Shown: positions 1 through 64,000 of the stretch, one piece after another
How positions within the stretch are numbered: position 1 is the stretch's first letter
How the letters are laid out: the number at the start of each line of letters is the position of its first letter
Assembly: GCA_044868695.1 (NCBI GenBank)
Contig: JBIOWP010000053.1
Span: 35,103-99,102, forward strand
Reading direction: 5' to 3'
Source: a bacterium
Lineage (GTDB): Bacteria > Sysuimicrobiota > Sysuimicrobiia > Sysuimicrobiales > Kaftiobacteriaceae
Length of the DNA: 64,000 nucleotides
The notes under the pieces: model-generated
Database searches by the model: none
The model's input: only the letters and a program-made list of their open reading frames with translations
What the model was told of the DNA's origin: nothing
Program-made: the position numbers and the translations under genes

Positions 1-84
1 ATTCTCGACATTCCGCGGACACCGGAAGATCTCCAGCATACCCGGCGTGTCTTCGAGGGGATCTCGCAGACCGTGGCCCGATGA
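1..84 (+). CDS. 3' end of upstream CDS (partial, unknown product)
   Basis: Open frame ILDIPRTPEDLQHTRRVFEGISQTVAR* whose TGA overlaps the ATG at 81 (ATGA coupling). Confidence 0.6.
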   Translation: MLDIPRTPEDLQHTRRVFEGISQTVAR

Positions 85-1691
85 TCGAACGGCTCGAACA
101 CTGGGTGGCGGAGCAGGGGCAGCGTCGCCCGGACGCGACGGCGGTCGTGCTCGGCGACGAGCGCCACACGTATGGCCGCCTCGAGGCCCTCTCGAATCAA
201 CTGTCCCGGTGCCTGCTGGAGCTTGGGTGCGAGCGCGGCGACCGCGTCTGCCTGCTGAGCCCCAAGTCCCCGAGTGCCATCGCGGCGATCATCGGGATCT
301 ATAAGGCCGGCGCGATCTACGTGCCGCTCGACCCGGCCAGCCCGGCGCCACGGCTGGCCAAGATCATCGACTCCTGCGAGCCCCGATGGCTGCTTGCCGC
401 CGGGCCGGTCACCGGTCTCATCGATGACCTCGCCGGCGACGGCGGAGGCCGGTCGTCGCTGCGCGTCGGCTGGCTCGGGCTCGACCACCCGCAGACCGGC
501 CGGGTCCGGATGACATTCTCGGCGCGCGACCTGGAGGGCTACCCGCCGGGCCCGGTGGGAACGCCGGGTGGGCGGTCTGACCCGGCACACATCCTTTACA
601 CCTCCGGATCCACGGGGCAGCCGAAGGGTGTCATGATCACTCACGACAATGTGCTCCAGTTCATCCAGTGGGCCGTGCGCTATTTCGACATGCGGCCGGG
701 AGATCGAAACTCCTGCCACCCGCCGCTGCACTTTGACCTGTCGATGCTCGATATCTTCGGGACGTTTGCGTCAGGCGGCGAGCTCCACCTGGTCCCGCCC
801 GACATCAACGTCCTGCCGAACAAACTGGCTGAATTCATCCGGACCTCGGCGCTCGTCCAGTGGTTCTCTGTCCCGTCCGTCCTCAACTACATGGCGAAGT
901 TCGACGTGGTGCGGTTCGATGACTTCCCGGCGCTCCGGCGCCTGCTGTGGTGCGGCGAGGTCTTTCCCACGCCGGCCCTGATCTACTGGATGCAACGCCT
1001 GCCGCACGTACAGTTCACGAACCTCTACGGGCCGACCGAGACCACGATCGCCAGCAGCTACTACACATTGCCGGCGTGCCCGCAGGCGGAAACGGTGCAA
1101 GTGCCGATCGGGAGGGCGTGCGAAGGGGAGGAACTTTTCGTGCTCGATGACCGCCTGCAGCCTGTGCGGTCCGGCGATGTCGGCGAGCTCTGCATCGGCG
1201 GCGCCGGCGTGAGCCCCGGGTACTGGCGGGATCCCGACCGCACGCGCGCCGCGTTCCTCTCGCCTCCGGGGGCGGCCGACCCGGAGGCGCGGATGTACCG
1301 GACCGGCGATCTGGCGAGGGTCGGGGACGACGGCCTAGTCTACTTCCTGGGCCGCACCGACTCGCAGATCAAGCACCGGGGGTATCGCATCGAGCTGGGC
1401 GAGATCGAGACCGCGCTGCATGCCATGGGCAGCCTGCGCGAAGTCGCCGTCGTGGGCGTCACTGCGAGCGGGTTCGAGGGGACCAGCATCTGCTGCGCGT
1501 ACGTGCCCGCGGCCGGCCGGTCGCTCTCGCCCACGATGCTCCGCCAGCACTTGAGCCGGCGGCTGCCACCGTATATGTTGCCCGCGCGGTGGATGGCCCT
1601 GCGGGAGCTCCCCAAGAACGCCAACGGGAAGATCGATCGCCGCCGCCTGACTGAAATGTTCCAGCTCGAGGAGGCGGTGGGGTCCCGATGA
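81..1691 (+). CDS. Stand-alone amino acid adenylation domain protein (DltA-like)
   Basis: A-domain motifs YTSGSTGQPKG, FDLS, CGE, NLYGPTE, YRTGDL, KHRGYRIELGEIE, LPKNANGKIDR. Confidence 0.9.
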   Translation: MIERLEHWVAEQGQRRPDATAVVLGDERHTYGRLEALSNQLSRCLLELGCERGDRVCLLSPKSPSAIAAIIGIYKAGAIYVPLDPASPAPRLAKIIDSCEPRWLLAAGPVTGLIDDLAGDGGGRSSLRVGWLGLDHPQTGRVRMTFSARDLEGYPPGPVGTPGGRSDPAHILYTSGSTGQPKGVMITHDNVLQFIQWAVRYFDMRPGDRNSCHPPLHFDLSMLDIFGTFASGGELHLVPPDINVLPNKLAEFIRTSALVQWFSVPSVLNYMAKFDVVRFDDFPALRRLLWCGEVFPTPALIYWMQRLPHVQFTNLYGPTETTIASSYYTLPACPQAETVQVPIGRACEGEELFVLDDRLQPVRSGDVGELCIGGAGVSPGYWRDPDRTRAAFLSPPGAADPEARMYRTGDLARVGDDGLVYFLGRTDSQIKHRGYRIELGEIETALHAMGSLREVAVVGVTASGFEGTSICCAYVPAAGRSLSPTMLRQHLSRRLPPYMLPARWMALRELPKNANGKIDRRRLTEMFQLEEAVGSR

Positions 1692-2197
1692 GGCTGCTCC
1701 CGCTGGAGACGCCGCAACTCATCGCGCGCGTCGCCGACTGGCTCAACGACCCCGGGAATGCGCAGTGGCTCGATCTCGGCGGCGGGCCCGTGACCCCTGC
1801 GCTCGTCAAGATCATGGCGCAGCGGGACACCAACGTGATGCGCGCCTTCACCGCCGACGACGACGAAACGCCGATCGGCGTCGTGGCGTTCCAAAATGTC
1901 GACCGGCGCTGCAAGACCGCGACGATCTGGATCGTGCTCGGCGACAAGACCCACGGCGGTCGACTCTACTCCATTCGGGCCACGTCAAAATTGCTGACGT
2001 TCGGATTTCAGGAGCTCGGACTTACGGCGGTCAACACTTGGATCGTGGAACATAACCGCTCTCAGGCGATCGCAAAGCGCCTCCATTTTCGCTACGTGGG
2101 GCGGATGCGCCAGTGCCACTACATCGATGGCCAGCCGTTTGACCGCCTGTGGTTCGATCTTCTCGCCTCCGAACACCGGGAGCGCAACGGTGGCTGA
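1688..2197 (+). CDS. GNAT family N-acetyltransferase (RimJ/RimL-like)
   Basis: 169 aa; FGFQELGLTAV...N.RSQAIAKRLHFRYVGRMRQ pattern; coupled to neighbours. Confidence 0.75.
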   Translation: MRLLPLETPQLIARVADWLNDPGNAQWLDLGGGPVTPALVKIMAQRDTNVMRAFTADDDETPIGVVAFQNVDRRCKTATIWIVLGDKTHGGRLYSIRATSKLLTFGFQELGLTAVNTWIVEHNRSQAIAKRLHFRYVGRMRQCHYIDGQPFDRLWFDLLASEHRERNGG

Positions 2198-2456
2198 CGT
2201 CGCCGCGGTCGAAGCACGCATCACGCAGATCTTTGCGCGGGCGCTCCATCTGGAGATTCCCGCAGCCGATCTGGATCTGTTCGAGACGGGAGCGATCGAC
2301 TCGCTCGCGTTTGTGGAGTTCCTCCTGCATCTGGAGCGTGAGTTTGGGATCAAGGTCTCGCTGGAGGATCTGGAACTCGACAGCTTCAGGACGATTCAGC
2401 GGATCGCCCAGTATGTGACCGCGCGGAACGGGACGACACCTACCGCATCCCGGTGA
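2190..2456 (+). CDS. Acyl/aminoacyl carrier protein (DltC-like)
   Basis: GTG start overlapping upstream stop; DLFETGAIDSLAFVEFLLHLEREFGI phosphopantetheine motif. Confidence 0.9.
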   Translation: MADVAAVEARITQIFARALHLEIPAADLDLFETGAIDSLAFVEFLLHLEREFGIKVSLEDLELDSFRTIQRIAQYVTARNGTTPTASR

Positions 2457-2460
2457 CGCG

Positions 2461-2940
2461 ATGGATCCTGAAGCGCGCAAGAAGACCCTCCGGATGTTCA
2501 GCAACGGGATGTACGTCGTGACGTCACGCAGCGGGGAACACTATGGCGCGGCGACCGTCACCTGGATGTCGCAGGCCTCATTCAGACCTCCCCTGCTCAT
2601 GACGGCGATCCGCAGGGACAGTAACGTCTTTCGCTGCCTCGCCGAGAGCCGACTGGCCGCAGTGCACGTCTTGGGACGCGGCCAGCAAGAGATGGCGGCG
2701 AAATTCTTCCGGCCCACGAGAGTGGCGGATGGCCTGCTCAACGGCGAGCCCTTCGTTGAAGGCTCGACCGCCGTCCCGATTCTGACGAACACCCCCGCGC
2801 ATGTCGAGTGCACAGTGCGCCAGATCATCGACGCCGGCGGGGATCATGCGGTCGTCATCCTGGAAGTGGCGGACGCGGTCTGCCGCGTCCGGATGCCGGT
2901 GCTCACAATTGCCGACTCGCCCTGGGAGTACGGAGGCTAG
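2461..2940 (+). CDS. Flavin reductase-like FMN-binding protein
   Basis: GMYVVTS, SQASFRPPL, GDHAVVI motifs. Confidence 0.85.
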   Translation: MDPEARKKTLRMFSNGMYVVTSRSGEHYGAATVTWMSQASFRPPLLMTAIRRDSNVFRCLAESRLAAVHVLGRGQQEMAAKFFRPTRVADGLLNGEPFVEGSTAVPILTNTPAHVECTVRQIIDAGGDHAVVILEVADAVCRVRMPVLTIADSPWEYGG

Positions 2941-4044
2941 GTGGTCATGCCGGCGGGCCGGGTGCGCGGATTCGAGGAGCGCGATGTCCTCCATGTCACC
3001 GAGCTGCACCGGCGCGTGTTTCCGGCGCTCAACGGCCATGGCGCACCTCCGGAAGCGTACCACGCGTACTTCCGGGAGATCTTCTTGACCAATCCATTGA
3101 GCGGCGGCGAGTCCCCATCGCTTGTGTACGAGGAGGGCGGAGACGTCGTCGGCTTTCTTGGCGTGATCCATCGGCAGATGAGCCTGCGCGGTCAGCCGGT
3201 CCGCATGGCGACCAGCTCCCAGTTCATCGTCGATCCAGGCCGGCGCGCCACGCTGGCCGGCATCGAGCTGGTCCGGGCGTTGCTCGCCGGGCCTCAGGAT
3301 TTCACCCTGGCCGATGAAGCGATCGACCTCACGCGCAGGCTTTGGGAGGGTTTGGGGGGGGCCACGGTGCCGCTGTACAGCCTGTCTTGGGTCCGAGTCC
3401 TCCGGCCCTTTGAGTTTGCCGTACGACGCTGGGGTGGAGGTCGGCGCCTCGCGTCCGCCTGGCTCCCGGCGTCTCATCTGGCCGACGCGGTGGCGACCCG
3501 TCTCCCCGGCACTCCATTCCGGCCGCCGGCCTCCGCGCTGCGAGGGGAAGAGCTGGACGGCGAGGCGCTGGCCGCATGCCTGGCTGAGTTTCCACAGGAC
3601 CGCGCTCTCCGGCCTGCGTACGACGGCCGGGCCGCGGCGTGGCTGCTGGAGATCCTGGCGCGCAAGCCGGGCAGCGGGCCGCTGCGCAAGACGCTCGTTC
3701 GAGATGCTGGGGGCGAGATCGCCGGTTGGTACCTCTACGCCGCGACACGCGGGGGGATCGCTGAGGTCATCCAGCTCGGCGCCCGAGAGGGGTCGATCGG
3801 TGCAGTCCTCGATCACCTGTCTGCGCAGGCCTGGCGGGACGGGATCGTGGGTTTGATTGGACGGCTCGATCCGCGGTCCGTGGGAGAGTTCACCGCCCGG
3901 AGGTGCTTCTTCCACCATCGGGGGTATTGGACGCTGGTGCACGCGAGGGACCCGCGGGTGTTAACTGCCCTCCAGCGCGGCGACGCGTTTGTGACGCGGC
4001 TCGAGGGTGAGTGGTGCCTGCGCTTTCAGGTGGGGGCGGCCTAA
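2941..4044 (+). CDS. Putative GNAT-fold acyltransferase (paralog of 19581..20672)
   Basis: VVGFLG...SSQFIVDPGRR acyl-donor-binding-like segment; clear paralogy to second copy. Confidence 0.6.
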   Translation: MVMPAGRVRGFEERDVLHVTELHRRVFPALNGHGAPPEAYHAYFREIFLTNPLSGGESPSLVYEEGGDVVGFLGVIHRQMSLRGQPVRMATSSQFIVDPGRRATLAGIELVRALLAGPQDFTLADEAIDLTRRLWEGLGGATVPLYSLSWVRVLRPFEFAVRRWGGGRRLASAWLPASHLADAVATRLPGTPFRPPASALRGEELDGEALAACLAEFPQDRALRPAYDGRAAAWLLEILARKPGSGPLRKTLVRDAGGEIAGWYLYAATRGGIAEVIQLGAREGSIGAVLDHLSAQAWRDGIVGLIGRLDPRSVGEFTARRCFFHHRGYWTLVHARDPRVLTALQRGDAFVTRLEGEWCLRFQVGAA

Positions 4045-5226
4045 GTGCGCAGGCTCCGCAGACTGGCGGCCAACCTCTCAGTCGCGGTCGGCGCGATCCT
4101 CGTGATGTGCCTCATGCTTGAGGGGACCCTCGCCGTCGTCAAGATCAACTCCCGGTCTGCCACCGAGTTCGATCCGGACACGGGATATTCATTTGTTCCG
4201 GGCGCCCACTACATCAACCGAAAGGAAGGGTTCTCAGAGGGGCATTTCAACTCCCACGGCTTCCGGGACGCGGAGCGCACCTGGGCGAAGCCGCCGAACA
4301 CCTACCGCATCCTGGTGTTGGGCGACTCGTTCGTGGAGGCCTTCAACGTCCCCCGTGAGCACGCGTTTCCCGCCTTGCTTGAGGCGAAGCTGAACGCAAC
4401 CTCACCCTCGCGGCGCTTCGAGGTGCTGGCCCTGGGCCAGTCGGGCTTCGGCACCGCCGACGCCTACATGCGCTACCTCAACGTTGGCGTCCGCTACGCT
4501 CCCGACATGGTGATTCTGGCCTTCTACATGGGGAATGACGTCCGCGACAACTCCAGGTTCCTGAGCATGAACTGGATCAGATTCTACTTCACCATTGATG
4601 AACACGGCGAGCTGGTCCTGGACCGTTCTACCCTTGACGGCTATGCCAAGCAGCTGACGCCGCTGCATCGCGCGTACCAGACGATGAAGCGGTACTCCTA
4701 TCTCCTCAGCCTGATTTCGGAACGCGCCTTTCTGGTGCGGCGCCAGATCCGGGAGGGGAGGTTCCAGCAGGCACATGCGAACACGGGGCAGGGAGGGCTC
4801 GACGAGTTTTCTGACTTCAACGTGTACCTTCCTGATCCGACACCCCGGTGGACCGAGGCCTGGAACGTCACCGAGCGGGTACTTGTGAAGTTCGCGGGAG
4901 AGGTCGCCTCGCGAGGCACGCCCTTCGTCCTGGTGATCCTCGGCGCCGCCGAGCAGGTCCATCCGGAGCTGGCACAGGACCTGCGCACGGAATACAGTCT
5001 CCCATTCGACGTCGACCTCCCCGACCGGCGGCTCCGGGAGGTCGCGGCCCGGCACGGCATCCGCACGCTTGATCTGATCCCGGCCTTTCGGGACTATGAC
5101 CGGCGCACGGGGACCTACCTCTACGGTTCTGGCTCGATGATCGCAGGACACTGGAACGAGGCGGGGCACCGGCTGGCAGCCGAGGACATTTTCTTGTACC
5201 TCAGGGAGGATAGGGTCATCCCATGA
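4045..5226 (+). CDS. Membrane-anchored SGNH/GDSL hydrolase-family protein (AlgJ/AlgX-like polysaccharide acyl-modifier)
   Basis: N-terminal TM; NSHGFRD, VLGDSF, GND, GHWNEAGH. Confidence 0.8.
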   Translation: MRRLRRLAANLSVAVGAILVMCLMLEGTLAVVKINSRSATEFDPDTGYSFVPGAHYINRKEGFSEGHFNSHGFRDAERTWAKPPNTYRILVLGDSFVEAFNVPREHAFPALLEAKLNATSPSRRFEVLALGQSGFGTADAYMRYLNVGVRYAPDMVILAFYMGNDVRDNSRFLSMNWIRFYFTIDEHGELVLDRSTLDGYAKQLTPLHRAYQTMKRYSYLLSLISERAFLVRRQIREGRFQQAHANTGQGGLDEFSDFNVYLPDPTPRWTEAWNVTERVLVKFAGEVASRGTPFVLVILGAAEQVHPELAQDLRTEYSLPFDVDLPDRRLREVAARHGIRTLDLIPAFRDYDRRTGTYLYGSGSMIAGHWNEAGHRLAAEDIFLYLREDRVIP

Positions 5227-5573
5227 AACTGACGGTCCTGCCCAATGACTTGCGCGACAGCACGGTGGCGGAGCGCGACACCCACGATCGCGCTCCCGCG
5301 AGGAGTGCATCCGTCCCGCGATGGCGCGAAACACCTGTGCTCAAGCGACTCGCCGTGCTCTGGGAAAAGTGGAAGGTTATCGCCCGCCGCATCGGCGATT
5401 TCCAGGCTCGAGTGCTGCTGTCGATCTTCTACTTCACCGTCCTGGCGCCGTTCGCCATCGGCGTCACGCTGTTCTCCGACCCGCTGCGGATCCGTCCGAC
5501 CGGCGGGTCCGGGTGGACGGAGCGCCCCGTGCCCACCGACGATGCGGCCGCGCAGGCCGGCAGGCAATTCTGA
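5223..5573 (+). CDS. Small membrane protein, SxtJ-like (carbamoyltransferase-associated)
   Basis: W..IARRIGDFQARVLLSIFYFTVLAPFAI...DPL...W...QF pattern directly upstream of carbamoyltransferase. Confidence 0.65.
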   Translation: MKLTVLPNDLRDSTVAERDTHDRAPARSASVPRWRETPVLKRLAVLWEKWKVIARRIGDFQARVLLSIFYFTVLAPFAIGVTLFSDPLRIRPTGGSGWTERPVPTDDAAAQAGRQF

Positions 5574-5574
5574 C

Positions 5575-7350
5575 GTGCACATCCTGGGTATCTCCTGCTA
5601 TTTCCACGACGCCGCAGCCGCGCTGCTCCGCGACGGCGAGCTCGTCGCCGCCGCCGAAGAAGAACGGTTTACCCGGAAGAAGCACGACTACGGATTCCCA
5701 ACCCATGCCATCGACTTCTGCTTGAACGCGGCGGGTCTGCGATCGGAAGATCTCGATCTCGTCGTCTTCTTCGAAAAGCCCTTCCGGAAGTTCGAGCGGA
5801 TTCTGCTGTCCACGATGCAGACATTTCCGCGCTCCCGCGGTGTCTTCTCGGAGTCGATGATCTCGTGGATGATCGACAAGCTCTGGATCAAGGCGCTCCT
5901 CCAGCGGCACCTACGGATCCCGCCGTCGAAGATCGCGTTCAGCGATCACCATCTGTCCCATGCGGCGAGCGCCTTCTTCTGCTCGCCCTTCACGGACGCC
6001 GCCATCCTCACCGTCGACGGCGTGGGCGAGTGGGCCACGGCGACCTACGGCGTCGGACACGACCGTGAGATCCGCATCCTGCGGGAAATCCGCTTCCCGC
6101 ACTCGCTGGGGCTGCTCTACAGCGCGTTCACGGCGTTTCTCGGGTTCGAGGTGAATGAAGGCGAGTATAAGGTCATGGGCATGGCCCCCTTCGGGCAGCC
6201 GCGGTACGCGGAGGACGTGTCCAAGCTGATCACGGTCGAATCAGACGGCAGCTTCCGTCTGAACATGGACTACTTCAGCTTCCATCATTCCACCGAGTCG
6301 ACCTACAACAGGAAGTTCCTGGATCTCTTTGGGGCGCCGCGTGACCCGCGCGCGCACTTCTTCACGCCGTCGAGCGGCTACCCGTCCTACTTCGGTGAAC
6401 GGCCGGCGGACTACGAGGCGCAGGCGCAGTCGAACCAGCACTATGCCGACCTGGCGGCCAGCATTCAGGCGGTGACGGAGGATGTCCTCCTGCGCATGGC
6501 CACCCGGCTGCACCAGGAGACGGGACTGAAGGCGCTCTGCATGGCCGGCGGCGTCGCGCTCAACAGCGTGGCCAACGGACGGATCCTCCGGGAGACGCCG
6601 TTTGAGGACATCTACATCCAGCCCGCGGCGGGGGACGGCGGCGGAGCCGTCGGCGCCGCGCTGTATGGGTACCACATGGTCTGCGGCAAGCCCCGGGGGT
6701 TCGTCATGGGCCATGCCTACTGGGGCCAGGAGCACACGAGCGCGCAGATCGACGCGTTCGTCCGCGGGACGAACGCCGCGCACACCCGCCTCGACGCCGA
6801 GGACCGGCTCCTGGACCGCGTCGTCGGGCACCTCCAGTCGGGCAAGGTCGTCGGCTGGTTCCAGGGGCGGTCTGAATGGGGGCCGCGGGCGCTGGGGAAC
6901 CGGAGCATCCTGGCGGACCCTCGGCGGGCGGACATGAAGGAAATCGTGAACACAAAGATCAAGTTCCGCGAGCCGTTCCGCCCGTTCGCGCCCGCGGTGC
7001 TGGTAGACCGCGCCGCGGATTTCTTCGACCTGCCGGAGCCGCGGCGCCACTATCCCGCTCGCTACATGCTGTACGTCGTGGATGTCAAGCCCGGCATGCG
7101 GGACCGTGTACCGGCCACCACCCATGTGGACGGCACCGCGCGCTTGCAGACGGTGTACGCGGACCTGGCCCCCCGGTACTTCCGTCTCATTGAGCTGTTC
7201 GGCGAGGCCACCGGGGTGCCCGTGGTGCTCAACACCTCGTTCAACCTGAGAGGCGAGCCTATTGTGAACACGCCGGCCGAGGCCTTCAGTACTTTCCAGC
7301 GTAGCGGCATGGACGTGCTCGTGCTCGGCGACCACATCATTGAGAAGTGA
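5575..7350 (+). CDS. O-carbamoyltransferase (NodU/CmcH family)
   Basis: ILGISCYFHDAAA, EEERFTRKKH, HHLSHAASAF, GEYKVMGMA, GGVALN, EWGPRALGNRSIL, KFREPFRPFAP, LNTSFN; GTG start at 5575. Confidence 0.95.
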   Translation: MHILGISCYFHDAAAALLRDGELVAAAEEERFTRKKHDYGFPTHAIDFCLNAAGLRSEDLDLVVFFEKPFRKFERILLSTMQTFPRSRGVFSESMISWMIDKLWIKALLQRHLRIPPSKIAFSDHHLSHAASAFFCSPFTDAAILTVDGVGEWATATYGVGHDREIRILREIRFPHSLGLLYSAFTAFLGFEVNEGEYKVMGMAPFGQPRYAEDVSKLITVESDGSFRLNMDYFSFHHSTESTYNRKFLDLFGAPRDPRAHFFTPSSGYPSYFGERPADYEAQAQSNQHYADLAASIQAVTEDVLLRMATRLHQETGLKALCMAGGVALNSVANGRILRETPFEDIYIQPAAGDGGGAVGAALYGYHMVCGKPRGFVMGHAYWGQEHTSAQIDAFVRGTNAAHTRLDAEDRLLDRVVGHLQSGKVVGWFQGRSEWGPRALGNRSILADPRRADMKEIVNTKIKFREPFRPFAPAVLVDRAADFFDLPEPRRHYPARYMLYVVDVKPGMRDRVPATTHVDGTARLQTVYADLAPRYFRLIELFGEATGVPVVLNTSFNLRGEPIVNTPAEAFSTFQRSGMDVLVLGDHIIEK

Positions 7351-7364
7351 GGGGTGATACCGTC

Positions 7365-7535
7365 ATGAGGAGCCTGCTGGCCAGATTCTCGATCGCCGGA
7401 GAGCTGCTGACCTTCCTCTGGAAGGCGCGGCTGTGGTGGATGGTCCCCGTCGTCGCCATGCTGCTGCTCCTGGGGGGGCTCATCATCCTGGCGCATAGCT
7501 CCGCCATTGCGCCATTCATCTACACACTCTTTTGA
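7365..7535 (+). CDS. Small membrane protein, DUF5989/SxtK-like
   Basis: ELLTFLWKARLWWMVP...SAIAPFIYTLF C-terminus typical of peptides downstream of carbamoyltransferases. Confidence 0.8.
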   Translation: MRSLLARFSIAGELLTFLWKARLWWMVPVVAMLLLLGGLIILAHSSAIAPFIYTLF

Positions 7536-8743
7536 TGAGCCGGTACGGAGAGAACGGTGGACGCGCGGCCGCGGATATCGCGGTCCGCGCTCCGGCGGGT
7601 GTGGGCGGTCCCCTGCGGGTGGAGGTGATCGAGGATGTTGGACGCTTCCGCGCGCTCCGGGACGAATGGACCGCGCTCCTCGAGCGCAGCGCAGCGGACG
7701 GCCTCTTCCTTACCTGGGAATGGCTGTTCACGTGGTGGAGACACCTGTCCGGCGGCGCCCGGCTTCACGTCCTCGCCGTCTGGTCGGATGGGGAGATGGT
7801 CGGACTCGCGCCGCTCCTCCTCCGGCGGCGGCGGGCGCTGGAGGCGCCATTTCCGGTTTTGGAATTCCTGGGCGGAACCGCTGGGTCCGACTACCTGGAC
7901 CTGGTTCTACGATCCGGATCAGAATCGCAGGCTGTGGATGCCCTCGCCGATTATCTCGGCGCCGAGAAGCTCGCACTTCGCCTGACGCAGGTCCGCCCCG
8001 GTTCGTCCGCAGCTGTGCTTGCCGCCGAGCTGGAGCGCCGCGGATGGTGGCTTGACGCCGTCAGCACGGAAGTGTGCCCGCTCGTGACGTGGCCGGCGCC
8101 GTCGTGGGACTCCTATCTGGCGACCCTCACGTCGAAAGACCGGGTCGACTTCCGTCGGCGTCTCAACAACCTGAGCAAGCAGTTCGAGGTCCGCTTCGAA
8201 CAGGCCGAAACGGAGGAGGGGCGTCGAGAGACGCTGCGCGCGTTGTTCGCGCTCCATGACAGCCGGTGGCGGGAGCGAGGAGGCTCCACGGCCCTCCACA
8301 CCCCCGCGCTCCGGTCCTTCCATGACGAGGTGACCGCTCTGGCGCTGACGCGCGGGTGGCTGCGACTCTACCTGCTGGTCCTCGACGGCCAGCCGGTCGC
8401 GGCACAGTATAGCTTCAGATATCGCGGGACATTCTACGACTACCAGAAGGGGTTCGACCCGAGCTACTGCCGGCACGGCATCGGGCTCATCACCGTCGGG
8501 CTGACAATCAAGCGCGCGATCGAGGAAGGCGCAGCTGAGTATGACTTCCTCCATGGCGCCGAGCCATACAAGTTCCGGTGGGCAGGCCAGGTGCGTGAAC
8601 TGAGCCGGCTCGAGCTTTTCCCTCCTGGCGCGCGTGGGGCCACCTACCGGCTGCTTGTGGCGGGGGGCAGCAAAGCGAGAAAGGCTGTGCGAAAGGTCGT
8701 GGGCGATGTTCTGGCAGATCGTCTCACCGGTCGCCGGGGATGA
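7532..8743 (+). CDS. GNAT family acyltransferase (CelD/BcsL-like)
   Basis: FLTWEWLFTWW, SDYLDL, YQKGFDP, YDFLHGAEPYKFRW. Confidence 0.85.
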   Translation: MMSRYGENGGRAAADIAVRAPAGVGGPLRVEVIEDVGRFRALRDEWTALLERSAADGLFLTWEWLFTWWRHLSGGARLHVLAVWSDGEMVGLAPLLLRRRRALEAPFPVLEFLGGTAGSDYLDLVLRSGSESQAVDALADYLGAEKLALRLTQVRPGSSAAVLAAELERRGWWLDAVSTEVCPLVTWPAPSWDSYLATLTSKDRVDFRRRLNNLSKQFEVRFEQAETEEGRRETLRALFALHDSRWRERGGSTALHTPALRSFHDEVTALALTRGWLRLYLLVLDGQPVAAQYSFRYRGTFYDYQKGFDPSYCRHGIGLITVGLTIKRAIEEGAAEYDFLHGAEPYKFRWAGQVRELSRLELFPPGARGATYRLLVAGGSKARKAVRKVVGDVLADRLTGRRG

Positions 8744-9822
8744 ACTGGGTGCGAGTCTTCAAGGAAACAGCCTACACGGCGAGCGCTTGCCTGGGCCTGA
8801 CACGGGCGGCGATTCGGTGTGTCCGCCGGAAGGCCCTCGTCCTCGAGTATCACAATGTCAACGCAGGCGACTCGGATCCGATCCGCAACCTCGACGGCCT
8901 TCACGTGCGCGTCTCTCAGTTCGAGCGCCAGATGGACCATCTTGCGGCGCACTACCACGTGGTACCCCTGGACGATCTCCTGGATGCGTCCGCCCAGATG
9001 CGGCGGGGAAAACCGCGCGCGGCGATCACCTTCGACGACGGCTACCGGGACACATACACCTACGCCGTTCCGATTCTTCAGCGACTCGGCCTTCCGGCCA
9101 CGGTATTCATCGTCACGGACTTTCTGGTTTCCGGCGGTTCCCCCTGGTGGGACCGTCTCTGGGCCATGGTCGCTGCGGCCCGCAGCCCGCTACATCGGAT
9201 TTCCGTCCATGCTGCGGCACAGGAGCTCCCGATCGTCACGGTGCGTGACAAGGAGACCGCGGTGCGAGAACTGACGCGTGCGCTCCGTGAGCTCCCGACC
9301 GCGGTGCGCGAGGCTGAGCTCAGCCGGCTTGCCGCCGAGGTGGGCGTGGACCAGGGCGAGATGAAGACGCATGCTCCCATGTCCGTATCCGAGCTCCGCG
9401 CGATGGTTGACGCGGGAATCACGGTGGGGAGTCACGGATGCTCGCATGATTCATTCCATCAACTCGGCCGCGAGCGCCTTCGGGAAGAGCTCGCCGAGTC
9501 CAAGCAGGTTCTGGAGTCGCTGACCGGCCGCCCGGTCACGTGGCTCTCCTACCCCTATGGAGATTTCTCAGCAGATGTGGCGCAGATGGCGGCTCAGGCC
9601 GGGTATCACGGAGCGGTGACAACAATCGAAGGGCTGAACGATGGGGTGCCCGACCCCTACGCGATCCGCCGCTTGGGGGTGGACGATCGTATGAGCTTCG
9701 CGCACTTCCGTGTCGTGGTGTCGGGATTGAGGGACGTGCTCAAAGGTCGCCTGCGGACCGACCGCGGTCCCGTCGCGCGCCGCGCCATCCAGTACGCTCA
9801 GGATGAAACCCGCAGCTCGTGA
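8740..9822 (+). CDS. Polysaccharide deacetylase family protein
   Basis: LEYHNV, ITFDDGYRD, GSHGCSH, SYPYG NodB motifs. Confidence 0.9.
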   Translation: MNWVRVFKETAYTASACLGLTRAAIRCVRRKALVLEYHNVNAGDSDPIRNLDGLHVRVSQFERQMDHLAAHYHVVPLDDLLDASAQMRRGKPRAAITFDDGYRDTYTYAVPILQRLGLPATVFIVTDFLVSGGSPWWDRLWAMVAAARSPLHRISVHAAAQELPIVTVRDKETAVRELTRALRELPTAVREAELSRLAAEVGVDQGEMKTHAPMSVSELRAMVDAGITVGSHGCSHDSFHQLGRERLREELAESKQVLESLTGRPVTWLSYPYGDFSADVAQMAAQAGYHGAVTTIEGLNDGVPDPYAIRRLGVDDRMSFAHFRVVVSGLRDVLKGRLRTDRGPVARRAIQYAQDETRSS

Positions 9823-11339
9823 CACGCCTCGCCGGTTTTCAACAGACGCAGCGGCTCGACGTTGGGTCCCGACCGGTGCTGCTCCTGACCGCGGGTCGGG
9901 CGATGGCATTCGCAATGACCTTCGCCACCCCTCTCGTGCTCGCGAGGGTGTTCGATCAGGCCGCGTTTGGCACGTACAAGCAGCTGTTCCTCGTCTACGG
10001 GACGATTGCGGCGATCGCCCAATTGGGGATGGCCGACAGCCTGCTCTACTTCCTGGCGTCAACGCCGGATCGCGGCGGGCGGTACGTCCTGAACAGCCTC
10101 CTGGCCCTGGCCGGCAGCGGGCTGGCGTGCCTGGGGCTCCTCGCGGTTGCTGGTCCGGTGCTCGCGCACTGGCTGGGCAATGGCATGCTGTCGGGGCTGT
10201 CGGGACTGCTCGGCGCGTACGTCCTGCTGATGCTTCCCGCCACGGTCCTGGAGATTGTCATGATCGCGCGCAGGCACTATGGGAATGCGGGGCTGGTGTA
10301 CGGCCTTTCCGATCTGGTCAAGGCGGTCGCACTGGTCGTCCCAGCCGTCGTGACCCGGAGACTAGAGTGGCTGCTGGCTGGCGGAGTGGCGTTCGGCGCG
10401 ATCCGGCTTGGGGGGACGCTCTTGTACCTCGCCCGAGAGTATGCGGGCGAGTTGCGAACCGACCGGATGGCGCTGCGGCGGCAGTTGGCCTATGGCCTCC
10501 CTCTCCAGCTCGGCGTCGGCTTGTGGATTCTGGTGCAAAGTCTCCACTACTACATCGTCGCTGCGGGCGTGGACGCGGCCACGTATGCGATCTACGCGGT
10601 CGGCTGCCTCCAGATTCCGATCATCGACATGCTGTCCACGCCGTCCAAGAACCTGCTCACGGCGCGCATGCGAGAGGCAGTGACCGCGGACCAGTCCGGT
10701 GCCGCGCTCGCGCTCTGGCACGATACAACGCGCAGGCTCGCGCTCGTCTTCTTCCCGCTCGCCGGGCTCCTGGTCGCGACGGCCCGAGACTTGATCCCGG
10801 TGCTCTTTACGGACCGATATGCCGCGAGCATTCCGATCCTTATGGTCTGGTCACTGATCGCACCAGCGTACGCGGCGCAGCCGGATGGCGTGCTGGCCGT
10901 CTACGCCGAAACCCGTGCAATCGCCGTCGTGCACGCGATCCAGCTGCTGCTCATGACGGTCTTGGTGCTCGCGTTCATACGGCTGTTCGGACTCGTCGGC
11001 GCGGTGCTGGGAACGGTGCTCGTCATTTGGGTCGGCAAGGTCCTCATGCTCCTCCGCGCTCGGCGCCTCTTGCGTGTGACACTCGCCGCGCTGCTGCCCT
11101 GGCGGAGTCTCGGCATCATCTCGGGCGCCGCCGCCGCTTCCGCTCTGATCGCCGTGGAGGTCAACGCACACCTGGCAGTGGGGCAGGTGCCGGCCCTGAT
11201 CCTCACATCGGGCGCCTGCGTGGTGACGTACGTGGGGATCCTGGTGCTGTGCGGATTCATTGACCTCGAGGCGCGACCCGGCCGGGGTCTAATCGCGGTC
11301 TCGCCGTTGGCCGTGAGGGGAGGCAGTCATGAGCCTTAA
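9819..11339 (+). CDS. wzx: Oligosaccharide flippase (Wzx)
   Basis: Many TM helices; LARVFDQAAFGTY, LAYGLPL; EPS context. Confidence 0.8.
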   Translation: MTRLAGFQQTQRLDVGSRPVLLLTAGRAMAFAMTFATPLVLARVFDQAAFGTYKQLFLVYGTIAAIAQLGMADSLLYFLASTPDRGGRYVLNSLLALAGSGLACLGLLAVAGPVLAHWLGNGMLSGLSGLLGAYVLLMLPATVLEIVMIARRHYGNAGLVYGLSDLVKAVALVVPAVVTRRLEWLLAGGVAFGAIRLGGTLLYLAREYAGELRTDRMALRRQLAYGLPLQLGVGLWILVQSLHYYIVAAGVDAATYAIYAVGCLQIPIIDMLSTPSKNLLTARMREAVTADQSGAALALWHDTTRRLALVFFPLAGLLVATARDLIPVLFTDRYAASIPILMVWSLIAPAYAAQPDGVLAVYAETRAIAVVHAIQLLLMTVLVLAFIRLFGLVGAVLGTVLVIWVGKVLMLLRARRLLRVTLAALLPWRSLGIISGAAAASALIAVEVNAHLAVGQVPALILTSGACVVTYVGILVLCGFIDLEARPGRGLIAVSPLAVRGGSHEP

Positions 11340-12090
11340 GGAGGCGGTGCGGGAGTATTGGGAATTGCAGCCGTGCGGCGCGAGTCCGAGCATTGTCGGG
11401 GTTCTCCCGCGCGCCAGCCGGGAATGGTTTGAGAAGATTGAGGAGCACCGCTACCGCCTCGAGCCGTTCATCCATGCCGTCGCTCAGTTTACTCGTCACA
11501 GGGGCAAGCGTGTGCTGGAGATCGGAGTAGGGACGGGGACCGATTTCCTCCAGTGGGCACGGGCCGGAACCCGCTGTGTGGGTGTCGACATGACCGACGA
11601 AGGCGTTGAGCTCACGAAGGCGCGGCTGGCATGTTACGGGTTCGCCCCTGAGGTCATCCGCGCCGATGCGGAATGCCTGCCATTCTCCGATACCTCATTT
11701 GACCTGGTGTATTCCTGGGGAGTCCTGCATCACACTCCCGATCCGGGAGCGGCGGTGCGGGAGATCCGGCGGATCCTGAAGCCCGGGGGAACGTTCATCG
11801 GGATGATGTACCACCGGCGTTCGGTGCTGGCCTTCAAGTTCTGGGTCTGGTATGGTCTCCTGCGAGGTCGGCCCTGGCGCAGCTTCGCAGACGTGCTCTG
11901 GCACCACATGGAGAGCCTCGGCACGAAAGCGTACACCATTCCGGAATTGCGCGAGCTCTTTGGAGAGTTCGCCAGCTTCAGCGCGCGGCCGATCCTGACC
12001 CCGTACGACCGGAAACGCTGGCCGCGGGTCGTGTCGGCGTTCTTTCCCGATGCCTGGGGCTGGTTCACCGCGATCACCGCAACCCGCTGA
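11329..12090 (+). CDS. Class I SAM-dependent methyltransferase
   Basis: VLEIGVGTG, DAECLPFSDTSFDLVYSWGVLHH, RILKPGG. Confidence 0.9.
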   Translation: MSLKEAVREYWELQPCGASPSIVGVLPRASREWFEKIEEHRYRLEPFIHAVAQFTRHRGKRVLEIGVGTGTDFLQWARAGTRCVGVDMTDEGVELTKARLACYGFAPEVIRADAECLPFSDTSFDLVYSWGVLHHTPDPGAAVREIRRILKPGGTFIGMMYHRRSVLAFKFWVWYGLLRGRPWRSFADVLWHHMESLGTKAYTIPELRELFGEFASFSARPILTPYDRKRWPRVVSAFFPDAWGWFTAITATR

Positions 12091-12095
12091 TCACC

Positions 12096-13202
12096 GTGAC
12101 ACTCATGACGCCGCTTACGGTTGCTCTGGTGGCACCGACGATGGAGCTCCTGGGGGGCAACACCATTCAGGCCTACGCGCTTGCCCAGGCCCTGCGTGCC
12201 GAGGGGTGCGAGGTCGCGTTCGTCCCGATCAATCCCCGCTTTCCCCGTGGGGTCAGCTGGCTCCGCCGGTACCGGTACGTGCGCACCGTGGTAAACGAGG
12301 CCCTGTATGTGCCGACCCTCCTCCGGATCCGCGGTGCCAATGTCACGCACATCGTTTCGGCAGCTGGATCCTCTTTCATCGTCGCATCACTCCCGGCGAT
12401 CCTGGCCGCGCGGATGCTCGGTACTCGAGTGGTGCTGCACTACCACTCGGGCAAAGGTCCCGACCACCTGGCGCGGTGGGGCCCGCTGGTGCATCCCTGG
12501 CTGCGCCTGGTCGATGAGATCGTCGTTCCCTCCGAGTACTTGCGATCGGTGTTTGCCCAACATGGCTACCGGGTGCGCGTCATCAGGAACATCATCGACA
12601 CCGCCCAGTTCGCGTACCGGGAGCGGCGGACGCTGCGTCCCCGACTGCTCTCCACCCGCGCCCTCGAACCTCTGTATCGCGTGGACAACACGCTTGAAGC
12701 GTTCTTCCGCGTGCAGGCGCGGTTTCCGAACGCCACCCTGACCCTCGCGGGATACGGCACCGAGGAGGGCCGACTCCGCCGGCTGGCCGCTTTGTCTGGG
12801 ACGGACGGAGTCCGATTCGTCGGACGCATTGAGCCCGAGGCCATGCCTCGTCTGCTGAACGAAGCGGACGTGTTCGTCAACTCGTCCGTCATCGACAACC
12901 AGCCGGTGTCTGTGCTCGAGGCCTTCGCGGCGGGCCTGCCGGTTGTCTCGACCAACCCCGGCGATCTTGCCGCCCTCGTTCGCAACGGCGAGACCGGTCT
13001 CGTCGTTCCGCCTGAGGATCCGGGCGCGATGGCCGATGCGGTCACGCGGCTCCTGAACGACATCGAATACGCGATGACCCTCTCGCAGAGAGCCCGCCAC
13101 GAGGTCGAGCGGTACACATGGCCGCACGTGCGTCACGAATGGGCGGCCGCATACGCGGGGAATGGCCGCGCGGGCGGGGGGCTCGGGTCGCCACCGGCAT
13201 GA
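12096..13202 (+). CDS. Glycosyltransferase family 4
   Basis: DVFVNSSVIDNQPVSVLEAFAAGLPVVST, GETGLVV. Confidence 0.9.
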   Translation: MTLMTPLTVALVAPTMELLGGNTIQAYALAQALRAEGCEVAFVPINPRFPRGVSWLRRYRYVRTVVNEALYVPTLLRIRGANVTHIVSAAGSSFIVASLPAILAARMLGTRVVLHYHSGKGPDHLARWGPLVHPWLRLVDEIVVPSEYLRSVFAQHGYRVRVIRNIIDTAQFAYRERRTLRPRLLSTRALEPLYRVDNTLEAFFRVQARFPNATLTLAGYGTEEGRLRRLAALSGTDGVRFVGRIEPEAMPRLLNEADVFVNSSVIDNQPVSVLEAFAAGLPVVSTNPGDLAALVRNGETGLVVPPEDPGAMADAVTRLLNDIEYAMTLSQRARHEVERYTWPHVRHEWAAAYAGNGRAGGGLGSPPA

Positions 13203-15310
13203 GGCTGGAACGCGTGCTACAGATGCCGGTCACCGAGATTGCCGGTCGGGGACGTCAGGAGGCGGCGAAATGGCTGGACCGTGTGGCCGCCGTCGCGAGT
13301 ACGCGGCCGGCCCGCATCCACCCGCCGAGCGTGGGTGTCGATCCCACACGCTTCTTCGAGGGCGCCGCGAGCCCGGACACGACGGCGTTCGTAATCGCGC
13401 AGCTCCCTGGGAGTGTTGATCGGGCCATCGTCACGGCGGACGCGGTCTGCCGGGGCCGGTTCGATCTCCTGGGCTACCGGGACCTGATCTTCGGCGATCC
13501 CGTGGACTGGCACCTGGATCCCGTCTCGCGCCGCCGTGCGCCCCTGGTGCACTGGAGCCGCCTCAATCCCCTTGACGCGGCCGCCGTCGGGGACAGCAAA
13601 GTGATCTGGGAGTTGAACCGCCACCAGTGGCTCCTGCATCTCGGGCAGGCGTACCGAATCACCGGGGACGAGCGCTACGCAGACACTTTTGCCCGCTACG
13701 TGCGCGACTGGACGCGGGCCAATCCCACCGGCCTGGGCATCAACTGGGCGAGCAGCCTCGAGGTCGCGTTCAGGATGATCTCCTGGTGTTGGGCCTTGAT
13801 GTTGTTTCACGGCTCCCCCACGCTGTCCGGCGGCCTCTTTGGCCAGATGCTCATTGGGATCGAGGCCCATGCCCGCCACGTCGAGCGGTATCTCTCGCAC
13901 TACTTCGCGCCCAATACCCATCTGACCGGCGAAGCGCTCGGGCTCTTCTACGCCGGTGTGCTCTTTCCAGACCTGCGCCGTGCAAAACGGTGGAAGGAAC
14001 TTGGGACGGGAATTCTTGTCACACAGTGCGACCGCCACATCCTGCCGGACGGCGTGTACTTTGAACAGTCCACGTGGTATCAACGCTACACGGCTGACAT
14101 CTACCTTCACTTTCTGATCCTGGCCGCACGGAATGGCGTCGGTGTTCCGGATACGGTACGAGACCGGGTCTGTCGGCTGCTTGACTTCCTTGTCGCCGTT
14201 CGCCGCCCCGACGGATCGATGCCGCTCATCGGCGACGCCGATGGGGGGTGGCTCCTCCCGCTGGTGCCGAGGGACGCCGGCGACCTCCGAGGCACGATGG
14301 CACTGGCGGCGGCGTTCTTCGCCCGCCCCGACTATGCCTGGGCGGCCGACGGCCGGGCCCCCGAAGTCTTGTGGATACTGGGGGCGGCCGGGCAGAAAGC
14401 GTTCGCGGCCCTCGATCCGCGGCCGCCGGATGCGGCGCCGTCGCGGCTCTTCTCTGACGGCGGCTATGCCATCATGCAGACCGGATGGGAGCGGGAGGCC
14501 CACCAGCTGGTCCTCGACGCCGGACCGTTCGGTGCGGTCAACGGCGGGCATGGGCACGCGGACCTTCTGAGCCTTCAGTGCTCGGTCTTTGGAGAGCCCT
14601 TCCTCGTCGACCCGGGCACGGATGGCTACACGGTGGACCCACAGTGGCGCGATTTTTTCCGCGGCACTGCGGCTCATTCGACCGTGCGGATAGATTCCCG
14701 TCCGCAGGCCATCCCTGGCGGGCCCTTCAAGTGGGAATCGCGGCCTCGGGCCCGCCTGCGTCGATGGGTGTCCACGCAGACCATGGACTTTGCCGACGCG
14801 GAGCACGACGCTTACCACCGCCTTCCCGATCCGGTGACGCACCGGCGCCGGGTGCTCTTCGTGAAGCCCCGGTACTGGGTGGTCGTCGATGACCTCGTCG
14901 GAGCGAGCGAGCACCGGGTTGACCTCCAGTTCCAGTTCGCGCCAATGGATGTGATCGCGGATTCGACCCTGTGGGCCCGCGCCGTTGGCCGGCGAGATCG
15001 AGGCCTGCTGATCCGGGCGTTCTCGTCCGCAGCCCTGACGGCCAAGGTGTGGGAAGGCCAGGTGGGCCGGCCGGGAGGCTGGGTATCGCCGGACTACGGC
15101 CGGCGCCATCCGGCGCCAGTCCTGACGTACTCCACTTTCGCACGCCTGCCCCTGAGGGTCGTGACACTCTTCCTGCCCGCGGACAACCCTTCGGCGCCCC
15201 TACCCCGGGTGTCGGGATCGTGCGGCGGCCCGGCAGACCCGACGGTGCTCGTGTTCGATGACACGGGCGAGGCGGTGGTCGTAGGGGACGACGATATCCA
15301 TGTCGCATGA
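13199..15310 (+). CDS. Heparinase II/III family protein (polysaccharide lyase-like)
   Basis: IWELNRHQW, NWASSLEVAFR, DGVYFEQS..Y, GHGHADLLS, DPGT, HSTV; ATG at 13199 overlaps upstream stop. Confidence 0.9.
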   Translation: MRLERVLQMPVTEIAGRGRQEAAKWLDRVAAVASTRPARIHPPSVGVDPTRFFEGAASPDTTAFVIAQLPGSVDRAIVTADAVCRGRFDLLGYRDLIFGDPVDWHLDPVSRRRAPLVHWSRLNPLDAAAVGDSKVIWELNRHQWLLHLGQAYRITGDERYADTFARYVRDWTRANPTGLGINWASSLEVAFRMISWCWALMLFHGSPTLSGGLFGQMLIGIEAHARHVERYLSHYFAPNTHLTGEALGLFYAGVLFPDLRRAKRWKELGTGILVTQCDRHILPDGVYFEQSTWYQRYTADIYLHFLILAARNGVGVPDTVRDRVCRLLDFLVAVRRPDGSMPLIGDADGGWLLPLVPRDAGDLRGTMALAAAFFARPDYAWAADGRAPEVLWILGAAGQKAFAALDPRPPDAAPSRLFSDGGYAIMQTGWEREAHQLVLDAGPFGAVNGGHGHADLLSLQCSVFGEPFLVDPGTDGYTVDPQWRDFFRGTAAHSTVRIDSRPQAIPGGPFKWESRPRARLRRWVSTQTMDFADAEHDAYHRLPDPVTHRRRVLFVKPRYWVVVDDLVGASEHRVDLQFQFAPMDVIADSTLWARAVGRRDRGLLIRAFSSAALTAKVWEGQVGRPGGWVSPDYGRRHPAPVLTYSTFARLPLRVVTLFLPADNPSAPLPRVSGSCGGPADPTVLVFDDTGEAVVVGDDDIHVA

Positions 15311-16883
15311 GGGTGGGGCCGAGATGTATACCATCCGCGACGTGTTGACGCTGCAGTCCGAGAATCTGCGGGCTGATCACATCGCTGTGGTGGACGGGGT
15401 CAGGCGCCTGACTTACGGAGAGCTGCAGGCGTGCGCCCGGCGCTTCGGCACGCTACTCACAGAAGCAGGCGTGCGCAGGGGTGATCGCGTCGCCATCTTC
15501 TTGCCACGCTCGGTTGACGCGGTGACCGCGCTGTTTGGGACGTGGTTCGCCGGCGGCGTGGCGGTCGTGATCAACGAGCACCTGCGCGCGCAGCAAGTCA
15601 ACCACGTCCTCGCCCACAGCGGGGCCGGGTGCGTGGTGACCGACAGCAGACAACTGCGCTCTCTGTCACATCCCCTGCGGGGTTCGGTGACTCTTGTCAA
15701 CGTCGACCAGGTCGAGCTGCCGCATGCGCCACACGCTCCGGAGCCGGTCATCGGAGCAGATCTCGCCCTGTTGATTTACACGTCGGGCTCGACGGGGCTG
15801 CCCAAAGGCGTGATGGTGAGCCACGATAACCTGCTGGCCGGCGCCCGCATCGTGTCGGACTACCTGCGCCTCACCGAGCGGGACGTGATCCTGAGCTTGA
15901 TGCCGTTCAGTTTCGACTACGGCCTCAATCAACTGCTGACCGCGGTCTGGGTGGGGGGGACGCTGGTGGTTCAGCGATCGTTGTTCCCCCCGGACATTTG
16001 CGCCGCGCTTGAGCGGGAGGAGGTCACGGGAGTGGCGGCTGTGCCGACGCTGTGGCTGCAGCTGACCGGCAGACAGTCACCCTTCCTCCACCGGGCGTTG
16101 CCGCGGCTGCGGTATCTCACCAACACCGGTGGACGGCTGCCCGAGCGCACCGTGCGGTCGATCCGGGCCGCCCATCCGCACGTTCAGGTGTACCTGATGT
16201 ACGGGCTGACGGAGGCATTCAGATCTACCTACCTCCCACCGGACCAGGTGGACCTTCGGCCATCGTCCATCGGAAAGGCGATCCCCAACGTGGAGATCTG
16301 CGTGATCAACGAGGAAGGCAGGCCCTGTGCGCCCGGCGAGGTCGGCGAGCTGGTGCATCGCGGCGCAACCGTGACCCTGGGGTACTGGCGCGACCCCGAC
16401 GCCACCGCGCGGGTATTCCGGCCTCACCCTCTGGAGCCGTTCCGCAACGGGAGCCGGGAGCTCGTCGTCTACTCCGGCGACCTCGTGAAGATGGACGGGG
16501 ATGGGTACCTGTACTACGTCGGACGGCGGGACCAGTTGATCAAATCACGCGGGTTTCGCGTCAGTCCCGAGGAGATTGAACGCTGCATCGGGTCGTCGGG
16601 TCTCGTCACCAACGTGGTGGCCTTTGCGGAGCCCAGGGACGAGGGGGACAGCGAGATCGTGATCGCCGTGCTTCCGAACAGCCCAGACGCCTTCCGCGAA
16701 GAGGCCCTGCGGGAGTTCTGCAACGTCGAGATGCCGGAGTACATGCAGCCGCAGGTGATCTGGCAGATGGACCAATTTCCGCTGACCACATCCGGGAAAC
16801 CGGACCGCGGCAGAATACAGGAGATGTACCGTGCGCGACACGAGCGACCTATACAAGTTGCTGGAACCGCAAGAACGGCTTGA
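15300..16883 (+). CDS. AMP-forming acyl-CoA/ACP ligase (similar to exosortase-A-system-associated ligases)
   Basis: YTSGSTGLPKG, FSFDYGLNQL, MYGLTEAFRSTYL, SGDLV, GKPDR; start may be 15324. Confidence 0.85.
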   Translation: MSHEGGAEMYTIRDVLTLQSENLRADHIAVVDGVRRLTYGELQACARRFGTLLTEAGVRRGDRVAIFLPRSVDAVTALFGTWFAGGVAVVINEHLRAQQVNHVLAHSGAGCVVTDSRQLRSLSHPLRGSVTLVNVDQVELPHAPHAPEPVIGADLALLIYTSGSTGLPKGVMVSHDNLLAGARIVSDYLRLTERDVILSLMPFSFDYGLNQLLTAVWVGGTLVVQRSLFPPDICAALEREEVTGVAAVPTLWLQLTGRQSPFLHRALPRLRYLTNTGGRLPERTVRSIRAAHPHVQVYLMYGLTEAFRSTYLPPDQVDLRPSSIGKAIPNVEICVINEEGRPCAPGEVGELVHRGATVTLGYWRDPDATARVFRPHPLEPFRNGSRELVVYSGDLVKMDGDGYLYYVGRRDQLIKSRGFRVSPEEIERCIGSSGLVTNVVAFAEPRDEGDSEIVIAVLPNSPDAFREEALREFCNVEMPEYMQPQVIWQMDQFPLTTSGKPDRGRIQEMYRARHERPIQVAGTARTA

Positions 16884-18006
16884 CCGTCTCATCACGTCGA
16901 CGTTCAAGCGCTTCGGGCCCCGGGCGGTCGATTTGTCCTATGCGAACCCGGCCGAGGGGCCAGACGCCCAGGTGCGTGGGGCGCTCGCGCGTGCGGCCGC
17001 TGAGATGGACGGGCTGGCGTTTCAATACACCCCGTACGGCGGGAACACCGTGACCCGCCGCGCGATCGCGTCCCAGTTGAGCCGGGAGTACGAGCTCGCT
17101 TTCCACTACCGCGATGTCATCATGACCACCGGCGCCATGACGGCATTGAACGTCGTGTTCCACGGGCTCTGCGGGCCGCAGGACGAAGTCATGGTGCTTA
17201 CGCCCTGCTGGCAGGACTACCCGCTGTACCTTCGCAACCTAGGCGTGCCCTTCTCCTTCGTGGGCCTCAAAGACGACAAACATCTCGACATCGACGGCAT
17301 CGGCCGGGCGCTCAATGAGACGACCAAGGCAGTGCTCCTCAGCCAGCCGTGCTGCCCGACGGGGGTGCTGTACGCCCAGGACGAGCTCGATGCCCTGTCG
17401 GCGCTGCTGGCCGCCGCGGAGGCTCGATTCGGCACGACGATCTACCTGATCAGCGACGAGGTCTACCGCCACATCGTCTGGAGCAGGAAACCATTCTACA
17501 GCCCGTTGCTGAGTTATCCCCGCAGTCTCAGCATCTATTCATTTGGCAAGGCCCTCGCGCTTCAGGGACAGCGTATCGGGTACATCGCGGTGTCGCCCCG
17601 CGCCCCCGAGCGGAGCGAGGTCAGGGAACTGCTGCTGCGATGCGTCAGGCTCATGGGCTTCTGCACGCCGACCAGTTTGATGCAGCGTGCCGTGTGCGAC
17701 CTGCTGGACTACAGGCCGCGCCTGGACGGGCTGGCGGAAAAGCAGGCGTTTGTGAGGCGCATGATCGGCGGCTACGGGTATCAGGTGTGCGACGCCGACG
17801 CGGCCTTCTATGTCTATGCCAGGTCGCCGGTCCCCGACGACTTCACGTTCGCTGAGCAGCTCGCCTCGCGGGGGGTGATGGTCATGCCGTCGACACTGTT
17901 CCACGAACCCGGGTTTGTGCGCCTGTCCTTAACCGCCCGGGTCGAGGCGATCGAGGCGGGACTGCCGGCGTTCGCCAGCGTCCTCCAGCCCCGCGTGGCA
18001 GTGTAG
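16831..18006 (+). CDS. PLP-dependent aminotransferase class I/II
   Basis: QPCCPTG, ISDEVY, SFGKALALQGQRIGY (PLP lysine). Confidence 0.85.
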   Translation: MRDTSDLYKLLEPQERLDRLITSTFKRFGPRAVDLSYANPAEGPDAQVRGALARAAAEMDGLAFQYTPYGGNTVTRRAIASQLSREYELAFHYRDVIMTTGAMTALNVVFHGLCGPQDEVMVLTPCWQDYPLYLRNLGVPFSFVGLKDDKHLDIDGIGRALNETTKAVLLSQPCCPTGVLYAQDELDALSALLAAAEARFGTTIYLISDEVYRHIVWSRKPFYSPLLSYPRSLSIYSFGKALALQGQRIGYIAVSPRAPERSEVRELLLRCVRLMGFCTPTSLMQRAVCDLLDYRPRLDGLAEKQAFVRRMIGGYGYQVCDADAAFYVYARSPVPDDFTFAEQLASRGVMVMPSTLFHEPGFVRLSLTARVEAIEAGLPAFASVLQPRVAV

Positions 18007-18008
18007 CG

Positions 18009-19340
18009 ATGCTTCAGTCCACGCTGCGCGTCCGGAACTTCTGCTGGCAGAGGGGATCGTTTGCGCCCTCCGTGAACGACACAGCGCCGGCCGAACTGGC
18101 AGAGTGGACAGGGCCGTTTTCGCTGGCCGTCGTGGGGCCCCAGGGCCGCGTGACGCTGGCGCGGGACCGGCTGGGCATCAACAAGCTGTTCTTCGCCATC
18201 CACGAGACGGGCAGGGTGGCGGGCGCAAACTACCTGGTTGATCTCGTGGGGCAAGGGATCCCCTGTGAGGCCATCTACTCCGTGCCGGCCGGGCATGTGG
18301 TTGAGGTCGACGTAGGAGACCGGGCCGTATCGTCGAGCCGCTTCGCGGGGACCGATCCCGTACCACAACCAGGCGGCGCCGGAGTGAAAGACATTGCACG
18401 GGGTATCCGCAGGGACCTCGAGGGCTGGTTCGCCCGGCTCGCCGAGCAGTTCACCGGGCGGAGGATCTGCGTCTGCCTGTCCGGAGGTCTTGACAGCGGT
18501 GTGATTGCGGCCCTGGCGAGGGAGTATTTCCGGGACGTCACCGCCTACACCTATGGGTATATGGAGGCGGGCGCAGTCCACAGCGAGGACGTGAGGTATG
18601 CGGAGCGGCTGGCCCACGCGCTGCGGATCCCGTTCCGGCTCGTGGCCGCGTCGGCCGAGGACGTGCACGCGGCGGTGGATGACGCCGTGTGCTATGGGCA
18701 GGACTGGCGGGACTTCAACGTACACTGCGCCATCGTGAACGAGATCCTGGCCCGCGCAATCCGCCGCGACGCGGAGGACAGCGGCGCCGGATTGTCCCCG
18801 TTGATCCTGACAGGCGACCTGGCCAACGAATTTCTTGCCGACTACGCGGCGGTCTCGTACCGTGGCCGCGAGTATTACCGCCTGCCCAGGCTGAGTCCCG
18901 GGGAGTTGCGGTCCGTGCTGATTCAGGGCCTGGACGCGGGAGACCGGGAGGTGGGCGTCTTCAACCACCACGGGCTTGAGGTCATTCAACCGTACGGCCT
19001 CGTCGTTGACCGGTATCTGGCCCTGCCGGGATCGTTTCTCGGGCGGGCGCGGGCCAAGCAGGCGCTGGGCGGCGCGATCGCGGGGGATCTGCTCCCGCGC
19101 TTTGTCTTTGATCGCGTCAAGGTCAGAGCCCAGATCGGTAGCTCGACGGAGCCTACAGGGATTCTCCCGGTGCTCATCGATGCCGGCTTCGATGCGGGAA
19201 GGTTGCGCGAGGTCTTTTGCCGGCTGTTCAAGGTCGAGGACCAGGCGTTTCTCAGCAGGTTTGTCCGCGCCGGGCGGTACCGTGCCATGAACCAATTTCC
19301 TCTCAAGGAGACCTGGATCGATGGCTATCTCGCAGCCTGA
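18009..19340 (+). CDS. Asparagine synthetase-related ATP pyrophosphatase lacking N-terminal Cys
   Basis: LARDRLGINKLFF, PP-loop LSGGLDSG, ILTGDLANE; no MCG N-terminus. Confidence 0.7.
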   Translation: MLQSTLRVRNFCWQRGSFAPSVNDTAPAELAEWTGPFSLAVVGPQGRVTLARDRLGINKLFFAIHETGRVAGANYLVDLVGQGIPCEAIYSVPAGHVVEVDVGDRAVSSSRFAGTDPVPQPGGAGVKDIARGIRRDLEGWFARLAEQFTGRRICVCLSGGLDSGVIAALAREYFRDVTAYTYGYMEAGAVHSEDVRYAERLAHALRIPFRLVAASAEDVHAAVDDAVCYGQDWRDFNVHCAIVNEILARAIRRDAEDSGAGLSPLILTGDLANEFLADYAAVSYRGREYYRLPRLSPGELRSVLIQGLDAGDREVGVFNHHGLEVIQPYGLVVDRYLALPGSFLGRARAKQALGGAIAGDLLPRFVFDRVKVRAQIGSSTEPTGILPVLIDAGFDAGRLREVFCRLFKVEDQAFLSRFVRAGRYRAMNQFPLKETWIDGYLAA

Positions 19341-19584
19341 TGTGGCCCGCACGATTGAGACGTTTATCCGGAAGGAATTCCGCGTCATACCGGACGACCC
19401 CCAGTTCTCGTGGGACGCGCATCTGTTCGAGTTGGGTTATGTGGACTCCGTAGGGGTCGTCGAGCTCATTGCCTTCATCGAATCCACCTTTCGGGTCAAG
19501 CTCGCTGACGAGCATATCTTCAGCGAACGCTTCACGACCATCAACGGGATCAGCAGCGTCGTCAGTGTGTGCACGGTGGGATGA
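19321..19584 (+). CDS. Acyl carrier protein
   Basis: LFELGYVDSVGVVELIAFIESTF. Confidence 0.9.
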   Translation: MAISQPDVARTIETFIRKEFRVIPDDPQFSWDAHLFELGYVDSVGVVELIAFIESTFRVKLADEHIFSERFTTINGISSVVSVCTVG

Positions 19585-20672
19585 GCGTCGTCAGGCCGTT
19601 CGTCGCGGCTGATATCCCACACGTCGCAGACTTGCATCGCCGGGTCTTTCACACTGCGGAGCCCACCGTCCCGGGATGGATGGAGTCCTACCAGAGGTAT
19701 TTCTTGGATGTGTTCCTCAGCAACCCGCTGGGTGATGACACGCTGACCTCGCTCGTGTGCGAGGACTCGTCTGGAACGATCGTCGGCTTCCTCGGGGTGG
19801 CGCCGCGGCGGATGGTGTTCAAAGGCCGGCCGATACTGGCGGCGGTATGTTCGCAGTTCGTGGTCGATCCGGCCCGGCGCGGGCAGGTGGGGCTTCGCAT
19901 GGTGAAGCACTGCCTGGGCGGTCCGCAAGACCTCTCGTTGACCGACGAGGCAGAGGACGGCACCGGGAAGATCTGGCAGTGGTGTGGCGGTGCCACGGCG
20001 CTCTTATACAGCATGCACTGGATCCGGCCGCTGCGGCCGGCCCGGGCCGCGCTCGCCGTCCTCCGCAGGCGGACGCCTCTCGCGTGGGCCGCCGGCATGT
20101 CCGCGCCCGCGGCACGGGTCATAGATGCCCTCGCCACCAGGGCATCGTGGAATCCGTTTCGCCTCTCGCCGACTCAGGGATCCACCGAAGACCTGGACGA
20201 GGCGATGCTGCCGGCCTGGCTTCCTGAGCTGGCGGCTGCGCGTACGCTTCGTCCCGCCTATGACGATCAATTGGTGAAGTGGATGCTGCAGCGGGCGGGT
20301 CAGCGGCGGGGGCACGGGCAGTTCCGGAAGGTCCTGGTGCGGGACGACGCGCGCGGCATCGCGGGATGGTACCTGTACTACCGCAACCCCGGCGGGTTCA
20401 GCGAGGTGCTGCAGGTGGCGGCGAAGCCGCACACCGTCCGGTCGGTCCTGGACCATCTCTTCGATGATGCCGCGCGCCAGGGCGCCATCGCCCTGACCGG
20501 ACGGCTCGATCCGGCCTTTGCAGCGGAGCTGTCAGAGAAGTCCTGTCTCTTGCACCGCCATGGCTATTCAATGCTCATCCACTCGAGCCACCCCGAATTG
20601 TTGGACGCCGTACTCACCGGCGATGCCTTCCTGACGCGACTTGAGGGCGAGTGGTGTCTGCGGTTCCAATAA
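19581..20672 (+). CDS. Putative GNAT-fold acyltransferase (paralog of 2941..4044)
   Basis: IVGFLGV...CSQFVVDPARRG; shared C-terminus GDAF(V/L)TRLEGEWCLRFQ. Confidence 0.6.
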   Translation: MSVVRPFVAADIPHVADLHRRVFHTAEPTVPGWMESYQRYFLDVFLSNPLGDDTLTSLVCEDSSGTIVGFLGVAPRRMVFKGRPILAAVCSQFVVDPARRGQVGLRMVKHCLGGPQDLSLTDEAEDGTGKIWQWCGGATALLYSMHWIRPLRPARAALAVLRRRTPLAWAAGMSAPAARVIDALATRASWNPFRLSPTQGSTEDLDEAMLPAWLPELAAARTLRPAYDDQLVKWMLQRAGQRRGHGQFRKVLVRDDARGIAGWYLYYRNPGGFSEVLQVAAKPHTVRSVLDHLFDDAARQGAIALTGRLDPAFAAELSEKSCLLHRHGYSMLIHSSHPELLDAVLTGDAFLTRLEGEWCLRFQ

Positions 20673-20728
20673 CCTCTCCGCCGCGAGCAGGATCGCCGCA
20701 CGGGAACCCCATGGGAGTGAAGACCGAC

Positions 20729-22501
20729 ATGAACATGGTCGCACGCAAGTTGACGGTCGTCTGCGCCCTCGCGCTGATTGGGCTGCTCGGCGCGGCGGCC
20801 ATCCCCCCGCAGGCCCGAGCACAACTGGGACTGCCGCTGCTGGGCAGCCTGGTCGTGACGATCACCTCCCCCGCGTCCGGGTCGACGGTGAGCGGGACGA
20901 GGACGGTCAGTGCAGGCGTCACCATCATCGGCAGCCTCCTGGTCTCCGGGGTCCAGTTCAAATTGGACGGCACCAACCTCGGGGCCGAGGATACCAGCAG
21001 CCAATACTCCATCTCATGGAACACGACCGCTGTGAGCAACGGGTGGCATACGCTGACGGCGGTTGCGCGAGACGCCCTCGGCATACGGTGGACCTCCGAT
21101 CCGGTGGCGGTTCGAGTGCTCAACGACACGATGCCCCCCATGGTGACGATCTCGTTTCCAGCTTCCGGAGCGGCGGTCGCCGATACGATCACGGTAACGG
21201 CCGCAGTGTCGGACAACGTGGGCGTCATCGGCGTACAGTTCAAGGTCGACGGGGCGAACCTTGGCCCTGAGGATACTACGGCGCCGGAAGAGGCAATCTG
21301 GGACACGACGCAGTTCAGCAACGGTCCGCATACGCTGACGGCAGTGGCGCGGGACTCGGCAGGCAACCGGGCGACGTCTGCGGGCGTTATGGTGACGGTC
21401 GCGAATGCGCCGCCTCCGCCTGCGGACACGACGTCCCCGACGGTGGCGATCACATCGCCAAGCAGCGGAGAGTCGGTGTCGGAGACGGTGGCCGTCATGG
21501 CCGATGCGTTCGACGACGTCGGCGTCGTGGGTGTGGAGTTCTTTGACGGCTCGACGCTGATCGGCGACGACACCACGGCGCCACACACGGTCTCCTGGGA
21601 TACGACCGCCGTGAGCAACGGCTCCCATAGCCTGACCGCGGTAGCGCGAGACGCCGCGGGCAACCGGACCACGTCCGAGGCGGTGACGGTGACGGTGTCC
21701 AACGCGGCGCCCCCGCCGGTGACGGTCACGCGCTTCGAAGAAGAGCGGACGGATGTCATTACGTACACCAGCGGCTGGGTCCTGGATACCAGCCGGACCT
21801 GGAGCGGCGGGGCCGCGGGAACTGCGATGACCGCGGGCGCGACGGCGGTGTTCACCTTCACCGGCCCGTCGGTCAACTGGATCGGCTTCCGCGGGCCGGT
21901 GGCCGGTATCGCTAGCGTCTCTCTGGATGGCGCCCCCGCGATCGAGATCGATCTGTTTTCACCTACGGAGGAGATCAGGGCGGTCGTCTTCTCCGCGAGG
22001 GACCTTGCCAACACGGTCCATACGCTGGCGATCGAAGTGACCGGGACGGGCAACGCGGCTGCCACGGGTGTCGCTGTCGTGATCGATGCATTCGACGTCC
22101 CCGGGCCGACGGTGGCACGAATTCAACAGACGGATCCGTCCGTGACGTACGCCGGGATCTGGCAGCTGGAGAATGCCGACAGACCGACGACGTATAGCGG
22201 AGGAACCGCAGCGGAATCGATCGCCGGTGGGGCTACCGCCACGTTTACCTTCACCGGGCCATCCGTCACCTGGATCGGCGCCCGCGGGCCTGTTGCTGGA
22301 ATCGCCCGCGTCTCTCTGGATGGTGTCTTCGTGGTCGAGGTCGATACGTATTCGCCCCTGGAAGAGCTTCAGGCGGCCATATTCTCGCGCGACGGTCTGT
22401 CCAACACCACCCACACGTTGACGGTTGAGGTGACCGGGCTAAAGAATCCGGCGGCCACGAATTTCTTCATCATCGTTGACGCATTTGAAGTCACCTTCTG
22501 A
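20729..22501 (+). CDS. Secreted protein with three bacterial Ig-like repeats and two C-terminal beta-sandwich (carbohydrate-binding-like) repeats
   Basis: Signal peptide ending ARA; 3x ITSP...W(N/D)TT..SNG.H.LTAVARD; 2x TFTGPSV.WIG.RGPVAGIA.VSLDG. Confidence 0.75.
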   Translation: MNMVARKLTVVCALALIGLLGAAAIPPQARAQLGLPLLGSLVVTITSPASGSTVSGTRTVSAGVTIIGSLLVSGVQFKLDGTNLGAEDTSSQYSISWNTTAVSNGWHTLTAVARDALGIRWTSDPVAVRVLNDTMPPMVTISFPASGAAVADTITVTAAVSDNVGVIGVQFKVDGANLGPEDTTAPEEAIWDTTQFSNGPHTLTAVARDSAGNRATSAGVMVTVANAPPPPADTTSPTVAITSPSSGESVSETVAVMADAFDDVGVVGVEFFDGSTLIGDDTTAPHTVSWDTTAVSNGSHSLTAVARDAAGNRTTSEAVTVTVSNAAPPPVTVTRFEEERTDVITYTSGWVLDTSRTWSGGAAGTAMTAGATAVFTFTGPSVNWIGFRGPVAGIASVSLDGAPAIEIDLFSPTEEIRAVVFSARDLANTVHTLAIEVTGTGNAAATGVAVVIDAFDVPGPTVARIQQTDPSVTYAGIWQLENADRPTTYSGGTAAESIAGGATATFTFTGPSVTWIGARGPVAGIARVSLDGVFVVEVDTYSPLEELQAAIFSRDGLSNTTHTLTVEVTGLKNPAATNFFIIVDAFEVTF

Positions 22502-22510
22502 GGATCTGCC

Positions 22511-24460
22511 ATGTGCGGCATTGCCGGTAGTGTCCAGCTCAATCCACGTGACGCCGTTGACGACGCGCGCCTGGTGCGCATGCGGGACGCCCTGCGCCAC
22601 CGCGGCCCCGACGATGCGGGGGTGTGGATCGACGGGCCGGTCGGGCTCGCGAGCCGGCGGCTGTCCATCGTCGATGTCGCCGGCGGCCACCAGCCCATGG
22701 CCAACGAGGACGGCTCCGTGTGGATTGTCTACAACGGGGAGTTGTACAACCACCTGGACCTCCGGCCCCGGCTGGAAGCGCGGGGGCATCGCTACCGAAC
22801 GCGGTCCGACACCGAGACCATTCTCCACCTCTACGAGGAAGAAGGCGAGCGCTGCGTCGAGTCGCTGCGAGGGATGTTCGCATTTGCGATCTGGGACCGC
22901 GCGCGCGGGCGGCTGCTCCTGGCGCGGGACCGGCTCGGGATCAAGCCTCTCTACTACGCGGTGACGGATGAGGAACTGCTCTTTGGGTCAGAGATCAAGG
23001 CGATCCTGGCGGCAGGCGTGCGGGCCGCGCTTCACGAGGGGATCCTCCCGGAGATGCTCGCCACGCGCTACGTCTCCGGGGAGGAGACGCTGTTCCGCGG
23101 CATCCGCAAGCTGCTGCCGGGCCGCACCCTCTCCTGGTCGCCTGGGGAACCGCTCGAACAACGGCGCTACTGGCGGCTGCCCGGCGCGATCGACGAGGCG
23201 CCGGTCCGCCTTGAGGACCGGGTCCCCGCACTGCGCGAGCGGCTGACCGGAGCCGTCCGAAGCCACCTAATGAGCGATGTTCCCCTCGGCGTGTTCCTGT
23301 CTGGCGGACTCGATTCGAGCGGGATCGCCGCGCTCATGGCAACCATGGTGGCCGATCCGATCCGCACGTTCGCTGTGGGGTTCGCCGACCCGAGCGCGAA
23401 CGAGCTGGAGTACGCGCGGCTGGTCGCGCGCTCAATCGGCGCACAGCACCACGAGGTCGTCGTGTCTCCGGAGCAGTTTTTCGCGGCTCTCCCGCGCCTG
23501 ATCTGGCACGAGGACGAACCCATCGCGTTCCCCTCCAGCGTGCCCCTGTACTTCGTCTCGCGCCTGGCGTCCGAGCAGGGCGTCAAGGTGGTCCTCACGG
23601 GGGAAGGCGCCGACGAGCTCTTCCTGGGATACCCGCCATACACGGCGACGACGTGGAACGAGCAGCTGGGCCGGATCTACCGGGCGCTGACCCCTCGGGC
23701 GGTGCGGACCGCGATCCGCGGTGCGATCCCGTCCCTTCCCGTGCGTGTGCGCCGCTACGCGCGCCGGTCGTTCCTCGCGCTGGAGCCGACACCTCGGGAG
23801 ATGGTCTGCGAGAACTTTGCGGTGTTTCCAACGGCAATGCAGCAGGGCTTGCTCACCGACGGGCTGCTCGACGGGCGTGATCCGTATGAGGACAAACTCC
23901 GGTACTTCACGGAGGCCCCTGGCGCCACGCTGGAGCGGATGAGCCACGCCGACCTCCAGACTTACCTTGTCGAGCTCCTGATGAAGCAGGACCAGATGAG
24001 CATGGCGGCGTCGGTTGAAAGCCGGGTGCCGTATCTGGACCACGAACTGGTCGAGTACGCGGCCGCGCTGCCGGCCCACGTCAAGCTCCGAGGATGGCAC
24101 ACAAAGATCGTGCTTCGGGAGGCGCTGCGCGATCTGGTGCCGCACGAGATCCTCGCCCGTCGCAAGATGGGGTTCCCGGTGCCCGTAGGGCAGTGGCTCC
24201 GAGGGCCGTTCTGGCCCGTCGTGGAGGAGTTTGTGCTGAGCTCTCGCGCGATGTCCCGGGGCCTCTTCCAGCCTGCGGGCCTGCGGCGTCTCGCCGAGGA
24301 GCATCGCGGCGGGCGCTGGCAGCACGACGAGCGGCTGTGGCTCCTGGTGAACCTGGAGATCTGGCAGCGGACCTTCCTGGATGGCGAGGAACCGGCCCTG
24401 GGACCACAGCTGTTGTCGACCCCCGATCTCGATACCATAGCGATGGAGGCCGATCGATGA
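22511..24460 (+). CDS. asnB: Asparagine synthase (glutamine-hydrolysing)-family amidotransferase, EPS-associated
   Basis: MCGIAG, HRGPD, RRLSIVD, LSGGLDSS, LTGEGADELF, ESRVPYLD. Confidence 0.9.
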   Translation: MCGIAGSVQLNPRDAVDDARLVRMRDALRHRGPDDAGVWIDGPVGLASRRLSIVDVAGGHQPMANEDGSVWIVYNGELYNHLDLRPRLEARGHRYRTRSDTETILHLYEEEGERCVESLRGMFAFAIWDRARGRLLLARDRLGIKPLYYAVTDEELLFGSEIKAILAAGVRAALHEGILPEMLATRYVSGEETLFRGIRKLLPGRTLSWSPGEPLEQRRYWRLPGAIDEAPVRLEDRVPALRERLTGAVRSHLMSDVPLGVFLSGGLDSSGIAALMATMVADPIRTFAVGFADPSANELEYARLVARSIGAQHHEVVVSPEQFFAALPRLIWHEDEPIAFPSSVPLYFVSRLASEQGVKVVLTGEGADELFLGYPPYTATTWNEQLGRIYRALTPRAVRTAIRGAIPSLPVRVRRYARRSFLALEPTPREMVCENFAVFPTAMQQGLLTDGLLDGRDPYEDKLRYFTEAPGATLERMSHADLQTYLVELLMKQDQMSMAASVESRVPYLDHELVEYAAALPAHVKLRGWHTKIVLREALRDLVPHEILARRKMGFPVPVGQWLRGPFWPVVEEFVLSSRAMSRGLFQPAGLRRLAEEHRGGRWQHDERLWLLVNLEIWQRTFLDGEEPALGPQLLSTPDLDTIAMEADR

Positions 24461-26031
24461 TGCAGTTCGCCGTATTCAGTTTGGCCGGCGCGCTCGTCGC
24501 CTTGATGGCGCCGGGGCTCCCGGCAGGCCGGACAGCTGCGGTCTTAGGGGCACCACCACCCGAGCGGATCGTCAGAGTGCTGGCGGGCGCGGATCTTCAA
24601 GCAGTCCTCGACGCGGCGCGGCCCGGCGACTTTATCGAGCTGCCCGCCGGAGCAACATTCCGCGGGAGCTTTGTTCTGCCGAACAAGCCTATCGTCACAT
24701 CGGGCCGGCAGTGGATTGTCATCTACTCCTCCGCGCTCTGGCGGCTCCCGCCGCCCGGCACTCCGCTTGTGCCAGCGGTGCATGCGCAGCTCATGCCCAA
24801 GATCGTGAGCGACAACGGGGATCCGGCGATCCGTGTGGCGGCCGGAGCGCACCACTACATGCTCGCCGGCCTTGAGGTGACGACCACGAGCGCATCCCTC
24901 CTCGACCTGGTCTACCTGGATTTTCCAGGGCAGAGGGTCGAGCAGATCCCGACCGACATCACCCTGTATCGATGCTACATCCATGGCAATGCCACCGGGG
25001 ATATCCGCCGCGGTGTGGCCCTCAACGGCGCCCGTCTGGCAGTGATTGGTTCGTATGTCTCGGACTTCCATCACCGGAGCGAGGATTCGCACGCGATCCA
25101 GGGGTGGAATGGCCCCGGCCCGTTCAGGATTATCGGCAATTACCTGGAGGCCGCGGGGGTGAACGTCATGTTCGGTGGGGAGGACCCGACGATCGACGGC
25201 CTCGTCCCCTCCAGCATCGAGGTCCGGGGCAATCACTTCTTCAAACCCCTCACATGGCGCGATGGGCCCTGGAGCGTCAAGAACCTCTTCGAGCTCAAGA
25301 ACGCCCGCGGGGTGCTGGTCGAAGGCAACATCTTTGAGAACAACTGGGCTCAAACCCAGCACGGGTTCGCCCTCGTGCTCACGCCACGGAATCAAAGCAA
25401 CACCGCGCCGTGGTCGGAAGTCTCTTCCGTCACCATCACGAACAACATCATCCGTCACGCGACGGCGGGCGTTAACATCTTGGGCTCGGACGACATCCAT
25501 ATCAGCGAGAAGACCAGACGGATCCTCATACGGAACAACCTGTTCGAAGATATCGGCGCATTCCCCGGGGAGCTCCCTGATGTCGGAGTGCTGTTCCTCG
25601 TGTCCGACGGACCCGAGGAACTGGTCATTGACCACAACACCGCCGTTCACACCGCGAACCCGATCAGGGCCACCACCCTAAATCAGACCGTGAACCAATG
25701 GCCGTCAACGGGGTTCATCTTTACGAACAACATCGTGTTCAACAACGGGGGGGTGAGTGGGAATGGAACCCCGCTGGAGACCCTCCGGACGTGGTTCTCC
25801 GGATTTGTCTTTGTCCGGAACGTGCTCATCGGCGGAGATGCGACGCAGTACCTTCCGGATGCCCCCGACAATTTCTTTCCGGCGTTGGTAGATGACGTAG
25901 GCTTCACCGATCTTTCCGGGAGCGACTACCAGCTTGCCCCGACCAGCCCGTTCCGCAGCATGGGCACCGACGGGGAGGATATCGGAGTTGATCTCGACGC
26001 CCTCACGGCAGTGTTGCTCCGGTGGTGGTGA
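24457..26031 (+). CDS. Secreted right-handed beta-helix (pectin lyase-fold-like) protein
   Basis: Signal peptide; DLQAVLDAARPGD, GWNGPGPF.IIGNYLE, KNLFELKNA; Asn-rich repeats; paralog of 31521 and 37669 genes. Confidence 0.65.
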   Translation: MMQFAVFSLAGALVALMAPGLPAGRTAAVLGAPPPERIVRVLAGADLQAVLDAARPGDFIELPAGATFRGSFVLPNKPIVTSGRQWIVIYSSALWRLPPPGTPLVPAVHAQLMPKIVSDNGDPAIRVAAGAHHYMLAGLEVTTTSASLLDLVYLDFPGQRVEQIPTDITLYRCYIHGNATGDIRRGVALNGARLAVIGSYVSDFHHRSEDSHAIQGWNGPGPFRIIGNYLEAAGVNVMFGGEDPTIDGLVPSSIEVRGNHFFKPLTWRDGPWSVKNLFELKNARGVLVEGNIFENNWAQTQHGFALVLTPRNQSNTAPWSEVSSVTITNNIIRHATAGVNILGSDDIHISEKTRRILIRNNLFEDIGAFPGELPDVGVLFLVSDGPEELVIDHNTAVHTANPIRATTLNQTVNQWPSTGFIFTNNIVFNNGGVSGNGTPLETLRTWFSGFVFVRNVLIGGDATQYLPDAPDNFFPALVDDVGFTDLSGSDYQLAPTSPFRSMGTDGEDIGVDLDALTAVLLRWW

Positions 26032-26034
26032 CGG

Positions 26035-27246
26035 ATGCGGATCCTCTGGGTAAACGTCGGCGGGTTGTGGCCGCCGAACACCGGCGGACGCCTGCGGAGC
26101 TACCACATCCTCTCTGAGCTCTCGCGCCGTCACCGCGTGATTGTGGCGACGACCCACGGGGCGCAAGATGATCCGGAGGGGCTTGCGGCCGCGCTGCCAC
26201 AGTGTGACCGTGTGATCTCGGTTCCCCATGCCGCCTCCAAGCCGGGGGATGCGCGCTTCACGGCCGCCCTGCTCAGATCTTGGCTGTCCCCCCGTCCTGT
26301 GCACTTCTGGCGATGGCGCGTCCCCGCGCTGCGTCGCCGGGTGGAGGATATGCTGTCACGTGGGGCCGTGGATCTCTGCGTGGGCGACTTCCTCAACGCC
26401 ATGCCGAACATTCCCACAGCGCGCCCCACGCCAATCGTGTTCTTTGCCCACAACGTCGAGCATGTTATCTGGAAGCGGATGGGTCGCATCGAACGCCGCC
26501 CCTGGTGGCGTGCCGCGCTAGCGATGGAGTGGCGGAAGATACGCCGCTGGGAAGGCCGGACCTGCGCCCAGGCCAGCCTGACCATTGCCGTCTCCGAGCT
26601 CGATCGGGACCTGCTGGCCGCGCTGGCCCCCGGGGCGCGCGTGGGCGCGGTTCCCACCGGCGTTGACCCCGAATACTTCGCTCCAAACGGGGTCCGAGAA
26701 GTCCCCACGCATCTCGTCTTTACGGGGTCGATGGATTGGTACCCGAACGAAGACGCGATGCTGCACTTCATCGAGGCGATTCTGCCCTCTATCCGCCGGG
26801 AGATGCCGGCTGTGTCCTTGACCGTGGCGGGCCGCAACCCGACGCCCCGGCTGCGGGCGGCAGCCGCCTCCGCGGCTGTTCGGGTCACGGGCACCGTGGA
26901 CGACATCCGCCCCTTTGTGGGCGAGGCGGCCGTCTACGTGGTGCCGCTGCGGGTCGGCGGGGGAACGCGACTCAAGCTGTTCGAGGCGCTGGCGATGGGG
27001 AAGGCGGTCGTCTCGACCGCCGTCGGCGCCGAAGGGCTCCCGCTGACCTCCGGAGCGCACTTCATTCAGGCCGATGCGCCGGCCGACTTCGCCCGCGCAG
27101 TCCTGTCGTTACTCCGGGACCCTGGGCAGCGGAAGATGCTCGGTGCCGCCGGGCGCCGGCTGGTCGAGGAACGGTACTCGTGGCCGGTGGTGGCGAGGCA
27201 GTTCGAAGCACGATGTGCGGAGGTGGTGGCGGGCCATGCGCGTTAG
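26035..27246 (+). CDS. Glycosyltransferase family 4
   Basis: FTGSMDWYPNEDA, PLRVGGGTRLKLFEALAMGKAVVST. Confidence 0.9.
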   Translation: MRILWVNVGGLWPPNTGGRLRSYHILSELSRRHRVIVATTHGAQDDPEGLAAALPQCDRVISVPHAASKPGDARFTAALLRSWLSPRPVHFWRWRVPALRRRVEDMLSRGAVDLCVGDFLNAMPNIPTARPTPIVFFAHNVEHVIWKRMGRIERRPWWRAALAMEWRKIRRWEGRTCAQASLTIAVSELDRDLLAALAPGARVGAVPTGVDPEYFAPNGVREVPTHLVFTGSMDWYPNEDAMLHFIEAILPSIRREMPAVSLTVAGRNPTPRLRAAAASAAVRVTGTVDDIRPFVGEAAVYVVPLRVGGGTRLKLFEALAMGKAVVSTAVGAEGLPLTSGAHFIQADAPADFARAVLSLLRDPGQRKMLGAAGRRLVEERYSWPVVARQFEARCAEVVAGHAR

Positions 27247-28585
27247 CGTTTTCGGACTCGGCTACGTCGGCTGCGTGACCGCGGCCGGGCTGGCCCAGGC
27301 CGGGCACCAGGTGATCGGCGTCGACGTGAATGCGGAAAAGGTGGCGATGGTCAACGCCGGCACCTCCCCGATCGTAGAGCCGGGGCTGGGCGAGCTGCTG
27401 GCCCATGTCGTGAGAGAGGGGCAGCTGCGCGCGACGGTCGACGGCGCCCAGGCCGTGCGTGAGACCGACCTGGCGTTGATCTGTGTAGGAACGCCGAGCC
27501 GCGCGAACGGGAGCCCCGACGTGACGGCTCTCGAGCAGGTCAGCCGGGAGATCGGGCGCGCGCTCCGCACGCGCACCAGCGCGTACACCGTGGTGCTGCG
27601 CAGCACGGTCCTGCCGGGGACAACCGAGGGCGTGGTGCTCCCCGCCCTGGACCAGGGCGCAGGGCACCTGCTCGACGGCGCACTCCGGGTGGTCGTGAAT
27701 CCGGAGTTCATGCGCGAAGGCTCGTCGCTGCGCGACTTTGCTGAGCCGCCGTTCGTCCTGGTCGGGTGCGCGGACCCGGCGACTGCGTCGCAGCTACGAA
27801 CCCTTTATGAGGGGATCGCTGCGCCGTTTGTGGAGACCTCAGTGCGGAACGCGGAAATGGTCAAGTATGTCTCCAACGCGTTCCACGCGCTGAAAGTGTG
27901 CTTCGCCAACGAGATTGGTGACGTCTGCGAGGCGGTAGGCGTGGACGCGCAGGAGGTGATGCGCGTCTTTCTGATGGATCGGAAGCTCAACGTCTCTGAG
28001 GCGTATCTGCGCCCCGGGTTCGCGTTCGGTGGGTCGTGTCTCCCCAAAGACCTGCGGGCCCTTCTGTCCGCGGCACGGACCGCGGATGTGACATCCCCGC
28101 TGCTCTCGGCGGTTCTCCCCTCCAACGAGGCGCAGATCCGCAGGGCGGTGGATGCTGTGCTGGCCGCACGCAAGCGGCGCATCGGCGTCGTGGGGCTGGC
28201 GTTCAAGCCAGGTACAGACGATCTGCGCGAGAGCCCGATGGTGGCGCTGGTGGAGACCCTGATCGGCAAGGGGCTGGACGTGCGCATCGTGGATTCCGCC
28301 GTTGCGGTGGCGCGGCTGGTCGGCGCGAACCGCCGCTACATTGAGGAGGAGATCCCGCATATCGCCTCCTTGATGTGCGAGAGCGTCGACGACGTAGTGA
28401 CGCACGCGGAAGTGCTCGTGATCGGCAGCATTAGCGGCGAGTCGGCGCGCGCGCTGGCTTCGTCGCGAGGCGAGCAGACGGTGATCGACCTCACGAGGCG
28501 GGCCCTCCAGCGGTTGCCTCACCCCGTCGCGTCCTCGCACGCGTCAGGTGGAGGGCAGCCTGCGGGGGTCCGGAGAGATTCATGA
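27236..28585 (+). CDS. UDP-glucose/GDP-mannose dehydrogenase (AlgD-like)
   Basis: VFGLGYVG, CVGTP, NPEFMREG, FGGSCLPKD, GLAFKPGTDDLRESP. Confidence 0.92.
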   Translation: MRVSVFGLGYVGCVTAAGLAQAGHQVIGVDVNAEKVAMVNAGTSPIVEPGLGELLAHVVREGQLRATVDGAQAVRETDLALICVGTPSRANGSPDVTALEQVSREIGRALRTRTSAYTVVLRSTVLPGTTEGVVLPALDQGAGHLLDGALRVVVNPEFMREGSSLRDFAEPPFVLVGCADPATASQLRTLYEGIAAPFVETSVRNAEMVKYVSNAFHALKVCFANEIGDVCEAVGVDAQEVMRVFLMDRKLNVSEAYLRPGFAFGGSCLPKDLRALLSAARTADVTSPLLSAVLPSNEAQIRRAVDAVLAARKRRIGVVGLAFKPGTDDLRESPMVALVETLIGKGLDVRIVDSAVAVARLVGANRRYIEEEIPHIASLMCESVDDVVTHAEVLVIGSISGESARALASSRGEQTVIDLTRRALQRLPHPVASSHASGGGQPAGVRRDS

Positions 28586-29580
28586 CGCGCATCCTGGTCA
28601 CAGGGGCTGGCGGGTTCATCGGGCATCACCTTGCCCGATTCCTCTTCGGTCGGGGCCACTGGGTCCGGGGCGTGGATCTCCATCGGCCGCAGTATGAGCC
28701 AAGCGATGCGCACGAGTTCGACGAGATGGACCTGAGACGTTGGGACAACTGCCTGCTGGCGACTCAGGACGTGGACGAAATCTACCATCTAGCGGCGGAC
28801 ATGGGTGGGATCGGGTACATTACCGTCAACCACGCGGAGGTCGCGCGCAACAACGCGTTGGTCGACACGCACTTGCTCGAAGCCGCCCGTCTCAACGGTG
28901 TGGGGCGCTTCTTCTTTTCCAGCTCGGCATGCGTGTACGCGCAGACCCGTCAGGACTCGCCTGACGCGGCGCCGCTGCGGGAGGCAGACGCCTACCCGGC
29001 TGCGCCCGAAGAGGGGTATGGCTGGGAGAAGCTCTTTGCGGAGCGGCAGTGCCAGTATTATCGCGAGGATTTTGGGCTCCAGACGCGGGTAGCAAGGTTT
29101 CACAACGTCTACGGGCCGCTCGGGACGTATGACGGAGGGAGGGAGAAGGCGCCCGCTGCCATTTGCCGCAAGGTGGCGCTCGCCTGCGACGGGGACCACA
29201 TCGATGTGTGGGGTGATGGCCAGCAGACCCGCTCCTTTATGTATGTGGACGACTGCGTCGAGGGGATCTACCGGTTGATGCAGTCAGACTATCCGCATCC
29301 GCTGAACCTCGGCACCGACCGGCTTGTCCACATCAATGAGCTTGTGGACATGGTGTGCAAGATTGCCGGAAAGTCCGTCCGGATGCGCCATGTGCCCGAT
29401 CAACCGCAGGGCGTGCGCGGACGCAACAGCGACAACACGCGCCTGCGGCAGGTCCTCGGATGGGAGCCTGCCGTGCCGCTGGAGGAAGGCCTCACGCGAA
29501 CCTACCGGTGGATCGAAAGTGAACTTAGGCGCGCAGGTCGGCTTCCCGAGATCGTCGAGGCTGTGTCGCGTAGCTCCTAA
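28582..29580 (+). CDS. NAD-dependent epimerase, GDP-mannose 3,5-epimerase-like
   Basis: GAGGFIG, HLAADMGG, SSSACVY, YGWEK, GREKAPAAICRK, GVRGRNSDNT. Confidence 0.85.
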   Translation: MTRILVTGAGGFIGHHLARFLFGRGHWVRGVDLHRPQYEPSDAHEFDEMDLRRWDNCLLATQDVDEIYHLAADMGGIGYITVNHAEVARNNALVDTHLLEAARLNGVGRFFFSSSACVYAQTRQDSPDAAPLREADAYPAAPEEGYGWEKLFAERQCQYYREDFGLQTRVARFHNVYGPLGTYDGGREKAPAAICRKVALACDGDHIDVWGDGQQTRSFMYVDDCVEGIYRLMQSDYPHPLNLGTDRLVHINELVDMVCKIAGKSVRMRHVPDQPQGVRGRNSDNTRLRQVLGWEPAVPLEEGLTRTYRWIESELRRAGRLPEIVEAVSRSS

Positions 29581-29582
29581 TC

Positions 29583-30821
29583 ATGCGGGGCCACATCCTG
29601 GTCGTGAATCAGTACTTCCCCCCTGACGTGGCGTCGACGGGTCTCCTGGCCGCCGAGATCAGCGCCGCCGTGGCGGCGCAAGGGGTGCAGGTCACGGTCG
29701 TTGCAGGTCAGCCCAGCTATACGTCGGACGCCACCGAGGCACCCGCGGTGGAAACGCAGGGCAATGTGTGCATACGGCGACTCTCCCTCGGCTCAGCGCG
29801 CGGGCGGGAGCGAATGCCCACACGCCTGGAGGGCTACGCCCGATTCCTCTGGGAGGCCCGGCGTGTCTGCGACGGCCTCGCGAGGTCGACACGTCTCGAC
29901 GCCGTCGTCACGTTTCACAATCCTCCACTCGTCGGACTCATCGGAGCGCGCCTCGCTGCAGCGTACCACCTCCCATACACCTATGTGCTGTTCGACATCC
30001 ACCCGGATGTGTTGAAGGCGGCGGGATGGCCGCGGCTGCCCTGGCCCGTGCTCACGGGATGGGATTCACTGCATCGGCGTGTGCTATCCGCGGCCGGCGC
30101 GATCGTCGTGCATGGCGAGAGTATGCGGACCGTGCTGATTCGCGACAAAGGGATCGCGGCGGACAAGGTTCACGCCGTTCCGATGTGGGGACACCCGGAA
30201 CTTACCCCGGCCCCCAGGGTGAAACAGATTCGTGACTCGTTGGGCATTGATGACGACGTCCTCCTGCTGGTCTTCGCAGGAAATGTGGGCATCATGCACC
30301 CTGTAGATGCGATCCTTGATGCCGCCGTCCGCCTCAGAGGTGCTCCGGTTCGGTTCGCGCTCGTCGGAGGAGGAGTCAGGCGACAGGCACTCGTTGCCCG
30401 CGTCGCCGCGCAACGCCTTGATAACGTCACTGTGCTTTCCTACCTGCCCGAGCAGGAATTCAGGAGACTGATCCAGAGCGCGGACGCCTGCGTCGTGACA
30501 TTGATGTCTGGGCTCGAGAGGCTGGCGGTGCCGTCGAGGGCGTTTGCGTTTCTATCCGCCGGAAAGCCCGTTCTGGCGGTCATGCCCGGGGAGTCGGACA
30601 TCGGTCGCCTGTGCCTCGAAGGCTGCGGGTGGGTGGTCCGCGACGGAGGACAACTGGAAGACGCCGTGCGCCATCTTCTCGCCAATCGAGACGAGCTCGA
30701 GCGCCGTGGCAGGACCGCAGTGGAGATCTACCAGGAGAGGTTCAGGAAGGACCGTGGGCTCGAACAGTACGTCAACGTGATCTTGAGCAATAGCCGCGCC
30801 CCCTGTGGCCGTGCGGCGTAG
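29583..30821 (+). CDS. Glycosyltransferase family 4 (WcaI/WbuB-like)
   Basis: NQYFPPD, DIHPD, AGNVG, VPSR...AGKPV. Confidence 0.85.
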   Translation: MRGHILVVNQYFPPDVASTGLLAAEISAAVAAQGVQVTVVAGQPSYTSDATEAPAVETQGNVCIRRLSLGSARGRERMPTRLEGYARFLWEARRVCDGLARSTRLDAVVTFHNPPLVGLIGARLAAAYHLPYTYVLFDIHPDVLKAAGWPRLPWPVLTGWDSLHRRVLSAAGAIVVHGESMRTVLIRDKGIAADKVHAVPMWGHPELTPAPRVKQIRDSLGIDDDVLLLVFAGNVGIMHPVDAILDAAVRLRGAPVRFALVGGGVRRQALVARVAAQRLDNVTVLSYLPEQEFRRLIQSADACVVTLMSGLERLAVPSRAFAFLSAGKPVLAVMPGESDIGRLCLEGCGWVVRDGGQLEDAVRHLLANRDELERRGRTAVEIYQERFRKDRGLEQYVNVILSNSRAPCGRAA

Positions 30822-30833
30822 GAATCAACGGCG

Positions 30834-31490
30834 ATGGCCGTACTCTCCGAACGACTGACCAGCGCCATCCCACGTGACGCCAGGGCGGACAGGGGCGAGG
30901 CCGCACGCGCCTTTCGTGCCGCCAAGCGGGTGGCAGACGTGTTCATCGCCCTGGCTGGGACGCTCCTCACCGCGCTGCTGTTTCCGCTCATCGCGATTGC
31001 ACAGGCCATTGATGGACCTGGCCCCGTCCTGTACCGGCAGGTGAGGGTCGGCAAGAACGGGAGGCACTTTGTGCTGTACAAGTTCCGCAGCATGCGCCCG
31101 GATGCCGAAGCGGGCGGTCCCCAGTGGGCGGCAGAGAGCGACGGACGGACGATTCGCGTCGGACGGCTGCTCAGGAGGCTGCACCTCGACGAGGTCCCCC
31201 AATCCATCAACATCCTTCGGGGAGAGATGAGCTTCATTGGCCCGCGGCCCGAGCGTCCGGAGTTCGTCCAGGTCCTCGAGCAGGAGTTCCCTTCCTACTG
31301 CGCCAGGCATGCGGTCCTCCCGGGTGTCACCGGGTGGGCTCAGGTGAACTACCACTACGGAGCGTCTGTCGGCGATGCTCTTGTCAAGTTGCGGTACGAT
31401 CTGTACTACGTGAATCACGCCTCTCTCTCGCTCGATCTCGTCATCCTGGCAAGGACGCCGAGCATGGTCCTCAACCTCGAGGGACGGTAA
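30834..31490 (+). CDS. Priming polyprenyl-phosphate sugar transferase (WcaJ/WbaP C-terminal domain)
   Basis: KFRSM, LDEVPQ..NILRGEMSFIGPRPE, PGVTGWAQV, DLYYV. Confidence 0.92.
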   Translation: MAVLSERLTSAIPRDARADRGEAARAFRAAKRVADVFIALAGTLLTALLFPLIAIAQAIDGPGPVLYRQVRVGKNGRHFVLYKFRSMRPDAEAGGPQWAAESDGRTIRVGRLLRRLHLDEVPQSINILRGEMSFIGPRPERPEFVQVLEQEFPSYCARHAVLPGVTGWAQVNYHYGASVGDALVKLRYDLYYVNHASLSLDLVILARTPSMVLNLEGR

Positions 31491-31520
31491 CGACATCGGG
31501 TTGGTCCTCCGGTATCCTCC

Positions 31521-33209
31521 GTGTCTACATACACCGTACGGCTGACGCTCCGCCTTCTGTTCATTGGAGCCGGAGTGCTGTTCGCGGCATTCGCGCTGTG
31601 GCTGGTGCAGGGCGGTCCCGCACACATCCCGTCCGACGCCGCATCGGAGTCGGCACGCGCTGCTGACCGGCCGGAGCCTCCGCGCGTCTTTGTGGATACG
31701 ACGTATGTTCGCCCCGCGGGACGGACCGTCACAGTGCCGGCCGGCGGGGACTTGCAGGCCGCCCTCAATGCCGCCCGACCCGGTGATGTGGTCGTGCTGC
31801 CAGCCGGCGCCACGTTCTCCGGCAACTTCAACGTGCCTCGGAAGGTCGGTCCCGGATGGATTTACGTGGAGTCCTCTGCAATCGCGAGCCTCCCGGCCTC
31901 GGGGACCCGCGTCGCGCCGGGCCATGCCCCGCGGATGCCGAGGATCATCAGTCCGAACGCATCGCCCGCCGTGCGAACCGCCTCCGGCGCCCATCACATC
32001 CGGTTCGTCGGCGTCGAGATGACCACGACCTGGGCCACGACGAACGGCCAGATCCACACTGTCGTCGACTTGACAGGAAGTACGGACATCACCATCGACC
32101 GCTGCTACATTCACGGTACGCCCACGGGCAATGTTCGGCACGGCGTGCTGGCGAACGGCGCATCGCTTGCCGTGGTTGATTCCTACATCTCTGACATCCA
32201 CCATCTCGTCCCTGGATATGATGCCGCGGCTATCTGGGCCTGGAACGGTCCTGGACCGTTCAAGATCGTGAACAACTACCTTGAAGCGTCAGCGGTCAAT
32301 CTATTCTTTGGCGGCGAAGGACCCACCGTCCCCAATCTGGTCCCATCCGACATCGAGATACGCGGCAACTACTTGTTCAAGCCGCTTTCGTGGAGAGCGG
32401 GGGATCCCACGTTCGGCGGCATCGCCTGGAATGTCAAGAACCTGTTCGAACTCAAGAACGCCCGCCGGGTCCTGGTCGAAGGGAACGTGTTCGAGAACAA
32501 CTGGGCGCAGACCCAGGGCGGATTCGCTGTCGTGTTCACCCCCCGGAACCAAAACGGCACCGCGCCGTGGTCTGCCGTGGAGGATGTGACGTTCGTCCGC
32601 AACATCATCCGGCGCAGCACCGCGGGACTGAACCTCCTCGGCTGGGACGACATTGAGTCCGTAAGGACACCGCTGCAGCGCGTCCTCATCCGCGACAACC
32701 TCTTGCTGGAGATCGGGGCGTTTCCGGATACCGCGTATCAGGGCACGTTCACCGGCGTGCTGTTTCTCATCCAGGACGGGCCGCGAGACCTGGTCATTGA
32801 CCACAACACGGGTATTCAGACGGACAGCCCGATTTTGGTTGCGACGCAGGCTTCGGGCCGGTGGCCGGCTGTGCACTTCGTGTTCACAAACAACATTGCT
32901 CCCAGCGTTCGGAACGTACGAGAAGTGGAACCTCGAACGCCGCTGGATCTGTTGGCGACGTATTTCCCCGGTTATGTCTTTGCGCGCAACGCGCTGGTGG
33001 GGGGCAATCCCTTGGCGTACCCGCCCGAGAACTTCTTCCCTGCCTCGCTTGGCGCGGTGGGTCTCGTCAACCCGGCGGCCGGCGACTATCGCCTCGCGGC
33101 CGGGAGTCCGTATAGAGGTCAGGGCACCGATGGAAAGGACCTCGGTGCCGACCTCAGCGCCATCGCAGCCGCGATCCCTTCGTGGTTGCAGATAAGAACG
33201 CGCCCATAA
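31521..33209 (+). CDS. Membrane-anchored/secreted beta-helix protein
   Basis: N-terminal hydrophobic segment; WNGPGPFKIVNNYLE, KNLFELKNARRVLVEGN; paralog. Confidence 0.65.
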   Translation: MSTYTVRLTLRLLFIGAGVLFAAFALWLVQGGPAHIPSDAASESARAADRPEPPRVFVDTTYVRPAGRTVTVPAGGDLQAALNAARPGDVVVLPAGATFSGNFNVPRKVGPGWIYVESSAIASLPASGTRVAPGHAPRMPRIISPNASPAVRTASGAHHIRFVGVEMTTTWATTNGQIHTVVDLTGSTDITIDRCYIHGTPTGNVRHGVLANGASLAVVDSYISDIHHLVPGYDAAAIWAWNGPGPFKIVNNYLEASAVNLFFGGEGPTVPNLVPSDIEIRGNYLFKPLSWRAGDPTFGGIAWNVKNLFELKNARRVLVEGNVFENNWAQTQGGFAVVFTPRNQNGTAPWSAVEDVTFVRNIIRRSTAGLNLLGWDDIESVRTPLQRVLIRDNLLLEIGAFPDTAYQGTFTGVLFLIQDGPRDLVIDHNTGIQTDSPILVATQASGRWPAVHFVFTNNIAPSVRNVREVEPRTPLDLLATYFPGYVFARNALVGGNPLAYPPENFFPASLGAVGLVNPAAGDYRLAAGSPYRGQGTDGKDLGADLSAIAAAIPSWLQIRTRP

Positions 33210-33235
33210 GAGGGCGCCCCCGAGGTGCAGGAGGT

Positions 33236-34444
33236 ATGAGGATCCTCTTTGTCACATCACGCTCCCCATTTTCGCCGACACGCGGCGATACGCTGCGGGC
33301 GTATCATCAGATTCGCCTGTTGTCCAGACGCCATGACGTCACGCTGGTGGCTCCGCTGAATGGCGGAAACGGGCACTCTCGAGAGCATGCGCCGTGGGAA
33401 GTCCGATGCGATGCCGTTGAGCTTCCCTGGTCGCGCGCCTCCGGACTGCTGCGCGTGCTCAAGGCTCCATTCAGTCCACTTCCCATTCAAGTGCTGTATG
33501 TCTACCCGCCCCACACCACGACCCTCGTGTCACAGCTGGTGGCCACGAACCGGTTTGACCTCGTGCACGTCCATCTCGTCCGGATGGGGCCGGCGGTCGA
33601 CGTTGTGCACATGCCGTGCGTGCTGGACTATCAGGACGCGTTTTCACTGAACGCTGAACGGCGCGCCCGATTGGCTTCCGGCGTCTGGTCTCTTGCGCTC
33701 CGCCTGGAGGCGGCCCGGGTGCGGCGATATGAATGCGAGCTGGCACGAAAAGCGACCTTCTGCACCGTCACATCTGCCGACGATATGGCCGCTCTGGGCA
33801 ACCCGGCCAATTGCGTCGTTGTTCCCAACGGAGTGGAGCTGGATGCGTTCCGATTCCGATCCGAGCGTGCCGCCTGCTCGGACATCGTGTTCACAGGACG
33901 GATGAGTTATTATCCGAACGCCGATGCCGCCGAGTGGTTTGCCACCACGATTCTGCCGCAGGTTCGAGCCGCGGTTCCGGATGCGCGGTTCGTCGTTGTC
34001 GGGGCCGACCCCCCGAGACGGGTGCGGCGGCTCCGCAATCTTCCGGGCGTTGTCGTCACCGGCTATGTCCAAGACATGCACGAGCACCTAGCCAGCGCCG
34101 CGGTCGCCGTCGCTCCACTGCGATGCGCGACAGGCATTCAGAACAAGATTCTCGAGTCGATGGCGACAGGCATCCCAGTCGTCACGACGCCGGACGCGGT
34201 ACGAGCAATCGAGGTCACCTCGGGCCGCCATCTCTTGGTCGCGCGGACTGCAGGAGAATTTGCCGCGCAGGTCAGCCGCGCGCTGCGGGACAGGCCGTTC
34301 GCCGACCAGATCGCCCGCCAGGCACGGGCGCTCGTTGAAACGAGATACACATGGGAGCGCTCAGTCGGCGTGCTCGAGGGCGTGTACGACTCAGCGGTCG
34401 GGCGCAGCCGGGCAGAAGAGACGGCGCAATTGGCGCCGGTGTGA
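33236..34444 (+). CDS. Glycosyltransferase family 4
   Basis: GGAGG RBS then MRILF; FTGRMSYYPNADA, GIQNKILESMATGIPVV. Confidence 0.9.
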   Translation: MRILFVTSRSPFSPTRGDTLRAYHQIRLLSRRHDVTLVAPLNGGNGHSREHAPWEVRCDAVELPWSRASGLLRVLKAPFSPLPIQVLYVYPPHTTTLVSQLVATNRFDLVHVHLVRMGPAVDVVHMPCVLDYQDAFSLNAERRARLASGVWSLALRLEAARVRRYECELARKATFCTVTSADDMAALGNPANCVVVPNGVELDAFRFRSERAACSDIVFTGRMSYYPNADAAEWFATTILPQVRAAVPDARFVVVGADPPRRVRRLRNLPGVVVTGYVQDMHEHLASAAVAVAPLRCATGIQNKILESMATGIPVVTTPDAVRAIEVTSGRHLLVARTAGEFAAQVSRALRDRPFADQIARQARALVETRYTWERSVGVLEGVYDSAVGRSRAEETAQLAPV

Positions 34445-34519
34445 TGGATCGCGCCCGCCCGGGTCAGCCTCGATGAGGAGTGCCCTCGTCGAGGCCAACC
34501 CGGGCAGGGGGGCGTGTCG

Positions 34520-37500
34520 TTATTGTGCGACGAGCCGTAGCGCCGCGAAGCCGAAGTACTCCTGGTCGGCGGCGATGCGCAGAACGTGCTGGCCGGCGGT
34601 AAGTGCAATGCCGCCGGGACCGGCCCACTGGAAGGTGCTCCACGAACCGGTGTTGGGGGCCTGGATGGAGCTGGTGACCGTTGCACCGTCAATCTCGCCG
34701 TGCCAGCGGGGCGTGGGCGACCACCCCTGGTTGCTCACCAGGAGCTCGAGGCGATAGGTGCCGGTCGTGGCGACCTGGATCGTGTACTCGAGCCACTCGC
34801 CGGTCTGGAAGTTGAAGATGATCACGCCACCGTCGGGTTGCTGCCGGATGTCGACGCCGACGTCCGTGCGGTAGAAGCCGCCCTGGTTGCCGGCGGTGAG
34901 GTCGTGGTAGGCGACGCCCTCGCCGCCGTTGTCAAAGTCCTCGGCCTCGATCTGGCCCGGTGCTGCGGCGGGCGTCCCCTTGTAGGGGGTGCCCGAGATC
35001 CTGAACCGCAGGGCCGCGAAGCCGAAGTACTCCTGGTCGGCGACGATGCGCAGAACGTGCTGGCCGGCGGTAAGTGCAATGCCGCCGGGACCGGCCCACC
35101 GAAAGGTGTTCCACGAGCCGGTGTTGGGGACCTGGATGGAGCTGGTGACCGTTGCACCGTCAATCTCGGCGTGCCAGCGGGGCGTGGGCGACCACCCCTG
35201 GTTGCTCACCAGGAGTTCGAGGCGATAGGTGCCGGTCGTGGCGACCTGGATCGTGTACTCGAGCCACTCGCCGGTCTGGAAGTTGAAGACGATCACGCCA
35301 CCGTCGGATTGCTGCCGGATGTCGACGCCGACGTCCGTGCGGTAGAAGCCGCCCTGGTTGCCGGAGGTGAGGTCGTGGTAGGCGACGCCCTCGCCGCCGT
35401 TGTCAAAGTCCTCGGCCTCGATCTGGCCCGGCACCGAGGAGGGCGTGCTGGTGAACGGAGACTGGGTCGGGACAGCGACGGGCGCGGTCGTGACCGTGAA
35501 ATCACCCGAGACCGCGGCGTTTCCGGCCGCGTCTGCGGACCGCACACGGTAGTGATAGATGGTCGCCGGCGTCAGACCACCGAGGGTGACCGCATGTGCG
35601 GTGATCATGTTCGTCGCGAGCGGAGTCGCGCTGCCGTAGCTTGTCGACACTCCGTACTCAACCTGCGAATCGCTCGCCTCACCGGTCGTCCAGGTGATGC
35701 CGGCGCCGGACGACGTGACGGATGAGGCGGCGACCGAAGAAATGACCGGAGGCGTGGTGTCCGCCGCGACGTTGCTCACCGTGACCGTAATCGCCGGGGA
35801 TATGCCCTGATTGCCCGCTCCGTCACGCGCCATCGCGGTGAGCGAGTATGAGCCGTTGCTGACCGTGGCCGTGTCCCAGGAGATCGAGTACGAGTTGGTC
35901 GTGTCCTCGGCGCCGTAGTTGGCACCGTTGACCCTGAACTGCACTCCAACGACGCTCGTATTGTCCGTGGCGGTCGCAGAGATCGTGACCGTCCCGGAGA
36001 CTGTCCCAGCGAGCGGAGAGGTCAGCGTGACTGCCGGCGGGGTGCTGTCCGCAGGGGTCGAACCTGTGCCGCTGATCGCCGTGGCCGTCGCGGCCGCGAG
36101 GGCGTCGATATCGGCGCCCGGGTCCTTGCCATCGAGGCCAAGATACTTGTACGGGCTCGCCACTGACAGGCGATAGTCGCCGGCGGCATAGCTGACGAAG
36201 CCGACCAGGTCGAGCGTAGTCGGGAGGAAGTTGTCGACCGGGTAGCCCGTCGCCGCCGCTCCGACCAGCGCGTTCCTGGCGAACACGGCGTCGGGGAAGT
36301 ACGTGCTGAATGTTGCTGACGGCGTGCTGGTCCCGTCGCCGCGCACCCCGTTGTTGTTGAGCACGATATTGTTCGTGTAGGTCAGCCGCGGCGCCGCCCC
36401 GTACTGTCCATACAGCGGCGATGCGGTGTGGAAGGCGGTGTTGTGGTCGATGGTGACGTCCTCGGGACGGTTCTTCAGGTCGAACAACATCCCCGTGAAG
36501 AAGCCCCAGACGACGTCCGGGAACGCCCCGATCTCGAGCAGCAGGTTATCCTTGACCAGCACCCGCCGAAGCGGCTCCTGGTTCGATTGGATGTCGTCCC
36601 AGCCCAGGAAGAAAATCCCACCTGTGGCGCGTCTGATGACGTTGCGGACGAATGTCACGTCGCGCACGGTCGCCCAGGGGTTGCCGCCGTACTGGTTGCG
36701 GGGGGTGAATTGGACACCAAAGCCGCCCTGGCTGTTCATGTTGCCCGTCCAGCTGTTCTCGAAGATGTTGCCCTCGATCAACACGCGCTGAGCGTTTTTG
36801 AGTTCAAAGATGTTCTTGACGACCCAGTTGACGCCGGCGTACGAGGGATCCCCGACTTTCCACGACAGCGGCTTGAAGAGGTAGTTGCCGCGGATCTCGA
36901 TGTCTGAGGGCATGTTCGCAGAGCTGCTGGCGTCGGTGCCGCCGAAGAACAGGTTGACGCCCGATCCCTCCAGGTAGTTGTTCACGAACTTGAAGGGACC
37001 GGGCCCGTTGAATCCCCAAATGGCCGAGGAGTCGAACTGGCGGTGATGCCACTCGGAGAGGTAGGAGTCGATGACCGCCGTTCGCCTGCCGTTCACCATG
37101 ACCCCCGTCCGGGCGTCCTGCCCGGGTCGCGCGTGAATGTAGCAGCGGTCGAAGACGATGTCGGTGCCGTTGACGTCGAGCAGGGTCAGGACGGAGCCGC
37201 TGACCGGCGTGATGAATTCAACACCGATGAAGCGGTAGTGGTGGGCGCCCGATCCCATCCCCAGCGCTGGGTTGCCCACGACTTTCGGCATGAGCGCCGC
37301 CTGCGCGGGCGTCACGCGAATGCCTGGGACAGGCAGGCTGCTGAGCGCTGAGGACTGGATGTAGATCCATCCGGTGCCGCTCGTCACGGGCAGGGTGAAG
37401 TTGCCCGCGTACGTGGCCCCCGCCTGGAGGACGATGACGCTCCCCGGCTGGGCTGTGTTGAGCGCGCCCTGGAAATCCCCGCCGGCAGGCACGGAGATGG

Positions 37501-37669
37501 TCGGCCCCGTTGGAGGCGCGTAGGTAGTGTCGAGGTAGATGCGGGGGAGCTCGGGCAATGTGGCCGCTTGCGCGACAGACTGCAGGGGGCCGACGAGCGT
37601 GACCGCGGCTGAGACGATCAACATCGCGGGCAGAACTGCGCGAACGACATACCTCCGGACATGAAACAT
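34520..37669 (-). CDS. Large secreted protein: beta-helix domain + Ig-like + FN3-like + two CBM6-like domains
   Basis: Signal peptide ending AQA; beta-helix paralog; WTTGEASDSQVEYG FN3-like; 2x IEAEDFDNGGEGVAYHD...GEWLEYTI. Confidence 0.8.
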   Translation of the reverse strand: MFHVRRYVVRAVLPAMLIVSAAVTLVGPLQSVAQAATLPELPRIYLDTTYAPPTGPTISVPAGGDFQGALNTAQPGSVIVLQAGATYAGNFTLPVTSGTGWIYIQSSALSSLPVPGIRVTPAQAALMPKVVGNPALGMGSGAHHYRFIGVEFITPVSGSVLTLLDVNGTDIVFDRCYIHARPGQDARTGVMVNGRRTAVIDSYLSEWHHRQFDSSAIWGFNGPGPFKFVNNYLEGSGVNLFFGGTDASSSANMPSDIEIRGNYLFKPLSWKVGDPSYAGVNWVVKNIFELKNAQRVLIEGNIFENSWTGNMNSQGGFGVQFTPRNQYGGNPWATVRDVTFVRNVIRRATGGIFFLGWDDIQSNQEPLRRVLVKDNLLLEIGAFPDVVWGFFTGMLFDLKNRPEDVTIDHNTAFHTASPLYGQYGAAPRLTYTNNIVLNNNGVRGDGTSTPSATFSTYFPDAVFARNALVGAAATGYPVDNFLPTTLDLVGFVSYAAGDYRLSVASPYKYLGLDGKDPGADIDALAAATATAISGTGSTPADSTPPAVTLTSPLAGTVSGTVTISATATDNTSVVGVQFRVNGANYGAEDTTNSYSISWDTATVSNGSYSLTAMARDGAGNQGISPAITVTVSNVAADTTPPVISSVAASSVTSSGAGITWTTGEASDSQVEYGVSTSYGSATPLATNMITAHAVTLGGLTPATIYHYRVRSADAAGNAAVSGDFTVTTAPVAVPTQSPFTSTPSSVPGQIEAEDFDNGGEGVAYHDLTSGNQGGFYRTDVGVDIRQQSDGGVIVFNFQTGEWLEYTIQVATTGTYRLELLVSNQGWSPTPRWHAEIDGATVTSSIQVPNTGSWNTFRWAGPGGIALTAGQHVLRIVADQEYFGFAALRFRISGTPYKGTPAAAPGQIEAEDFDNGGEGVAYHDLTAGNQGGFYRTDVGVDIRQQPDGGVIIFNFQTGEWLEYTIQVATTGTYRLELLVSNQGWSPTPRWHGEIDGATVTSSIQAPNTGSWSTFQWAGPGGIALTAGQHVLRIAADQEYFGFAALRLVAQ
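34542..35431. repeat. Near-identical tandem duplication of about 420 bp (34542-34960 and 35013-35431, period 471) encoding two CBM6-like domains
   Basis: Direct nucleotide comparison shows only scattered substitutions. Confidence 0.95.
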
Positions 37670-37721
37670 GGCGGTCTCCTTTTGCGGAAGACCACCACTC
37701 CGGGGGGACCCAAAAACACAA

Positions 37722-37810
37722 CCCCTTCTTCGGTAGCCCGGCTGTCAGAAGGACCTGACCCGTGGCTTTGCGTCCCCGTCTCGCGACGGGTTTGCGTTTT
37801 CGGAAAGAGG
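37722..37810 (-). ncRNA. c-di-GMP-I (GEMM-I) class riboswitch aptamer, variant
   Basis: Minus strand reads CCGAAAAC-GCAAACCCGUC-GCGA-GACGGGGACGC-AAAGCCACGGGUC...GACAGCCGGGCUACCG; GNRA-capped P2, GGACGCAAAGCC core and 3' CUACCG; in 5' UTR of 37669 gene. Confidence 0.9.
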
Positions 37811-37892
37811 TCTATCCGCTGCTATTCGATTTACCGGTCAATTCACGGGGCCGACACCCAACGATTTGAGGTGTTTACCCTATGAACGTATC

Positions 37893-37907
37893 CGGCATTT
37901 ACCTTGC
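37893..37907 (+). promoter_or_regulatory. Putative sigma54 -24/-12 promoter
   Basis: CGGCAT-TTACC-TTGC (GG-N10-GC), upstream of wHTH gene. Confidence 0.55.
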
Positions 37908-37980
37908 TATCTCATCATGGAAACACCTGACTGTCAACCGCAACTGGAGTTCGTATAACAGCTAGTTGTTTCCACCTTCC

Positions 37981-38262
37981 ATGAGGGTTACAAAACGAGA
38001 ATTGTTGGCACATTTGTCCCGAGCGGGTGAGGCGGATGCCCGTGATATCGCACGTGTGTTTGGTGTCCAGTACTCGGTCGCCGCGATGGGGTTGCTTCGT
38101 CTGGCCCGCCAGGGGTTGGTCAACCGGAGTCGGCCCATCGAAGGAGAAGCGTATCGATACACCCTCTCAGAACGTGGCCAATCTCGCCTGACCTATCTGT
38201 TGGAGCGCTCCAACGCAATGGATGAGCCAGATCCGATCAGTCGCACCGGGCCTGTAGAATAA
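37981..38262 (+). CDS. Small winged-helix (MarR-like) DNA-binding protein
   Basis: DIARVFGV..S.....LLRLARQGLV...YRYTLSERG wHTH pattern. Confidence 0.75.
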   Translation: MRVTKRELLAHLSRAGEADARDIARVFGVQYSVAAMGLLRLARQGLVNRSRPIEGEAYRYTLSERGQSRLTYLLERSNAMDEPDPISRTGPVE

Positions 38263-38283
38263 GCGCCCGCGCGCGATACCGTT

Positions 38284-38328
38284 CAGCCCAGCGCCACGGA
38301 GTTCATTCCGTGGCGCTGGGCTGTTTTT
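38284..38328 (+). terminator. Intrinsic terminator
   Basis: Perfect 17-bp stem CAGCCCAGCGCCACGGA/TCCGTGGCGCTGGGCTG followed by TTTTT. Confidence 0.85.
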
Positions 38329-38367
38329 GCGAGCGGATTTCTTCCCCCGCGTCGAAGAGTACGAGCC

Positions 38368-39606
38368 ATGGATCTGATCATTCGCCGGGCCCGGCTGCGG
38401 GCGGATCCCCAGTCTCTGGTGGACATCGGGATCGACGGCGGCCGCGTGGTCGCGGTCGGCTCGGTGCCGCAGGATGCGGGCGCGAGCATCGATGCCGGGG
38501 GAGATCTGGTCACCGCGGCGTTTGTAAATCCGCACCTGCACCTGGACAAGGTCCATACGCTGGAGATGCTGGACGAGCAGGCTCTGCTCGCGTACCACGG
38601 GGAGGGGATGCGGGCGGCGGCCAGCGCCATCGATCTGGCGGCACGGATCAAGGCGCGATACGACCGGACCTGGATCCTGACCAACGTCCGCCGGGTCCTG
38701 GCTCAGGCCGTGCGGTTCGGGACGGTGCACCTGCGCGCGTTCGCTGATGTCGATCCTAAGGCCAGGCTCGAAGGGATCCACGCGCTGCTGCAGGCGCGGG
38801 CGGAGTGGGCCGATGCCATCACCATCGAGATCGTCGCCTTCCCGCAGGACGGGATTGTCAAAGAGCCCGGTGCAGCAGGCCTGGTCGCGGAGGCGGTGCG
38901 GCTCGGCGCCGACGTCGTGGGGGGCATTCCCTGGATCGAGCGAAGCGAAGCCGACGCCACGCGGCACATCGACGAGATGTTTGCCATTGCCAGGGACTTT
39001 GACCGCGATGTGTCGATGCTGGTGGACGATGCCGGGGATCCCGGGCTGCGCACCCTGGAGCTCCTGGCCCATGCGACGATCAGGCATGGCTGGCAGGGGC
39101 GGGTGATGGCGCACCACGCGCGTGCGATGGCCCTATATCCCGACGCCCAGGTGCGCGGTCTGGCCGTGTTGCTCCGTGATGCAGGGATCGCCGTTGTGAC
39201 CGATCCGCATACCGGCCCCCTGCACGCCCGCGTGGGAGAACTGCGTGACGCCGGCGTCATCGTCTGCTTGGGCCAGGACGACATCTCAGACGCGTACTAC
39301 CCCTTCGGTCGCAACAACATGCTGGAGGTCGCGTTCCTGGCCAGCCACCTGCTGTGGATGACCACGCGCGCCGGGATGGAAACCCTGTTTGACATGGTCA
39401 CCGTCGACGCGGCAAAGGCCGTAGGAGCCGATACCGCGGACCCTGTCGTCGGTGGGCCGGCGGACCTGGTCGTGCTGGCGGCCCCGTCGGTGGTTGAGGC
39501 CCTTCGTGCCCACGAGGCGCCGCGGTACGTAATCAGACAGGGCCAGGTCATCTCGCCGTGGGAGGGGTCTCCGCCCTCCGATGCGGGTATGAGTATCAGT
39601 AGATAG
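38368..39606 (+). CDS. Amidohydrolase, cytosine/creatinine deaminase-like
   Basis: NPHLHLDK, IVAFPQDG, ADVVGGIP, GQDD..D.YYPFG. Confidence 0.85.
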   Translation: MDLIIRRARLRADPQSLVDIGIDGGRVVAVGSVPQDAGASIDAGGDLVTAAFVNPHLHLDKVHTLEMLDEQALLAYHGEGMRAAASAIDLAARIKARYDRTWILTNVRRVLAQAVRFGTVHLRAFADVDPKARLEGIHALLQARAEWADAITIEIVAFPQDGIVKEPGAAGLVAEAVRLGADVVGGIPWIERSEADATRHIDEMFAIARDFDRDVSMLVDDAGDPGLRTLELLAHATIRHGWQGRVMAHHARAMALYPDAQVRGLAVLLRDAGIAVVTDPHTGPLHARVGELRDAGVIVCLGQDDISDAYYPFGRNNMLEVAFLASHLLWMTTRAGMETLFDMVTVDAAKAVGADTADPVVGGPADLVVLAAPSVVEALRAHEAPRYVIRQGQVISPWEGSPPSDAGMSISR

Positions 39607-39617
39607 GAGGCGAGACG

Positions 39618-40124
39618 ATGCGGTGGCTCATGATGACGCTCGTATTGGTCCTGGCCCTGAGTGCGGCCGTGCGGGCGCAGGCGACGTTTGTCGACGTGCC
39701 TCCCTGGCACTGGGCATTCGATGCCGTGCAGCAGGGCGCCTCACTCGGCATTTTCGAGGGGTATCCCACCAACGATCGCGACCAGGTCGCTAACGCCGTC
39801 GCGCAGGTCTACGAAGCATTCGCTCACGCCGGGCACCCCGCCGCACAAGGATGGGCGGAGCGGTTTCTGATCAACACGCCGGCGGGGTGGCCTGAGCCTC
39901 TCCGGCGCAGCCCTCTGGTGCGCTTCACGCTGGGAGAAGTCGGCGTGCGTGTGGCCGGCGACCAGGCCGTCGCGACGTTTGTGGCAGAAGCGACCGTTCG
40001 AGTCAACGGGACGACGTCCACCATCCGGTCCCCCCTGCAGCTGCGGGCGCAGAGGGACGAGGCGGGTCATTGGCGGATCGACTACGCTTCGCTGGCCGCA
40101 GGTCAGCCGCAACTCTTCCGGTAG
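39618..40124 (+). CDS. Secreted protein with S-layer homology (SLH)-like motif
   Basis: Signal peptide; [15 protein letters not shown]...GIFEGYP. Confidence 0.7.
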
Positions 40125-40233
40125 CCCGCGTGGCGAGCAGGACTGCCGGTCCCAGCCGGGGAATGGGGATGGCGGAATTTTCGTCCGGGGGCAACCACGG
40201 ATAGTTCAGGGGACGAAGGGCAGGGTGCGGTCG

Positions 40234-40440
40234 ATGGCAACGGGCACGGTCAAGTGGTTCAATGCCGAGAAGGGGTACGGATTCATCACGCCCGACGACG
40301 GCGGCAGGGACTTGTTCGTGCATTACACGGGCATCGAGGGTACCGGTTACCGGACATTGAGCGAGGGTCAGAAGGTCGAGTACGAGGCGACGCAGGGACA
40401 GAAGGGCCCCCAGGCCACGAAGGTCCGCCCCATCGCCTAG
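40234..40440 (+). CDS. Cold-shock protein (CspA family)
   Basis: [18 protein letters not shown]...DLFVHY...KGPQATKV. Confidence 0.97.
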
Positions 40441-40467
40441 CCCCGCCTGCTGCGTTCTAGCGCTCTT

Positions 40468-40509
40468 GGCGCCCCGCGGTCCGACTCCAGGATCCGCGGG
40501 GTCGTTTTT
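40468..40509 (+). terminator. Probable intrinsic terminator of csp
   Basis: CCCCGCGG...CCGCGGGG stem followed by TCGTTTTT. Confidence 0.65.
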
Positions 40510-40525
40510 CCCCACACCCTTGTTC

Positions 40526-40545
40526 GATGACTCATTTGAGTCATC
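40526..40545. promoter_or_regulatory. Perfect palindrome, candidate operator
   Basis: GATGACTCA-TT-TGAGTCATC in AT-rich intergenic DNA upstream of the propeptide/TPR operon. Confidence 0.55.
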
Positions 40546-40636
40546 TCCGGCGGATTTCATTTCTAGTGAATATGAGGAGAGGATATTCAGTCCATGTGAC
40601 GAACACCAGAACCGGGAGGGCGAGAGGAGGCTCTCC

Positions 40637-40768
40637 ATGCGAAAGGTCGTTGCGGTGCTGTTGCTTGCGGTGGTCTTCCCGTGGATCCAGCCGTCGGTGT
40701 CGGGTGCGGCACCGGCGGGGCGGGCGGGTGCCGAGCCTGCCGGACACGGAGGCGGCGAACTCCTCTAA
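40637..40768 (+). CDS. 43-aa secreted peptide, candidate RRNPP-type propeptide
   Basis: GAGGAGG RBS; MRKVVAVLLLAVVFPWIQPSVSGAAPAGRAGAEPAGHGGGELL; basic N-terminus, hydrophobic core, short polar tail; adjacent to HTH-TPR gene. Confidence 0.7.
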   Translation: MRKVVAVLLLAVVFPWIQPSVSGAAPAGRAGAEPAGHGGGELL

Positions 40769-40830
40769 GAGGGCGCATGCGGCTGCGAAAGGACCGCCGG
40801 CGGCGGGGATCCGCGGCGGTGGAGGGCACT

Positions 40831-42123
40831 GTGACGCTGGGGCAGCGGATCAAGGCGGCGCGTCGGACGCGCGGCATGACCCAGCGTGAGCTTGCCTCCG
40901 GGGAGTGCTCGATCAGCCTCATCAGCATGGTCGAGCACGGCCGGGTCCGTCCATCGTTGTCCATGCTGCGCATGCTGGCCGAGCGGCTGGGTCTGCCGCT
41001 CAGCCACTTTCTCGATGGCGAGGGCACGCCGGCTCCTGCGCTCCTGCTCCAGCGGGCCGAGGCGCTGCTGCGGCAACACAGGTTCGCCGAGGCGCTGGAG
41101 GCGTTCGAGGGGGCGCGGACCGGGGGAGATAGTCTCCATCAGGCGCGCTGCGAGCTGGGGATGGGCCAAGCCCTGGCCGGCCTCCGGCGCTTTGAAGGTG
41201 CTGCGCGGCACCTAGCTCGGGCGGCGGAGGTGGCCTCGTCGTCGCACGACCCTGAGCTCATCGCCTCGGTCGCCAATGCCCAGGGATTTTTCGCGTTTCG
41301 CGCGCGGCGCTTTGCGGCGGCGCAGGAATTGTTTGAAGACGCGCTCATCCGACTGCGTGCGGCCGGGCTGCAGCAGACGGAGGTCTACGGCAAGCTGCTG
41401 GCCAACGCCGGCCGCGCCGCGATCGAGCTCGGTCTCCCCGCTCAGGCGCTGGAGTATTTCAGGCAGGCGTCCGACACGCTGGCCGCCGCGGCCGATCCCT
41501 ACCATCTCGGGCTGCTGTACTACAACCTGGGTGTGGCCTGGGAGCAGCAGCAGTCGTTTGAGCGCGCCCACGAATCTCTGCAAAAGGCCGCCCATCTGTT
41601 CATGGTACACGAGAACGCGCGGCTGCTGGGAATGGTGAAACGTAGCCTCGGGATGCTGCACCTCGAGCACGGCGCAGTCGACGCCGCTCGCAGTGCGCTC
41701 GAGGAAAGCCTCCGGCTGGCGGGTCAGAGCGGCGATGACGAAGGGACGGCCCAGACACTCGTGGAGATCGCCCGGCTGCGCGTCCGCGAGGGAGACGCGG
41801 CTGCCGCCGAGCGCGCGGCGTCTGAAGCCGAAGCGCTGGCCCTTCGGATTCATGATGATGCGGAAGTGGCACGGGCCAAGGCAGCGCTGGCGGAGGCGCT
41901 GGCCGCCTCAGGTCGTGCCCACGACGCCGTCGCGAGCTACGAGGACGCCGTGGCGGCATTCTCTCACTTGGGGATGACCGGTGAGGCGATCCGGGTGAGC
42001 CGCGACCTCGGGTTCCTCCTGCTGAAGGAGGGCACCCCCGACCGCGCGGCCCACTGGTTTGCCCGGGCATTTGACCTGCAGCGCGGAAGACCGGACGGCC
42101 GGTTGGCCGGTGAGAGAGGATGA
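40831..42123 (+). CDS. XRE-HTH + tetratricopeptide-repeat transcriptional regulator (RRNPP/NprR-like architecture)
   Basis: LGQRIKAARRTRGMTQRELA...ISMVEHGRVRPSL; multiple TPRs (e.g. LYYNLGVAWEQQQSFERA); start may be ATG 40777. Confidence 0.85.
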   Translation: MTLGQRIKAARRTRGMTQRELASGECSISLISMVEHGRVRPSLSMLRMLAERLGLPLSHFLDGEGTPAPALLLQRAEALLRQHRFAEALEAFEGARTGGDSLHQARCELGMGQALAGLRRFEGAARHLARAAEVASSSHDPELIASVANAQGFFAFRARRFAAAQELFEDALIRLRAAGLQQTEVYGKLLANAGRAAIELGLPAQALEYFRQASDTLAAAADPYHLGLLYYNLGVAWEQQQSFERAHESLQKAAHLFMVHENARLLGMVKRSLGMLHLEHGAVDAARSALEESLRLAGQSGDDEGTAQTLVEIARLRVREGDAAAAERAASEAEALALRIHDDAEVARAKAALAEALAASGRAHDAVASYEDAVAAFSHLGMTGEAIRVSRDLGFLLLKEGTPDRAAHWFARAFDLQRGRPDGRLAGERG

Positions 42124-42527
42124 CACAATCCGCACGCGGGACCGCGGAGGCGCCTGGGGACCCCCGCGATCCACGCGGTGTGCAGTCGCTGATGCGGGTG
42201 ACCGCCGGCGCCGCCTCAGGCGGACCGCCGATTCGCCTGCGCGTGGCGCGCGGGCGGGTCGAGGAAGTGCTGTGCGAAGTCGACCTGGACGGAGTCCGCT
42301 ACACGCTGCTGCGGGTGCGGCCGCAGGGGTCGGCGATCGGTCTCAGCCGCCGCGAGCGGGAGGTGGCCTCGCTGGTTGCCGCGGGGCTACCGACCAAGGC
42401 GATCGCCAGAGCGCTGTCGATCAGTGCCTGGACGGTATGCTCGCACCTGCGCCGCGTCTACGCCCGCCTCGGCGTCGGGTCCCGGGCGGCCATGGTGGCT
42501 AGATTACTCGAAGAGGGTCTCTTGTAG
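42120..42527 (+). CDS. LuxR-type HTH regulator without receiver domain
   Basis: LSRREREVASLVAAGLPTKAIARALSISAWTVCSHLRRVYARLGVGSR. Confidence 0.85.
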   Translation: MTQSARGTAEAPGDPRDPRGVQSLMRVTAGAASGGPPIRLRVARGRVEEVLCEVDLDGVRYTLLRVRPQGSAIGLSRREREVASLVAAGLPTKAIARALSISAWTVCSHLRRVYARLGVGSRAAMVARLLEEGLL

Positions 42528-42563
42528 GAATCCCTCGACAACGGGAAACGCGCGGGCCAAGGG

Positions 42564-42641
42564 ATTGCGAATTGTGAATTGACAATTGCGGATTGAACTT
42601 CAGGGTTTCAAATTCGCAATCGTCAATTCGCAATCCGAAAT
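42564..42641. repeat. Inverted array of 7-bp tandem repeats (ATTGCGA/TCGCAAT type)
   Basis: ATTGCGA ATTGTGA ATTGACA ATTGCGG ... TCGCAAT CGTCAAT TCGCAAT CCGAAAT between convergent genes. Confidence 0.85.
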
Positions 42642-42644
42642 GGT

Positions 42645-43544
42645 CTAGTGGAGCTTCTGGTCGCGCGCGCCCGGCACATCGCAGTACCAGGCGGCCAGGC
42701 GGGCAAAGGACAGGATCGGCGGCAGCGAGGCGCGGATGGAGGCGGCGATGCGCTCCGGCGCCGCCAGCCCGCTGCCGGTGAGCAGCTGCCACCGTGACTC
42801 CACCGCCGCGCCGAGGTGCAGGGCCAGTTCCATCGTCACCAGGTTTGCGTCGACCAGGGGCACGAAGACCTCCCACCGCCGGCTGGGCCGCGGGATGTCG
42901 AAGATGTTGAGCATCGCCTTCGCGATGCCCGTGGCGGCGCCGGCGGCGTTGGCGAACCAGCCAATGATCTGCCCCAGCGACTCCGGATCATGCCCCGCCG
43001 CGTCGGCGTTGCGGGTCGCGGCCTCCAGGACCGCCGAGGAGGCCAGGATGCGCGCCAGCCGCCACCCGATGCGGACGGGATCGAGCGGCCGGGGAGGCTG
43101 AGGCAGCACAAAACCCGGGCTGCCGGGCAGGCCGGGGCCGAGGTTGCGTGCCTGTTGGATGGCTTCCTTCGCATCCTCGAGAATCGACGCCTTCTCGTGA
43201 TCCATCCGGGCGGCCGCCAGCGCACGGAACGCGTCCGCCGCTTCGGGGTGATTCGTGACGATCGGCTGCGCGCCGGTCAGGATCTCGTGAATCACCGGCA
43301 GGATGTGCGTGTTCAGCGCAAACGGCATCAGGATCCCCGGCGCATCGTCCAGCGGATTCGCGCCGCCCAGCCGCTCCAAATAGTCGGTCATCTCATCTTC
43401 GGTGAGGCGGTCTAAGAACAGCAGCGCGATTTCGATGTCGCTGTCTGCCCAGGTGCGCTCGTCGGCGTACTTCCCGTACAGGTACACGGCGGCGACGTCG
43501 GGTTCATGGGCGAAAAAGGCCTTGAGAGCAGAGAAGGCGCTCAC
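42645..43544 (-). CDS. Fusion of minimal nucleotidyltransferase-like and DUF86/HEPN-like domains, both with degenerate catalytic motifs
   Basis: VAAVYLYGKYA......SDIEIALL (cf. FGS.A......SD.D.A); C-terminal IPRPSRRWEVF..L.....ELALHLGAAVESRWQLLT resembles DUF86. Confidence 0.6.
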   Translation of the reverse strand: MSAFSALKAFFAHEPDVAAVYLYGKYADERTWADSDIEIALLFLDRLTEDEMTDYLERLGGANPLDDAPGILMPFALNTHILPVIHEILTGAQPIVTNHPEAADAFRALAAARMDHEKASILEDAKEAIQQARNLGPGLPGSPGFVLPQPPRPLDPVRIGWRLARILASSAVLEAATRNADAAGHDPESLGQIIGWFANAAGAATGIAKAMLNIFDIPRPSRRWEVFVPLVDANLVTMELALHLGAAVESRWQLLTGSGLAAPERIAASIRASLPPILSFARLAAWYCDVPGARDQKLH

Positions 43545-43603
43545 GCCACCATCGTACTACCGGACTCATCAATTGCGGGGTTTGAATTGCGGATTGTGAG
43601 ACT

Positions 43604-44017
43604 TCATTCCGCGCTCATGCGCGGGAGACTCTCCCGGACGGCGGCGAGCAGTTCCATCGGGTTGAACGGCTTGGTCAGGATGCGGTCGGCTCCGGACTGC
43701 TGCGCGCGGGTCAGCATCTGCGGGGTCCCGAACCCCGTGATCAGCACCACCCGGATCGCCGGGAGTTTGGCCTTGGCATGCTCGAGCACCTCGAGGCCGG
43801 AGATCCCGGGCATGCGGATGTCGGAGATCATCAGATCGAACGCATCCTGCTGTAGCCTGACAAGCGCGTCCTCCCCGCTGGGCGCGGTCGTGACGGTGTA
43901 TCCGGCGCGGGTCAACACCCGGGCGCACAGGTCGCGGATCGACTCTTCGTCGTCAACGACCAGGATGCGCGCGGCAGCCACTCTGGAGGGCTGCGCCGAC
44001 TGCACGGGGCCGTTCAT
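43604..44017 (-). CDS. Single-domain response regulator (REC)
   Basis: [24 protein letters not shown]. Confidence 0.92.
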
Positions 44018-45966
44018 GCGTGGGCCACCGGCAGGGTGATGGTGAAGCGCGTCCCCCGGCCGGGCGCGCTGTTGACCGCGATCGACCCACCGTGCCGCTC
44101 CACGATGCGCTTGCTGATCGGCAGGCCGAGCCCCGTACCTTTGCCGTCCTCCTTCGTGGTGAAGAACGGATCGAAGATGCGGTCGAGCTGTTCCGTCGGG
44201 ATGCCGACGCCGGTGTCCTGGAAGGCGATCTCGACCCGCGGGCCGGTCCCGTTGCCGCCGACCTCGCGGGTGGTGATTTCAACGGCACCGCCATCCGGCA
44301 TCGCATCGATGGCGTTGTTGAGGATGTTGATGAACACCTGTTTGAGCTGGTTGAGGTCGCCCATGATCTGGCGGACCGAGGGATCCAGCTTCGACGCGAT
44401 GCTGACGTTCTGGGTCTCTGCCCGGCGGCGGATCAGCGGCAGCACGCTTTCGATGGCCTCGTTGATGTGGGTCTGCTCCATCGCCGAGTCGGTCTGGCGA
44501 GCGTAGCCCAGCAGGTCGCGCACGATGGCGCGCGCGCGCAGGGCTTCCTTTTCGATGACTTCCAGGTCGGCCCGTTTGGTATCGTCCGCCGCGGTTTCGC
44601 TGAGGATAAGGGAGGCGTAGCCCAACACGCTGGTCAGCGGGTTGTTGATCTCGTGCGCGATGAACGCCGCGAGTTCGCCGATCGTGGCCAGCTTGGCGGA
44701 CTGCATCAACTGGAACTGCGTTTGCTCCAGCATCGCCATCTGCCGCTGGAGGTTGCTGAACAGCTGCGCCTTCTCCACCGCCACCGCTGCCTGGCTGGCC
44801 ATGGTGGACAGCAGGTTCGTCTCCTGAGGGGACAGCACCTGGCGTGTCCCGACGATGACCAGACCCACCGCTCGCTCGCCGACCGCCATGGGGATGGCCA
44901 CCACCATGGTGTCGTAGCGCAGCGGGCCGTATTGGGTCAGCTGGGTGATTTCCTCGGTGTGCTCTGCCTGCCGGTAGACCTGCGGTCCCCGCAACTGGAG
45001 CAGGCGGCGGAGGGCAGGATCCGCGGCGCTCCGCTGAAACGGCGGAAACTCCTCTTCCGCGGTGCGCCACAGCCCGAACTCGATCGTGTCCGTGGCAGGG
45101 CTGTAGACGCCGACCCCAACCACGTCGACCGAGGGGATCTTGCGCACCTGGGCGTGCAGCGCGTCGTACACCTGCGCCAGGTCCAGGCTGCTGGTGAGCG
45201 CCCGCGCCAGTTCATTCAGGCTGGCCAGTTGCTGTGCCCGGCCCTCGGCCTCCTGCTTGCTGCGCTGGATGCGCTCGGCGTCCTCGATCTGCATGCGCAG
45301 CATCTGGGAGAGGCCGATCAGCGGGAGCATCAACAGCACCGTGCGCCAGGGGTTGACGATCCAGAAGTCTGCCACCACCGCGCCCAGCCAGATCAGCACC
45401 ATCTCCCGGTAGAAGCTCGACCGCGAGATGACCCCAACTTGCCCAAAGGGCTTGTTGGCGGCGAGGGTGATGGCGAGCGTGACCAGCGCGCCGTTCACAG
45501 CGTAGAAGATTGTGCCGGCGAGGAATGCCGCCGCATACCACTGGATTGCCAGGACGCCTTCGGCTGCGGCCGGCCGGGTCAGTGTCCAGACCGCCTCGGC
45601 CATCGCGACGGAGAGGATGTGCTGGGCGATGTTGAACGCCCCCTGGTACCAGGGCAGTTCGCGCCGCTTGAACCAGTACGCGGAGAAGGTGATGAGGACG
45701 AGGACAATGGTGTTTCCAATGGGGAACAGCAGAATGGTGGCGACGATGACGGCGTTGATCAGCGACCAGGCGATGCCCTGGCGGCCGGGCATGATGACCC
45801 GGACGCCGACCAGCTGGGTGAGGAGCGCCGTGCCGATGAAGACGAAGAAGGGCAGGTCCAGCCGCGCCGCCGCCCCCGGGAGCTGCGGCAGCACCGCCGC
45901 GAGGACGCCGCCGGCGATGATGACGCCGAGGACGTAAATCCGGGCTGGCAGAGAAAGGTTTTTCAT
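44014..45966 (-). CDS. Sensor histidine kinase with multi-TM N-terminal sensor and GAF domain (NtrB-like transmitter)
   Basis: About 7 TM segments in first 220 aa; [45 protein letters not shown]. Confidence 0.92.
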
Positions 45967-46051
45967 CGGTGTACCATCATGAACGCAAATGGCCCGGGGG
46001 CCGCCCGGTCAGACCCGGCGGCCGCCGGGATGGACTCCGAGATTAGATTAG

Positions 46052-46077
46052 CCCCTGGCGGGGTGGCCCGCCAGGGG
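46052..46077 (-). terminator. Stem-loop right after peptide gene 2 (attenuator or mRNA stabiliser)
   Basis: CCCCTGGCGGG-GTGG-CCCGCCAGGGG 11-bp stem; no clear U-tract. Confidence 0.5.
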
Positions 46078-46084
46078 GCGCGGT

Positions 46085-46234
46085 CTACTCCCAGGCTTCG
46101 CTGGCTGCGTCGAACATTTCCCAGGTCGCCGACTCCCAGGTCGCTGACTCCCAGGTGGCGGAGCCCCAGGATACCGATGCCGCCGCGAACATCGCGAGTG
46201 CGAACGTGACTGCGGCGGCCAGAATCTTTCTCAT
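46085..46234 (-). CDS. 49-aa secreted SATWE-repeat peptide, copy 2
   Basis: GGGAGGG RBS; MRKILAAAVTFALAMFAAA-SVSWG-SATWE-SATWE-SATWE-MFDAA-SEAWE. Confidence 0.88.
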   Translation of the reverse strand: MRKILAAAVTFALAMFAAASVSWGSATWESATWESATWEMFDAASEAWE

Positions 46235-46282
46235 CGTCGATCCCTCCCGTGGGTCGAATCGCGTTGCTACCCATAGAATGGA

Positions 46283-46297
46283 GCAAGATTGGTGCCA
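46283..46297 (-). promoter_or_regulatory. Sigma54 -24/-12 promoter for peptide copy 2 and kinase operon
   Basis: TGGCAC-CAATC-TTGC on minus strand. Confidence 0.85.
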
Positions 46298-46395
46298 CAA
46301 CGCCCGGGAAATGCCCACTTTCAAGAAGCTTCCGAGAATTGTTATGCCCGAATCTGAGGGGGTCGAGCGCGGGACCAGGGGGGCCGGCCGGACAA

Positions 46396-46430
46396 CACGA
46401 CGAGGGGGTCCGGTGGACCCCCTCGTCGTG
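46396..46430 (-). terminator. Perfect 16-bp stem-loop after peptide gene 1
   Basis: CACGACGAGGGGGTCC-GGT-GGACCCCCTCGTCGTG. Confidence 0.6.
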
Positions 46431-46460
46431 ACATGCGTGATGTCTCAGACCTTCGGCGAT

Positions 46461-46610
46461 CTACTCCCAGGCTTCGCTGGCTGCGTCGAACATTTCCCAG
46501 GTCGCCGACTCCCAGGTCGCGGACTCCCAGGTGGCGGAGCCCCACGACACGGAGCTGGCAGCGGCCAGCATCAGGATCGAGAGCGCGAAGGCGGCAATGA
46601 CTTTCCGCAT
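46461..46610 (-). CDS. 49-aa secreted SATWE-repeat peptide, copy 1
   Basis: GAGGAG RBS; MRKVIAAFALSILMLAAAS-SVSWG-SATWE-SATWE-SATWE-MFDAA-SEAWE. Confidence 0.88.
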   Translation of the reverse strand: MRKVIAAFALSILMLAAASSVSWGSATWESATWESATWEMFDAASEAWE

Positions 46611-46722
46611 TGATTTACTCCTCTTTTTCGCGGGATAGACCCGCCATCTCGCCGGTGAGGAACCGCATGAATGCTGCCTTCCGAATCGAGATGTCAATCG
46701 GTCTCCACAAGACGGCTCGCTG

Positions 46723-46751
46723 ACTGTAACACACGTCACACACACTGTCAA
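46723..46751 (-). promoter_or_regulatory. Sigma70-type promoter for peptide copy 1
   Basis: TTGACA (46751-46746)-N17-TACAGT (46728-46723) with extended TG. Confidence 0.7.
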
Positions 46752-46831
46752 CGCAACTTCTGTTCCGTTCACCCTGTCTATCGACACCCTACCCAAAAGC
46801 TTGAGCCGGTAGGCCAGCCGACACCTCCCGG

Positions 46832-46846
46832 TGGCACCGGAGTTGC
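46832..46846 (+). promoter_or_regulatory. Sigma54 -24/-12 promoter
   Basis: TGGCAC-CGGAG-TTGC upstream of FlgN-like gene. Confidence 0.85.
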
Positions 46847-46897
46847 TCTTACTCCTCGCGGACCATTCCCACCTCAACGATGCGAGGGTGTCAGGCG

Positions 46898-47278
46898 ATG
46901 GATGAGGCGACCGCACGGCTTCGAGCGATTCTTCAGCGTGAAGTATCCGTCCACCGGGAGCTCCTGCGCCTGGCCCGTTCGCGCCACATGCTCCTGCGGC
47001 AGGGGCGGTTCGAGGAAGCTGCCGACCTGGCGGTGCTCGAGGCCGCGTTTGTCGTCACCCTGCGGGACCTGGAAGCCAGGCGCGGCCGGCTGGCCGGACA
47101 GCTGCCCGGGGCAGACCGCGTCATCGTCCGGTCCACCCGCAAGATCGCCTCTCTTGTTCGCGGGTTGGGCGCGGTCGAACGGGCGAACCGGACGCTGTGG
47201 TCGCAGCACGTGCTTGCGCCCGCCCTGACCGTGGTGGCGACCGCGCATCGGCGGGGCGATGCCGCGAGGCTGAACTAA
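46898..47278 (+). CDS. FlgN-like helical chaperone
   Basis: L..IL..E...HRELL.LA......L......................L..LE..R ... N..L pattern; 126 aa. Confidence 0.55.
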   Translation: MDEATARLRAILQREVSVHRELLRLARSRHMLLRQGRFEEAADLAVLEAAFVVTLRDLEARRGRLAGQLPGADRVIVRSTRKIASLVRGLGAVERANRTLWSQHVLAPALTVVATAHRRGDAARLN

Positions 47279-47298
47279 GAGTCGTGGACAGCCGATAA
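47271..47298 (+). promoter_or_regulatory. Putative sigma28 (FliA/WhiG) promoter
   Basis: TGAA-N16-GCCGATAA; perfect sigma28 -10 octamer. Confidence 0.6.
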
Positions 47299-47307
47299 GG
47301 ATAGTAT

Positions 47308-47408
47308 CCCGCCGCCTCAGTGCTCTGAACGCGGGAACCGGGTGCAGGCGAACCTCAGGGGGGACGCTGCGACGCCGACCGCACGGAGCCGAGGCGGCGG
47401 GCGTTTTT
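47308..47408 (+). ncRNA. Candidate structured RNA or leader (about 94-nt rod-like hairpin plus U-tract)
   Basis: CCCGCCGCCTC/GAGGCGGCGGG, GCTCTG/CGGAGC, GCGG/CCGC and GCAG-GCG/CGC-TGC nested pairings, then CGTTTTT. Confidence 0.45.
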
Positions 47409-47483
47409 GTCCGCGTCTAATCCCCCGGACTCAGAGGCATAACTTCGCAGGACACCATTTCCAGCCCCAAGAAGAGAGCCCCG

Positions 47484-48842
47484 ATGGTAACCAACGGGAC
47501 ATCGATCCTCGTTGTCGACGACGAGGAGAATCTGCGCAACCTGTTAAGCAAGATCCTCCGCGATCAGGGGTACGCGGTTGAGACGGCCGTGGACGGGGAA
47601 GAAGGGCTGGCCAAGTACAAGGCCGGCCGCTTCGACCTGATGCTCCTGGATCTTAAACTTCCCAAACTGGATGGCATGAGCGTGTTGCGGTCGGTCATGG
47701 AGCACGATGCCGACGCGCTGGTGATCATCATCACGGCGTTCTCTACGATCGACACGGCCATTCAGGCGATCAAGCTCGGCGCCTACCATTACGTGGGCAA
47801 GCCGTTCCGTCCGGAAGAACTCATGATCGTGGTCAACCAGGCGCTTGAACGCGCCCGGCTGGTGAGGGAGAACCGCGCCCTCCAGCAGGAGCTGATGCGC
47901 ACCTTCAAGTTTGAGGGGATCGTCGGGGACTCCCCGAGGATGCGTGACGTGCTCAACCTCGCGGCCGCCGTCGCTCCCACCGACGCCACCGTCCTGATCT
48001 ACGGCGAGACGGGGACGGGGAAGGAACTGCTGGCCCGGTCCATTCACTTCCAGAGCCCGCGCGCCAACGGCCCCTTCGTCGTGGTCAACTGCGGGGCGAT
48101 TCCCGAAACACTCCTGGAGACGGAGTTGTTCGGTCACGAGAAAGGCGCGTTCACCAGTGCGGTGAGCAGCCGCGTTGGGCGGTTTGAGCGGGCGCAGGAC
48201 GGGACCATCTTCCTGGATGAGATCGGCGACATGAGCGTGGCGATGCAGGTGAAGCTCCTGCGCGTGCTTCAGGAGCGCGTCATCGAACGCGTCGGCGGCG
48301 CCAAACCGATCGACGTCAACGCGCGCGTCGTGGCCGCCACCAACAAAGACCTTAAGAAGACGATCGCCGAGGGGCAGTTTCGCGACGACCTCTACTACCG
48401 CCTGGCGGTCATGCCGATCGAGCTGCCGCCGCTCCGCGAGCGCAAGGAAGACATCCAGACCCTCGCGTACCACTTCTTGAACAAGTACGCCGTGGCGTTC
48501 GGCAAGCGTATCAAAGGCTTCACCCCGGCGGCGATGAAGAAACTCCGCAGCCACCACTGGCCCGGCAACGTGCGCGAACTCGAATACACCATCCAGCGCG
48601 TGGTGATCCTCGCCACCCGGGAGCTCATCGATACTGAGGAGATCTGGCTGGACGAACAACCGTCCCCCGGCTCAAAGTTTCCCAAGGCGTTTTCCCTGGG
48701 GGAGGTCGAGCACCGGCACATCAACGCCGTGCTCAAGATGACCGGATGGAATCTTGACGAAGCGGCGCGGGTCCTCGGCATCGACGCGGCCGCCCTCAAG
48801 GAGAAGATTCAGAAGTACAACATCACTGCAGAAACGGGATGA
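47484..48842 (+). CDS. Sigma54-dependent response regulator (NtrC/AtoC family bEBP)
   Basis: [40 protein letters not shown]-terminal Fis-like helix. Confidence 0.95.
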
Positions 48843-48893
48843 CGGCGTCGTCTGGACGCCGCCGGCCCCGCCGGCATGGCCGCTGGCTAGGCG

Positions 48894-48908
48894 TGGCATG
48901 AAACTTGC
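48894..48908 (+). promoter_or_regulatory. Sigma54 -24/-12 promoter for HD-GYP/rpoN operon
   Basis: TGGCAT-GAAAC-TTGC. Confidence 0.8.
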
Positions 48909-48973
48909 TCTTGTACCGTGCACCGATTGACTGACGGGGTGCGGCGCAGCGCTGCACGGAGTGAGGTGGCAGG

Positions 48974-50446
48974 GTGCTCCCCAAAGCCAGGATCTTGATC
49001 GCCGACGACGAGGCCTCCATCCGGGACCTGTGCTCCAGGATCCTGGGTCGCATCTACGAGGTCTCGGTGGCGCCCGACGGCCCGACGGCGATCGCCATGG
49101 CCCGGACCCAGGCCCCGGACCTCCTGTTGACCGACATCCGGATGCCCGGCCTGACCGGTCTGGAGGCGGCCCGGCAGATCGTGACGGAGGCGCCCGAAGT
49201 CTCCGTCGTGGTGATGACCGGGTTCAGCGAATTCGACAGCCTGCTGGAGACGGTCAAGCTCGGCGTGAACGGGTTCCTGATGAAGCCATTCACGCCGGAC
49301 GACCTGCGCAAGACCGTCGAGGAAGGCCTCCGCAAGGGACTGTACTTCAAACGCAATACGCGCCTGCGGGCGCTGCAGCCGCTGCTGGATCTGCGCGGCA
49401 ACCGTCTGGGGGAAGCCGACCAGGGCCGGGTCTTTGAGATCATCACCGAGACGGTGCTGCACGAGCTCAGCGCCGACACGGTGACGCTGGTGGCGCTGGA
49501 TGAGGATGGGCGTGAACTCATGGTCACGACGTCTGCCAGCGGCACGGAGGCCGGGGGCGTCACGACGACGTCACAGGTCGGCGCGGCGCGCGCATCGGTG
49601 TCATGGAAGGTGGCCCCCGAGGACTTGATGGGTGTGGACGGGATGCCGCCGGCGGCAGTCGAGGATGACGGGCGGACCCTGTCGGTGCCGCTGCAGTCGG
49701 CCGGCCACGTGGTTGGCGTCTTGACGGCGGCGCGGGAAAGCGCGTTTGCCGGCGCCGATCGCGATGTGCTCCGCGTGATCGCCGCCCAGGGCGCGATCGC
49801 CCTCGAGAACATCCGGCTGTTCAAGCGGCTGCGTCGTTCGTACTGGAACACGGTGTACGCGCTCGCGGCGACCGTGGACCTGCGCGACCATCCCACGCGC
49901 GAACACTCCAACCGGTCGGTGGACTACGCCATGGCCATCGGCACGCGCCTGGGGCTGGACGCGGACCGCCTGGAAGATCTGAAGACGGCCGCGCTGCTCC
50001 ACGACATCGGCAAGATCGGCATCGGCGACGGCGTCCTGCTCAAGCCTGGACACCTCACCTCTGAGGAATATGACTGGATGAAGACGCATACCCTCATGGG
50101 GGCGAAGATTCTCGCCATGGCAGATTTCCCAACCCGCGTCGTGGAAGCGGTCCTGTTCCACCACGAGCGATTCGATGGATCGGGCTACCCGATGGGATTG
50201 CGGGGCGACCAGATCCCGGTGGAGGCCCGCATTCTCGCCGGAGTCGATGCGCTCGAGAGCATGACCAGCACGCGGTACTACCGCGTGGCGATGCCGCTGG
50301 CGCAGGCGCTGGCAGAGTTGGAGCGGGGCCGGGGGACACAGTTCGATCCCGATGTGATCGAGGCCGTGCTGGCCGGCCTGCGGGAGGGCGACCTGCACCT
50401 GCTGACCCCCGACGGCGCGCCGGTCGGCGCGTCGGAGCCGGCGTAA
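48974..50446 (+). CDS. REC-GAF-HD-GYP cyclic-dinucleotide phosphodiesterase
   Basis: REC (TDIRMPG); EHSNR, LLHDIGK, HHERFDGSGYP. Confidence 0.92.
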   Translation: MLPKARILIADDEASIRDLCSRILGRIYEVSVAPDGPTAIAMARTQAPDLLLTDIRMPGLTGLEAARQIVTEAPEVSVVVMTGFSEFDSLLETVKLGVNGFLMKPFTPDDLRKTVEEGLRKGLYFKRNTRLRALQPLLDLRGNRLGEADQGRVFEIITETVLHELSADTVTLVALDEDGRELMVTTSASGTEAGGVTTTSQVGAARASVSWKVAPEDLMGVDGMPPAAVEDDGRTLSVPLQSAGHVVGVLTAARESAFAGADRDVLRVIAAQGAIALENIRLFKRLRRSYWNTVYALAATVDLRDHPTREHSNRSVDYAMAIGTRLGLDADRLEDLKTAALLHDIGKIGIGDGVLLKPGHLTSEEYDWMKTHTLMGAKILAMADFPTRVVEAVLFHHERFDGSGYPMGLRGDQIPVEARILAGVDALESMTSTRYYRVAMPLAQALAELERGRGTQFDPDVIEAVLAGLREGDLHLLTPDGAPVGASEPA

Positions 50447-50464
50447 CCGACAGAGGCGACGCTC

Positions 50465-51832
50465 ATGTCGACGGGACCGCACATCCAACCGAGTGTCGGC
50501 GCAAGAATCGGGCTGCACCAGCGCATGGTGCCCAAGCTCATGATGGTGAATGCGCTGCTGGTCCTGCCGCTCAACCAGCTGCTCGCCCGCATCGAGCAGG
50601 AACTCTCCGAAAATCCCGCCCTGGAGCTTGATGAGCTGCCGGCGTCCAGCGAACCCGAGTGGTCGGCCGACGAGGCGGGACAGTCGCTGGCGACCTGGAC
50701 CTCTGACGAGGAAGAGTTCGACCCATTCTCGCGCATGGCGGCCCCGGTGTCCCTCCAGGAACATTTGATGATGACGCTGCAGGCGCAGGGGCTGTCGGCC
50801 CGTGACCACGCGATCGGCGAGCGTCTGATCGGCTACATCAATGAAAACGGGTATCTGGAAGCCACGACGGCGCAGGTGGCCCAGGAGTTGAATGCCGAGG
50901 TGGAGGAAGTGGACGCGGTGCTGGGCCGGCTCCAGCGGTTTGAGCCGATCGGGGTCGGCGCCCGCAACGTGGAGGAGTGCCTGCTGCTGCAGCTGCGGGT
51001 CATGGAGTCGAATGCGGCCAACCATCTGGCGCAGCGTATCGTCGAAACGCACCTGCCCGACCTGGCGGCGCACCGCTTTGAAAAAGTGGCCAAAGACCTG
51101 GGATCCACCGTGGCCGAGGTAAAGGACGCCCATGAATTCGTCAAGGCCAACTGCTACCCGTACCCCGGGGAACGCTACCGCAGCGAGCAGGACGGGGGAC
51201 GGGTGCGGCCGGCCGAAGTCGCCCGGCCCGATGTCGTCATCCGGCGCACCGAGGACGGGTTCGCGGTCGAGCTGGTCCGGCAGGACGCGTTCTCGCTGCG
51301 CGTGAACGCGTTCTATGACGATCTCCGGCGGCAGATGCGCCGCGCCGCGTCCGGGTACTCGGACAAGTCGCGCGAGCACGTCCGGGACTACGTCAGCCGC
51401 GCCAAGCTGTTCATCGAGGCCCTGCAGCGGCGGAACTGGACGTTCGCGAACATCGTCCAGACGATCATCCGCACCCAGTGGGAGTTCATCGAGCGCGGCG
51501 AGGCCCACATGAAGCCGCTGACCAAGGCCATGATCGCCGCCGAGCTGGGCATCAGCGAATCGACGGTGAGCCGGGCGCTGGACGGGAAGTTCGCGCAGCT
51601 CCCCGCCGGGCGCGTCGTCAGCTTCGACCTCTTCTTCGACCAGTCGCTGCCGACAAAGGAGCGGATCCGCGCCATCATCGCCGCAGAAACGCAGCCGCTG
51701 ACCGATGAGCAGATCGCCCACACGCTGACGGCCGAGGGCGTCAAGATCGCGCGCCGCACCGTCACGAAGTACCGCGAGGAGATGAACATCTCCCCGTCGA
51801 CCTCGCGCGGCCCCCTGGCGGAAGCCAAGTAG
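50465..51832 (+). CDS. rpoN: RNA polymerase sigma-54 factor
   Basis: ELSENPALE, EPIGVGAR, ISESTVSRA, RpoN box ARRTVTKYRE. Confidence 0.95.
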   Translation: MSTGPHIQPSVGARIGLHQRMVPKLMMVNALLVLPLNQLLARIEQELSENPALELDELPASSEPEWSADEAGQSLATWTSDEEEFDPFSRMAAPVSLQEHLMMTLQAQGLSARDHAIGERLIGYINENGYLEATTAQVAQELNAEVEEVDAVLGRLQRFEPIGVGARNVEECLLLQLRVMESNAANHLAQRIVETHLPDLAAHRFEKVAKDLGSTVAEVKDAHEFVKANCYPYPGERYRSEQDGGRVRPAEVARPDVVIRRTEDGFAVELVRQDAFSLRVNAFYDDLRRQMRRAASGYSDKSREHVRDYVSRAKLFIEALQRRNWTFANIVQTIIRTQWEFIERGEAHMKPLTKAMIAAELGISESTVSRALDGKFAQLPAGRVVSFDLFFDQSLPTKERIRAIIAAETQPLTDEQIAHTLTAEGVKIARRTVTKYREEMNISPSTSRGPLAEAK

Positions 51833-51843
51833 CACGAAACTTC

Positions 51844-51982
51844 GGGATTAGGGATCCGGGATTAGGGATCAGTAACTACCCGCCGCGTCCCACTCCCTGG
51901 CCCTCACTCCATCGAAAACGTCCCCGTTGCTCATACGAGATTCTGGCTCGTTGCGTTTTCGGATCCCTGATCCCTGATCCCG
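51844..51982. repeat. Inverted 7-bp tandem repeats (GGGATTA/GGGATCA vs TGATCCC)
   Basis: GGGATTAGGGATCCGGGGATTAGGGATCA ... GATCCCTGATCCCTGATCCC. Confidence 0.7.
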
Positions 51983-51995
51983 TAGTTTCGGGGTG

Positions 51996-52010
51996 TGGCA
52001 CGCCAGTTGC
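51996..52010 (+). promoter_or_regulatory. Sigma54 -24/-12 promoter for GAF-GGDEF/fliA operon
   Basis: TGGCAC-GCCAG-TTGC. Confidence 0.88.
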
Positions 52011-52046
52011 TCCCATTTTGGTAGCACCGTTTGAGGAGGAAGCAGC

Positions 52047-53093
52047 ATGCCACGCCGCGCTCGACGCAGTCGGTCACACCCCGGGAACGGATCGGCCCAA
52101 ACCGGCCGGGATCCTGGGCGTCCTGCCGACCACTCCGACGTGAATGGACATCACCTCGCCCAGGAGGCGGAGGAGATGGCCCTGCGGCTCGAGTGCGCCA
52201 AGCTGGGGGACGAAGAGCTTCCCCTGGGTCTGGCGTACAAGCGCTTCCTGGATCTGGCGCATCGGATCATTCCGTTCGAGCATGGGACGCTCTATGTGAC
52301 CGACTGGACCACCGGCCGTTTGCTGCCGGTGGCCGTGCGCGGCAGCCACATCGAGCTTGCCGACCGCATCCGTTTTGCGCGCGGCTCCGGGCTGTCCGCC
52401 TGGGTGGCTCAAGAGGGCCGGGCCGTGGTGATTCCGGATCCGGCGGACACCGATGACCGCTCCCCGTTTGCCGACGAGGCGCTGCGTGCATTCCTCGCCT
52501 TTCCGTTGGTGCAGCAGGGTGTCGTCGCGGGCGTGGTGGCGCTGGCCCGCACCGCCCAGACGTTCGCCGAGGACGAGTTCGAGCGCCTGGGCCGGTTGGC
52601 GGACGCGCTGTCACAGACGCTGTCGCGGATGCGCCGCGAGGCCCGGCTGCGCGAACTGATCTACCTCGACAGCGAGACCGGACTGCGAAATCGCCACCAC
52701 TTTCTGGCGCGCCTGGAAGAGGAACTGCAGCGGGCGCAGCAGCACGCGACCGAGTTTTCCGTGGCGCTGCTGGAGCTGGACGCCGCTGCCGAGGAGCCGG
52801 CCCGCTCCGAACTGCTCCAGTCGTTCACCCAGCGGCTGGCCGACGGCATGCGGACCTGCGACATCGTGGCCAGCCTTGGGAGCGGACAGTTTGGCGTGCT
52901 GCTGGCGGGCGTGAACCGCGACAAGGCCGCGTCGATTGTCGACCGGGTGGCGCGCGTCGCGCTGGCCGACCTCACTCCAGGCTTCGGGACCACGGTGCGC
53001 CTGCGCATCGGGTTCGCGGAGAGCGCCGTGCCGCCCAGCTCACCGGATGCCCTGCTCCAGCAGGCTGCGTCAGCCCTGGCCGAGATCGCCTAG
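52047..53093 (+). CDS. GAF + degenerate GGDEF protein
   Basis: GSGLSAWVA GAF; DSETGLRNR; RTCD-IVASL-GSGQF in place of RxxD-x5-GGDEF. Confidence 0.85.
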   Translation: MPRRARRSRSHPGNGSAQTGRDPGRPADHSDVNGHHLAQEAEEMALRLECAKLGDEELPLGLAYKRFLDLAHRIIPFEHGTLYVTDWTTGRLLPVAVRGSHIELADRIRFARGSGLSAWVAQEGRAVVIPDPADTDDRSPFADEALRAFLAFPLVQQGVVAGVVALARTAQTFAEDEFERLGRLADALSQTLSRMRREARLRELIYLDSETGLRNRHHFLARLEEELQRAQQHATEFSVALLELDAAAEEPARSELLQSFTQRLADGMRTCDIVASLGSGQFGVLLAGVNRDKAASIVDRVARVALADLTPGFGTTVRLRIGFAESAVPPSSPDALLQQAASALAEIA

Positions 53094-53103
53094 AGGAGTG
53101 TCG

Positions 53104-53913
53104 ATGGCCGAGCCTCCCCACTCTCTTGCCGCGCTGTGGCAGGCGTTCAAACAACAGCGCACCCCGGCGCTGCGGGAGCATGTGGCCCTCGCCTACCTAC
53201 CGTTGGTGCGGACCCAGGCGCGCCAGATGGCCGGCCGCGTCCCGCCGTCGGTCAGAAGCGAAGACTTGGAAGGCTACGGCATGATCGGACTGCTCGAAGC
53301 CATTGACCGGTTCGACCCGGACCGGAGCATCCCGTTTGAGGTGTTTGCGCGGCTGCGCATTCGCGGCGCGATGTACGACTATCTGCGCACGCTGGACCTG
53401 CTCCCGCGTGTGGCCAGGCGCAACGTCCACCGGGTGCTGGCCGAGGTCAGCGCCCTCACCCGGCGGCTCGGCCGCAAGCCCAGCGACGATGAACTCGTGC
53501 GGGCCACCGGGCTCGAGGCGCGGGCCCTCAGCAAAGTGCTGGCGGACGCGCAAGCAGGGCTGCCGGTCTCGTTGGACGACTTCGATGACGGCAACCGGCT
53601 GCCCGACGCGCTGGTCCGCGATGCCGGAGGCGAGGTGGCCGGCGCCATCGAGCGGCAGGCACGAGACAGTGAACTGTGGCGGGCCATCGAAGTCCTCCCG
53701 GTCCGCCATAAGGTCGTCATCGGCCTGCATTACTGCGAGGGGCTGACGCTGTGGTCGATCGGCCGCGTGCTGCGTGTGACGGAATCTCGTGTCAGCCAGA
53801 TGCGGAGCGAGGCGCTGCAGATGCTGCGCACTCATCTAGCGCTGCGCACGTGGCTGGACGCCGAGGGTCAGCGCCGCTCCCGGGGCGGGCCCGACGCCAC
53901 GGTGGTGGCCTGA
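53104..53913 (+). CDS. fliA: FliA/WhiG-family sigma-28 factor
   Basis: EDLEGYGMIGLLEAIDRFDP, RIRGAMYDYLRTLD, LGRKPSD, VTESRVSQ. Confidence 0.88.
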   Translation: MAEPPHSLAALWQAFKQQRTPALREHVALAYLPLVRTQARQMAGRVPPSVRSEDLEGYGMIGLLEAIDRFDPDRSIPFEVFARLRIRGAMYDYLRTLDLLPRVARRNVHRVLAEVSALTRRLGRKPSDDELVRATGLEARALSKVLADAQAGLPVSLDDFDDGNRLPDALVRDAGGEVAGAIERQARDSELWRAIEVLPVRHKVVIGLHYCEGLTLWSIGRVLRVTESRVSQMRSEALQMLRTHLALRTWLDAEGQRRSRGGPDATVVA

Positions 53914-53952
53914 GCCCGGCTACGAGACGCCGGAATGGGGCACAACACTAGC

Positions 53953-54417
53953 ATGACCTCAGAACACCTGAAACCTGTCCTCGCTGAGCTGCGCCGCCAG
54001 GCCGCGGCGCAGGCCGCACTGCTGCTGTCTGGAGACGGCGTCGTGCTGGGGGCGGTGGGCGAGGCCCACGCCGACCTCGACGGCCTGGCCGCCTATGCGG
54101 CCAGCAGCGTGATGGTGTGCGAACGGTTGGGCGAGAGCGCGTCGTTCGGGCCCCCGGAGGCCGTTCTGGTGGTGTTCGGGAGCCGCGCGGTGGTCATGGC
54201 GCCGCTCGGTCCCGCCGTCGCCGTGCTGGTCGGCACCGCGGCCCAGATGGGCTCGCTGCGGCTGACCCTCATCCGGTATCTGGATGAGCTGGCCGCCGCC
54301 CTGAAAGGCGAGCGCCGCACCGCACCCAAAGCCGACAACGGCGCGTCCTCCGAAGGCGACGATTCTTCCTCTGACGACAGTTTCACCGGCATCCGGATCA
54401 ATCCAGGGCTCGTCTAG
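53953..54417 (+). CDS. Roadblock/LC7 (MglB-like) domain protein
   Basis: AALLLSGDGVVL...LAA...AQMGSLRL pattern. Confidence 0.75.
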   Translation: MTSEHLKPVLAELRRQAAAQAALLLSGDGVVLGAVGEAHADLDGLAAYAASSVMVCERLGESASFGPPEAVLVVFGSRAVVMAPLGPAVAVLVGTAAQMGSLRLTLIRYLDELAAALKGERRTAPKADNGASSEGDDSSSDDSFTGIRINPGLV

Positions 54418-54465
54418 TCGGGTCGTTCACGCACCCCACGTCCGTCCCGGTTCCCCCCAATGGAA

Positions 54466-54480
54466 TGGCACACAACTTGC
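54466..54480 (+). promoter_or_regulatory. Sigma54 -24/-12 promoter for pilin
   Basis: TGGCAC-ACAAC-TTGC. Confidence 0.88.
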
Positions 54481-54506
54481 TGATGTGTGTGGCAGGAGAA
54501 GCCATC

Positions 54507-54938
54507 ATGGTCCGAAACCACCGCGGGTTCACACTGATCGAGCTGCTGATCGTCGTCGCGATCATCGCGATCCTGGCGGCGATCCTGATCCCCAACTTCC
54601 TGCGGGCCCGCGCGCAGTCGCAGGTGGCATCCACCAAGGGGAACCTCAAGAACATCGCCACGGCCCTGGAGAGCTATTTCGTGGATTTTGGACGGTATCC
54701 GGCGCTTGCGACCAGTCTCCAGCCCACCTACACCCGGACGCTGCCGAGAGATCCGTGCACAGGGGCCGCGTTTGGCATGGGGGGCGGGTATCTCTATGGG
54801 CCGAGCGGAAGCCCCGCCACCGACTATGTCCTGCGCACGAACTGGTCGGCCATGGGCGCCGGCGCCGCGTGCTTTGCCACCAACGGGGACCTCAACGTCC
54901 GGTACACGCCGGGCGGCGGCCTGGAGAGCATCCCGTAG
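54507..54938 (+). CDS. Type IV pilin / pseudopilin with class III signal peptide
   Basis: HRG/FTLIELLIVVAIIAILAAILIPNF; ALESYFVDFGRYP; C-terminal Cys pair. Confidence 0.92.
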   Translation: MVRNHRGFTLIELLIVVAIIAILAAILIPNFLRARAQSQVASTKGNLKNIATALESYFVDFGRYPALATSLQPTYTRTLPRDPCTGAAFGMGGGYLYGPSGSPATDYVLRTNWSAMGAGAACFATNGDLNVRYTPGGGLESIP

Positions 54939-54965
54939 AACGTCGCCAACTCCACGCAGCTGCTA

Positions 54966-55014
54966 CCCCCGGCCCCGATCCCCGATCCCTCGACCCCGGA
55001 CCCCCGACCCCCAA
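54966..55014. repeat. 7-bp tandem repeats (CCCCGAT-like)
   Basis: CCCCGAT CCCCGAT CCCTCGA CCCCGGA CCCCCGA. Confidence 0.65.
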
Positions 55015-55094
55015 ACTTCGACGGAACTCCCATAGGGATTGCGGTAAGCCTGAGCGTGGTACTTTCGTTAGAGTTGCCGTCATAGTTGCACGGC

Positions 55095-55109
55095 TGGCAC
55101 CAAAGTTGC
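55095..55109 (+). promoter_or_regulatory. Sigma54 -24/-12 promoter for fimbrial-like operon
   Basis: TGGCAC-CAAAG-TTGC. Confidence 0.88.
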
Positions 55110-55170
55110 TGATTCTGGGGGTAGGACCCCGACACGGGGGTATCACATGATCCTCACAGGAGGCACTCAG

Positions 55171-55668
55171 ATGTTTCGACAGCGTGGCCGTATGATTCGC
55201 GGCATCCTGCTCGCGGCGCTTCTCATGGCCGTCGTCGCCGGTGCCGGTTACAGCGCCCCAGGCGGCAGCCAGACCGTCTCCGTGGCCGCCTCGGCGAAGA
55301 TCGACCTGACCGTGCCGGCGACGGCGTCCATCGCCGCGGCCGATCCGGGCGCCTGCAGCCCCGCGTCCTCGACGATCAACGTCAAGTCGAACAAGGCGTG
55401 GAACATGCAGATCCGGTCGGAGCCGCTCGGTTACCCGAACGGCAAGGCGAAGAATGGTCTCGTTGAGATGAGCAACGCCTTCCAGTACCAGGGCGGCGAC
55501 GTGCTCAGCTACACCAACATCACGGCGATCTATGCCAACCTCTACGCGCTCAACCAGGCCAAGACGGCCAGCCGTGACATCGTGGTGGGCTACCAGCAGT
55601 GCGTGACCTACCTGGATGACCCAGCGACCTACACGATCGTGGTGGAGTACCTGGGTGTGCAGCCGTAA
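55171..55668 (+). CDS. Secreted beta-rich protein, putative fimbrial subunit
   Basis: AGGAGG RBS; signal peptide; INVKSNKAW; C-terminal DDPATYTIVVEY strand; two Cys. Confidence 0.5.
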   Translation: MFRQRGRMIRGILLAALLMAVVAGAGYSAPGGSQTVSVAASAKIDLTVPATASIAAADPGACSPASSTINVKSNKAWNMQIRSEPLGYPNGKAKNGLVEMSNAFQYQGGDVLSYTNITAIYANLYALNQAKTASRDIVVGYQQCVTYLDDPATYTIVVEYLGVQP

Positions 55669-55687
55669 CAATCGTGGAGGAAGGCCG

Positions 55688-56503
55688 ATGCGAACTCAGC
55701 GATTCACGAGAGTCGGACTGATCGCCGCGGCCTTCCTCACATTGTCGGGCACGCCGCTGGTGGCGGAGCCCCTGCAGTTCGGATTGACGCCGCCTGAAGT
55801 GGAGCTCGTCCCCAGCCCCGCGGGTACCGCGAGCGGGACGCTGGTGGTCTACAATAAGTCCCCCCGCCGTGTCCGGTTCCGCGTGAGCGTGGAAGACATC
55901 AACATCCGCCCCAGCGGCACGATCGACATCCTCGCGCCGGCCAGCACGACCTGGTCGGTGGCGTCGATGAGCCGGATCGTGCCCGCGGAGTTCGACCTCG
56001 ACCCAGACCGCCAGATGCCCGTGCGTGTGACGGTCACGGTCGCCGGCGACGCACGGGGCGGGCGGTACGGCGCGATTGTGATCGCCCCGACGCCGGTCCT
56101 GCAGACCGGCGGGATCCGGGGCACGGTGTCCGTGATCGTCCCCAAACTCGCCGCCAAACTGCTCGTGCCGATCCGGGGCACCGAAGTCGTGCAGGGCGAT
56201 CTCATCAACATGCTAGCCGCGGCGCGACCGGGCGGCAAGGGTGCGGACATCAGGGTGGTCTTCAAGAACACCGGCAACGTCCACGTGCGCACCAGGGGCG
56301 ACGTCACGCTCCTCAATGCCGCGGGGCAGGTGGTGGGCAGGGTGCCGCTGGACGAGGCGACGGTCCTCCCCGGGAGCGTGCGCGAGTTCAATGCGCCCTG
56401 GAACACGCCCCTCGACCCCGGGACGTTTACCGTGAAGGCCGTGGTCGATTTCGGCGGAACCGTCCTGCTTGCGGGCGAGACCCGGTTCGTGCGTAAACCG
56501 TAA
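55688..56503 (+). CDS. Putative pilus assembly chaperone (PapD/DUF916-like)
   Basis: Signal peptide; LTPPEVEL...LVVYN; FKNTGNVHVR; VLPGSVR. Confidence 0.6.
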   Translation: MRTQRFTRVGLIAAAFLTLSGTPLVAEPLQFGLTPPEVELVPSPAGTASGTLVVYNKSPRRVRFRVSVEDINIRPSGTIDILAPASTTWSVASMSRIVPAEFDLDPDRQMPVRVTVTVAGDARGGRYGAIVIAPTPVLQTGGIRGTVSVIVPKLAAKLLVPIRGTEVVQGDLINMLAAARPGGKGADIRVVFKNTGNVHVRTRGDVTLLNAAGQVVGRVPLDEATVLPGSVREFNAPWNTPLDPGTFTVKAVVDFGGTVLLAGETRFVRKP

Positions 56504-56522
56504 GGCGCGACGGTGCGAACAG

Positions 56523-58979
56523 GTGAACACCTCTCCCCCCTGGAAGGCGGCGCCTCACCCCCGATGGTCGGCGGCACTGCTGTTGTGCGCCGTCCTGCTG
56601 CTGGATCTGGGCATCATGCCCGCGAAGGGCTCGTCTGCCGTCCGCGTCCTCGTTAACGAGAGTCCCCTTGGCGTGCTCCCCGCTCCCGTCATGGTCGACG
56701 GGGTCCTCTATCTTCCGCTTCGGCCGCTGGCACGCCATTTTGGCACGGAGGTGGCCGCCGACCGCCAGGCCGTGACGGTGACCCGGGCCGACGGCACTCT
56801 GCTGACGCTCCGCCCCGGTCGCATGGAAGTCTGGTCCGGCGGGCTGGTGTGGGCCCTGCTGTCCGCGCCGGTGCGGCTCATCGATGGATCGACCTTCATC
56901 CCCTCGTCCGCAGTCGACGTGCTGTTCCAGACGCTGACGCTGTGGGACAGCACAGAGCTCACGCTGTGGATCACAACGCCCGCGTCGTTCCACGTCGCCT
57001 CTGCCACACGGCCCGCCGCGCCGACGACCCCGGCGCCGCTCACCGCGCCGCCGGCACCGTTCGTGGGCGAGTTCGTCCGTCAGACTCAGCCGCCGCTGGT
57101 CGCGTCGGGCTACGTCTCCCTGGGCGTCGCCATGGGGGGATCCACGGAGGCGACCGCCAGCGCGCAGGCCCAGTTCCGGACGCTCGAGGGAGACCAGCGC
57201 GTCGACGGCACGGTGACGGTGGCCGCGTCCGGGGGCGCGATTCAGGCCGCCGGCTCGCTCACGGTGCGGACGCCCGTGACGCTGGTGACCGTCGGGTCGC
57301 TGACGCTGCATGACTCACCGCTCACGCTGTACCAGCAGAGCGTGACCGGTGGGACGTACGAGAATCTTGCCGGGCCGACCACCGCGACCTATTTCGGCGG
57401 CACTCTGTCGGCATCTGGGACGGAGTCGGTGTATGGCGTGAACCTGGACCTGCCGCAATCGGGGGAGTGGACGTTCGGCACCGGCCTGGTGTACGCGCCC
57501 GTCTCGGGCGGGCTGATCCTCAAGGCCCGCGCCGATCATCCGGTCGGTGACCGGTTGACGGCGTTCAGCGAAGTCGCCGCGGGGAGCGCAGGATCGTCGT
57601 CGGGCGCAGGATGGCGCGCCGGCGTCGCGGCGGCGTCGAGCACCCTGACCATGTCGCTGAGCTACCTGTCGCTCGACCCAGGCTATCCAGCCGTGGGGAA
57701 CAGCGCGGTCTTCGCGGGCCGGGGCGGACCGCTGTTCGAGATCGCCTATCAACCCGCGCCGGATTGGTCGATGCTCGCCAACGTGGCCGCGCTGAGCGCG
57801 GCGGGGCAGCCCGACCGGACGACCTCCGGACTGCTGGTCAACTACCGGCCCACTCCTGCGCTCGGCCTGGCCGCGGAACTCCGCCTGACCGAAGATGCCT
57901 CACCCGGCGTCCACACACGAGCGACCACGGGACAACTGGGGGCGAGCCTCGCGTCCGGCCGCTGGGGATTTGCCGCAAGCGTGAGCTACCTGGATTCGAT
58001 CGACCTGCTGTCCGGAACGGCGTCTGCGACGTCGACGCTGTCGCTGCGCGCCGGGTACACGCCGCCGAGCGGGCTGCCGGTCTGGGCCGAAGTCATCCGG
58101 TCCACCGGCGCCACCGAGTCGTGGTCATCCGCGCTCGGCCTCACCTTCCGTCCCTCGCCCAGCTTTGACATGACGGCTGCGCTGCGGTACAAGGTGTTCG
58201 CCGCGCCTACGGCGTCCACGGAAAGTGCGGTCGAACTCGGGTTCCTGCAGCCGCTCCCGACGGGCGCACAGCTGGTGGTGGGAGGGGGAGTCAAATTCAC
58301 GACGCCTGACGGCGTGACGACCCCGTATCTCACATTCCAGTACGGGTATCCGGTCTACGTGTATGGGACGCCGCGCGTCGGGCAGCTTGCCGGTGTTGTC
58401 TTCGCCGATACCAACGGCAACGGCGCCCGCGACGCGGAGGAGCCGGGCGTGGCCGGGGTGACCGTGCGGATCGACGGCCGCAGCGCCGCGCAGTCCGGCG
58501 CCGATGGGCGGCTGGCGGTGGACGGGGTCGGTGAAGGGCAATACGTGATTTCGATTGACGACACGACCGTCCCCGCGGGCCTTGTTGCCGCGCGGACCCA
58601 GGCGGAAGTCGTCGTCGCCACCGGAGGGACGAGCGAGATCGCCTTTGGGTTGGTTCCCGGCGCCACCGTCCGCGTGGCGGCGTTCCTCGACGAGAACGGC
58701 GATGGAGCGCTCAGCGCCGGTGAAGCGGGGCTCGAGGGAATCGTCTTCATGCTGCTGCCCGGCGGCGGGACCCGGACGTCGGACGGCAGCGGCAGCGTGG
58801 AGTTCAGCCACCTGCTGCCCGGCGCGTACACCCTCGCCGTCGATCTCGCCGCGCTCCCGCCTGAGTGGAAGGTCGCCGGCACCGGCGTCCTCCCCCTCGT
58901 GCTGCGGCCGGGTGACGTGGCCGAGGTGGCCATCCCGCTGGTCAGCACCAGGCCGGTGATCAAGAAGACGTTCCCCTGA
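56523..58979 (+). CDS. Putative usher-like protein: copper-amine-oxidase N-terminal (stalk) domain, amphipathic beta-strand region, two SdrD-B-like domains
   Basis: PVMVDGVLYLPLRPLA; alternating beta strands; VFADTNGNGARDAEEPG and FLDENGDG. Confidence 0.55.
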   Translation: MNTSPPWKAAPHPRWSAALLLCAVLLLDLGIMPAKGSSAVRVLVNESPLGVLPAPVMVDGVLYLPLRPLARHFGTEVAADRQAVTVTRADGTLLTLRPGRMEVWSGGLVWALLSAPVRLIDGSTFIPSSAVDVLFQTLTLWDSTELTLWITTPASFHVASATRPAAPTTPAPLTAPPAPFVGEFVRQTQPPLVASGYVSLGVAMGGSTEATASAQAQFRTLEGDQRVDGTVTVAASGGAIQAAGSLTVRTPVTLVTVGSLTLHDSPLTLYQQSVTGGTYENLAGPTTATYFGGTLSASGTESVYGVNLDLPQSGEWTFGTGLVYAPVSGGLILKARADHPVGDRLTAFSEVAAGSAGSSSGAGWRAGVAAASSTLTMSLSYLSLDPGYPAVGNSAVFAGRGGPLFEIAYQPAPDWSMLANVAALSAAGQPDRTTSGLLVNYRPTPALGLAAELRLTEDASPGVHTRATTGQLGASLASGRWGFAASVSYLDSIDLLSGTASATSTLSLRAGYTPPSGLPVWAEVIRSTGATESWSSALGLTFRPSPSFDMTAALRYKVFAAPTASTESAVELGFLQPLPTGAQLVVGGGVKFTTPDGVTTPYLTFQYGYPVYVYGTPRVGQLAGVVFADTNGNGARDAEEPGVAGVTVRIDGRSAAQSGADGRLAVDGVGEGQYVISIDDTTVPAGLVAARTQAEVVVATGGTSEIAFGLVPGATVRVAAFLDENGDGALSAGEAGLEGIVFMLLPGGGTRTSDGSGSVEFSHLLPGAYTLAVDLAALPPEWKVAGTGVLPLVLRPGDVAEVAIPLVSTRPVIKKTFP

Positions 58980-59015
58980 CCGGGCGTCGCGGGCGATAAT
59001 GGGGGAAGTAGTGCA

Positions 59016-59095
59016 ATTGTGGATTGCGGATTGTGGATTGCGGATTGTCCTGATGGAAGTCTCCAATTCGCAATCGCCAATTCGCAATCCGAAAT
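59016..59095. repeat. Inverted array of 7-bp tandem repeats (ATTGCGG/TCGCAAT type)
   Basis: ATTGTGG ATTGCGG ATTGTGG ATTGCGG ... TCGCAAT CGCCAAT TCGCAAT CCGAAAT. Confidence 0.85.
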
Positions 59096-59113
59096 GTCTT
59101 CGGGAGGGCCGTC

Positions 59114-59398
59114 GTGACAGACGCGATCGCGATTGACATCCAGCCCACCCCAAACGTGAACGCCCTGAAGTTTGCCCTCAACCGCCGGCTGACGGAGGGG
59201 CGGAGTCAGACGTTCCGAACTCCGGAGGAGGCGGCGTCAACGCCGCTGGCCGCCGCGCTGCTCCGGATCCCGGGTGTGGTGCAGGTGTTCTTCCTCAATG
59301 ATTTCATCACCATCACGCGCAATCCGTCGGCGCAGTGGGACACCATCGCCTCGCAGGTGGAAGCGGTCATCACCGAACACTTTACTCGGGAGACGTGA
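59114..59398 (+). CDS. Nfu/NifU N-terminal domain protein
   Basis: QPTPNVNALKF...PLAAALL.IPGV.QVFF..DFITIT...W. Confidence 0.85.
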   Translation: MTDAIAIDIQPTPNVNALKFALNRRLTEGRSQTFRTPEEAASTPLAAALLRIPGVVQVFFLNDFITITRNPSAQWDTIASQVEAVITEHFTRET

Positions 59399-60602
59399 CC
59401 AGCAGGAGCGGATTTTCGAGCAGGCGCTTCACCTCGTGAAGGTACCGCGCGGCCTCGGCCCCATCGGTGACGCGGTGATCGGCCGACAGGGTGATCTTCA
59501 TCGTGGTCGCCGCGAGCACGGCGCCGTTCCGCACGACCGCAGCCGGCATGGCTTTGCCCACGGCCAGGATGCCTGTGTGCGGCGGGTTGATGATGGCCAC
59601 GAAGCTGTCGATATCTCCGAACATCCCCAGGTTGCTGACGGTAAACGTGCCTGCGTCGTAGTCCTCGGACCGCAGCCGACCGCTGCGCGCGCGCTCTCCA
59701 AGGTCCTTCGTCCTCGCGGCAATCTCCGTGAGCGTGAGGCGGTCGCAATCATGGATCACCGGCGCGATCAAACCGTCGGGCAGGGCGACGGCCATCGCCA
59801 GATTGATCCGGCGATAGCGGCGGACCGCGCCGCCGATGAGCGCGCTGTTGAGGTTGGGGAAGGTGCGCAGCGCCAGGGCCGCGGCCCGCATGACGAAGTC
59901 GTTCACGGAGACCTTCGGGTCCCCCGCCGTCTCGTTGAGCTGCTGGCGGGCCCGGAGCGCGTCATCCATGCCGACCTCGACCGTGACGTAGAAGTGCGGG
60001 GCCTGCTGCTTGCTCTCCGCCATCCGGCGCGCGATCGTCTGGCGGATGCGTGATAGGGGAACGGTCTCGTACTCTCCTCCAGAGGCGGCCGCTGGTGTTG
60101 AGGGCGTCGCGGTGGCCAGCAAGGCCTCCACGTCTTCCTTAGTAATGCGGCCGTCCGGGCCGGATCCGCGGACGGCGGCGAGATCAATGCCGCGTTCGTC
60201 GGCTAGCTTCCGCGCCAGGGGCGACGCTTTGACGCGGTCTCCCGTATCCGCCGCGGCCGGGGTGGCCGCGGGGGCCCGGCGCGCCGGTGCGGGCGGGGCA
60301 GGGGAGGGCGGCGCGGCCGCGCCCGCCTCGCCCCGGCTCGGGGTCGGGCGCGCCTGAACCTTCTGTCCTGGCGCGCCGATGACGGCGATGCTCGCGCCGA
60401 CCGGTGCGCTCACGCCTTCCTCGACCAGGATCTGCGCGAGGACGCCGGCTTCTTCCGCCTCGATGTCGACGTTCACCTTGTCGGTCTCGATTTCGGCAAT
60501 GGGCTCGCCCTTGACGACGGGGTCGCCCGGGCGCTTCTTCCATTTAAGGACCTTGCCCTCGGTCATCGCGTCGCCCATCTTCGGCATGATGACGTCGCCC
60601 AC
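59382..60602 (-). CDS. pdhC: Pyruvate dehydrogenase E2 dihydrolipoamide acetyltransferase
   Basis: Lipoyl EIETDKV; KASPLARK; SNLGM; ADHRVTDG; GTG start after GGAGGG. Confidence 0.92.
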   Translation of the reverse strand: MGDVIMPKMGDAMTEGKVLKWKKRPGDPVVKGEPIAEIETDKVNVDIEAEEAGVLAQILVEEGVSAPVGASIAVIGAPGQKVQARPTPSRGEAGAAAPPSPAPPAPARRAPAATPAAADTGDRVKASPLARKLADERGIDLAAVRGSGPDGRITKEDVEALLATATPSTPAAASGGEYETVPLSRIRQTIARRMAESKQQAPHFYVTVEVGMDDALRARQQLNETAGDPKVSVNDFVMRAAALALRTFPNLNSALIGGAVRRYRRINLAMAVALPDGLIAPVIHDCDRLTLTEIAARTKDLGERARSGRLRSEDYDAGTFTVSNLGMFGDIDSFVAIINPPHTGILAVGKAMPAAVVRNGAVLAATTMKITLSADHRVTDGAEAARYLHEVKRLLENPLLLVTSPE

Positions 60603-60620
60603 CGCAATACCCTCCAACGA

Positions 60621-60698
60621 CGGGATCCGGGAACCGGGATCAGGGATCCGGACCTGCGCATCATGTTACGGATCCCGGATCCCCGATCCCGTATCCCG
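60621..60698. repeat. Inverted 7-bp tandem repeats (GGGATCC/GATCCCG)
   Basis: CGGGATC CGGGAAC CGGGATC AGGGATC ... GATCCCG GATCCCC GATCCCG TATCCCG between pdhB and pdhC. Confidence 0.8.
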
Positions 60699-60701
60699 GT
60701 G

Positions 60702-61682
60702 TTATGTTTTGCCCAGCGTCTTCTTGACGGCGCTGACGACGTCTTCCTCGTGCGGCACCGCCAGCAGCTCCAGGTTGCGCGCATACGGCATGGGCACATC
60801 GGCGCCGGTGACGCGCTCGACCGGCGCGTCGAGCTGGTCGAACGCCTCTTCATAGATCCGCATCGCGATCTCCGCGGCGGCGCCGAAGGGCTTCCACTGT
60901 TCTTGGACCACCACGGCACGGTGCGTGCGTGCCACGGATTCGGCCAGCGCGTCGACGTCCAGGGGACGCAGTGTGCGCAGGTTGACGACTTCGGCCTCGA
61001 TCCCATCTGCGGCGAGCCGTTCGGCCGCGGCCAGGGCCACCAAAAGCATCCGGCTGTACGCCACCACCGTCACGTCGCGTCCCGGGCGCGCGACCGCGGC
61101 CTTCCCGAACGGCAGGGCGAAGTCGGCATCCGGTACATCCCCTTTCATCCCGTACAGGGCCGGGTTTTCCAGGAAGATGACCGGGTCGGAGCCCCGGATG
61201 GCCGTGCGCAGCATCCCTTTCGCGTCCGCCGGCGTGGCCGGCGCCACGACATACAGCCCTGGGAAGTGCGCATACATGGCTTCAAGACTCTGAGAGTGCT
61301 GCGCCGACAGCTGGACGCCGGCTCCGTTCGGCCCCCGGATGACCAGCGGGACCTGTACCTGCCCGCCGGAAAAGTACCGCAGCTTCGCCGCGTTGTTGAC
61401 GATCTGGTCCATGGCCAGCAGGGAGAAATTCCAGGTCATGACTTCCACAACCGGGCGCAGGCCCAGCATCGCCATCCCGACGGCCGCGCCGACGAAGCCC
61501 AGCTCTGAGATGGGGGTGTCGATGACCCGGGTGGGCCCGAAGCGGGCCAGGAGGTCCGCGGTGACACGAAACGTCCCCTGGTAAATGCCGATGTCCTCGC
61601 CGAGGAGGACGACGCTGCGGTCGCGGTCCATCTCCTCGATGAGCGTCGAGCGCAGCGCGTCGCGGTAGGTCAGTTCCGCCAC
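60702..61682 (-). CDS. pdhB: Pyruvate dehydrogenase E1 beta subunit
   Basis: LLGEDIG, DTPISE, AQHSQ, LRTLRPLD, DVPMPYA. Confidence 0.93.
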   Translation of the reverse strand: MAELTYRDALRSTLIEEMDRDRSVVLLGEDIGIYQGTFRVTADLLARFGPTRVIDTPISELGFVGAAVGMAMLGLRPVVEVMTWNFSLLAMDQIVNNAAKLRYFSGGQVQVPLVIRGPNGAGVQLSAQHSQSLEAMYAHFPGLYVVAPATPADAKGMLRTAIRGSDPVIFLENPALYGMKGDVPDADFALPFGKAAVARPGRDVTVVAYSRMLLVALAAAERLAADGIEAEVVNLRTLRPLDVDALAESVARTHRAVVVQEQWKPFGAAAEIAMRIYEEAFDQLDAPVERVTGADVPMPYARNLELLAVPHEEDVVSAVKKTLGKT

Positions 61683-61684
61683 GG

Positions 61685-62743
61685 CTAGTCCTCGCCGGCG
61701 TACACGTCGGTGTACAGCTGGTCCGCGGAGGGCGGGGGGCTCGTCTCGGCAAACTGGACGGCCTCGGTGACCGCGCGCTCGGCGTCCTCGCGAATGCGTG
61801 TCACCTGGGCATCCGAGAGCGCACCGGCCGCACGCAGCCGGTCTTCCAAGATGGTCAGTGGGTCGCGCTGCCGCGCCTGAGCAATCTCCTCTTTCGTGCG
61901 GTACGGCTGGAACAGATCGGCAGCGCCGTGGCCCGAGAACCGGTAGGAGAGCAGCTCCACCCCGTACGGGCGTCCGGTCTCGCGCACCCGGTGCACGATG
62001 CGCGACGCCAGGCGGCGTACCTCAATAAAGTCCATTCCGTCGGCGCGCTCGTGGTCGATCGCATACGATGCGAACCGGCTGGCCAGGATAGGGACCGCCG
62101 ATGACCGCCCGACCGAGGTGCCCATCGCGTACTGGTTGTTCTCGACGATGTAGACGATGGGGCAGAGTCCCTGCTGCCCCCACAGGCCCGCCATGTTGAC
62201 CGGTTCATGGAAGGCGCCGCTGTTCATCGCGCCGTCTCCGAGGAAGCACACGCAGACGCGGTCGGTGCCCTGATGGCGCAGGGCGTAGGCCGCACCGGTG
62301 GCCAGCGGGATGTGCCCGCCGACGATCCCGTATCCCCCATAGAACCCGCGGGAGGCGTCGAAGAGGTGCATCGAGCCGCCTTTGCCCTTGGCGAGCCCCG
62401 CGGCCTTGCCGAACAGTTCGGCCATGATCGCGCGGGGCGGGGCGCCCCGGAACAGCGCGTGGGCGTGGTCGCGGTACGCGGTAAAGAAGACGTCATCGGT
62501 GCGTAGCACGGCAAGAAACCCGGCCGCGATCGCCTCCTGGCCGCTGTAGACATGCAGGTAGCCGCCGATCTTGCCCCGGCGGAACTCGCGTTCCGCCTCG
62601 TCCTCGAACCGGCGCGCCAGCACCATCCTGGCATACCATTGCTGCGCGGCTTCGATTTCGTCGCGGCTGAGGTCGTGAGGCGGGGCTGTTTTCACGCTTC
62701 GTGATCCGGCGGTGCCTGATGAATCGGTCATGCCCGAGACCAC
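61685..62743 (-). CDS. pdhA: Pyruvate dehydrogenase E1 alpha subunit
   Basis: GYLHVYSGQEA, GKGGSMH, GDGA...ENNQYAM TPP motif; start could be 62731. Confidence 0.93.
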   Translation of the reverse strand: MVSGMTDSSGTAGSRSVKTAPPHDLSRDEIEAAQQWYARMVLARRFEDEAEREFRRGKIGGYLHVYSGQEAIAAGFLAVLRTDDVFFTAYRDHAHALFRGAPPRAIMAELFGKAAGLAKGKGGSMHLFDASRGFYGGYGIVGGHIPLATGAAYALRHQGTDRVCVCFLGDGAMNSGAFHEPVNMAGLWGQQGLCPIVYIVENNQYAMGTSVGRSSAVPILASRFASYAIDHERADGMDFIEVRRLASRIVHRVRETGRPYGVELLSYRFSGHGAADLFQPYRTKEEIAQARQRDPLTILEDRLRAAGALSDAQVTRIREDAERAVTEAVQFAETSPPPSADQLYTDVYAGED

Positions 62744-62832
62744 CTGTGAAGGCCGTCCCGCTGTGTCGCGGCTATATTATCATACAGGATAGATGTCCAC
62801 CAAGATGACCCACCTCCCCGCTACCTAGCCGC

Positions 62833-63831
62833 ATGCCATCGGTGCCGTTGATGCAGGCGATCAAAGATCTCTCGAAGGTCGAACTGCACCTCCATCTAGA
62901 GACGTCGCTGAGGCTGCGCCGGCTGGCCGGTCGCCGGTCCCGAGGCGACGATCCGCCCGGCAGGCCCGTGGTGACCGAGCCGCATCTGGTGGCCGATCCG
63001 TCGAAGTTTGCCGGCTACGACAGGCTCCGCCGCCTCCGATACCTCAGCCGCGCCGGAAAGATCGCGGACAGCCTGTACACTTCCGGCAATATCGAGACGA
63101 TCACATATGAGCTGCTTGAGGAATTGGCGGCGCACCGGGTGCGGTATGTCGAGGTGCGGGTCGGCGGGCGGCGGGGATTCACCCTGCTGGGCGCGCGCCC
63201 GATGCTGGAGGCCATGGCCCGCGCCCGTGTCCGCGCTGAAGCGCGACTGGGCATCCGGTGCGGGTTTCTCATCACCATCGTCAGGGAGCGCGGGCCCGAC
63301 GAAGCTGAGCAGCGCGTCCGGGAGGCGATGGCCTCCCGCGACTGCGGCGTGGTAGGCGTCGATCTGGCCGGCGACGAGCAGAACTATCCTCCGGCGCTGT
63401 TCGCCCGGGCGATGGGCCATGCCCGGGAGGCCGGACTGGGGATCACGGTGCACGCCGGCGAGTTCGCAGGACCCGCCAGCATCTGGACCGCCGTGTACCA
63501 GCTCGGCGCTCAGCGCATCGGCCATGGGATCCGCGCGGCCGACGACGCCGATCTGCTGGCCTACCTGCGCGAGCATCGGGTCGCGCTCGAGATCTGCCCC
63601 ACCAGCAACCTCTTCTTGGGGTTGTGCCCGTCGATGGATGCACTGCCGCTGCGCCCCCTGATGGACGCCGGGGTGCCGGTGACCGTCAACAGCGACGATC
63701 CGCTGCTGCTTGGGACGGACATCTCCCGCGAGCTTGCGGCGGCGGCAGCGGCATTCTCCCTTTCCATGGACGAGATCACAACGCTCCTCGCGACTGCCGC
63801 GCGCGCCGCGTTCACCCCGGTTTCCGAGTAG
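62833..63831 (+). CDS. Adenosine deaminase family protein
   Basis: KVELHLHL, DLAGDE, HAGE, RIGHG, EICPTSN, NSDDP. Confidence 0.88.
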   Translation: MPSVPLMQAIKDLSKVELHLHLETSLRLRRLAGRRSRGDDPPGRPVVTEPHLVADPSKFAGYDRLRRLRYLSRAGKIADSLYTSGNIETITYELLEELAAHRVRYVEVRVGGRRGFTLLGARPMLEAMARARVRAEARLGIRCGFLITIVRERGPDEAEQRVREAMASRDCGVVGVDLAGDEQNYPPALFARAMGHAREAGLGITVHAGEFAGPASIWTAVYQLGAQRIGHGIRAADDADLLAYLREHRVALEICPTSNLFLGLCPSMDALPLRPLMDAGVPVTVNSDDPLLLGTDISRELAAAAAAFSLSMDEITTLLATAARAAFTPVSE

Positions 63832-64000
63832 TAGTTCAGTTTAAAATACCCATTACCCTATTCTAGATAGTGGGTCGTCTGAATGGACGGGCGGCTGGCT
63901 GCTCGGGGGCGGTCCCTCGCGTCGAGTCGGGCGGCTTCGGATTGGATGTGCAGGCCTCACGCTCCCTGGCATGCTCGCCTGCCAATATGCGACGGAACAC

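Follow-up and report, generated by a model that had tools for sequence, protein, structure and literature searches.

A three-gene cassette in the genome of an uncultured soil bacterium has, as far as the sequence can tell, the layout of the peptide quorum-sensing systems that have so far been described solely in Gram-positive Firmicutes, and we consider it probable that the cassette encodes an RRNPP-like circuit, i.e. signalling by a re-imported peptide that feeds back positively and whose output runs through a LuxR-type protein. The cassette lies on the forward strand of the window (the whole stretch of 64,000 nucleotides that was analysed) and consists of a propeptide gene (40637..40768), the gene of a cytoplasmic receptor with an XRE-type HTH domain and about nine TPRs (40831..42123), and a LuxR/GerE-type HTH gene (42120..42527; 135 aa, GerE E-value 1.6e-15) whose product presumably either regulates the output or binds to the receptor. 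This arrangement had been proposed in a first-pass annotation and is borne out by the open reading frames, by the Pfam matches and by the overlap of the LuxR-type ATG with the TGA of the receptor gene (as ATGA), which marks the LuxR-type gene as translationally coupled to the receptor gene.

The cassette in the Sysuimicrobiota

The host is a 2.6-Mb (2.59-Mb) MAG of the Sysuimicrobiota (CSP1-3), and every dataset in the analysis is MAG-derived. The earlier suggestion that the host stands outside the Firmicutes proved right, as the records of its relatives bear the titles Sysuimicrobiota, CSP1-3, ANGP1 or Armatimonadota. Since BamA/Omp85 and LpxC are both encoded in the genome (family matches), the host is probably a diderm. 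Members of the cassette family are present in 78 of the 94 genomes and 27 of the 31 genera of the Sysuimicrobiota (E <= 1e-40), and we infer, as part of the best explanation, that the cassette is native to the phylum and conserved in it. The read sets listed for positions 40441-42527 comprise seven DNA sets from soil metagenomes of three studies, two of them perhaps from the source sample itself, and no RNA set.

In the passages of PMC10075063, PMC9765709 and PMC12700828 that deal with their distribution, RRNPP systems are a trait of the Firmicutes/Bacillota, their plasmids and their phages; the host is neither one of the Bacillota nor one of their mobile elements. Our literature search found no published description of the Sysuimicrobiota cassette and no paper linking RRNPP with Armatimonad*, the combination of RRNPP with "diderm" returned only a plasmid-mobility review, and quorum sensing goes unmentioned in the main text of both main genomic papers on the phylum.

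The propeptide and its conserved core

The propeptide gene has a Shine-Dalgarno sequence (GGAGG, 40626..40630, forward strand) 6 nt 5' of its ATG at 40637 and encodes 43 aa with a signal-peptide-like N-terminus, in which Arg-Lys at residues 2-3 is followed by a hydrophobic stretch (10-residue Kyte-Doolittle window above 2). It has a counterpart in all 37 related loci: in 36 of them the homologous ORF precedes the receptor gene in the same orientation, and in the 37th (L029) it runs off the contig end. Secretion was judged by a heuristic in place of the SignalP prediction of the original RRNPP Sec criterion; it asks for Lys or Arg among the first seven residues and for a hydrophobic 10-residue window above 2.0, and all 36 complete small ORFs pass it. 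The first-pass annotation had made its reading depend on a conserved small secreted ORF beside the receptor homologues, and with the signal called in this way such an ORF accompanies the receptor in 37 of 37 loci.

The part of the propeptide that is conserved as a motif is GHGGGELL (40742..40765, forward strand; residues 36-43), the presumed mature signal, which in the window's subclade forms the C-terminus of the propeptide. Its 15 copies are written in 14 different 24-nt sequences, seven of the eight codons varying synonymously, and 15 copies of GHGDGELL are written in 11 nucleotide versions, which indicates that strong purifying selection acts on the peptide core. The possibility that the small ORF is a chance ORF is ruled out by this synonymous variation together with the conservation across related loci. 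GHGGGELL stays invariant across receptors that are only 47-68% identical to that of the window; the rapid divergence of pherotypes that is typical of Rap-Phr systems is not seen for it. In 15 of the 37 loci the core is a repeated unit that occurs in tandem two to five or more times, and in 16 of the 37 loci an A-x-A/S-type site immediately precedes the core. Multi-copy pheromone propeptides are known, according to PMC9765709 and PMC11343458, in the Rap, NprR, PlcR and AimR systems.

The first-pass annotation had pointed to AEPAGHG and its resemblance to QspB of Clostridium acetobutylicum, and neither element of this idea stands: the AEPA stretch is not kept in relatives, in which GHGGGELL is the conserved core, and the QspB peptide, given there as AEPTGWG, reads AEPTWGW in the published work (PMC7376267). 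QsrB-QspB is an RRNPP-type pair and resembles the cassette in that a small precursor contains a short active peptide (presumed in our case), either internally or as its end, whereas its active peptide shares just AEP with the tail of the window's propeptide, and AEP is not conserved in relatives.

Read differently, the small protein could have an extracytoplasmic job of its own (in metal or calcium binding, or in the envelope), with the HTH-TPR protein as its regulator that senses something else. The core is indeed rich in Gly, His and Asp and unusually invariant across deep divergence, some of the 9-residue repeat units loosely resemble the calcium-binding RTX nonapeptides, and in a probable diderm the product would be periplasmic unless the outer membrane were crossed. 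Nevertheless, the unit comprises only about eight residues, occurs once or many times, and is found at varied positions in the precursor between unconserved spacers, all of which would be expected of a released peptide more than of a folded domain; moreover, neither a modifying gene nor a dedicated transporter gene is kept alongside, and the partner is modelled with a Rap/NprR-like peptide-binding fold. We hold such an independent function to be unlikely and keep to the reading of the core as a released signal.

In a quick IQ-TREE tree, three clades of the receptor correspond to three families of core motif; because adjacent genes are inherited together, this match is to be expected anyway and constitutes no proof of binding. 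Fourteen of 22 paralogous receptors have an upstream peptide gene of their own with another core, one with eight repeats, and at the other eight no peptide gene was found. The window genome's own paralogous receptor also has an upstream peptide gene. Outside the phylum, similar HTH-TPR genes with hydrophobic mini-ORFs of 26-34 aa alongside occur in some Chloroflexota, and clusters that combine HTH_3 with TPR_12 are found in Dormibacterota, Chloroflexota and Actinomycetota; the latter are leads only.

The receptor, its neighbours and the known systems

The receptor gene can be read from GTG 40831 (430 aa) or from ATG 40777 (448 aa), in a frame that is open from 40681; the homologues begin where the GTG stands, and GGAGG lies 5 nt upstream of it. 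The protein matches HTH_3 (residues 25-77, E 1.4e-8), HTH_19, TPR_12 (E 6.3e-19, five stretches) and TPR_2 (E 5.5e-15), and a hydrophobic segment is absent from it (maximum 19-residue Kyte-Doolittle value 0.89). The signature of RRNPP systems consists of five criteria, as set out in the relevant passages of Bernard et al. 2023 (PMC10075063), and the cassette displays all five: a small ORF of 10-100 aa (the window's has 43 aa, its 36 complete relatives have 36-88 aa), its secretion (by heuristic only), a direct neighbourhood of the two genes (62 nt apart with GTG 40831, 8 nt with ATG 40777), a receptor length within 250-500 aa, and the presence of TPRs. As RNA, the spacer that separates the peptide gene from the receptor gene folds no better than shuffled sequence does (z 0.22). 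In terms of sequence, the receptor falls in none of the Rap, Rgg, NprR, PlcR, PrgX, AimR, Qsr or other described RRNPP subfamilies; its Pfam/NCBIfam matches (E <= 0.01) include no RRNPP-specific model, and among the best 60 of 110 matches of its profile to PDB sequences PlcR is matched over the HTH only.

In the AF2 model of the receptor (pLDDT 89.7), residues 87-436 form paired helices. Upon re-ranking, peptide-bound Rap and NprR occupy ranks 1-8 (Z 29.4-32.0, 337-351 residues), and in a search independent of Foldseek the Rap protein of phage Phi105 takes rank 1 of 48,161 chains (Z 30.7, rmsd 3.4, 337 residues). Generic TPR proteins come near these scores, at a distance of 1-4 Z units (APPBP2 Z 29.4, LGN Z 28.3-28.6). 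The receptor, as modelled, is most similar to peptide-bound Rap and NprR, with generic TPR proteins scoring nearly as high. A complex prediction for receptor residues 84-448 and propeptide residues 14-43, supplied as alignments and run without controls, scored 0.02 against a mark of 0.32, from which we derive no verdict.

The closest parallel in architecture is NprR-NprX of the Bacillus cereus group, where, as here, an XRE-type HTH and about nine TPRs make up one cytoplasmic protein of about 430 aa, and the neighbouring small gene encodes a propeptide with Sec-type export (predicted in our case). Structures of NprR align with the receptor model (5dbk, Z 29.4 over 347 residues; 4gpk, Z 24.5-26.1), yet a sequence relationship is not detectable beyond generic HTH and TPR, and the cassette differs in its upstream peptide gene, its coupled LuxR-type gene and its probable diderm host outside the Bacillota. 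The Rap-Phr systems, including those of phages Phi3T and Phi105, provide the best structural matches over the whole TPR region (Z 30.7-32.0) and, like the cassette, form many paralogous receptor-peptide pairs per lineage; the pheromones of the two phages are tandemly duplicated according to PMC11343458, as are the cores of many cassette propeptides. Unlike the receptor, Rap proteins do not carry a domain for DNA binding and exert their effect on other proteins, the Phr genes follow the Rap genes, and the family is not known outside the Bacillota and their mobile elements. PlcR-PapR shares with the cassette the combination of HTH and TPR and a palindromic operator (here a candidate), its HTH matches in sequence and the PlcR-PapR7-DNA complex stands at Foldseek rank 2 (E 7.8e-9), whereas PlcR is shorter (about 285 aa, five TPRs) and aligns poorly overall (rmsd 10.8-12.1). 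In ComR-ComS of the streptococci the receptor directly controls the propeptide gene and one downstream output-regulator gene, which is the very logic that we propose here; the difference is that no Sec signal is involved in the export of ComS and that the output there is a sigma factor, where here it would be a LuxR-type HTH protein from the same transcription unit.

The likeness to Rap proteins raises the question of whether the TPR protein might act by holding a partner, i.e. the LuxR-type HTH protein or a receiver, which the peptide then releases as in the case of Rap with ComA or Spo0F, so that the receptor's own HTH would be secondary. Rap is the best structural match, and the RapF-ComA and RapH-Spo0F complexes are among the structural matches listed (ranks 37 and 39). 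The LuxR-type gene is ATGA-coupled in the window and stands downstream of the receptor gene in 22 of 37 loci, its product has a conserved N-terminal segment ahead of the HTH, and a stand-alone single-domain receiver (43604-44017) is encoded nearby in 11 of 37 loci. On the other hand, 15 of 37 loci are without a LuxR match downstream (two of these end at a contig edge and one has a weak LuxR-like ORF), the XRE HTH of the receptor is intact and conserved, and the operator-like element described below is conserved as well. Such a mode of action strikes us as distinctly improbable. Still less credit is due to the idea that the sensor of the peptide is an extracytoplasmic part of the membrane histidine kinase (44014-45966; GAF, HisKA and HATPase domains and several hydrophobic segments) instead of the TPR protein, which we consider very unlikely. 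The kinase and the receiver are situated 1-3 kb from the cassette and are syntenic in 11 of 37 loci, whereas peptide and receptor genes are adjacent in 37 of 37, and the kinase has directly upstream a repeat-peptide gene pair of its own (46085-46234 and 46461-46610) that is conserved together with it in loci L009 and L010.

Upstream elements, the proposed circuit and its meaning

Upstream, the cassette is bounded by a terminator-like hairpin with a T-run (40472..40510, forward strand) that follows a cold-shock gene (40237-40440); the arms of the inverted repeat lie at 40472-40479 and 40494-40501, and a terminator-like site at 40491-40503 is followed by GTTTTT. Between this boundary and the propeptide gene, a composite element on the forward strand (40556..40589) is the candidate operator/promoter of the peptide gene. 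An inverted repeat, TTCA-N7-TGAA (40556-40570), is followed at a distance of 10 nt by the box GGATATTCA (40581-40589). Of the 37 upstream regions (those of 36 loci and of the window), 22 contain this element, as compared to 0 times in 544,824 strand-bases of the loci outside upstream regions. The window holds one match, and the element is single in the 2.59-Mb genome (forward 1, reverse 0, controls 0). A scan for sigma-70 promoters yielded 0 sites within 40380-42700; the GGAA...CGAA element may be read as an ECF-type promoter, with a spacing about 4 nt shorter than in the ECF consensus.

A perfect 20-bp palindrome (40526..40545; arms of 9 nt, spacer of 2 nt) was also considered as the operator of a regulon. 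Palindrome-like sites (<=2 mismatches) number 10 elsewhere in the genome versus one for a control pattern; recA and ssb each have such a site 62-63 nt ahead of them, and another precedes a LytTR gene. At the two lexA genes and recA there are GAAC-N4-GTTY-type boxes instead. Among 40 relatives, however, the recA palindrome recurs with <=2 mismatches in one, <=3 in two and <=4 in four, several relatives keep a palindrome of other sequence at the recA position, and the palindrome of the window is itself kept only in part in the nearest relatives. Since the recA site is not conserved, the link to a regulon is not supported, and the palindrome is as likely a hairpin or a small repeat element.

For the cassette itself, the circuit that we propose would run as follows. 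The 43-aa product would be exported by Sec, which in bacteria with an outer membrane reaches the periplasm only, and would be trimmed to some 8-9 residues that contain GHGGGELL, with Ala just ahead. The trimmed peptide may then be re-imported by one of many Opp/Dpp-type importers (the genome has 31 SBP_bac_5 matches, i.e. of the OppA/DppA family, above cut-off, and 0 beside the cassette) and would bind the HTH-TPR receptor of the cytoplasm in its TPR domain. The receptor would act at the operator-like element 5' of the peptide gene and thereby control the peptide-receptor-LuxR unit as a positive feedback, while the co-translated LuxR-type protein would relay the output onward. As export leads only to the periplasm, the signalling loop could close inside the cell.

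In a wider sense, we put at about even the chances that RRNPP-type TPR-receptor signalling extends beyond the Bacillota, to the Sysuimicrobiota of soil and hot springs, in the form of a vertically inherited cassette with orthogonal paralogous pairs. If so, the range of genetically encoded peptide signals would be widened, with precursors that hold up to eight or more pheromone copies, and the cassette would bear on whether this mode of signalling is ancient in the Terrabacteria or has arisen a second time by convergence. What such a signal tells a diderm cell may concern processing in the periplasm and import no less than cell density. For organisms that have not yet been grown, the cassette would moreover provide a testable pair, i.e. 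an 8-9-mer and a soluble receptor, with a defined candidate operator.

Organisation and host of the cassette

Downstream of a cold-shock gene (40237-40440; CSD, E 3.8e-31), whose 3' side shows a terminator-like hairpin with a T-run and then a stretch with more AT than is usual in this genome, three genes lie in tandem on the + strand of the window. The peptide gene (40637-40768) has a GGAGG 6 nt 5' of its ATG and encodes 43 aa; Arg-Lys occupies positions 2-3 of the product, a hydrophobic run is present, and the tail ends in GHGGGELL. The receptor gene ends at 42123 and encodes 448 aa when read from ATG 40777, or 430 aa from GTG 40831, the position at which its homologues start and which has a GGAGG of its own; the product contains an XRE-type HTH (residues 22-83) and TPRs according to Pfam, and no hydrophobic segment. 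The LuxR-type gene (42120-42527; 135 aa; GerE, E 1.6e-15) overlaps the receptor stop with its start as ATGA. The layout proposed in the first-pass annotation, that is a small signal-peptide ORF, an XRE-HTH+TPR gene and a translationally coupled LuxR-type gene, is therefore correct at the level of genes, Pfam domains and overlap.

Using a profile built from 23 homologues, 37 true loci were recovered from a collection of species-representative genomes. A LuxR-type gene follows the receptor in 22 of these, and its products share a conserved segment just N-terminal of the HTH; the 15 loci lacking a match, mostly from the clade whose peptides carry GHGDGELL, include two that are cut by contig ends and one in which a LuxR-like ORF is weakly recognisable. 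In five loci of that clade (L013, L031, L033, L035 and L039) a second HTH-TPR gene of another subfamily, identified by eye, lies downstream and convergent to the cassette, and in three other loci a patatin-like gene was seen by eye in its place. The window itself continues on the - strand with a gene (42645-43544) for a 299-aa protein whose N-terminus resembles Polbeta/MntA nucleotidyltransferases (E 1.8e-7 and 2.6e-7); this gene is a conserved neighbour, on either strand, in 14 of the 37 loci. Beyond it lies a second peptide system (43604-46613, - strand). Two tandem genes (46085-46234 and 46461-46610) encode signal-peptide proteins of about 49 aa with a threefold SATWE repeat, and downstream of them are the genes for a multi-pass histidine kinase with a GAF domain (44014-45966) and for a receiver that consists of a single domain (43604-44017); loci L009 and L010 have a gene with a threefold GATWE repeat at the SATWE position.

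The window's genome is a 2.59-Mb MAG (162 contigs, 95% complete). The first-pass view that its host is not a Firmicute was borne out by the taxonomy of the receptor's relatives, which stem only from Bacillati bacterium ANGP1, Armatimonadota/Armatimonadetes (including CSP1-3), MAGs and Candidatus Calidihabitans, Fervidifonticultor and Geohabitans, the last three being Candidatus Sysuimicrobiota according to the tree labels; Sysuimicrobiota is the name given to CSP1-3 (PMC11604079). Omp85/BamA and LpxC are each matched once in the genome, and because among the control genomes only those of diderms contain these families, the cell probably has an outer membrane. The genome also encodes 31 SBP_bac_5 proteins (OppA/DppA family, peptide/nickel binding) above cut-off, so that import capacity exists, in agreement with the expansion of peptide uptake reported for the phylum (PMC11962464).

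A conserved octapeptide in variable precursors

In 36 of the 37 loci the receptor is preceded on its own strand, at a distance of 6-150 nt, by an ORF of 36-88 aa that begins with charged residues and contains a hydrophobic run. In the remaining locus (L029) an ORF of this kind is cut off by the contig end, and at least five 9-residue repeats can be read in it; the synteny of a small ORF with the receptor is thus conserved. The part common to all these ORFs is the octapeptide, nearly always preceded by Ala, and not the AEPA stretch that had been put forward as key. GHGGGELL occurs as 15 copies in 14 nucleotide versions, with synonymous changes in seven of its eight codons, and GHGDGELL as 15 copies in 11 versions. 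So many nucleotide versions of one core are direct evidence from sequence that it is translated and under purifying selection. Codon positions 1, 2 and 3 show 72, 83 and 124 differences, respectively, over 11 same-length locus pairs (a twelfth, differing in length, was left out).

The core starts directly after an A-x-A/S-type site that ends the hydrophobic run in 16 of the 37 loci, where signal peptidase alone would free its N-terminus and the C-terminal tail would need trimming; the precursors of the window and its closest relatives end with the core, from which a spacer on the N-terminal side would need to be cut off. Two to five or more tandem cores, separated by short non-conserved spacers, are present in 15 loci. 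Since the core occurs at varying places, is repeated, and is flanked by unconserved spacers, the conserved unit is a peptide of some 8-9 residues, which would be released by proteolysis. Precursors with several core copies recall the multi-copy propeptides described for Rap, NprR, PlcR and AimR systems (PMC9765709; PMC11343458).

Receptor clades, paralogues and fold

A quick maximum-likelihood tree of 38 receptors, with two own-genome paralogues as outgroup and SH-aLRT as the support measure, divides them into three groups with three core types: 16 rows (support 100) with GHGG[GA]ELL, exactly GHGGGELL in fourteen; 14 rows (support 100) with GHGDGELL and variants, mostly in several copies; and 8 rows whose cores are single-copy and follow the pattern G-[RSHP]-[GP]-D-x-D-[SF]-[FY]. 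In this last set seven rows group with support 98, and the eighth (L040) stands apart at an unresolved fork. Because adjacent genes are inherited together, this agreement is not by itself a sign of co-evolution. More telling are 22 further receptors of the phylum, 29-34% identical to that of the window in the aligned segments for which tblastn reported an identity: upstream of 14 of them lies a separate signal-peptide ORF whose Gly-rich core differs, and 8 show none. Doubling is seen in several of these cores, and one is present eight times in a 170-aa precursor.

The latter precursor (L055, contig C17 of genome G069), with a signal-peptide-like start and 18-residue units, lies upstream of a receptor copy at 770970-772259; at L054 and L055 two receptor copies are 7-9 kb apart with the array at only one, and the L054 array shifts frame, possibly by an assembly error in the repeats. 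In the window's own genome, a frame (C99, 2757-2962, - strand) that runs off the contig end precedes a paralogous HTH-TPR gene (28% identical) and has a doubled Gly/Asp/Pro-rich core; in other genomes the propeptides of this class are complete and carry a core of the AGD-x-x-PG type twice. No such ORF was found upstream of the C14 paralogue. At E <= 1e-40, a threshold that lets in paralogues too, the receptor family is present in 78 of 94 genomes of the phylum, 43 of the 54 of high quality and 27 of 31 genera; one family of the phylum has no member in its 12 genomes. Full-length HTH-TPR relatives (E <= 1e-25) also occur in 14 of 201 sampled Chloroflexota genomes, where the 600 nt upstream contain, on one strand or the other, an ORF of 23-76 aa with charged first residues and a hydrophobic run in 11 of 16 loci (L069-L084), versus about 4 expected at a chance level of about 0.27 per upstream region; the ORF is kept in two corresponding locus pairs of the same two genomes (L072/L073 and L083/L084).

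In the AlphaFold2 model of the receptor (pLDDT 89.7) the HTH region consists of five helices, and residues 87 to 436 form paired helices. Foldseek, proposed as a check, ranked an RRNPP member, the PlcR-PapR7-DNA complex (E 7.8e-9), second, but the generic TPR protein LGN came first. After re-ranking with VIA-align, ranks 1-8 were taken by seven Rap structures with bound peptide and by NprR in its apo form (Z 32.0-29.4 over 337-351 aligned residues, rmsd 3.4-5.3), and a Foldseek-independent search of 48,161 representative chains placed Phi105 Rap with peptide first (Z 30.7, rmsd 3.4, 337 of 350 residues). Eukaryotic TPR proteins follow closely (APPBP2, Z 29.4; LGN, Z 28.3), and as generic TPR proteins score nearly as high, the model is suggestive of a Rap/NprR-like fold without discriminating it. 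The architecture resembles that of NprR; PlcR is matched over the HTH only, among the listed matches of the profile to PDB sequences. The receptor sequence matched no RRNPP-specific family in Pfam or NCBIfam and is therefore not filed in a described subfamily. The cassette shows all elements of the operational five-point RRNPP signature of PMC10075063, with the Sec signal judged by a heuristic of charge and hydrophobicity. The assignment to an RRNPP-like pair in a non-Firmicute thus holds in kind and fails for the key residues and for the likeness to QspB, whose active peptide is reported as AEPTWGW (PMC7376267).

RRNPP systems are described as a family of Firmicutes/Bacillota and their mobile elements (PMC10075063; PMC9765709; PMC12700828). 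Literature searches did not find RRNPP together with Armatimonad*, and together with "diderm" found it only in a plasmid review; it is also absent from the papers listed for the phylum names, a weak result as RRNPP could not be isolated in that search, and "quorum" is absent from the main text of the main genomic papers on the phylum.

Upstream elements and a putative signalling loop

Upstream of the peptide gene lie a 15-bp inverted repeat, TTCA-N7-TGAA (40556-40570), and, 10 nt past it, the box GGATATTCA (40581-40589) followed by GACGAAC. Of 37 upstream regions, those of 36 loci plus that of the window, 22 contain this composite pattern. The distance from repeat start to box start is constant, at 34-35 nt across two clades and at 25-26 nt within the subclade of the window; most other loci have degenerate versions. 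It is absent from the 544,824 strand-bases of remaining locus sequence and occurs once in the window's genome, at the cassette. We take the presence of a unique operator-like site ahead of the peptide gene to suggest that the peptide-receptor-LuxR unit is autoregulated via this candidate operator. C99-type paralogous cassettes have the GGA...CGAA part at the same spacing and lack the inverted repeat, which would fit a shared promoter type with receptor-specific operators.

Palindromes similar to a 20-bp one in the window (40526-40545) occur elsewhere in its genome (C84:18347, C87:4033, C107:57170 and others): recA and ssb each have one at a distance of 62-63 nt on their 5' side, and another immediately precedes a gene with a LytTR domain. 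The one at recA abuts the -35 hexamer; its sequence is not conserved in relatives, several of which keep some palindrome there. Most of 40 genomes share, in this order, TTGACA, GAAC-N4-GTTT and a -10-like hexamer (TAGACT in the window's genome) upstream of recA (L089), with mostly CAAAC in place of GAAC in family f5. The window's genome has two LexA homologues (L094 and L095), each with a similar box upstream. A LAGLIDADG endonuclease gene (E 3.9e-22) on its contig C109 (L091, 1400-2113) is preceded by what we take to be 23S rRNA sequence, and is thus probably an rRNA intron.

The support for a signalling loop is genetic and comparative. In the likeliest mechanism, which we hold with moderate confidence, the small product would be exported and trimmed, and the re-imported peptide would bind the TPR receptor, with feedback on the cassette's own promoter and an output through the LuxR-type protein. 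A serious alternative for the output would be a Rap-like action of the receptor on the LuxR-type protein or on the nearby single-domain receiver. For the loop of export, re-import and promoter feedback, the probable outer membrane of the host implies that it may close in the periplasm.

Follow-up and report, generated by a model that had tools for sequence, protein, structure and literature searches.

The small peptides built from x(A/V)TWE units (TWE peptides) that are encoded in the window, by which we mean the whole 64,000-nucleotide stretch of DNA that was analysed, probably form a new peptide-sensor pair with the MASE9-like membrane domain of the histidine kinase encoded beside them. This is considered probable because the peptides always precede one type of sensor and because the same repeat is found beside the same type of sensor in a second phylum. 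With moderate confidence, we further propose that the peptides, once exported, act on the MASE9 kinase as part of an autoinduction loop through sigma-54. The features that are central to this argument are as follows.

46461..46610, reverse strand: pepA, the first TWE-peptide gene, 49 aa (ORF calls, family alignment, profile matches)
46085..46234, reverse strand: pepB, the second TWE-peptide gene, 49 aa (ORF calls, family alignment)
44014..45966, reverse strand: sensor histidine kinase, 650 aa, with MASE9-like domain, GAF, HisKA and HATPase_c
45283..45966, reverse strand: MASE9-like 8-TM domain, kinase residues 1 to about 228 (orthologue Pfam matches, language-model atlas, hhalign)
43604..44017, reverse strand: stand-alone REC protein, 137 aa, whose start overlaps the kinase stop by 4 nt

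An earlier, sequence-only reading of this locus had described two 49-codon genes with ribosome-binding sites, and both ORFs are indeed found at exactly 46610..46461 and 46234..46085, with a GGAG-type site 7-9 nt 5' of each. Both products consist of MRK, a hydrophobic stretch of 15-16 residues and the core SVSWG-SATWE-SATWE-SATWE-MFDAA-SEAWE. It had also reported an identical 30-aa core with four synonymous differences behind diverged signal peptides, and we obtained the same picture: the cores match at 86 of 90 nt (sd 4.0, nd 0.0), while the N-terminal parts differ at 11 of 19 aligned residues. The identical cores are, however, not the clean evidence of selection for which they had been taken, as the 3' halves of the two genes have likely undergone gene conversion, judging from a synonymous divergence in the core (4.0/18.7) that is far below that of the signal part (12.2/15.0) and from paralogous cores that are more alike (86/90 nt) than either is to its orthologues (62-63/90). 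Between the paralogues, pN/pS is 0.04/0.27 for the mature part and 0.35/0.58 for the signal part. Contigs assembled from soil DNA (four runs, two studies) differ from the window at only two letters, both intergenic (46315 and 46446), although these contigs break at the duplicated core and the check is therefore a weak one. pepA and pepB are real, conserved genes, more than a product of chance. Neither matches a family in Pfam or NCBIfam, and a PDB profile search and a search of the language-model atlas with the peptide gave no meaningful match. AlphaFold2 models residues 2-20 of the 49-aa peptide as one helix and the repeats at pLDDT 55-58, with no usable fold, which counts neither for nor against sensing by the kinase.

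The TWE-peptide family comprises 40 genes in 18 genomes and six genera, all within one family of the uncultured phylum CSP1-3/Sysuimicrobiota. The peptide profile identified homologues in the window's own genome and in 17 of the 21 other genomes of this family, one weak match in 72 genomes from the phylum's other families, and 30 further small-peptide clusters among 1.84 billion proteins. A single peptide used as a protein-search query matched itself alone, since most of these small ORFs are clustered apart or uncalled. One profile match, a 1405-aa protein with WNGATWE repeats (P0034, E 7e-4), carries a different, longer repeat and was taken as a chance match. Across the family, S-x-S-W-G at the signal-peptide junction is followed by 1-4 x(A/V)TWE units, the last of which lies at or near the C-terminus; in genus g4, a single C-terminal GATWE follows a Gly/Asn-rich linker. 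In 37 sequences, the S, S, W and G of SxSWG and the T and W of one unit are invariant while the linkers vary freely, and this invariance is better evidence for selection on the peptide than the identity of the two cores. The conserved entity is thus the unit x(A/V)TWE rather than the whole 30-aa core, a pattern that fits a ligand based on units.

Substrates of Sec and signal peptidase I have a positively charged n-region, an h-region of about 7-15 residues and small residues at positions -3 and -1. The Sec-type signal peptide that had been read into pepA and pepB is predicted for all 39 of the 39 peptides considered, which have a Lys or Arg within the first six residues and a hydrophobic part of 13-16 residues up to the site, with Ser at -1 in all 39 and Ala (33), Gly (4) or Val (2) at -3. 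By these rules the family's peptides would be Sec and signal peptidase I substrates.

All 40 peptide genes are co-directional with, and directly 5' of, genes for an orthologous kinase and REC protein, so that the pairing of peptide genes with a multi-TM kinase that had been suggested from one locus is conserved in 18 of 18 assembled loci, and the stand-alone REC gene is kept in 17 of 17. Two genomes of genus g3 are without the peptides, the kinase sensor, the activator and the flanking nucleotidyltransferase together. In genus g2, nearby HTH-TPR and LuxR genes are lost and the peptides, kinase and REC are kept. The HTH_3+TPR gene lies about 4 kb from the peptide genes and never adjoins them; it was not found in 5 of 17 loci, namely the three of g2, in all of which a gene for an SLH protein occupies that distance, and two (L018 and L021) that end too close to tell. 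A nucleotidyltransferase-like gene lies 0.06 kb past the REC gene in 17 of 17 loci, with its orientation flipped in genus g7. As had been stated before, there is no AgrB- or ComQ-type maturase gene among the 24 neighbouring ORFs scanned against Pfam. The entire regulatory cluster of 12-14 genes is syntenic within the family, and adjacency within CSP1-3 therefore cannot by itself single out the kinase as the partner of the peptides.

Hydrophobicity scanning (Kyte-Doolittle) places 7-8 hydrophobic segments with no long loop between kinase residues 3 and 224, and together with the domain matches this agrees with the earlier description of a multi-TM kinase without a large periplasmic loop, followed by a REC protein. 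The kinase core (HisKA, PF00512, with HATPase_c) is of the AtoS/ZraS type. The window's own kinase gives no match to Pfam MASE9 (PF20972) even at E 10, and the model matches 4 of 18 kinase orthologues, two of them above its gathering score of 24.3 bits (34.5 and 24.6 bits). In the language-model atlas, the sensor scores 0.96 to MASE9 clusters, and an alignment of the kinase sensors is homologous to the N-termini of the MASE9-HD-GYP proteins from the second phylum described below (hhalign probability 92%, E 6e-7, 142 columns). We thus filed the sensor of this orthologous group as a putative divergent MASE9. The sensor alignment, when searched against one genome for each of 185,579 species, identified 16 loci, all within the known family set. 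Three other MASE9-like genes in the same genome have no TWE ORF nearby, and the link is therefore not general to MASE9. A complex prediction for kinase residues 1-228 with the mature peptide (score 0.10, mark 0.32) gives no verdict either way. The available part of the preprint by Galperin and Chou (10.1101/2021.11.05.467447) names no ligand or partner gene for MASE9, gives HD-GYP and GGDEF/EAL as outputs with MASE9-GAF-histidine kinase not among them, and argues that MASE9 binds its ligand within the membrane.

The second phylum emerged from a search of metagenome DNA with the pattern WE-xx-TWE-xx-TWE, which yielded at least 79 readable loci. At least 18 of these encode S8 subtilases with C-terminal xVTWE tails of 8-23 units, belonging by source names to Limnocylindria/Chloroflexi; the 61 others are low-complexity DNA, out-of-frame repeats or unrelated GTWxxG-repeat proteins, and no small TWE peptide is present among the 79 listed. 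A MASE9-HD-GYP gene lies directly 3' on the same strand in 17 of 17 informative subtilase loci (the 18th, with just 115 nt left downstream, is uninformative), and in one locus (L066) the subtilase stop and the MASE9-HD-GYP start overlap as ATGA. Of the best 120 subtilase relatives, 119 have tails with at least four [TS]W[ED] units. The unit variants follow each other in a conserved order, for example with GVMWE as the eighth unit, which fits a module that acts as one piece better than a series of interchangeable pheromones. AlphaFold2 places the tail of one subtilase (474-530) below pLDDT 50, with no usable fold. The module common to the CSP1-3 peptides and the Limnocylindria subtilases consists of tandem five-residue units (G/S/A/T)(V/A/I)(T/S)WE in a predicted exported protein encoded beside a MASE9 gene, and these units are too short to tell ancestry from convergence. 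TWE repeats are thus linked to MASE9 in two phyla and in two architectures, and since each linkage represents one lineage, this should be considered as two independent events and not as 35. A literature search with the unit strings gave, among the matches listed, only unrelated words.

The regulation of the peptide genes and the sigma-54 circuit around the locus involve the following features, where promoters are predicted.

46723..46751, reverse strand: sigma-70-like promoter of pepA, TTGACA-17-TACAGT with TG extension
46611..46717, reverse strand: conserved pepA 5' leader, with long-range stem G(A/G)AGACC ... GGUCU-A-UC around a variable insert
46778..46785, reverse strand: (G/T)(C/A)CGATAG motif 5' of pepA, in 14 of 15 non-g4 loci within 330 nt
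46396..46430, reverse strand: G+C-rich hairpin 3' of pepA, terminator-like, with a T-poor tail
46282..46297, reverse strand: sigma-54 promoter of pepB, TGGCAC-N5-TTGCT = TGGCACCAATCTTGCT, 47 nt before the start codon
46052..46077, reverse strand: G+C-rich hairpin 3' of pepB (read by eye)
46832..46847, forward strand: sigma-54 promoter of the divergent operon (132-aa FlgN-like ORF, then activator)
46880..47278, forward strand: 132-aa helical ORF, FlgN-like below cut-off (21.4 vs 30.5 bits)
47484..48842, forward strand: NtrC-type response regulator with REC, sigma-54 AAA+ and HTH_8
48974..50446, forward strand: REC-GAF-HD-GYP protein, with a sigma-54 promoter at 48894..48909
50465..51832, forward strand: rpoN (sigma-54)
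54466..54481, forward strand: sigma-54 promoter of a type IV pilin gene (N_methyl motif)

The sigma-70-like element precedes the first peptide gene in all 15 loci from five genera, but in none of the three g4 loci. The stem of the pepA leader has seven pairs, with no compensatory change and six G-U/A-U switches at one pair, and Rfam gave no match above chance on 43000-48000. The motif 5' of pepA resembles a sigma-28 -10 box; a genome-wide scan for sigma-28-type boxes returned four weak candidates and no regulon, and the sigma-28 reading of the GCCGATAG motif thus stays a guess. Hairpins like that of pepA also follow the upstream peptide gene in the other loci, while the one at 46396..46430 is not among the predictions of a consensus terminator scan. 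The peptide genes do not belong to the kinase operon but form transcription units of their own, each with a hairpin.

Promoters of the sigma-54 type have GG and GC 10 nt apart, with the consensus TGGCAC-N5-TTGC(A/T). The putative pepB promoter agrees with this consensus and is placed accordingly before its gene, in a genome with both rpoN and an activator. The window has seven sigma-54 promoter matches, where 0.10 would be expected, and in the family a GG-N10-GC/TTGCT promoter precedes 21 of 21 non-first peptide genes with their own intergenic region and, in the two g4 loci read, the first peptide gene. Sigma-54 promoters also precede a GGDEF gene, pilT and several secreted proteins, and the window's type IV pilin (54465..54938) has a match to N_methyl. 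K-mer sharing revealed no common activator site upstream of six sigma-54 promoters. A homologue of the 132-aa ORF was found by tblastn in 12 of 17 loci, with none in the three g4 loci. The genome, which is 95% complete, has one strong PF00158 match, namely the NtrC-type regulator (the next is a Lon protease), and this regulator is the single sigma-54 activator found in it. Given the sigma-54 promoters on non-first peptide genes and this single activator, the peptides are read as outputs of the sigma-54 circuit. The sequence-only reading did not cover this aspect.

In the mechanism that we propose, the pepA and pepB pre-peptides would be exported by Sec and probably cut by signal peptidase I at (A/G/V)-x-S | (V/I)SWG, giving an acidic, Trp-rich peptide of about 30 residues made of x(A/V)TWE units. 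The mature peptide, or shorter pieces of it, would act from outside on the MASE9 domain of the kinase, presumably by binding, and the kinase would pass the signal on to the co-translated REC protein and most likely also to the divergent NtrC-type activator. The activator would then fire the sigma-54 promoter of pepB, as well as those of its own operon, the HD-GYP gene, the GGDEF gene, the type IV pilin and pilT, while the sigma-70-type promoter of pepA may provide a basal supply of peptide. If the feedback is positive, the peptide loop would reinforce itself and in this way switch surface and c-di-GMP behaviour. A broader proposal, which we put forward only tentatively and would not yet rely on, is that x(V/A)TWE repeats are the natural extracellular ligand class of one MASE9 branch in at least two soil phyla: in CSP1-3, as free Sec-exported multi-unit pre-peptides that autoinduce via a MASE9 kinase and sigma-54, and in Limnocylindria, as a subtilase tail, perhaps self-released, that feeds a MASE9-HD-GYP c-di-GMP phosphodiesterase.

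The first alternative to be considered, which we regard as unlikely yet deserving of some weight, is that the peptides are output only: a secreted effector of the sigma-54/sigma-70 circuit that works alongside type IV pili, for example as a surface-active, matrix, adhesion or membrane-interface peptide, and is not sensed by the neighbouring regulators, the subtilase tail being an anchoring or matrix-binding module. Such a role would agree with sigma-54 promoters that also drive the pilin, pilT and several secreted proteins, with synteny of the whole cluster and not of the pair alone, with multiple copies that look strongly expressed, each with a ribosome-binding site and hairpin, and with the conserved unit order in the protease tails; the alternation of V/W and T/E might also make an amphipathic strand. 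However, an effector role leaves unexplained why the same rare repeat recurs in a second phylum beside the same sensor family, which there carries another output domain and is translationally coupled to it, and the single C-terminal unit of g4 behind its Gly/Asn linker is ill-suited to a structural polymer. The lack of a fold in the AlphaFold2 models also speaks against it, as weak evidence.

Small membrane proteins are known to act on kinases, as MgrB does on PhoQ and pilin on PilS, and the 49-aa product might likewise stay uncleaved as a small bitopic protein that contacts the kinase TM bundle, providing feedback rather than cell-to-cell signalling. We consider this distinctly improbable, even though the peptide is read as an output of the circuit and its gene adjoins that of the kinase, residues 2-20 are modelled by AlphaFold2 as a helix, and MASE9 is argued, in the available part of the preprint, to bind its ligand in the membrane (10.1101/2021.11.05.467447). 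The hydrophobic part has just 13-16 residues with a good (A/G/V)-x-S site after it in 39 of 39 peptides, paralogues differ freely in this part and are conserved in the exported one, and in the subtilases, which are secreted enzymes, about 450 residues precede the repeat. It is very improbable, finally, that the peptides are precursors of a ribosomal natural product or cofactor, with Trp and Glu modified by an enzyme encoded elsewhere and the kinase unrelated or an immunity or regulation partner: some precursors of modified peptides typically have short, repeated aromatic motifs and the nucleotidyltransferase-like gene is conserved past REC, but that gene flips orientation in g7, the 24 neighbouring ORFs that were scanned include no radical-SAM, cyclase, prenyltransferase or peptidase-transporter gene, there is no match in NCBIfam despite its many precursor families, and a Sec-type leader is unusual for such precursors.

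To our knowledge, peptide signalling via membrane kinases is known almost only from cultivated Firmicutes, and the candidate system described here belongs to an uncultured phylum; neither its peptide family nor its sensor domain is part of any of the known systems. If the proposed sensing of exported TWE peptides by MASE9 is true, they would represent an unrecognised family of bacterial peptide pheromones and the first MASE9 ligand, with one signal coupled to both two-component and c-di-GMP outputs; as it stands, they are the first candidate ligand for this widespread sensor domain. The circuit would also explain the targets of a small genome's single sigma-54 activator, namely type IV pili and c-di-GMP turnover, and would place two copies of one peptide under different sigma factors, which is a rare arrangement.

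When compared with known systems, the repeats resemble those of pentapeptide-repeat proteins, which form a beta-helix of A(D/N)LXX units: both recur every five residues, and position i is large and hydrophobic, i-2 is small and i+2 is Gly/Ser. Membership of that family was rejected: the Pentapeptide Pfam models do not match the TWE peptides, AlphaFold2 builds no beta-helix, and Pentapeptide_4 reaches one subtilase tail (P0027) at E 0.06 (13.9 bits vs a cut-off of 38). In the LapG-LapD system, a periplasmic Cys protease is held by a c-di-GMP-binding membrane protein, and in Limnocylindria a secreted protease is likewise encoded with a membrane protein of the c-di-GMP network; the protease is, however, an S8 enzyme and its partner a MASE9-HD-GYP enzyme, both unrelated to those of LapG-LapD. 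The Limnocylindria partners belong to the same integral-membrane family as described MASE9 proteins and show the typical MASE9-HD-GYP architecture, while a link to TWE repeats is not mentioned in the available part of 10.1101/2021.11.05.467447.

The peptides of genus g4 and several metagenome TWE peptides share exactly the layout of Phr precursors. Those of the Bacillus Rap-Phr (RRNPP) systems are Sec precursors of about 40-50 aa with a variable pro-region and a conserved C-terminal pentapeptide, and Phr peptides are re-imported by Opp and bind cytoplasmic TPR receptors that are encoded next to them. In contrast, the TWE peptides are paired with a membrane kinase, often contain several copies of the unit and show no sequence similarity, and the three g2 loci have TWE peptides but no HTH-TPR gene. 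In AgrD/AgrC, ComC/ComD and ComX/ComP, a small peptide gene adjoins a polytopic kinase without a large outer domain and the circuit induces the peptide gene; TWE peptide genes similarly adjoin a polytopic kinase and appear to be driven by the sigma-54 circuit. The TWE system differs in its Sec-type leader, Cys-free core, MASE9 sensor and sigma-54 output, and no AgrB, ComQ or C39-ABC exporter gene lies among the 24 neighbouring ORFs scanned. An Agr-type system was thus rejected (no AgrB in these ORFs, no core Cys for a thiolactone, and a kinase with HisKA PF00512 rather than HPK10-type). A ComQXPA-type system, in which the gene for the isoprenyl transferase ComQ adjoins that of a leaderless ComX, was rejected as well (no polyprenyl synthase-like ORF among the neighbours scanned, and peptides that carry a Sec-type leader). 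In PilS-PilR-PilA, a small exported protein with a hydrophobic N-terminus is encoded behind a sigma-54 promoter under an NtrC-type activator and is itself sensed in the membrane by a polytopic kinase. The TWE peptides were rejected as type IV pilins or prepilins, since they show no family match and no N_methyl motif (G|F/M-x-x-x-E after a short basic leader); yet, although they lack the prepilin (G|F..E) motif and a pilin domain and the sensor is MASE9, the TWE locus shares with PilS-PilR-PilA the polytopic kinase, the NtrC-type activator and sigma-54, and the pilin of the window is likewise under a predicted sigma-54 promoter.

The peptide genes lie in a neighbourhood with two sides, the peptide side being listed first and the divergent side second (g2-g7 denote genera of the family):

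46610..46461 (-): pepA, the first peptide gene
46234..46085 (-): pepB, the second peptide gene
44014..45966 (-): kinase
43604..44017 (-): REC protein
42645-43544 (-): nucleotidyltransferase-like gene, 299 aa, whose N-terminus is a Pol-beta/MntA-like nucleotidyltransferase domain and whose C-terminal 200 residues have no assigned domain
peptide side, further genes: LuxR-type and HTH-TPR
divergent side 1: small FlgN-like ORF (absent from g4)
divergent side 2, 47484..48842 (+): NtrC-type activator
divergent side 3: REC-GAF-HD-GYP
divergent side 4, 50465..51832 (+): rpoN
divergent side 5: GAF-GGDEF
divergent side 6, 52936-53913: FliA/WhiG-type sigma factor (202.6 bits against an NCBIfam cut-off of 189.6)
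divergent side 7: Roadblock/MglB-like gene and type IV pilin

The entire neighbourhood is syntenic in 17/17 other loci, with the LuxR-type and HTH-TPR genes missing from g2. The co-occurrence proposed by the sequence-only reading was borne out, as peptides, kinase and REC gene form a side-by-side block in all 17 of the other loci examined. The nucleotidyltransferase-like gene stands beside the REC gene in 17/17 loci and is inverted in g7.

Both of the 49-codon minus-strand ORFs claimed earlier were located, each with a GGAG-type ribosome-binding site upstream, and both encode MRK, 15-16 hydrophobic residues and SVSWG-SATWE-SATWE-SATWE-MFDAA-SEAWE. A G+C-rich hairpin follows each gene. The 30-residue cores are identical as protein and differ at four synonymous nucleotides, while 11 of 19 aligned residues differ in the N-terminal signal part. 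The four sites named in the earlier argument for selection are confirmed, but the argument cannot separate gene conversion from selection. Within one genome, the mature parts of the copies are near-identical and the signal parts are not, and pooled pN/pS is 0.04/0.27 for the mature part versus 0.35/0.58 for the signal part. Because paralogous cores are closer (86/90 nt) than orthologous ones (62-63/90 nt), although each copy keeps its own type of promoter across genera, we consider the duplication to be old, with the 3' halves in concerted evolution. This could be due to gene conversion, selection for a single product, or both.

When 60 related genomes were searched in all six frames, much as the sequence-only reading had suggested, 14 proved to carry clear homologues, arranged as 2-3 copies in tandem. 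Diverged g4 copies, missed by the single-sequence search, were found by inspecting the loci of kinase orthologues, such that 40 peptide genes from 18 genomes and six genera were read in total. A profile built from 37 of these (alignment A2) matched the window's own genome and 17 of the 21 other genomes of the family. Among the genomes with no match, the two of g3 jointly lack the peptides, kinase sensor, activator and nucleotidyltransferase, and two further genomes (87% and 78% complete) retain the nucleotidyltransferase. In 72 genomes of the phylum's other six families, the profile gave one weak and probably spurious match, with G033 being among the genomes without any. Against 1.84 billion representative proteins it gave 33 matches, thirty of which are likewise small peptides built in this way; GGTWE and GVTWE are among their new unit variants. 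As had been said of the peptides, they are unrecognised: Pfam and NCBIfam hold no family for them, and the motif strings searched for turned up in no relevant paper among those listed. PMC11604079, taken together with the names of related loci, places the bacterial family in the uncultured phylum CSP1-3/Sysuimicrobiota. Calidihabitans tengchongensis, which that paper lists in its enrichments, has two peptide genes at its locus (L037/L015). DNA of the window is present in soil metagenomes.

Locus L016 (G015:C204, g6) carries one peptide gene, with the kinase start ~120 nt downstream, and the copy number can therefore fall to one. In g4, locus L031 holds a third peptide gene (~8040-8230, minus strand) 26 nt after the first and apparently without its own promoter, in which SLSWA replaces SxSWG and a (Gly-Asn)n linker leads to a C-terminal GATWE.

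Invariant in the alignment are S, S, W and G of S-x-S-W-G, immediately after the hydrophobic stretch, and T and W of one x(A/V)TWE unit, the E of which is present in more than 90%. Each peptide contains one to four such TWE units; g4 and several metagenome members present a Gly/Asn/Pro-rich linker of 15-40 residues and then a single C-terminal GATWE or SVTWE, and g2 peptides end in ...GTIW, without Glu. Signal peptidase I cleavage follows a -3/-1 rule of small residues at both positions. In 39/39 peptides, the residue at -1 of (V/I)SWG is Ser and that at -3 is Ala, Gly or Val, which fits a predicted signal-peptidase-I site. For the repeats, structure prediction yielded no fold of good confidence.

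Downstream of the peptides, on the same strand, lies a 650-aa kinase with a hydrophobic N-terminus, GAF, HisKA and HATPase_c, whose stop is overlapped by the start of the 137-aa REC protein. A hydropathy scan placed 7-8 membrane segments in residues 3-224 with no long loop, in agreement with the ~7-TM sensor described earlier. The N-terminal 228 residues gave no match in Pfam; a language-model atlas pointed to MASE9 for the sensor (0.96), and 4 of 18 kinase orthologues matched PF20972, two of them above cut-off. Galperin and Chou, who defined MASE9, name no ligand in the available text and argue that ligands bind within the membrane. The genome also has three weaker MASE9-like genes, near which no TWE ORFs were found; the link to TWE peptides is thus not general to MASE9. 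Between GAF and HisKA, the kinases of the window and g5 (650/648 aa) lack a segment of ~120 residues (44014-45966 compared with L016-L031), which is present in the other genera, where the open frames are 765-832 aa.

One non-peptide match of the profile, P0027, is a 572-aa subtilase with ~23 C-terminal (N/G)(V/I/L)(T/S)WE units. Metagenome contigs were then scanned at the DNA level for three such units in a row, yielding at least 79 readable loci; among the matches listed, 18 of 79 are subtilases with tails of 8-23 xVTWE units, the remainder being noise. Of these 18 loci, 17 (L066:250-6505, L054:1719-4920, L087, L085 and 13 further loci) carry a MASE9-HD-GYP gene immediately downstream of the subtilase and in the same orientation; at the 18th just 115 nt of sequence remain downstream. 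Two loci hold two such pairs in tandem, and at L066 the stop codon of the subtilase and the start codon of MASE9 share an ATGA. The pairs are flanked by PhoU_div/PHO4 phosphate transport and HAD hydrolase genes. Source names assign the protease family to Limnocylindria/Chloroflexi, and no close relatives of the tailed subtilase were found in 94 CSP1-3 genomes. Among its best 120 family members, 119 carry at least four [TS]W[ED] tail units, and the tail words GVTWE, SVSWE, SVTWE and AVTWE are those of the peptides, SVSW included. The two kinds of sensor are homologous (hhalign 92%, E 6e-7). Common to both architectures are the TWE repeat and the MASE9-like domain and nothing else, kinase, GAF, REC and sigma-54 being confined to one and protease and HD-GYP to the other; this is the main reason for proposing that repeat and sensor work together. 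In the architecture with the protease, the subtilase is a plausible processing enzyme.

pepB is preceded by a sigma-54 element, TGGCACCAATCTTGCT (46282..46297). The pattern YGGYAY-N5-TTGCT is matched seven times in the window, where 0.10 matches are expected. Six of the matches, within 46282-55110, stand before pepB, the FlgN-like/activator operon, HD-GYP, GGDEF, pilin and the gene of a secreted protein; in the rest of the genome, pilT is one of the genes with the pattern in front. Across the family, the element is found in 21/21 intergenic regions preceding a second or third peptide gene, and in g4 also before the first (2/2 loci read). The genome (95% complete) encodes one strong sigma-54-activator domain, that of the divergent NtrC-type gene (244.9 bits), the next match being Lon protease (47.5 bits), and this regulator must thus serve all these promoters. 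The kinase core is AtoS/ZraS-like and the regulator AtoC/ZraR-like; judging by position and kinase-core type, the adjoining kinase is the regulator's likeliest partner. About 20 TGGCAC-N5-TTGCT sites occur in the genome (contigs C115, C99, C75 and C64 and window 46282-55110), clustering in the regulatory island and also preceding pilin, pilT, a second sigma factor, HTH-XRE and several secreted-protein genes. The predicted sigma-54 regulon is compact, with type IV pili and the turnover of c-di-GMP at its centre. Repeats of GGGATTAGGGATC / GATCCCTGATCCC and CCCCGATCCCCGATCCC occur in runs at 51780-51990 and 54960-55090, upstream of the sigma-54 promoters that serve the GGDEF gene and orf173, and are possibly sites for the activator or another protein.

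The control region of the first peptide gene is of another type and just as conserved: it has TTGACA-17-TAcaGT in 15/15 loci of five genera, and also holds a structured leader and an upstream GCCGATAG box (14/15 loci). This box might be a target of the FliA/WhiG-family sigma factor, in whose genome searches for flagellin (PF00669) and FlhA (PF00771) gave no match. A long-range stem, G(A/G)AGACC...GGUCU-A-UC, is invariant in the pepA leader (46611-46717, minus strand) and in its counterparts at 14 loci, and encloses an insert that varies (0-60 nt). The leader gave nothing above chance in Rfam and its stem no compensatory changes; the stem may be a site for a protein, or may serve in stabilisation or processing. 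With two control types, one mature peptide therefore comes from two differently wired genes, of which the pepA type would be the basal and the pepB type the inducible source.

On balance, we lean towards an exported-peptide/membrane-kinase loop, in which the exported TWE peptide would act on the membrane kinase, with sigma-54 feedback onto the peptide gene. That the peptide is instead a secreted effector, an output only, is unlikely, as this leaves the second linkage, in Limnocylindria, unexplained. An uncleaved membrane modulator of the MgrB or pilin-PilS type is more doubtful still, given that the hydrophobic parts diverge and a good predicted cleavage site is present. Concerning the form in which the peptide would act in the favoured loop, subtilases are likelier to cleave after Trp than after Glu; given this preference and the g2 peptides ending in Trp, E-x-x-T-W and x-x-T-W-E are equally good candidates for the unit. 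The order of unit variants is conserved in the protease tails, and conserved unit order speaks for the whole 30-mer, rather than single units, as the putative active form.

Within Pfam, NCBIfam and the literature searched, the peptide family, the repeat module and the MASE9 link appear to be new, as do the phylum and the wiring through sigma-54. In Agr, Com and Phr systems, a peptide gene lies beside a polytopic kinase, with autoinduction. The defining parts of the Agr and Com systems were searched for among the neighbouring ORFs of the present locus and not found; as for Phr, the layout of the precursor fits, and an HTH-TPR gene lies ~4 kb away, never adjacent to the peptide genes. The locus resembles these systems in its peptide gene adjoining a polytopic kinase and in the proposed logic of autoinduction.

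Follow-up and report, generated by a model that had tools for sequence, protein, structure and literature searches.

The locus raises the question of why two copies of a small peptide gene have been kept in front of a histidine kinase gene, each behind a promoter motif of a different class. The window, i.e., the whole 64,000-nucleotide stretch of DNA that was analysed, belongs to a genome that is 95% complete (G000), and its peptide array was compared with those of 14 relatives. Copy 1 (46461–46610, minus strand) and copy 2 (46085–46234, minus strand) both encoded 49 aa. Each was preceded by an SD sequence (GAGGAG at 46623–46618 and GGGAGG at 46248–46243, respectively), and each product had a hydrophobic N-terminus followed by the tail SVSWG-(SATWE)3-MFDAA-SEAWE. 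The N-termini were predicted to act as signal peptides for Sec export. The preliminary description of this DNA had held the two products to be identical. This was correct for residues 20–49, which were the same in both copies with four synonymous differences in the DNA, and incorrect for residues 1–19, of which 8 matched. At the DNA level, the signal-peptide codons of the two copies were about 60% identical.

Peptide arrays of this kind were carried by 14 of 21 relatives in the family, and no match better than E 0.018 was found among 72 genomes of other families. No further peptide copies were found by searching G000. The profile search collected 82 homologous peptides, few of which had a named lineage, and those were labelled Armatimonadota. 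The Pfam and NCBIfam scan of both peptides gave no match, and the best ESM Atlas value for the peptide query (0.78) was taken as a lead only. The repeat unit varied by genus, being SATWE, SVTWE, GATWE or TATWE. Within genomes, the DNA of the mature part was more alike (0.73–0.96) than that of the signal part (0.49–0.72), a likeness that would be expected from gene conversion or joint selection. The mature parts were fully identical in 2 of 13 copy-1/copy-2 pairs and differed in the other 11. In the literature covered, which took in few subscription journals, no description was found of the peptide family, of a MASE9 ligand or of Trp-tailed subtilases as signal sources. The accessible part of the account of the phylum CSP1-3/Sysuimicrobiota gives it one class and one order, and quorum sensing and sigma factors go unmentioned in that part (PMC11604079).

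The promoter motifs of the two copies were located where they had been described. Copy 1 lay behind a near-consensus sigma70 motif with an extended TG (TTGACA-N17-TACAGT, 46751–46723, minus strand; predicted start near 46716), and copy 2 lay behind a sigma54 −24/−12 motif (TGGCAC-CAATC-TTGCT, 46282–46297, minus strand; predicted start near 46271). The sigma70 motif was not significant by itself, as the loose scan gave one match and shuffles gave 0.5 ± 0.7. The strict form, TTGACA-N16-18-TAnnnT, occurred 47 times genome-wide against 2.8 expected (17-fold), mostly 5′ of gene starts, and all 15 loci, in genomes from five genera, had the motif with the extended TG upstream of copy 1. The sigma54 pattern TGGCAC-N5-TTGC occurred five times in the window against 0.05 expected, with about 1e-4 expected within the 226-nt spacer, and a sigma54 motif was found upstream of 6 of 1159 SD-bearing ORFs in G000. 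All 18 downstream peptide copies (second and third) were behind a sigma54 motif, 43–52 nt from the ATG. No exchange of class, i.e., a sigma70 motif before a downstream copy or a sigma54 motif before copy 1, was seen in the 15 loci. Moreover, the same promoter order was found in all 19 metagenome loci with a full upstream region; these loci were chosen by the kinase sensor (24 fetched and 22 examined, 3 of these being too short), and many are probably from the same species as the genomes. These counts denote conservation and not independent trials because the sets overlap and the genomes are kin. The split between a sigma70 copy and sigma54 copies was conserved in the family. A relative with a single copy and no sigma54 copy (G056) was considered as a counter-example and rejected. 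Its copy-1 front was joined to copy-2 downstream DNA, and it was read as a collapse of two copies and left out of the counts. The mature peptide of G056 occurred in two copies in the metagenome loci L146 and L154.

The upstream region of copy 1 had a further motif, missed in the preliminary description. A FliA/WhiG (sigma28)-type site, TCAAGCTT-N11-GTCGATAG (46778–46804, minus strand; predicted start near 46771), was located 26 nt upstream of the sigma70 −35 element. Its −10 element was seen at all 15 loci and read GCCGATAG or GCCGATAA in 10 of them. The site scored at least 11 of 16 in 11 of the 15 loci, a score reached by 0.07% of random 175-nt windows, and of the 53 sigma70 sites of G000, that of copy 1 alone was accompanied by such a score. 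The eight-letter −35 element used for the scoring is one that we assumed. In the accessible part of PMC8325347, the FliA/WhiG consensus consists of a −35 TAAA, N15 and a −10 GCCGATAA, and the filter admits at most two mismatches; the G000 site had the correct spacing and three mismatches to TAAA/GCCGATAA, and that filter would exclude it. The site and a fliA orthologue (identity at least 63%) occurred together in all 15 genomes; the G046 contig with a broken fliA was 4.3 kb. The site was found in none of the three fliA-less loci of genus g4 (G042–G044, 83–95% complete), in which all losses count as one event. The joint loss of fliA and the site in g4 supports the site as real. The preliminary description had called copy 1 constitutive. 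Because the sigma28-type site is conserved and the fliA gene is itself preceded by a sigma54 motif, copy 1 is probably not constitutive alone, and basal expression with induction by FliA is more likely. A second tandem sigma54 and sigma28 promoter was found in G000 at C15:190/224; in this region (C15:190–620, plus strand), the tandem motifs were followed by two sequences that by eye resembled c-di-GMP-I riboswitches and by a secreted protein. A sigma28 site 5′ of the activator gene, with a score of 11.5 in G000, was rejected as it was unconserved in the 11 relatives checked.

Leader and hairpin elements of the two copies were also examined. The copy-1 leader (46632–46706, minus strand) contained a conserved AGACC...GGTCT helix, with flanking unpaired A, that closed a variable insert of about 7–60 nt just 5′ of the copy-1 ribosome site. 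No covariation was seen in the five core pairs, and Rfam gave no significant match; the helix is possibly a protein-binding site. After copy 1, a perfect hairpin with a 16-bp stem and a 3-nt loop was confirmed (46396–46430, minus strand), as had been reported. Its stem was GC-rich, its folding z value was −5.8, and none of 200 shuffles was as stable. The U-tract was weak in G000, with 4 T in the 10 nt after the hairpin against 4–8 in 12 relatives. The terminator scan, which asks for 5 T in 8 nt, did not call it, and the hairpin itself was kept in the relatives. It is likely a terminator or a 3′ stabiliser, and some read-through is possible because only 4 T follow it in G000. The perfect sigma54 site had been assigned to copy 2 and the kinase together. 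The assignment was supported for copy 2. The joint transcript was less secure, as two GC-rich hairpins without a U-run (46052–46077 and 45993–46029, minus strand) lay between copy 2 and the kinase gene and the g4 kinase had its own sigma54 motif; a shared transcript is only plausible.

The activator that the sigma54 motif would need is encoded in the same locus. The gene at 47484–48842 (plus strand) encoded a REC-AAA+-HTH sigma54 activator with intact Walker A, Walker B and R-finger and a GAFTSA loop. The loop was GAFTSA in 14 of 14 loci read and GAFTGA in the three g4 loci. According to the accessible part of PMC4641369, sigma54 promoters need an activator and several fifth-position GAFTGA variants are functional, with GAFTSA not listed there. 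This activator was the only full-length PF00158 protein found in G000. Since no other was found, copy 2 must depend on it, if the sigma54 site works. The claim that copy 2 is amplified through this activator is supported to that extent, and its kinase step is one that we infer, because the kinase gene overlaps that of a stand-alone receiver. No activator binding site shared by the sigma54 motifs was found by k-mer counts or palindrome search. A GGGCAT half-site was present about 50–75 nt upstream of the copy-2 sigma54 site in some genera only.

The kinase (44014–45966, minus strand, 650 aa) comprised a MASE9-like membrane sensor (residues 1–235) and GAF, HisKA and HATPase domains. It had 650 aa in G000, G039 and G040 and 764–766 aa in the other 12 relatives, and the shorter form probably has one GAF domain fewer. 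The stand-alone receiver gene (43604–44017, minus strand) overlapped the kinase stop codon, an arrangement of translational coupling. The best matches were AtoS/ZraS for the kinase and AtoC/ZraR for the activator, all below the cut-off. Each of the other seven HisKA-type kinases found in G000 adjoined a receiver, and the three receivers of the locus were the most alike in the genome. The adjacent kinase is, on this gene context, the most plausible partner of the activator. Directly 3′ of the kinase and receiver genes, a conserved gene with an MntA-like nucleotidyltransferase domain was observed (42645–43544, minus strand), which was inverted in genera g6 and g4. An XRE-TPR regulator and a LuxR-type HTH gene (40780–42527, plus strand) adjoined the locus in most relatives.

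Six of the 13 strict sigma54 motifs of the genome were located in this locus. Besides that of copy 2, a divergent motif (46832–46847, plus strand) preceded a FlgN-like gene (46898–47278), both lost along with fliA in g4. The motif at 48894 (plus strand) preceded a REC-GAF-HD-GYP gene (48974–50446) and rpoN (50465–51832). The motif at 51996 opened a plus-strand segment reaching 54417 with a GAF-GGDEF gene, a fliA/whiG-family sigma gene (53104–53913; TIGR02479 above the cut-off) and a roadblock gene. In the segment 54466–58979 (plus strand), two further motifs (54466 and 55095) preceded a type IV pilin and a cluster of secreted-protein genes (55147, 55688 and 56469), which are likely outputs; this cluster presumably resembles a pilus system. 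Flagellin was detected in none of 22 family genomes, and the search of G000 for FlgM found none. The sigma54/FliA cascade looks repurposed because no flagellin was detected in the family. In genus g6 (L036–L041), an extra ORF after the FlgN-like gene was observed, which we take to resemble FlaG and which is possibly a flagellar relic. Elsewhere in G000, strict sigma54 motifs (C115:53966 and 56138; C28:11055 and 11403) were found before a second FliA-related sigma factor and small genes; the gene behind one of these motifs is, by our assumption, a PilT-like ATPase.

Further elements were observed around these genes. Between the FlgN-like gene and the activator gene, an RNA-like element (47308–47408, plus strand) had a long closing stem, a U-tail and an invariant 16-nt core. 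It was present in 14 of 15 loci, the G038 locus being truncated, and absent from the three g4 loci; Rfam gave no match to it, and it is possibly a sigma54-dependent small RNA. A c-di-GMP-I-GGC riboswitch (37728–37805, minus strand; 67 bits, above the gathering score) was located 5′ of a gene for a 1049-aa secreted protein (34520–37669). A long same-strand run of glycosyltransferase, adenylation-domain and asparagine-synthase-like ORFs (81–34444, plus strand) appeared by eye to be an exopolysaccharide locus, and the scan found no strict sigma54 motif pointing into it.

The sensor of the kinase bears on what the peptide is for. The sensor domain was present in 17 of 21 relatives, and all 17 had xxTWE-type peptides directly upstream. 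The search with the sensor gave 502 representatives at E ≤ 0.001. Among 79 homologues scanned, 21 matched MASE9, 44 GGDEF and 23 HD. The window kinase itself gave no match to PF20972 (MASE9) at E ≤ 0.01, and the homology is indirect through 21 of the 79 relatives. In the accessible part of the MASE9 paper, no ligand is given and binding is expected to take place inside the membrane (bioRxiv 10.1101/2021.11.05.467447). In the structural comparison (VIA-align), the top 14 matches of the sensor model (mean pLDDT 92) were all ECF S-component entries, with Z values of 9.1–14.3; the best aligned 186 residues of this predicted model at Z 14.3 and an rmsd of 3.5 Å. The sensor is therefore predicted to have an ECF S-component fold with a small-ligand pocket, and this fold would suit a vitamin-sized ligand equally well.

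The longer matches of the peptide profile included S8 proteases ending in xxTWE or xxSWE repeats, with weak E-values. Of 77 such S8 loci, 59 had a homologous sensor no more than 3 kb from the protease, directly downstream in 54, as against none of five tail-less S8 loci; the strict repeat rule mislabels interrupted Trp tails, and these five controls were chosen by reading the tails. Seven S8 loci without a sensor were Trp-tailed proteases on contigs with short flanks. The occurrence of homologous sensors beside S8 proteases with similar Trp-repeat tails suggests that the Trp repeat is the ligand. In the quick tree, the sensors of the family stood apart from the Chloroflexota sensors adjoining xxTWE-tailed proteases, and a simple shared origin is thus disfavoured. 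This pairing of Trp-tailed S8 subtilases with MASE9-like sensors was not found in print. No processing protease was found in the locus. Elsewhere in G000 (C159:16950–18664, plus strand), a weak sigma54-like motif (score 16.8) was observed in front of a secreted S8 protease that has no Trp tail and is a candidate maturation enzyme. Upstream of a second MASE9-like sensor, fused to an HD-GYP-like domain (C74:33837–36000, minus strand), were a membrane protein and a tiny hydrophobic peptide with GGKW at its end; at the locus L143, a tiny peptide resembling this one also preceded the sensor.

The retention of the duplicate had been explained by the split in promoters, an explanation that the comparison with g4 weakens. 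This genus keeps the kinase, the activator and rpoN. It has lost fliA together with the FlgN-like gene, and neither the sigma28 site nor the sigma70 motif is present. It had 2–3 peptide genes, all behind sigma54 motifs, and the kinase had a separate sigma54 motif. Three-copy arrays with two sigma54 copies were also found in 4 of the 15 genomes, and identical mature parts, as noted above, were the minority. Because g4 retains 2–3 sigma54-driven copies and no sigma70 copy, the split is not the only reason for the duplicates, and the basal copy is dispensable in that genus. The g4 peptides have diverged, and their mostly single terminal GATWE indicates that the terminal xxTWE is the functional unit. 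In one g4 locus (L122 of G042, 10990–11463), three peptide genes were observed, the middle of which had a Gly-Asn repeat linker before the terminal GATWE and shared its sigma54 motif with the first.

The motifs, the gene order, their conservation and the single activator were established here, and from them a primed positive-feedback loop can be proposed, in which the peptide is sensed by the adjacent kinase and switches on the sole sigma54 activator detected. We place this circuit, as a whole, only a little short of an even chance. Its steps differ in strength. The sigma70 promoter would, very probably, supply basal copy-1 peptide, with the hairpin limiting read-through. Once the peptide has been exported by Sec and trimmed, an xxTWE unit, probably that at the C-terminus, would bind the S-component-fold sensor of the kinase, a step that we consider somewhat more probable than its opposite. 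The kinase would then phosphorylate the receiver of the activator, either directly or against competition from the coupled stand-alone receiver and the HD-GYP receiver; this appears probable. It is highly probable that the activator and sigma54 would express copy 2, probably with the kinase, together with rpoN and the HD-GYP, GGDEF, fliA and pilus genes, as a fast arm. Newly made FliA would probably express copy 1 from the sigma28-type site as a delayed second arm. That the peptide activates rather than inhibits is an assumption with a reasonable balance in its favour. The output would likely be a switch, governed by cell density, to pili, c-di-GMP signalling and attachment to surfaces.

Other readings of the same locus were weighed against this circuit. 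The promoters may work as read and the peptide may be an output, or a modulator bound to the membrane or periplasm, with the kinase sensing another ligand (e.g., a vitamin-sized one) or the state of the envelope. This reading is unlikely on balance, although it deserves serious weight. S-components bind vitamins and metals, unrelated outputs also lie behind the six strict sigma54 sites, the locus is without a protease, and the quick tree of the sensors does not track the TWE unit. Furthermore, the invariant SVSWG also matches units in S8 tails (L080, L083 and L084); hence, SVSWG may be a repeat and not the place of cleavage, in which case the peptide could remain anchored. The reading fits less well with the peptide directly upstream in 17 of 17 sensor-bearing relatives, with the recurrence of the sensor family beside Trp-tailed proteases and tiny Trp-ending peptides, and with a mature part that is genus-variable yet homogenised within genomes. 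A distinctly smaller chance is given to the peptide as an inhibitory ligand. Copy 1 would then act as a brake at the basal level, and negative feedback through the sigma54 and sigma28 arms would limit or end the expression of pilus and c-di-GMP genes. The sign of the feedback cannot be read from sequence, a c-di-GMP phosphodiesterase belongs to the regulon, as does a stand-alone receiver that is a potential phosphate sink, and a kinase active in the absence of the peptide would more easily account for g4, which has no basal copy. However, rpoN and fliA behind sigma54 motifs look self-reinforcing, and most peptide/histidine-kinase quorum systems are activating.

The remaining two readings concern the copies themselves. 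The sigma70 motif precedes copy 1 in all 15 genomes, from five genera, and never a later copy. This makes it quite improbable that dose, or a role as specificity intermediate, is the main reason for keeping the copies, with the promoter difference being historical and no division into basal and induced expression. What speaks for that reading is the occurrence of two sigma54 copies in 4 of 15 genomes, the all-sigma54 arrays of g4, the unequal mature parts in 11 of 13 pairs and, in the accessible part of PMC5199041, the service of duplicated Phr autoinducers as specificity intermediates. A single sigma70 transcript that continues past the hairpin and includes both copies as well as the kinase, with the sigma54 motif unused, is hardly to be expected. 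The weak U-tract in G000 and the failure to find an activator binding site would agree with it, whereas the motif at a fixed distance in 18 of 18 downstream copies, against a background of 6/1159, and the U-rich tails in relatives argue against it.

By analogy, the proposed primed loop would work like ComCDE/Agr or Phr signalling and be without their defining features. ComC-ComD-ComE and AgrD-AgrC-AgrA are the peptide/histidine-kinase quorum-sensing systems of Bacillota. The locus shares with them a small exported-peptide gene directly 5′ of a polytopic histidine kinase gene, lineage-specific variants, and basal and feedback transcription, which is here proposed from motifs. In contrast, the present kinase is HisKA/AtoS-like with GAF and HATPase_c and not HPK10, the outputs are a sigma54 activator and a REC-only protein and not LytTR, and the leader is of the Sec type, the locus having no gene for processing of the double-glycine or AgrB kind. 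The basal and induced arms, moreover, are here on separate gene copies with different sigma factors. The accessible part of PMC5199041 describes Phr precursors with a signal peptide and five-residue units, both intragenic and whole-gene duplication, and two promoters for some phr genes. The signal peptide, the five-residue units and the duplicated signal are thus shared with Phr of Rap-Phr/RRNPP (PMC5199041). Unlike in that system, the adjacent receptor gene encodes a membrane kinase and not a cytoplasmic TPR protein, the XRE-TPR gene being 4 kb distant and on the opposite strand; the units here are acidic and Trp-containing, and the second promoter class is sigma54/sigma28.

The sensor is homologous to MASE9 (PF20972) through the relatives counted above, but it is fused to GAF-HisKA and not to HD-GYP/GGDEF, and a candidate ligand gene lies next door. 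Hierarchies from sigma54 to FliA govern flagellar regulation. As in these hierarchies and in the WhiG regulation of Rubrobacter, rpoN, an NtrC-type activator, fliA and an FlgN-like gene occur in one locus, with a FliA-type motif and likely pilus/c-di-GMP outputs; Rubrobacter WhiG controls type IV pili and c-di-GMP genes, according to the accessible part of PMC8325347. Unlike in the flagellar and WhiG cascades, the cascade here appears to feed back on the peptide gene, in a family in which 0 of 22 genomes gave a flagellin. The S8 subtilases with Trp-repeat tails also have five-residue Trp units (xxTWE in Chloroflexota) directly 5′ of the same sensor family, whereas here the tail alone stands behind a signal peptide with no protease domain, and the sensors were not sister groups in the quick tree.

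Basal and feedback transcription of a signal is an already known design. A wider reading, which we regard as tentative and somewhat unlikely, is that the family uses peptide quorum sensing outside Bacillota on a repurposed flagellar sigma cascade, in which sigma70 primes, sigma54 amplifies the second copy and sigma28 locks in the first. The C-terminal xxTWE would then be the first ligand of MASE9-like sensors with an S-component fold, and Trp-tailed S8 proteases in other phyla would release the same kind of signal. If this is true, a widespread orphan sensor would have a directly testable ligand in a five-residue synthetic peptide, with the genus variants as specificity controls. A feedback loop divided over gene copies and three sigma factors would be compact and could be reconstructed in a laboratory strain, with g4 as a naturally occurring deletion of its sigma70/sigma28 arm. 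For this lineage, apparently the uncultivated CSP1-3/Sysuimicrobiota, it would mean a peptide-controlled sigma54 regulon with a single activator.
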